In this document: in pieces, positions 1-16,954 of the stretch
Position numbering within the stretch: position 1 is the stretch's first letter
How the letters are laid out: every line of letters begins with the position of its first letter
NCBI GenBank assembly: GCA_044868695.1
Contig: JBIOWP010000103.1
Span: forward strand, 1-16,954
Direction: 5' to 3'
DNA: 16,954 bases
Source: a bacterium
Lineage (GTDB): Bacteria > Sysuimicrobiota > Sysuimicrobiia > Sysuimicrobiales > Kaftiobacteriaceae
Position numbers and translations under genes: made by a program
Notes under the pieces: generated by a model
What the model saw: the letters and a program-made list of their open reading frames with translations, nothing else
The model's database searches: none
Told to the model about the DNA's origin: nothing

Positions 1-954
1 CGATTCGATCAGCGTCGGCTTCCCCTGGGCCTTCAGCCACCCCACCCGATAGAGCAGCAGCCGCGCGGTCTCCACCCGGAGTTTCATCTGCACGATGCGG
101 TGAGCCACCGCCTGGAACTTGCCGATCGGCTGCCCGAACTGCTTGCGCTGCCTGGCGTAGGCGACGCACTGCTCCAGTTGGCGCTGCATCGTCCCCACGG
201 CGCACGCGAGGATGAAACTGCGCTCCCAGTCCATCGAAGTCGTGAAAATGGCCATGCCCGCACCTTCCGCGCCGAGGAGGTGGTCTGCGGGCACCTCCGA
301 CTCATGGAAGGCGAGCTCGGCCATCGGCGAAGTCCGCAAGCCCATTTTGTGGATCTCCCCGCCGACGGACAGTCCTGGCGTGTCCCGCTCCACGATGAAC
401 GCGGAAATCCCGGCAAACCCCTTGGCGGGATCGGTGCTGGCAAATACCGCGAAAATGTCCGCCACCGGCGCGTTGGTAATAAACGTCTTGCTGCCGTTGA
501 GGATGTAAGTACTGCCCCGGCGTTCGGCGGTGGTGCGCAGGCTGAAAGCGTCCGAGCCCGAGGCGGGCTCGGTCATCGCCTGGACCCCGATGAGAGAGCC
601 GTCACACAGGCCGCGGAGGTACCGCTGCTGCTGGTCCTCACGGCCGAAACGCCAGAGCGGAAGTTGGCAGCTCCACATCTGGGCGTTGAGCGAGAAGAGG
701 AGACCTTCGTCTTTGCAGCCGTAGCCCAAGGCCTCCAGCGCGATGGCCGTGGTCAGCGGATCAACGCCGCTGCCGCCGTAGGCTTCCGGAAAGCACAACC
801 CCTGGATGCCGAAATGGGCGCACTTCCCCCAGGCGTCCCGCGAGAACTCGCCGCTCGCGTCGCGGCGCACGATGTCGTCATTCAGTTCTCGTTGGGCAAA
901 CCTGATGACGGAGTCCCGGAGTTGGACCTGCTCCGGAGTCAGCGCAAAGTCCAT
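1..954 (-). CDS. Acyl-CoA dehydrogenase family protein, L-prolyl-[PCP] dehydrogenase-like (PltE/RedW/PigA type); 3' end runs off the window
   Basis: Hand translation (not in ORF track): ATG at 954, GGGAG upstream, open to position 1 (318 codons). MDFALTPEQVQLRDSVIRFAQRELN...PEAYGGSG...ALEALGYGCKDEGLLFSLNAQMWSCQLPLWRFG...AMTEPASGSDAFSLRT...LNGSKTFITNAPVAD...KMGLRTSP...SMDWERS...RKQFGQPIGKFQAVAH. ACAD motifs are unambiguous; the subfamily call rests on the recalled LGYGC-D-GL-FS and M-WER motifs. Confidence 0.93.
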   Translation of the reverse strand, partial: MDFALTPEQVQLRDSVIRFAQRELNDDIVRRDASGEFSRDAWGKCAHFGIQGLCFPEAYGGSGVDPLTTAIALEALGYGCKDEGLLFSLNAQMWSCQLPLWRFGREDQQQRYLRGLCDGSLIGVQAMTEPASGSDAFSLRTTAERRGSTYILNGSKTFITNAPVADIFAVFASTDPAKGFAGISAFIVERDTPGLSVGGEIHKMGLRTSPMAELAFHESEVPADHLLGAEGAGMAIFTTSMDWERSFILACAVGTMQRQLEQCVAYARQRKQFGQPIGKFQAVAHRIVQMKLRVETARLLLYRVGWLKAQGKPTLIES

Positions 955-994
955 GGCTCGGCTCCCGCCAGGGGAGCAGGTCGGAGGATTGAAA

Positions 995-2755
995 TTACCG
1001 GCATCCTGCCACCCCTTCGGCGATTGTCACCACTCGATTGGCGGCTACGTTGCGGCAGACAAGAATCCAATGATTCGTCCCAGGCCACCGGATCCAGAGT
1101 TCGTCCACATTGTGCGACGATCCGAGCCCAAAGTGCGGATCCATTTGCGACTGCGACAGATAGCCATCCAGTACATGCACGGCACGGATCTGCTGCTTCG
1201 TTCCCACCTTGATCTTGACCCATGCGCCAACTGCGTCCTGTAGGCGCCTGCCGATCACGTGCACTCGGAGGTAGTTTCCAACTGGTCCATCGTTTCGGAA
1301 CAGCCGGTTTCGTGTCCCGCGGTTTGGCACAAACCAGTCCAGATCGCCGTCGTTGTCGACATCTGCCCAAGCACTGCCCTGCGTAGATCCCATATCCGCT
1401 GCGCCCATTCGAGCGGTCACGTCGACAAACTTCGCTCGACACGTCTCCACGAGCAGGTTTTGGTACAAGAAATTGGGCATCGCTGCGGCCACACCGACCC
1501 CTCCACTGGCGGGCACCATGGCCTCGAATCGATACAGCCACGCCGCAAGAGCGGGAGACATGAACCGGCGGGGGATCGAGACAAGTGCGGTCACGAGGCG
1601 CTTCGCTGGCTTGGATTCCGGCTTCGTCCGAGCACCCGCGTTCCCTGCGACCACGCTGAGATCAAGATCGCCATCGTTGTCGAAGTCGATGAAGTTCGTC
1701 CCCCACTCGACAACGCCGGTCGGGTGCAAGCCGGCGGTTGCGGTCACATCTGCAAAAGTCCCGTCGCAGTTACTCCGGTACAGTCGGCTGGCCAGGTCGC
1801 CGAGAACATCTGCTCCGAACCCGCCCTGGCCGTTGAGGTTCAACCCCGTGATAAACACGTCGAAGCATCCGTCGTTGTCGTAGTCCCCCCACGTTACGCC
1901 CATGGCATTGTTAGGGGGTGCTCCGGGAGTATCATCGGTCGCCGCCGGGAAAGCCAGCTGGGTCGCTTGAGCAAAGTGGTTTCCTTCGTTGCGATAGAGT
2001 TCGATCCCCCAGTAATCAATAGCGAGGAGAAGATCCACATCGCCGTCCGCGTCGTAATCAAACCAGCTGCCCAAGTATGGGAATCGCGGCCCGGCAGGAT
2101 CATCGAGCCCATACCGCGCAGCCACGTTGACAAACACGAAAGGCGAGTCCTGGCGGAAAAAGGCGTTCAGCCGCAATATCCATCTTCCGATGCGGGCCGC
2201 TACAAACCCGTCGTAGTCTCCGTCCCGGTCGAAATCGGCCCAGTCGACCGATGCCGCGCCGACCTCAGGTATTGCTACGTCCGCCTGGGTATCGACGAAA
2301 GTCCCCTCCCCCGTATTTCGATATAGTCTATTCGCCTCCGGCGGAGTGCCGCCGCTGTTGACCGTGACGAACAGGTCGGGATCTCCGTCAGCATCCATGT
2401 CTACAAACGCACATCCAATGGCACGCACCAGATCACTTTGAATACCGGATCTCTCGGCGATGTCTACAAACATCCCCCGCCCATCGTTCCGCCATAGGCG
2501 GCTATGGCCTTCGAGGTTAGCTACGAATAGGTCTTGATCGTGATCGCCGTCGATATCGGCCCAGCAGGCGCCTCGGGAGATCGCGCGAGGCTCGGCCATT
2601 CCTGGAGACGCGATGTCGGTGAACTGCCGTGGCCCCGGCCCGCCTCCCTGGAGCCGGAGTGTTGCCGTCACGAGCAGCAGGACGGCGAGGCTCGCTCCCC
2701 AGTAGACGGCGGCGCGCGAGGCCGCAGCCCGCCGCGGATCAGAAGACTGACTCAT
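995..2755 (-). CDS. CRTAC1-family protein: FG-GAP/VCBS-type Asp-rich repeats plus C-terminal ASPIC/UnbV domain, exported
   Basis: 586 aa; N-terminal hydrophobic segment (YWGASLAVLLLVTATL); about seven DxDxDGDxD repeats (WADIDGDHDQDLFVAN, DMDADGDPDLFV, WADFDRDGDYD, DYDADGDVDLL, WGDYDNDGCFD, DFDNDGDLDL, WADVDNDGDLD); ASPIC/UnbV motifs DAVGAWVKI, GYLSQS..PHFGLG, IRWPG. Confidence 0.92.
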   Translation of the reverse strand: MSQSSDPRRAAASRAAVYWGASLAVLLLVTATLRLQGGGPGPRQFTDIASPGMAEPRAISRGACWADIDGDHDQDLFVANLEGHSRLWRNDGRGMFVDIAERSGIQSDLVRAIGCAFVDMDADGDPDLFVTVNSGGTPPEANRLYRNTGEGTFVDTQADVAIPEVGAASVDWADFDRDGDYDGFVAARIGRWILRLNAFFRQDSPFVFVNVAARYGLDDPAGPRFPYLGSWFDYDADGDVDLLLAIDYWGIELYRNEGNHFAQATQLAFPAATDDTPGAPPNNAMGVTWGDYDNDGCFDVFITGLNLNGQGGFGADVLGDLASRLYRSNCDGTFADVTATAGLHPTGVVEWGTNFIDFDNDGDLDLSVVAGNAGARTKPESKPAKRLVTALVSIPRRFMSPALAAWLYRFEAMVPASGGVGVAAAMPNFLYQNLLVETCRAKFVDVTARMGAADMGSTQGSAWADVDNDGDLDWFVPNRGTRNRLFRNDGPVGNYLRVHVIGRRLQDAVGAWVKIKVGTKQQIRAVHVLDGYLSQSQMDPHFGLGSSHNVDELWIRWPGTNHWILVCRNVAANRVVTIAEGVAGCR

Positions 2756-2858
2756 AGATGTTCCACCTATGCGGAAGAGTCGTGCGGCATACGGTTCACG
2801 CGGCGGGGGAAGATCTCGCGAAACGCGCCGGGCGTGGAGATGATAATCTCAAAATCTG

Positions 2859-2896
2859 CGAAAGCGGGCCGGCCCACACGGGCCCGCCCGCTTTCG
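2859..2896 (-). terminator. Strong GC-rich intergenic hairpin, probable intrinsic terminator inside the minus-strand cluster
   Basis: CGAAAGCGGG (2859-2868) pairs perfectly with CCCGCTTTCG (2887-2896), inner GGCCC/GGGCC stem, 4-nt loop; on the minus strand the GC stem is followed by TTTCGCAGATTTT (interrupted U-tract). Confidence 0.6.
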
Positions 2897-2955
2897 TCGT
2901 GCACACCTGCACTCACGAGCGCCGCCATTGGCCGCCCGCGTCAGACTAATTTCTT

Positions 2956-4152
2956 CTACCGGCACGCCCCCGTGCCAGAGCTGTTGAGGATCAGCACCCC
3001 GGGGAACACGCACATCACCGGGTTGATGCCCGCGTCAGACACGAACTTGCTGTCCTGCACCGTTCCCTCGCCGGCCAGGAGACCCGGTTCAGCCTTCCGG
3101 AAGCGCCAGACGGCGCGGGCGACTGTAAAGTTCCTGACGCTGGACATGAACCATGCGCCCTTCAGGTCTTCGGTGAGGACCAATCCGTGCCAGTCATACG
3201 AGACATCCTCCAGCACCAGCCCATCGTGCCACGCGAGGGGATTGCCGTTGTACTTGCCCAACCCCATGCAGCCGAAGAACTTCACCCGGCGCAGCGTCAC
3301 GCGATACGTCGGTACCTGGTGTGCCCCGAACCCGAAGTTTCTGCAATCGGCAAACAGCGAGTCTTCAACCAGCACGTCGGATACAATGCCAGGAGGTGCC
3401 GCCCAGAGGGGCTCAATGTCGATGGCGCTCCTCGCGGACTGCCGGAAGTCGGAATTCCTGATGGTAATAAACTGGCCGGACACCAACGCGATCGACTGTC
3501 GTCCCGAGATCTTGCCTACGACGCGGTCGATCAGCACGTTCGTCGGTCGGGGTTGGAGGAAGGCCCCGCCCACGTAAATGAAGTCGCCGTGCACGCCTCG
3601 GATGTCCAGTCCCGACAGGGTGATAGCCGCGGTCGCGACTCCGATGTCTACCCCGTGGGCTGTCTCACGGACCGGATCGTAACTCCGGCTCTGCAGCGGA
3701 CCACGCACCGAGAGGTTGACGAGCTCGATATTGGCACTGTTGTCGATCGAGACGTATGGATAGAAGGGGACGTTCCTCGGCCACCCGGTAGGTCTGAGCA
3801 GCTGCGCATAGCGTCGCAGCCCCACGCCGGTCACACCCGGCGGCGCCTGTAGGCGCAAGGTGGATTTCCCACGGATCATCACCGTCGTGTCCACCCGGTA
3901 CATGCCTTCGAAGAGCAATGTCGTGAACGGTCCCGCAGCGGCGATGGCTTCGTTGAGCCGGTCGGTCACGTCGATCGCCGGGTCGGCGGGAATCCCCAGA
4001 TCAGTCGTCAGGCGAAGCGTTGGTCCTGTGGCTGCCGCGATCGCCGCACGCGGGCTCGACGCAACGGCTGGCGGCAGAATGCCAGAATGTGCGACAATCA
4101 GACCGGTCATCAGAACCAGACCTGCGAGGGAGAAAGCAGCCAGCTTGAGCAT
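2956..4152 (-). CDS. Secreted right-handed parallel beta-helix (pectin-lyase fold) protein
   Basis: Start moved to ATG 4152 (AAGGAG upstream); signal-like MLKLAAFSLAGLVLMTGLIVA; beta-helix-type segments DVTDRLNEAIAAA..GMYRV, NIELVNLSVRG, HGVDI, ITLSGLDIRGVHGDFIYVG, NVLIDRV, GRQSIALVSGQFITIRNSDF, AIDIEP, DVLVEDSLF. Confidence 0.82.
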   Translation of the reverse strand: MLKLAAFSLAGLVLMTGLIVAHSGILPPAVASSPRAAIAAATGPTLRLTTDLGIPADPAIDVTDRLNEAIAAAGPFTTLLFEGMYRVDTTVMIRGKSTLRLQAPPGVTGVGLRRYAQLLRPTGWPRNVPFYPYVSIDNSANIELVNLSVRGPLQSRSYDPVRETAHGVDIGVATAAITLSGLDIRGVHGDFIYVGGAFLQPRPTNVLIDRVVGKISGRQSIALVSGQFITIRNSDFRQSARSAIDIEPLWAAPPGIVSDVLVEDSLFADCRNFGFGAHQVPTYRVTLRRVKFFGCMGLGKYNGNPLAWHDGLVLEDVSYDWHGLVLTEDLKGAWFMSSVRNFTVARAVWRFRKAEPGLLAGEGTVQDSKFVSDAGINPVMCVFPGVLILNSSGTGACR

Positions 4153-4218
4153 GATCTCACTCCTTTTGACCACGCGGGCAAACCGCGGGTGCATTCGAAC
4201 CAAGCCCGTGGATTGCAC

Positions 4219-4242
4219 CCCGGGACGGCGCCCGGGACGGCG
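4219..4242. repeat. Perfect 12-bp tandem duplication (CCCGGGACGGCG x2)
   Basis: 4219-4230 and 4231-4242 are identical; intergenic, adjacent to a minus-strand TTGACA (4250-4245). Confidence 0.9.
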
Positions 4243-4372
4243 TTTGTCAAAAGGGACGAGTTCAAACGCTCACTACTGGCTATGCCCTCCCCCAACTTGA
4301 ACTAGGCCGCAATATGGAGCAACTTCGGCGCCGATTATCGAACAGCCGTTTGCTGACACCCGGCACCGCGTG

Positions 4373-4909
4373 TCAGCGCAGCACTTCGCAATCCAGGCAA
4401 TCGATTTCCACGGCTGCAACCGTACGCATGAGCGTTAGCAGGACGCGCACCCGGTCGGCACGCGAGGCTGGTCGTTCCAGAATGCCCTCCAGGCCGGCAA
4501 AGGGACCGTGGGTGATACGGACGCGCATGCCGGAATGCAGTATCGGCTCCCAATGCAGCACGCCGGAGGTGCACCGGGTCTGAAGGATCGCGATGGCATC
4601 CTCCGGAACCGGAATAGGTACTCCACCGGTCCCCACGATCTGCTTCACACCAGGCGTCCATCGCACGGTGTTCCACTCCGCGGGCTCGAGCGCCATGTGG
4701 ACAAACAGATAGGAAGGAAAGAGCGGCTCCACCAACCGAACCTTGCGGCCCCGCCACCGCCGGACGGCCTCCAGGCGAGGCAGGAAGACATCGAGTGCGC
4801 TGCGCCGCTGCAGCCACTGGACGACACGGTCTTCGGACGCCGGCTTCGTCTGAACGGCATACCAGTGCGCCTTCGCAGGTTCCGGCGGCGTGACCGCGGG
4901 GATACTCAC
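4373..4909 (-). CDS. NusG-paralogue transcription antiterminator (RfaH/UpxY/LoaP-like)
   Basis: Likely GTG start at 4909 overlapping the upstream TGA (GTGA), 178 aa. NGN domain WYAVQTKP..EDRV...VFLP...EPLFPSYLFV...VRWTPGVKQIVG..PIPVPE; KOW motif GMRVRITHGPFAGLEGI. Confidence 0.93.
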   Translation of the reverse strand: MSIPAVTPPEPAKAHWYAVQTKPASEDRVVQWLQRRSALDVFLPRLEAVRRWRGRKVRLVEPLFPSYLFVHMALEPAEWNTVRWTPGVKQIVGTGGVPIPVPEDAIAILQTRCTSGVLHWEPILHSGMRVRITHGPFAGLEGILERPASRADRVRVLLTLMRTVAAVEIDCLDCEVLR

Positions 4910-5565
4910 CCGGAGACTGCCTCTTTCATGGCGATGCGGTTCAGAACGATTCCCCGGATTTTCACGTCGACCCGCTCCAGCCGCCGCCGAACTTCCAGCT
5001 CCGCCTGCCGCTGCGCGGCCTCGGCCGGGAGGACCAGGATCACGCCATCGGTGAACCGGCCCACGTGTAGCGCATCGGGATACCGTAGGACGGGCGGCGT
5101 ATCGACAACGGTAAACGCGCACCGCGTGCCCACCTCCGCAAACAGCGCGGCTAACCGCTCGGTCTGCATCATCGCCGACGCTGAACCGCGCACCTCCCCG
5201 GCCGGGAGCAGCCGGAGCGCGGGCACCGGCACTGCCTGCAGAGCGTCCTCCAGGCGTACCGCCCCGGCAAGGATGTCGGCAACACCTGGATGGGACGGGG
5301 TATCAAAGGGCCGGTGGAGGGCCGGATCGCGCAAGTTCGCGTCTACCAGGATCGTGGACCGTCCCGCATGTGCCGCGATCAGGGCCAGATTCAGGGCAGT
5401 CGTGGATGCGCCATCGCCGACCCGCGCGGCCATCACGCAAATCGTGCGCAGCGGCTCCGTCCCATTGTGGAGCACAAGGCTGGCCGCAAGCAGCTCGAAA
5501 GCCTCGACGAAGGGTGACCCTGGCGGGAAATCACTGACCACTGCGAACTTCCCGTTACTGGTCAT
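4906..5565 (-). CDS. CpsD/CapB-family BY-kinase homologue, probable pseudokinase
   Basis: 219 aa; Walker A region AARVGDGAST (Lys replaced), Walker A' LVDANLRDP, Walker B VVDTPP, DGVILV, C-terminal GIVLNR; ATGA-coupled to the upstream co-polymerase. Confidence 0.9.
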   Translation of the reverse strand: MTSNGKFAVVSDFPPGSPFVEAFELLAASLVLHNGTEPLRTICVMAARVGDGASTTALNLALIAAHAGRSTILVDANLRDPALHRPFDTPSHPGVADILAGAVRLEDALQAVPVPALRLLPAGEVRGSASAMMQTERLAALFAEVGTRCAFTVVDTPPVLRYPDALHVGRFTDGVILVLPAEAAQRQAELEVRRRLERVDVKIRGIVLNRIAMKEAVSG

Positions 5566-7130
5566 CTCCCCGTCTCCGTCTGCACAGCAGGACTCACCAA
5601 CGCGCCGATCGCCGAAGCCATGTCGACAGTGAACTCGCGGGTGGACTTGCCCTTCAGCCGCAGCCCAGCTCCCGTCCCCAGCCCCGCGAGCAACACTAGG
5701 AACACCACCAGGACCGGGATAACCGGCAGCGGTTTGCGGGACGCCACGTTGGGGACGCGCGCCAGGACCGGAGCGCCCAGCGTGCGCTCGGCGTCTTGCG
5801 GGGACCGGATGCGGTCTTCAGATGTCTCCAGCAGCACCGCAGCGATAATCCCCAGCAGCAACCCTAGGAGGACGGCGATGCCCAGGCGGACCAGGAGCTT
5901 CCCGCTCTCCGGCGCTTCGGGGACGGCCGCCGGCTCCATCACGTGCACCCCGGCCGGGACGTACCCGGCCTCGTTCTCCCGCAGCAGCGCCTCCAGATAC
6001 CGCTCGGAAAGCAGAGAATAGTTCTCCTGGTAGATGCTGCGCTCGCGAAGCAACGCGGTGAACTCCCGTTCCACCCCTGGCAGTGCGGCCACCGCAGCCT
6101 GCCGGCGGCGTTCCGAAAATGCCAGGGCATTCAGTCGGGCCACCGCCGCGGTTCGATCAATCTCCAGATCTGCGATCTCCTGCACCAGCTGGTCGTGGAC
6201 CGGGTTCACCTGCTCCTGCTCTTTCCCAAGAATCTTGCGGGTCTCGGAGGCGAGCCGCCGGCGGATCGCGATGATTTGCTCGCGCAGCAGCTGGATCTTC
6301 GGGTGATCGGGCGTGTACTTCTGAGAGAGCTCCCCGCGCTGGATCTCCAGTTCGGTAAGCGCGGTCTGCAATTGCGCGAAGACCGGGTTGGTCTCGATGT
6401 CCTGGATGGTGATCCGGGTGAACTTTTCCCGTGCCAGCCGCGCCATTGCCGCGGCCAGTTTCGCCTCATCTTCCTTGAGACGCAGGAGAGTCGTCTCCGC
6501 ATCCTGCTGCGTGGAGACCAGGTCCTGCGTGGTATTCGCGATGGCCTGGCTGAGGTCCGCGATGCCGGCCTTGGCCTTGTAGCTCTCGATCTGGCGGTCC
6601 AGCTCGTCTAGACGGGCCCTGGTCGAAGCCAGCTGCTGCTCGATGAAGAGCCGCACGTCCCGCGCATCGCGCCGGTTGGCCTCACGGAAGAAGTCGATGA
6701 ACTGGGTAGCCGCCTCATTGGCCAGTGTCGGCGCCAGGAGGCGGTCGGTCGAGGAGGCCCGGATCGAGATCAGATTGGTCCCGGACACTTTTGAGGCCTG
6801 CAGGCTCTTCCGCACCTGCTCTGGAGCGCCTAGGCTGAGTTTGGTCGCGACGCGTTCGGCAATGGGCCGGCTGGTGATGAGCTGTACGATGCTGTTCGTA
6901 ACAGTCGTCTCTGCTTTGGCGCCCGCGCTGTTGTTCTGGTTCTCGGTCGCGGTCGTCGTCGGGACGGTCAACAGCGACTGCGTGGTGATCATCAGTGTGG
7001 TCGTGCCGACGTACTTCGGGGGCTGCGTGGCCATCCGCCCATAGACGAAACCCACCACGAGCCCGGCGAGGAGCAAGACGAGCCGCAGCCGCTTGAGCAC
7101 GGCCCGGTAGTAATACGCGACCTCGCTCAT
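5562..7130 (-). CDS. Polysaccharide co-polymerase (Wzc N-terminal/GumC/CapA-like) without fused kinase
   Basis: Start moved to ATG 7130 (GGGAG upstream), 522 aa; TM1 LVLLLAGLVVGFVYG, PPKYVGTTTL, long coiled coil with KYTPDHPKI, VMEPAAVPEAP, TM2 LGIAVLLGLLLGIIAAVLLE, then DRIRSPQDAERTLGAPVLARVP. Confidence 0.92.
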   Translation of the reverse strand: MSEVAYYYRAVLKRLRLVLLLAGLVVGFVYGRMATQPPKYVGTTTLMITTQSLLTVPTTTATENQNNSAGAKAETTVTNSIVQLITSRPIAERVATKLSLGAPEQVRKSLQASKVSGTNLISIRASSTDRLLAPTLANEAATQFIDFFREANRRDARDVRLFIEQQLASTRARLDELDRQIESYKAKAGIADLSQAIANTTQDLVSTQQDAETTLLRLKEDEAKLAAAMARLAREKFTRITIQDIETNPVFAQLQTALTELEIQRGELSQKYTPDHPKIQLLREQIIAIRRRLASETRKILGKEQEQVNPVHDQLVQEIADLEIDRTAAVARLNALAFSERRRQAAVAALPGVEREFTALLRERSIYQENYSLLSERYLEALLRENEAGYVPAGVHVMEPAAVPEAPESGKLLVRLGIAVLLGLLLGIIAAVLLETSEDRIRSPQDAERTLGAPVLARVPNVASRKPLPVIPVLVVFLVLLAGLGTGAGLRLKGKSTREFTVDMASAIGALVSPAVQTETGR

Positions 7131-7150
7131 GGTTATCCGGATCTCCCGTC

Positions 7151-8056
7151 TCAGAAACCCGTCAGGGCCAGGACGAGGCTGATCCCCGACAGCCACTGCA
7201 TCACGTCGCCGAACGTGACCGTCTTCGCCGGGACATAGACGATATCGGTGTTCTGCAGAACCATGTTAGTGGACTGGTCGCCTGTCTTGAGCATGGCGGC
7301 CACGTTCACGGTGGCCACCGGGGTTCGGCCGGTCGCGGTCTGCCGGACGATCGTGACCGATGTCAGGACAGCCTTTGGAGCCGGGCCACCGGCGGACGCG
7401 ATGGCGTCGAGGACTTTTGCACCCTCGAGCAGATCGTAGGCGCCGGGGGACTGCACGCTGCCCAGAACGAGCACGCGGTTCTTCAGCTCGGGGACGAGGA
7501 TCACGTCTCCTACTTCCAGCGCGACATCTGCCGACGTATCACCCTGGAGGATCAGGCGGCCCAGGTCAAGAGGCATCGGCGTGCCCGAAGCGCGTCGGAT
7601 GACCGACGCCGTCTTCAACGCGGCTTTGGAGGTGAGCCCACCGGCCTTGGCGATAGCCTCCATGGCCGTCCAGCCAGGCATCATCTCGTAGGCCCCTGGG
7701 TTGCGCACTTGCCCCACCAGATAAACGAACGCCTCCCGGTTCTGTGAGACAATCACCGTCACTTGTGGACGTTTCAAGAACCGCCGTAGGGCCGCGGCCA
7801 GGGTGTCCCGTAGCTGGTCGACCGTAAGACCCGTGACTTCGACCTCTCCCACCAACGGGAACGTGATCTTGCCGTCCGGGCGCACCGTGACCTTCTTTGT
7901 TAGGTCCGGCTCGTCCAGCACGGATATCTCGAGCTCGTCGCCAGGACCCAGTCGGTACTCCTGGGCCAAGGCCGGATGGCCAGCCAGCAAACTTGCGGCC
8001 AGCCACAGTGCTGCCAGTGCCGCAATTGTCTTGTGGACTACCTCAGAACGCGTCAT
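7151..8056 (-). CDS. wza: Polysaccharide export protein, OPX/Wza family (Poly_export plus two SLBB domains)
   Basis: Start moved to ATG 8056 (GGAG upstream), 301 aa; EYRLGPGDELEISV...VRPDGKITFPLVGEVEVTGLT...PQVTV; SLBB repeats VYLVGQVRNPGAYE and VLVLGSVQSPGAYDL; DIVYVP then a C-terminal amphipathic helix. Confidence 0.93.
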   Translation of the reverse strand: MTRSEVVHKTIAALAALWLAASLLAGHPALAQEYRLGPGDELEISVLDEPDLTKKVTVRPDGKITFPLVGEVEVTGLTVDQLRDTLAAALRRFLKRPQVTVIVSQNREAFVYLVGQVRNPGAYEMMPGWTAMEAIAKAGGLTSKAALKTASVIRRASGTPMPLDLGRLILQGDTSADVALEVGDVILVPELKNRVLVLGSVQSPGAYDLLEGAKVLDAIASAGGPAPKAVLTSVTIVRQTATGRTPVATVNVAAMLKTGDQSTNMVLQNTDIVYVPAKTVTFGDVMQWLSGISLVLALTGF

Positions 8057-8098
8057 CGCTCTCCATCCCAAGGCGAATCATTTACGTCGGAGTTTCGC

Positions 8099-8203
8099 GT
8101 GCATGGCTCCGCCGCCCTCATGCACCGGTCGGCCATCCGGTGACATCGACAGTGTCATCAAGATTCAGAACTGCCCGCCTTCTCAATTATTGACGAGACG
8201 GGC
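8099..8203 (-). promoter_or_regulatory. Structured leader upstream of wza (chain of short inverted repeats)
   Basis: GTGCATG/CATGCAC (8099-8125), CACCGG/CCGGTG (8123-8142), TGACA-N7-TGTCA (8141-8157), GCCCG(cct)TCTC/GAGACGGGC (8173-8203) enclosing TCAAT-T-ATTGA. Confidence 0.35.
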
Positions 8204-8217
8204 CGTGCTGCCTGCGC

Positions 8218-8445
8218 CTACCTTGCGGTGACGTCCCCTTCGTCGAGCGGGCACAGCCCTTGGCCATACTCCGTCAGGGGACGCAAGACATAAAAGAGGT
8301 CGCGCGGCCCTTGGTGTTTGCGCGCGAAGTAGAATCCGATGACGTGGTACGCCTCACCCTGAAACAACACGGTCGGTTGTCCGCGGTCCACACTCCTCAC
8401 CGTGCACTCATCGGCTCGGGCGTTGACATGACCTCGTGCCTGCAT
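8218..8445 (-). CDS. Possible small hypothetical protein (75 aa)
   Basis: From internal ATG 8445: MQARGHVNARADECTVRSVDRGQPTVLFQGEAYHVIGFYFARKHQGPRDLFYVLRPLTEYGQGLCPLDEGDVTAR; protein-like beta-strand pattern, same strand as the EPS cluster; weak RBS; no family recognised. Confidence 0.35.
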   Translation of the reverse strand: MQARGHVNARADECTVRSVDRGQPTVLFQGEAYHVIGFYFARKHQGPRDLFYVLRPLTEYGQGLCPLDEGDVTAR

Positions 8446-8624
8446 CTCATTCCGCCTAACCCCGCGTCTTCCCAGCTTGAAGCGCCACCGCGGCGTATGG
8501 CCCCTATTCTTGCGCTGGATTCGGGAGGAGGTCGATCCATCGAGGGACTGAACTTCTGAGTGGGGAGGATAGAGATTGGATGCCGCCAAAGTCATGACGC
8601 ACCGGCGGCCGGAGGGAAGAGCCG

Positions 8625-9887
8625 ATGACCCGCAATAGACAGAGGATCGGGTGCAGCGACCGGGGCGGAAGGTACACCCTCCGCGGCCTGGGAGCGATGG
8701 CGCCTGCTGGTGTCCTGCTGCTCCTGGTGCTCAGCGTCCCCGCTGCACCGGCCGACCTCGCCGTTCTGACCCCTGTCGTCATCCCGGTCCCAGAGCAGTT
8801 CCATACCGGGGGTGCCTATACGGCGATCCAGGCCGCGCCCGACGGAAAAGTGTATCTTGGCACCACTTTTTATGATGGATTCGCTCGTTTTCTGGTATGG
8901 GCGCCAGGTCAGCGGGAGTTCCAGTTGGTCGCCGACATGGCGGAAGCGACAGGAGAGAAGACTCCCGGCCCGTACGCACAGGCCAAGATCCACACAAAAC
9001 CGGCGATCGCACCGGACGGAAAGGTCTACTTTGGGACGAAGTCCGGGAAGCCTGCGGATGACGAGCGCTGGCAGGCGAATTATCCGGGAGGGCACCTGCT
9101 CGTCTACGATCCCGGCGCGGCACGTGTGACCGATCTGGGGATCCCTCGACCCCGCCAGAGCATCATCGCGGTCGGCGTCGACCCTCGTCGCAACATCATC
9201 TATGCGCTCACCGACCCCGAGGTCCACCTCATCACGTTCAATCCGCAAACGCGCACCTTCGTCGACAGAGGCCCGCTTGCCTCGTCGGGTCCGCCCACAC
9301 GGCATCTCGTGGTACTGGCCAATGGGGATGTGTATCACCCAGCCGGGAATGACGCGTTCGTACGGTATGATGCCGCCGCCAGCCGGATGGAACGCGTCCC
9401 CCTGCAGTTTTCTGGTCGCGGGTCTTACGAAGTATCAACGATAGGCCACGGTCCGTACGCTATGGCGGCGAATCTCGATGGGAGCCGGTTCCACGGCGTC
9501 GGGCAGTCTTCGGGCGAGACATATTCATTTGTCCCCGCGCCGCAGTCCCTGACCGTGCTGTTGCACGGCCGCGCTGACAAACCGGAACCGGGGCGACGCG
9601 TCATCTACTACACGATGGCCGCTGCCCCTGACGGAAATGTCTATTACACTGCTGCGGCCGTTGAGGAGGCTCCCGAGGGCGTGCTATATGTCCTGAAGCT
9701 CGTCACCACGGCTGGACGGCCAGAGGTTGTGGGGCGCGTTGCGCCGATTCCGCCCCCGCCAGGATGGCAGCGACGGTATCGTCCGCAGACTCAGGGGGCA
9801 ACGGTCGCCCCAGATGGGACTCTGTACGTCATGCTCGCCTACCCGCTTCGGGTTCTAGCTTTTCCACGGTTGGCCGCGCGGCCATGA
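8625..9887 (+). CDS. Secreted beta-propeller protein of unknown function
   Basis: GGAGGG upstream of ATG 8625; hydrophobic signal GVLLLLVLSVPAAPA; repeated blades APDGKVYLGT, APDGKVYFGT, ANGDVY, APDGNVYY, APDGTLYV; motifs AQAKIHT and YPGGHLLVYDP..TDLGIP. Confidence 0.82.
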   Translation: MTRNRQRIGCSDRGGRYTLRGLGAMAPAGVLLLLVLSVPAAPADLAVLTPVVIPVPEQFHTGGAYTAIQAAPDGKVYLGTTFYDGFARFLVWAPGQREFQLVADMAEATGEKTPGPYAQAKIHTKPAIAPDGKVYFGTKSGKPADDERWQANYPGGHLLVYDPGAARVTDLGIPRPRQSIIAVGVDPRRNIIYALTDPEVHLITFNPQTRTFVDRGPLASSGPPTRHLVVLANGDVYHPAGNDAFVRYDAAASRMERVPLQFSGRGSYEVSTIGHGPYAMAANLDGSRFHGVGQSSGETYSFVPAPQSLTVLLHGRADKPEPGRRVIYYTMAAAPDGNVYYTAAAVEEAPEGVLYVLKLVTTAGRPEVVGRVAPIPPPPGWQRRYRPQTQGATVAPDGTLYVMLAYPLRVLAFPRLAARP

Positions 9888-11086
9888 CGTGGGTTCTGCT
9901 GGCGCGGACGTGTGCTGCCGTCACACTCTGCGTTGCGCTCGCCTCAGGGACGTCACCCTCGCCAGCTCAGGGCAAACGTGTGGCGTTCATCGTCGAGAGC
10001 TGGTACCCGGCGTCTCATGCCGATGTCATCGGGGCACGATTCCTCGAAGGATATCGGGTCGGGACTACTCACTACTTCTCTCCCGTGACGGTAGGCTCGG
10101 TGTACACCAATGCCCCGCGGCCGACCGACCAGACACAAGTACTGGCAGCGCGGTATGGATTTCGGGTGGCGCGAACGATCGCCGACGCCCTAGTCGACGA
10201 TCCCGCTGCCCCGCGCCCGCGATTGGCAGTAGACGGCGTGCTCATCGGCACGCGCGAAGATCTTCTGCGCCGCGGCGGCGAGCCGGCCAGCCCAACCCCC
10301 CGGCTTCAGGTGGTGAGGGAAGTGCTCCGGATCCTTGATCAGACGGGATCGCGTGTACCGGTGTTCTTTGACAAAATGATCTCGGCCAACTGGGCGGACA
10401 GCCAAGCCATCGTCGCGGAAGCCGAGCGTCGAGCGATTCCCCTGATGGGAGGTTCAGTCCTTGGGTTCATGCCGCTGGATCGACCGCTGCGCAGTGGGCG
10501 CATGGACGTTGTCGTCGCCATCACTGCTGGTCCGTACCGGGCGGACGCGTTTCACCTCGCTGAACTGCTTCAATCGCTGATGGAACGCCGGAGTTCCCGC
10601 GAGGTCGGCGTGAGTGGCCTTCGCGACGTCGGCCGCGCCTATTGGGCGATGCCGGATCGCGAGGTGTGGGGAGGCCGCGTTTTCGATGCGCTGCTCGCAT
10701 CCGTCAAGACGTTACCGGGCGGTCCACCGGGCTCAGGGGCTTCGATGGAACCCTCGGTCCTCCTGATCCAGTATCGGGATGGGGCAAGGGCCGTGCTGGC
10801 CGCCGTGCCGCGAGCGTTCGGCGAGGGAGAATTTCGCCTAGGCGTCCGCTACAGCGATGGATCCATCGAGACCAGCGGGGTCACCCTTCAGGGACCGCCA
10901 TTTGACCATTTCGGCTACCTCGTCCATGCCCTGGTCGCGCTATTCAACACTGGGCGTCCGCCGGTCCCCATTGAGCGTACGCTATTGACCACCGGCCTTG
11001 TCTTGCACGGTCTGAACGCGCAGGCCGCCGCCGTGGCTACACCCACCCTCGCTATCTCGTATCCTGCACCAGCAGGGGGTCCTTAA
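9884..11086 (+). CDS. Secreted conserved hypothetical protein, probable Rossmann/Gfo-Idh-MocA-like fold
   Basis: ATG 9884 overlaps the upstream TGA (ATGA), 400 aa; signal-like N-terminus; motifs KRVAFIV..SHADVI..RFLEGY, LAVDGVLI, VPVFFDK, PLMGGS, HF.YL, TGRPPVPIERTLLTTG, recalled from an uncharacterised family. The fold call is inference. Confidence 0.75.
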   Translation: MTWVLLARTCAAVTLCVALASGTSPSPAQGKRVAFIVESWYPASHADVIGARFLEGYRVGTTHYFSPVTVGSVYTNAPRPTDQTQVLAARYGFRVARTIADALVDDPAAPRPRLAVDGVLIGTREDLLRRGGEPASPTPRLQVVREVLRILDQTGSRVPVFFDKMISANWADSQAIVAEAERRAIPLMGGSVLGFMPLDRPLRSGRMDVVVAITAGPYRADAFHLAELLQSLMERRSSREVGVSGLRDVGRAYWAMPDREVWGGRVFDALLASVKTLPGGPPGSGASMEPSVLLIQYRDGARAVLAAVPRAFGEGEFRLGVRYSDGSIETSGVTLQGPPFDHFGYLVHALVALFNTGRPPVPIERTLLTTGLVLHGLNAQAAAVATPTLAISYPAPAGGP

Positions 11087-11975
11087 TCCCGGTCGGGGCC
11101 TCGCCACCGTTGGATTCCACAGGCTGGCTGATCTGCCCGAGCGCCATCGACCGCTGGTAGGCGGCCCAAACCGCCTTGGAAAGAACCGTGCGGAAACTTC
11201 CCTTTTCGAGCTGGTACAGCGCCGCCGCGCTGGTCCCCCCTGGCGACGTCACCATGTTCCGCAACTCGGCCGGATGGAGCTGAGCCTGTGCGGCGAACTC
11301 GGCGGCGCCACGGATGGTCTGGAGAACAAGCTGACGCGCATCGGCTCGGGAGAACCCCAAGTGCACAGCCGCGTCGATGAGCGCCTCCATGAGCAAGAAG
11401 ACATAGGCCGGTCCAGTTCCACTAACCGCCGTGGCCATGTCAAGATACTCTTCCTTCTCCACCGGAAGATCTGTCCCTAGCGCGCGCAGGATGGCGCGTG
11501 CTTGCGACCGCTGCTGGAAATTGACTTCCGCCGTCGCCGTCCACACCGTGATCCCTTCGCCGACCTGCGCAGGGGTGTTGGGCATGCAGCGAATGACCGC
11601 CCGGTGCAACGTACCTTCTACAATTGTCCTGATTCGCGCGCCGGCGACGACCGACACCAGGCAAGCCTGCGGGGCCAGGCTGCCTCGAATCTCAGCCAAG
11701 ACCGACGGCAGTATCTGCGGCTTAACCGTCAATACCACGATGTCCGCGGCGGCCGCGGCCAATCGGTTCTCTTCGCTCGTGTGTACACCAAAACGTGAGT
11801 GCAGTTCGTGGCGCCGGACCTCCCGGGGATGACTGGCGGTAATGGCGTTCGGGGAGACGAGGTGATGGGCCAGGACCCCCCGGATCATCGCTTCCGCCAT
11901 GACGCCAGCCCCGATGAACGCCAGTCGGGAGTTCGCCAACACCTCAGAGCCCTGTTGGGACGCGTGTGGATCCAT
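11052..11975 (-). CDS. proC: Pyrroline-5-carboxylate reductase
   Basis: FIGAGVMAEAM, LTVKPQ, VSVVAG, IRCMPNTP, TAVSGTGPAYVF, LRNMVTSPGGTS; true start may be GTG/TTG near 11942/11939; 3' end overlaps the convergent gene by 35 bp. Confidence 0.96.
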   Translation of the reverse strand: MDPHASQQGSEVLANSRLAFIGAGVMAEAMIRGVLAHHLVSPNAITASHPREVRRHELHSRFGVHTSEENRLAAAAADIVVLTVKPQILPSVLAEIRGSLAPQACLVSVVAGARIRTIVEGTLHRAVIRCMPNTPAQVGEGITVWTATAEVNFQQRSQARAILRALGTDLPVEKEEYLDMATAVSGTGPAYVFLLMEALIDAAVHLGFSRADARQLVLQTIRGAAEFAAQAQLHPAELRNMVTSPGGTSAAALYQLEKGSFRTVLSKAVWAAYQRSMALGQISQPVESNGGEAPTGIKDPLLVQDTR

Positions 11976-12063
11976 TTGGCATCAGCCTATGTGGGTTGGC
12001 CGACCATGTCGATCCGTCGAGAGGTAGATGGGGGGACCTAAACGGTAGAGGCCCCGCGGGGGA

Positions 12064-12711
12064 CTACTCGATCAAGCCTTTGCGCAGCACGAACGCGACA
12101 GCCTGCGTGCGGTTGCGGGCGCCCAGCTTGCGCAAGATGTTGTGGGTATGAGTCTTAACGGTCCCCTCGGCCACCACAAACTTGGCGGCGATTTCTCGAT
12201 CCGTGGCTCCCTTCGCCAGTTCGATGATAATATCGAGCTCACGGGAGGTGAGCCCATCGGATTCAAGCCGCATCCTGGCCCGTTGCTCGCGCGAGAGATG
12301 CGCAAGCCGTTCCATTAACTTCCGCGTGACCTCGGGATGGAAAAAGGCTCGACCGTTGCACACCGAACGGAGCGCCGCACTGAGATTCGTCACGGGGATA
12401 TCCTTCAGGACGTATCCTGTCGCGCCAGCCTCAATTGCCCGAAGCGCGCGACCGTCGTCCAGCTCGTCGGTCATGATGATGATCTCGGTAGCGGGAGTGG
12501 TCTCCTTGATCTCGAGTGCCGCGCGGACTGTGTCGCCCGGCATGTCCTGGTCCATCAACACCACGTCTGGTTTCAGCTCCCTAGCCAGTCGGGCAGCATC
12601 ATCAGCCGTCGCCGCCTCTCCTGCGATTTCAATCTCCGCGGCGTTCCCGAGCAGCGACCGAATCCCGTGCCGAATAAAGGCAAGGTCGTCCGCCACCAGC
12701 ACCCGGATCAT
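12064..12711 (-). CDS. NarL/FixJ (LuxR-HTH) family response regulator
   Basis: MIRVLVADD...PDVVLMD(phospho-acceptor)..MPG...GATGYVLKD; HTH LTSRELDIIIELAKGATDREIA..FVVAEGTVKTH..NILRKLGARNRTQAV. Confidence 0.95.
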   Translation of the reverse strand: MIRVLVADDLAFIRHGIRSLLGNAAEIEIAGEAATADDAARLARELKPDVVLMDQDMPGDTVRAALEIKETTPATEIIIMTDELDDGRALRAIEAGATGYVLKDIPVTNLSAALRSVCNGRAFFHPEVTRKLMERLAHLSREQRARMRLESDGLTSRELDIIIELAKGATDREIAAKFVVAEGTVKTHTHNILRKLGARNRTQAVAFVLRKGLIE

Positions 12712-13080
12712 CTTCCAGCCCCCCACTGCTCAAACCCTCAGCGCACCAACCGCCCAGGCGCCCGCGGGCGCGTTTGCAATAGGCCCAATATCACGGCAAT
12801 TTCACTGCCACATCATCCTCACCTGAGACTACTCGACCGTGTTTGGAAGGGGCGGATCAAGGCGGAGGACAGCAGACGAAGAAAGATATGAGTCCGTCGC
12901 TCCGGTGCCCTCGAAACCGACGGTCGGAACATCCAGGCTCGCTTGTCAATCAAGAACCTAGGCCGCGCTGCGAAGTCGAGCCTGTTCGCGTCGCAGCCGC
13001 CCGTCAGGGGGATTTCTTACTATTCTGGCCCGCCGACCGTTCTCCTCCTTGTGAGACTCCGACTTGTGCGAAGTTGAAAG

Positions 13081-13210
13081 GGAGCAAACCCCGCCTTTGG
13101 GTGCCAAAGGCCCGAGGAAGGACTTCCCGCCCTCCATCGGTTGGGAACCTGAACCCTATCCCACCATCTGGTGGTTCGCAGGTTCCACCCCGGATGCGTA
13201 CGCTTGCTCC
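13081..13210 (-). ncRNA. Candidate structured RNA (multi-branch fold), family not recognised
   Basis: Closing stem 13081-13089/13202-13210, perfect 8-bp stems 13093-13100/13104-13111 and 13144-13151/13179-13186, inner CCACCA/TGGTGG; a G-U pair in the closing stem favours the minus strand. Confidence 0.4.
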
Positions 13211-13252
13211 TATCAGTCTAGCTATCCAAAGAATGACCGGGGGCTCTGAGAA

Positions 13253-13560
13253 ATGCTGCCCAAAAAGGCCAAATACAGGCTGATGGCGCTCCTCCTGTCT
13301 GCCGGCAGCACCCCCGCGGGCCCCTGCTGATCATCTCTGAACTGGCGCGGAGGGAGCAGGATCCCCAAAGAGATCCTCGAGCTCATCCTGCTGGTTCTGA
13401 AGACCATGGGGTTCCTGTAGAGCAAGAAGGGCAGAGGAGGAGGGTACTTCCTGGGCCGACCTCCCGAAGCCGTCAGGCCCGGCAAGCTCGATTCTTACAA
13501 GCCTACATCGACCAGCGCTTAAGCGTCGGCGTGTGGAATGCGGGGAGGCGAATTTAGTTC
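13253..13560 (+). pseudogene. Rrf2-family (CymR/IscR-like) transcriptional regulator pseudogene
   Basis: Stitched across frameshifts: MLPKKAKYRLMALL / RQHPRGPLLIISELARRE / RIPKEILELILLVLKTMGFL*SKKGRGGGYFLGRPPEAV...TSA* / RRRVECGEA; in-frame TAG at 13418-13420; S-KG-GGGY-L-RPPE is the Rrf2 wing motif; C-terminal part missing; end coordinate approximate. Confidence 0.85.
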
Positions 13561-13597
13561 GCTCGGAGGGCCTATTCTCCTCCTTCATGATGTCGTC

Positions 13598-13639
13598 TAG
13601 ACACTCAGCGACCTTTCGTGTACTGTATACAGTCGACGA
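13598..13639 (+). promoter_or_regulatory. Sigma70-type promoter with overlapping GntR-type palindromic operator
   Basis: TAGACA (13598-13603), 17 bp, TACTGT (13621-13626); perfect palindrome ACTGTATACAGT (13622-13633) inside a 20/24 palindrome TCGTgtACTGTATACAGTcgACGA (13616-13639). Confidence 0.65.
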
Positions 13640-14523
13640 TGCAAGCCAGGACGGTGCTCCCCCACGCCAGCAGCGTCCTCAGCCTGAGGGTGAATCCCGC
13701 GGCGCTGGAGTTTGACCCGGCGCACGTCCGCTCGCTCCACCACCAGGTCCAGGCGTTCATCTTGAAAGCCACGTACGAGGGATCCCTCAACTCCGGGGAC
13801 CGCCTCAACGAAAGCGCGATCAGCGCCCAGTTGGGGATCAGCCGGACCCCAGTCCGCGAAGCCCTCACATACTTGGAAGGCTCCGGCCTCGTTGTCCGCC
13901 GGCCCCGCCGCGGCTTCTTTCTGGCCACGCTGTCCGCCGACGATGCCGCGCACTGCTACGCCGTGCGGGAGCTGCTGGAGGGGCACGCCGCCCGCCAGGT
14001 GGCGGGCCGGTTGACGGCATCGGGGTCCGGCGCTCTGGAAAATATCATTGAGGCCATGGGGCGCGCGGTCGAGGCCGGCGACTGGCCGCAGGCCGCGGTG
14101 CACAACATCGCCTTTCACGAAACCGTGGTCGATCTGGCCGCCAATCCCGTCCTGCTGCGGATGTGGACGTCGGTCGGGCCGGTCCTCTGGTATTTCGACT
14201 CACTGGCTCGCCGGGCGGTCGACTCGAAGACCAGAGAGAGTTTCGTCAAACGCCACAGACTGCTGGTGTCCGTGCTGCGGCGGAACGATGCCCCCTCGGC
14301 CGAGGCGACGTTCGTTGCACACATCGCCAGTGTCAAGCGTGAAGTGATCGCGCGTCTGAAGACGAGCGACGGCATCCAGAGGGGGAGCGAACATGAGGAG
14401 TCGATTCCGGGGCGAGATCATCCTGCTCGTCATCGTGCTGCTGAGTCTGATCAGCAGCGGCACACCGCTCGGGGCGCAGCAGCCGCTCGTGCTGCGCGTC
14501 CTCGACGAAGGCCCGACCGGTAA
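13639..14523 (+). CDS. GntR-family regulator, FadR/FCD subfamily
   Basis: wHTH GSLNSGDRLNESAISAQLGISRTPVREAL..LEGSGLV..PRRGFF; FCD domain YAVRELLEG, HNIAFHE, NPVL, H..L...L....A.....H; start uncertain (ATG 13639 chosen); stop lies 131 nt inside the next gene. Confidence 0.92.
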   Translation: MQARTVLPHASSVLSLRVNPAALEFDPAHVRSLHHQVQAFILKATYEGSLNSGDRLNESAISAQLGISRTPVREALTYLEGSGLVVRRPRRGFFLATLSADDAAHCYAVRELLEGHAARQVAGRLTASGSGALENIIEAMGRAVEAGDWPQAAVHNIAFHETVVDLAANPVLLRMWTSVGPVLWYFDSLARRAVDSKTRESFVKRHRLLVSVLRRNDAPSAEATFVAHIASVKREVIARLKTSDGIQRGSEHEESIPGRDHPARHRAAESDQQRHTARGAAAARAARPRRRPDR

Positions 14524-15709
14524 TCCCTGGGCCAAAGCCGCCGCAGAATACGAACGGGTCACCAACGGCCGGGTGCGGGTGGAGTGGATTTCTTCCCCCT
14601 GGCCGGGCATCCAGACGCGGCTGGCGACGACATTTGCCGCCGGGGACACGTCGATCGACATCACCAAGACCTGGGGCGGGTGGACCAACGAGTTCTGGCC
14701 GTTCTTCCAGGCCATCGATGACAAGTGGCCCGCCAGACAGCGGGAGTCGTTGCTCACATATGCGCTGCATCCGGTGTCCGCGGCCGGCCACGTCTACGGC
14801 GTGCCCCGGCATGTCACCCTCTACTACTTCTACTGGAACAAGAAGATGTTCCAGGAAGCCGGACTGGATCCCGACAAACCACCGCAGACGTACGATGAGC
14901 TGGTGGCGATGTGCACCAAGCTCACGAAGGACCGCGACGGTGACGGCCGCATCGACCAGTGGGGGTATGCGGAGAGCATGGAAGTCGGCTCCACGATGCT
15001 GAACACCTTTGAACGGTGGCTGTACCGCGCCGGCGGCGACATTCTCAACCCGCAGGGCACGCCGGTCTTCAACGACCGCCGGGGCCTGCGCGCCCTCCAG
15101 GCGTCGTACGACCTGATGTACAAACACAAGTGCATGGACACCGGGCAGCTCCAGCTGGGCAACGTCGCCACCCGCCAGGTGTTCAACGCCGGCCGTGTGG
15201 CGATGATGTCCATGTGGGGATCGGGCTGGGCCGAGGCCAACGATCCCACCCGTGCCACGAAGGACGTCCTCGGCAACGTGGGCGTCACGATTCTGCCGTC
15301 GCTGGATCCGTCGGTCACGCGCAGCGCCACGATTCACGGCTCGGAGGGGTACGCCATCACCAAAGCGGCGGCGCAGCGTGGGGTCCTGGAGGAAGCCTGG
15401 AAGCTCCTTCAGCATATGACCTCCCCGACCGTGCAGCTGGAAGGGCTGCGGACCCGCGGTTATATGCCCCCGGCGCTGTCGCTGTACACGAATCCTGAAC
15501 TGACACGCGATCCCAGCCTCGGGCCCTTGATGGCCGCGACGGCCGGGGCGGGCCTGTATCCGGTGAAACGGTTTGTCTGGTCGGAGTACCCGCGGCTTGA
15601 GGATGCCATTGAGTCCGAGCTGCAGGCGGCGCTGCGCGGACGTAAACCGCTGCAGGCCGCGCTCGATTCGGCGGCGGCGGCGGTCGCCCGCATCCTGCGG
15701 GGACCGTAG
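14393..15709 (+). CDS. Sugar ABC transporter (CUT1) solute-binding protein
   Basis: GGGGGAG RBS; Sec signal without Cys; GHVYGVP...YFYWNKKMFQEAGLDPDKPPQTYDEL; DRDGDGRIDQWG loop; FNAGRVAMM..G.W; AWKLLQHMTSP. Confidence 0.95.
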   Translation: MRSRFRGEIILLVIVLLSLISSGTPLGAQQPLVLRVLDEGPTGNPWAKAAAEYERVTNGRVRVEWISSPWPGIQTRLATTFAAGDTSIDITKTWGGWTNEFWPFFQAIDDKWPARQRESLLTYALHPVSAAGHVYGVPRHVTLYYFYWNKKMFQEAGLDPDKPPQTYDELVAMCTKLTKDRDGDGRIDQWGYAESMEVGSTMLNTFERWLYRAGGDILNPQGTPVFNDRRGLRALQASYDLMYKHKCMDTGQLQLGNVATRQVFNAGRVAMMSMWGSGWAEANDPTRATKDVLGNVGVTILPSLDPSVTRSATIHGSEGYAITKAAAQRGVLEEAWKLLQHMTSPTVQLEGLRTRGYMPPALSLYTNPELTRDPSLGPLMAATAGAGLYPVKRFVWSEYPRLEDAIESELQAALRGRKPLQAALDSAAAAVARILRGP

Positions 15710-15715
15710 GCGGCG

Positions 15716-16639
15716 TTGGGGCTCGCCGGCGCGCACAGAGACGTTGCCATCGGGCAGACACGGCGTCGCCTGCAGGCGCGGGCGACGCCGTTCTTCCTCT
15801 TGCTGCCGGCCCTGGGGCTGCTGGCCGCGGTCGCAGCGTTCCCGCTGGTCGGCGCCGTCCGCATCAGCCTGCTGCAGCTGCGCATCAACACGCCTGAGCG
15901 GTTCGTGGGCTTCGAGAACTATCGCCGCCTGCTCTCCGACCCCCAGATGCTGGAGTCGGCGGGCCTCACCGCGGTGTTTGTTCTCTGCGCCGTGACGGCC
16001 GTGGTCCTCTTGGCCTACCTGCTGGCGCTGCTGCTGTACCAGGAGTTCCCGGGGCGCCGGCTCGTCCGCACGGTCGTCCTGATTCCCTGGGCACTCGCGC
16101 CGGTGGTCAACGGCATCATGTGGAAGTCTCTGTACGCGCCCAACTTCGGACCGCTCAACGACATCCTCGGCCGGCTCGGCATCCTCCCCCAGAGCGTCAA
16201 CTGGCTCATCGACTACCCCATGGCGAGCCTGATCCTGGCTTACGTCTGGAAAGTGCTCCCGCTGCCGACGCTGATCATCCTGGCGGGCCTGGAGGGAATC
16301 CCTCAGGAACTCTATGAAGCCGCAGAAGTGGACGGCGCCGGGTCGGTCACCCGGTTCCGCCGGATCACGGTGCCGCTGCTGCGGACGGTGACGCTGCTCA
16401 CGGTGATCCTGATGCTCGTCGACGCGCTCCATGTCTTTGCGATCGTTGACATCCTCACCCACGGGGGACCGGCCGGCCGCACCATGGTCCTGAACTACTC
16501 CATCTTCCGTACCGCGTTCCGCTACCTGGACTTCGGATACGGCACCGCGATGGCGTTTGCGCTCACGGCCCTGGTCCTGGTGCTATCGTTCTTCTACCTG
16601 CGCGCCCAGGCTGGCGCCGCGATGGCGGAGGGACGATGA
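15716..16639 (+). CDS. Sugar ABC transporter permease (MalF-like)
   Basis: FVGFENYRRLLSDP, LIPWALAPVV, WKVLP, EAA loop ELYEAAEVDGAGSVTRFRRITVPLL, LTHGGP; TTG start. Confidence 0.96.
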   Translation: MGLAGAHRDVAIGQTRRRLQARATPFFLLLPALGLLAAVAAFPLVGAVRISLLQLRINTPERFVGFENYRRLLSDPQMLESAGLTAVFVLCAVTAVVLLAYLLALLLYQEFPGRRLVRTVVLIPWALAPVVNGIMWKSLYAPNFGPLNDILGRLGILPQSVNWLIDYPMASLILAYVWKVLPLPTLIILAGLEGIPQELYEAAEVDGAGSVTRFRRITVPLLRTVTLLTVILMLVDALHVFAIVDILTHGGPAGRTMVLNYSIFRTAFRYLDFGYGTAMAFALTALVLVLSFFYLRAQAGAAMAEGR

Positions 16640-16954
16640 GGCGGGCCGCGCGGGCGGGAAAGGCTCTCTTCATCTACTCCGCCGTCGCCGTGGTGGTGAC
16701 CTGGGCCCTCTTCCCGGTCCTGTGGATCGCGGCCTCGAGCATCCGTCCCCAGTACGAAATCGTCGCAACGCCGCTGCGCTATCTGCCTCACACGATTACG
16801 TTCCGCAGCTACGCGATGGCGTTCGAGGACCCGGCCTTCATGCGGGCGCTGCGGAACACCGTGGCGGTCGCGTCATTCACCACGCTGCTGGCGCTCGCGG
16901 CGGGCGCCCTCGCCGCCTACGCCTTTGCGCGGTTCGACTTCGCCCTGAAGCGAC
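16636..16954 (+). CDS. Sugar ABC transporter permease (MalG-like), truncated by window end
   Basis: Hand translation from ATG 16636 (ATGA overlap): MRRAARAGKALFIYSAVAVVVTWALFPVLWIAASSIRPQYEIVATPLRYLPHTITFRSY...LRNTVAVASFTTLLALAAGALAAYAFARFDF. Confidence 0.93.
   Translation, partial: MRRAARAGKALFIYSAVAVVVTWALFPVLWIAASSIRPQYEIVATPLRYLPHTITFRSYAMAFEDPAFMRALRNTVAVASFTTLLALAAGALAAYAFARFDFALKR

Follow-up and report, generated by a model that had tools for sequence, protein, structure and literature searches.

Thiotemplated pyrroles are known from small-molecule natural products, where they serve as starter units, and the known envelope decorations fed by carrier proteins include D-alanine and glycine, with Dlt D-alanylating teichoic acid and AlmEFG glycylating lipid A. 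The pyrrole modules closest to the locus described here are PltF/PltL/PltE (with the halogenase PltA), PigI/PigG/PigA, and RedM/RedO/RedW, together with Bmp4/Bmp1/Bmp3 and ChmJ/ChmI/ChmH; AnaC/AnaD/AnaB is a further thiotemplated module of the proline-to-pyrrole type. In the aminocoumarin enzyme CouN7, the nucleophile is a serine. In the aminocoumarins clorobiocin and coumermycin, CloN1-7 and CouN1-7 bring a proline-derived pyrrole-2-carbonyl from a carrier to a sugar hydroxyl (available parts of PMC11218499 and PMC8748450), and CloN7 moves the pyrrolyl group to that hydroxyl (available part of PMC11218499). The CloN/CouN acceptor is the deoxysugar of a small molecule, unlike the glycan that we propose as acceptor here. 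No description of a glycan bearing a proline-derived pyrrole was found in the literature that we searched, and the available parts of two papers on the phylum (PMC11604079 and PMC11962464) contain no occurrence of polysaccharide, pyrrol, or proline.

We analyzed a window of 16,954 nucleotides (the whole stretch of contig JBIOWP010000103.1) from an uncultured soil bacterium, which forms the head of a co-directional surface-polysaccharide locus of ∼47 kb. In what follows, C56, C53, and C107 are other contigs, and L-numbers label the orthologue loci used for comparison. No contig in the assembly overlaps the window start, and two other assemblies (X1 and X3) join the position-1 end to C56: an X1 contig of 25,981 nt contains window positions 1-5000 plus C56:1-6581, and an X3 contig of 5,480 nt contains both ends. 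By both assemblies, the gap between the window and C56 is 5,214 nt, which leaves space for the missing 192 nt of the acyl-CoA dehydrogenase-like (ACAD) gene, an adenylation (A-domain) gene, and ∼2.5 kb besides. From 1 to 36.4 kb of C56, the genes lie on a single strand with a widest spacing of 187 nt. The joined locus holds the outer membrane export protein (OPX), co-polymerase, Wzx flippase, priming transferase, and glycosyltransferases as well as a GT2/GtrA/PMT-type trio, two GNAT proteins, PglF-like and DegT genes, and, at its distal end, proBA; proA was found in the window’s genome and in 0/21 family relatives. The initial annotation had pointed to the DNA left of position 1, and there, on C56, we found a carrier, a candidate acyltransferase, a flippase, and glycosyltransferases but no convincing Wzy. 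The protein at C56:25642 has about eight hydrophobic segments by hydropathy, but it has neither a Pfam match nor similarity to two Wzy_C proteins, leaving its assignment as Wzy unsupported; the “Wzy” label of our BLAST set took in this protein, and no locus reaches two glycan families solely through it.

All seven co-oriented genes described in the initial annotation are present on the minus strand of the window (Pfam/NCBIfam and sequence). They begin with a Wza/OPX polysaccharide export protein (7151..8056; PF02563 and two SLBB domains, with TIGR03027 above cut-off) and a Wzc N-terminal-type co-polymerase (5562..7130), which matches TIGR03007 (135.7 bits), EpsF, and TIGR01005, all below cut-offs, and lacks a C-terminal tyrosine cluster. 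The next gene (4906..5565) encodes a BY-kinase-like protein (TIGR01007, 105.1 bits against a cut-off of 108) that had been called dead looking, and the alignment bears this out: having lost the Walker A lysine and with no tyrosine tail, it does not qualify as an active BY-kinase with a tyrosine cluster and is a predicted pseudokinase. The lysine is missing in 3/3 aligned relatives from the phylum and retained in 2/2 actinobacterial relatives. A NusG paralogue of the RfaH/UpxY/LoaP-like antiterminator type follows (4373..4909; PF02357), with the RfaH (107.9 bits), UpxY (86.9 bits), and LoaP models all under cut-off and its position conserved in L011 and L059. Beyond it lie a right-handed beta-helix protein with a hydrophobic N terminus (2956..4152) and an FG-GAP repeat/ASPIC-UnbV protein identified by Pfam (995..2755). 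The former has no Pfam or NCBIfam match, and every one of its Atlas look-alikes (0.96) is a right-handed beta-helix cluster; it is likely exported and glycan binding or glycan cleaving. The ASPIC-UnbV gene has a GC3 of 0.68 vs. 0.77 for the genome’s fifth percentile, and a homologue is located after the A-domain gene in L061. These two genes are variable passengers, missing between the NusG and ACAD genes in L011 and replaced there by others in L059. From wza to ACAD, the intergenic spacings measure 20, -4, -4, 220, 200, and 40 nt, so the 40 bp first reported between the last two genes is exact; the two spacings of 200-220 nt interrupt the run and, together with the hairpin described next, qualify the idea of a single transcript.

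A strong intergenic hairpin at 2859..2896 on the minus strand (-36.6 kcal/mol, z -5.7) could be a terminator or pause site: 0/200 shuffles were as stable, in a region picked post hoc, and no U-run lies directly behind it. It is missing from the list of our promoter and terminator scan, whose counts were near chance (2 vs. 2.2 and 11 vs. 7.2). Upstream of wza, a small minus-strand ORF (8218..8445) without a Pfam match is 56% identical to L011:2491-2718 and conserved at the DNA level in L011 and L059. The divergent plus-strand pair at 8625..11086 encodes a beta-propeller-like protein (SMP-30/propeller-like in the Atlas, where few members carry the family) and a second protein; homologues of the pair border the cluster in L026, L059, and L064, and one of the pair does so in L028 and L063. 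Farther along on the minus strand are proC, for pyrroline-5-carboxylate reductase (11052..11975; TIGR00112 above cut-off), and a LuxR-type response regulator (12064..12726; Pfam). As a dedicated gene of the locus, proC is unsupported, since it occurs in 84/94 phylum genomes and on separate contigs in eight cassette-bearing relatives; its adjacency may be chance. The LuxR-type regulator is 74% identical to the one upstream of wza in L011 and could possibly control the locus.

The seventh gene (1..954, minus strand) is cut by the contig end, leaving 318 of ∼381 aa, and only paralogues of its C terminus were found elsewhere in the assembly. NCBIfam, the closest PDB match, and a tree all identify it as a prolyl-carrier-protein dehydrogenase of the PltE/PigA/Bmp3/AnaB type. 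The fragment scores 394.8 bits for PigA and 372.1 bits for RedW vs. 266.4 bits for the next family. It falls below the curated equivalog cut-offs of 500 (PigA) and 650 bits (RedW), as do three full-length orthologues (457-485 and 420-440 bits, respectively). The best PDB match is the prolyl-ACP dehydrogenase 4IRN (E 1.8e-111), ahead of PigA (3.5e-81); 4IRN is presumably AnaB, a two-electron oxidase ending at pyrroline. Glu244 aligns with the catalytic glutamate at position 244 of PigA (5ZW0), which is an alanine in 6AF6; both family and glutamate are shared with the thiotemplated pyrrole modules listed above. In a quick tree, 20 ordinary ACADs stood apart (SH-aLRT 100) from a 68-row group that takes in the window ACAD and two prodigiosin-cluster enzymes. 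The orthologues end in YSGT vs. EIYEGT in 16/20 controls, a part before which the window fragment stops. The closest families and structures being prolyl-carrier oxidases, the PltE/RedW/PigA-like identity first proposed was upheld, and the scores, PDB match, and tree rule out an ordinary fatty-acyl-CoA dehydrogenase. The forty nearest relatives contain no orthologue, their best full-length matches reaching ∼43-44%.

In 8/8 loci of the phylum, an A-domain gene directly follows the ACAD orthologue, and its pocket reads DLFYLALVC (one locus) or DLLYIALVC (seven loci), compared with DLLYLALVC and DLFYIAWVC in two solved proline ligases. Proline ligases rank first among the matches of these A-domains, with DltA models below cut-off. 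In the window’s assembly, which leaves out the 5,214-nt gap, we found no A-domain orthologue: the best match (41%) belongs to another cluster, and the A-domains on C53 were rejected as partners, since they lie in a separate cluster, are 37-42% identical, and have the pockets DLLFLCLIA and DYNATTMRS. From the gene order of the eight relatives, we infer that a proline-type A-domain gene sits in the gap. A stand-alone carrier protein is encoded co-directionally at C56:19202-19444, overlapping a GT4 gene by 14 nt. It is 62% identical to the L011 carrier, retains the DSL serine motif, has 2MY5, 6CXT_A, and PigG as its nearest PDB carriers, and gives a weak match (41 of 130 bits) to a model for ornithine-lipid ACPs. 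In 5/8 phylum loci, there are carrier-dependent flavin halogenases bearing a WxWxIP motif; the window’s genome outside the gap has only a weak match on C107 (E 1.2e-4). The stand-alone carrier, the relatives’ proline-type pocket, and the optional flavin halogenase likewise recall these thiotemplated modules. As in Dlt and AlmEFG, an adenylation enzyme and a carrier would feed an envelope decoration; unlike them, the pocket is of the proline type, and oxidation would take place on the carrier. Among the scanned genes, there was no MBOAT, DltD, or AlmG-type transferase and, outside the 5.2-kb gap, no second carrier or CloN2-type or CloN6-type gene.

The candidate acyltransferase is H1 (C56:10993, co-directional), a hydrolase fold with Cys121 at the nucleophile elbow, accompanied by H2 (C56:10115, co-directional), a predicted dead partner with Arg at that position. 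In our alignments, the nucleophile position is Cys in 17/17 H1 rows and Arg in 14/15 H2 rows, and just 10/17 H1 rows have the C-terminal His. Both open frames are intact, and the structures nearest to H1 are esterases and lipases, not acyltransferases. This Cys/Arg pair differs from the aminocoumarin type in lacking its serine nucleophile. With a profile partly built from positive genomes and counts that include nonindependent kin, H1 was found in 9/9 ACAD-positive vs. 1/85 ACAD-negative phylum genomes and in 28/30 vs. 20/220 genomes of one actinobacterial class but in only 9/18 ACAD-positive Acidimicrobiia. In NCBIfam, H1 and H2 match TIGR03100 and TIGR03101 best; these exosortase A-associated hydrolases of PEP-CTERM exopolysaccharide loci are likewise paired hydrolase folds linked to a ligase and a carrier in glycan loci. 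However, the scores are far under the cut-offs (60.9 of 168 and 84.4 of 203), and no exosortase was found in the genome.

At least two polysaccharide families lie near the ACAD orthologue in 35/50 loci vs. 0/20 for ordinary ACADs, and H1/H2 loci chosen regardless of ACAD show at least two in 13/20; the co-conservation with export and glycan genes expected by the initial annotation is thus seen in relatives. The remaining 15/50 orthologue loci lack two nearby glycan families, among them L022, L076, and L107 despite a full cassette and long flanks, and four lie within NRPS/PKS clusters. The cassette is missing from 21/21 family relatives. On a plasmid of the cultured Microvirga sp. VF16 (L110), the three-gene module lies among glycan genes. 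In contrast to the thiotemplated pyrrole modules, the cassette is interleaved with Wza, Wzx, and glycosyltransferases, its dehydrogenase orthologues fall below the PigA/RedW cut-offs, and there is no NRPS or modular PKS to extend the unit, neither a condensation domain nor a modular PKS being found in the 95%-complete genome.

We think it rather probable that a pyrrole-2-carbonyl, made from carrier-loaded proline by the dehydrogenase, is transferred to a glycan. The proline-specific adenylation enzyme predicted in the gap would load L-proline, supplied by proBA, on the C56 carrier, and the window dehydrogenase would oxidize the prolyl thioester through Glu244, by presumably four-electron chemistry. 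Cys121 of H1 may then accept the acyl group and, with the help of H2, hand it on in the cytoplasm to a hydroxyl or amino group of a sugar; the two GNAT proteins are alternative candidate transferases, and the acceptor could plausibly be a 4-amino-sugar produced through the PglF-like and DegT genes. After the repeat unit has been flipped by Wzx, it would leave the cell via the co-polymerase and Wza, and the NusG paralogue likely sustains transcription of the locus. Where relatives possess a flavin halogenase, the product would be a halopyrrole. For the broader proposal, that a widespread and so far undescribed class of surface polysaccharides carries pyrrole-2-carbonyl (halopyrrole where there is a halogenase), made by a carrier-protein module of the antibiotic type and installed by a new Cys-nucleophile/pseudoenzyme hydrolase-fold pair, we consider the chances about even.

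A decoration less oxidized or further changed, either 1-pyrroline-5-carbonyl as the two-electron product or prolyl, would fit the wide margin by which 4IRN is the closest solved structure and the sub-cut-off PigA scores of the full-length orthologues. We regard it as unlikely, a cyclic imine being a poor stable decoration. The halogenases in five of the eight phylum loci also speak against it, since halogenation normally comes after pyrrole formation (available part of PMC10849742). The same part of that source describes ChmF as a hydrolase releasing the free pyrrole acid, a precedent for H1 as a thioesterase that frees pyrrole-2-carboxylate or a halogenated form, with the cassette merely housed in and co-regulated with a polysaccharide locus. 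The esterase-like fold of H1 and the complete cassettes without glycan genes in L022, L027, L076, and L107 fit such a product, but the cassette genes lie dispersed between glycan genes, with which they overlap, and their order is shuffled, H1/H2 follow glycan loci even without the window-type dehydrogenase, and simple hydrolysis would need no dead partner; this outcome, too, we judge improbable.

Very unlikely, in our estimate, is an acceptor other than the Wza-exported polymer, such as a glycolipid, lipid, or glycoprotein: the GT2/GtrA/PMT-type trio, the lack of an identified Wzy, the degenerate kinase, and the carrier’s ornithine-lipid ACP match point that way, against a locus that holds Wza, co-polymerase, Wzx, and priming transferase. 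We give hardly any credence to decay or incompleteness of the cassette in the window’s genome. Its absence from the family relatives and the lack of an A-domain orthologue in the assembly would suit decay, but the gap can accommodate the missing genes, the carrier keeps its DSL motif, and the H1 and H2 frames are intact.

If transfer of pyrrole-2-carbonyl to a glycan is correct, a capsule or exopolysaccharide bearing pyrrole or halopyrrole would unite thiotemplated pyrrole formation with carrier-fed envelope decoration, and the idea is directly testable because cultured Microvirga sp. VF16 carries the module among glycan genes. It would also give the uncharacterized TIGR03100/03101-like hydrolase-fold pair a testable role and warn genome miners that many PigA-like matches in soil bacteria are glycan-tailoring genes. 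For the organisms themselves, an aromatic and possibly halogenated surface group could influence phage recognition, grazing, adhesion, or metal binding.

The truncated gene at the contig start (window 1..954, minus strand; cut by the contig end at 318 aa) encodes a dehydrogenase that ranked highest against the NCBIfam models PigA (394.8 bits) and RedW (372.1 bits; next model, 266.4), under the cut-offs of both, as were three full-length orthologues. Its top PDB matches were prolyl-ACP dehydrogenase 4IRN (E 1.8e-111), PigA (3.5e-81), and 6CXT (3.5e-79), which is Bmp3 according to PMC10849742; ordinary acyl-CoA dehydrogenases (ACADs) followed from 9.5e-73 on. Glu244 aligned with the PigA glutamate that is replaced by alanine in 6AF6, and PMC10849742 describes the conserved glutamate of the prolyl-carrier dehydrogenase family as essential. 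The kinship with these enzymes proposed in the initial annotation was borne out by a quick tree of 88 rows, which included two prodigiosin-cluster enzymes and no PltE or AnaB sequence: 20 ordinary ACADs separated from 68 rows including the window (SH-aLRT 100), and the window enzyme clustered with seven phylum orthologues (support 99).

The window is an entire contig (C103) of a 2.59-Mb, 95% complete genome, which going by locus L011 and the phylum search probably belongs to the Sysuimicrobiota (CSP1-3). As described initially, seven minus-strand genes occupy the stretch between 8056 and the contig end, namely Wza, co-polymerase, kinase-like, NusG paralogue, beta-helix, ASPIC/UnbV, and ACAD-fold, the last two 40 nt apart and the others spaced by 20, −4, −4, 220, and 200 nt. 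There is a strong hairpin at 2896-2859. Relatives differ in their beta-helix and ASPIC genes. The kinase (4906-5565), previously called dead-looking, indeed lacks the Walker A lysine, as do three of three aligned phylum relatives (L011:5423, L059:8379, and L049:5650); two of two actinobacterial relatives retain it. Judged by its residues, the Wzc-type kinase is a conserved, predicted pseudokinase of these export systems. Directly upstream of wza, a small ORF (8218-8445) without a family match is kept in the relatives' loci L011 and L059. A propeller-like gene and a second gene (8625-11086) recur at either cluster end in several relatives (L026:18647-20952, L059:12307-14675, and L064:10024-12422). 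The GntR regulator and sugar ABC transporter at 13618-16954 have no relation to the finding.

Orthologues of the genes downstream in L011 lie on another contig, C56. In one of two other assembly runs (X1), a 25,981-nt contig contains window 1-5000 at 11,796-16,795 with no differences and C56:1-6581 at 1-6,581 with one; in the other (X3), window 1-144 and C56:1-122 are found together on a 5,480-nt contig. The gap comes to 5,214 nt in either case, the records having been paired between the window and C56 searches via run, length, and depth. As the DNA may itself derive from these runs, the link amounts to an assembly join and is no independent biological evidence. The joined locus, with wza at one end and the last sugar dehydrogenase at the other, spans 46.7 kb on a single strand. 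C56 contributes three UDP-sugar dehydrogenases (one partial), an epimerase, PglF-like and DegT genes, two GT2 and four GT4 glycosyltransferases, Wzx, a priming transferase, two deacetylases, two GNATs, a hydrolase-fold pair (H1 and H2), and a carrier. Its three sulfatase-fold paralogues (C56:6577, 12770, and 16565) lack signal peptides and may transfer phospho or sulfo groups instead of hydrolyzing them. The downstream content envisaged initially was thus found in part: carrier, glycosyltransferases, Wzx, and a candidate acyltransferase are on C56, no Wzy polymerase was identified among the locus genes, and the assembly holds no orthologous A-domain (proline adenylation enzyme), the best matches (37-42%) being on contig C53. 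A second polysaccharide cluster sits on that contig (C53:28.5-66.6 kb); it has a NusG paralogue of its own, two carriers, and two A-domains whose pockets are not of the proline type. Immediately after the main cluster, and on the same strand, come proB and proA (C56:34042-36383; L035:15042-17383). Since proA, found in 42/94 phylum genomes, was detected in none of 21 family relatives, it appears to have come with the cluster.

In all eight phylum orthologue loci, an A-domain directly follows the dehydrogenase and ends 1,577-1,619 nt past its stop. The substrate-binding core of the L011 enzyme best matches two solved proline:carrier ligases. The A-domain pocket is DLLYIALVC in seven of the eight phylum loci and DLFYLALVC in one; the solved ligases have DLLYLALVC and DLFYIAWVC. 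The carrier (C56:19202-19444) is nearest 2MY5, the 6CXT carrier, and PigG and is distant from DltC.

Dehydrogenase orthologues occur in 9/94 phylum genomes (this one included), 30/250 genomes of one actinobacterial class (one unpublished genome dropped), and 18/301 from the class of the Acidimicrobiia genome L022. We read 8/8, 24/32, and 18/19 loci, respectively, leaving aside the unpublished genome's and matches near contig starts. The suspected co-conservation with glycan genes held: at least two polysaccharide families lay nearby in 35/50 loci (7/8, 17/24, and 11/18 by group) vs. 0/20 identically screened ordinary ACAD loci, over stretches of mostly ∼10 kb per side, with kin that are not independent and a label set drawn partly from the orthologue loci themselves. 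Of the other 15 loci, four are NRPS/PKS clusters and several are short contigs. Carrier-dependent-type flavin halogenases were present in 5/8, 3/24, and 7/18 loci. On a plasmid of cultured Microvirga sp. VF16, carrier, A-domain, and dehydrogenase are flanked by GT2, GT4, a priming transferase, and Wzc; the 25 kb there contain no H1/H2. On a Roseovarius pelagicus plasmid (L111:698-20795), genes for a carrier, a dehydrogenase, and a methyltransferase accompany an A-domain whose pocket differs (DIFFIGSMC), with NRPS, flippase, and wza genes as neighbors.

H1 (C56:10993) has a cysteine at the nucleophile elbow in 17/17 rows (Cys121 here) and a C-terminal histidine in 10/17 (His271 here); H2 (C56:10115) has arginine at the elbow position in 14/15. 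Both are remote from TIGR03100/03101, and the predicted H1 structure has an alpha/beta-hydrolase fold (pLDDT 80), its closest structures being esterases and lipases. H1 occurs in 9/9 ACAD-positive vs. 1/85 negative phylum genomes, in 28/30 vs. 20/220 of the actinobacterial class (20/30 within 40 kb), and in only 9/18 vs. 15/283 of the L022 class. Among 20 H1 loci picked away from the dehydrogenase, at least two glycan families were present in 13. In several L022-class loci without H1/H2, lipoyl-like genes and weakly SGNH-like ones lie close to sulfotransferases (L097:2546-6140, L098:13665-17234, and L101:15547-17782), possibly an alternative transferase for the same cassette. Tandem H1/H2 duplications occur in some relatives (L049:12759-16353 and L152:8797-11616). 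The genome contains one AcpS, no condensation domain, no exosortase, and only two ketosynthase-length ORFs, both stand-alone.

The feature is real: its gene content and physical linkage, the enzyme family with its catalytic residue, the relatives' pocket residues, and co-occurrence are established here. We think it probable that pyrrole-2-carbonyl is placed on the glycan: an A-domain in the unread gap would load proline, the dehydrogenase would perform a four-electron oxidation on the carrier, and H1/H2 may act as the acyltransferase with the glycan as acceptor, perhaps under antitermination. According to PMC11218499, CloN3/4/5 convert proline to pyrrole and CloN1/6/7 pass it to a sugar 3′-OH; CouN7 is treated in PMC8748450. 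A glycan bearing a pyrroline or prolyl group instead is unlikely, and we hold a free pyrrole acid as product to be equally so; the latter has a precedent in ChmF (PMC10849742), and L022, L076, and L107 have complete cassettes with glycan genes absent. That another envelope molecule is the acceptor seems less likely still. Decay of the cassette in this genome is the most improbable reading; the gap has space for an A-domain plus about 2.5 kb more.

A term search of the available text of two papers on the phylum (PMC11604079 and PMC11962464) gave no mention of polysaccharide, pyrrol, or proline, and the literature searched, mostly outside subscription papers and supplements, yielded nothing relevant on pyrrole-acylated polysaccharide or on the function of the H1/H2 pair. 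Glycan transfer would thus likely place a known pyrrole module in a role not described before, that of glycan tailoring.
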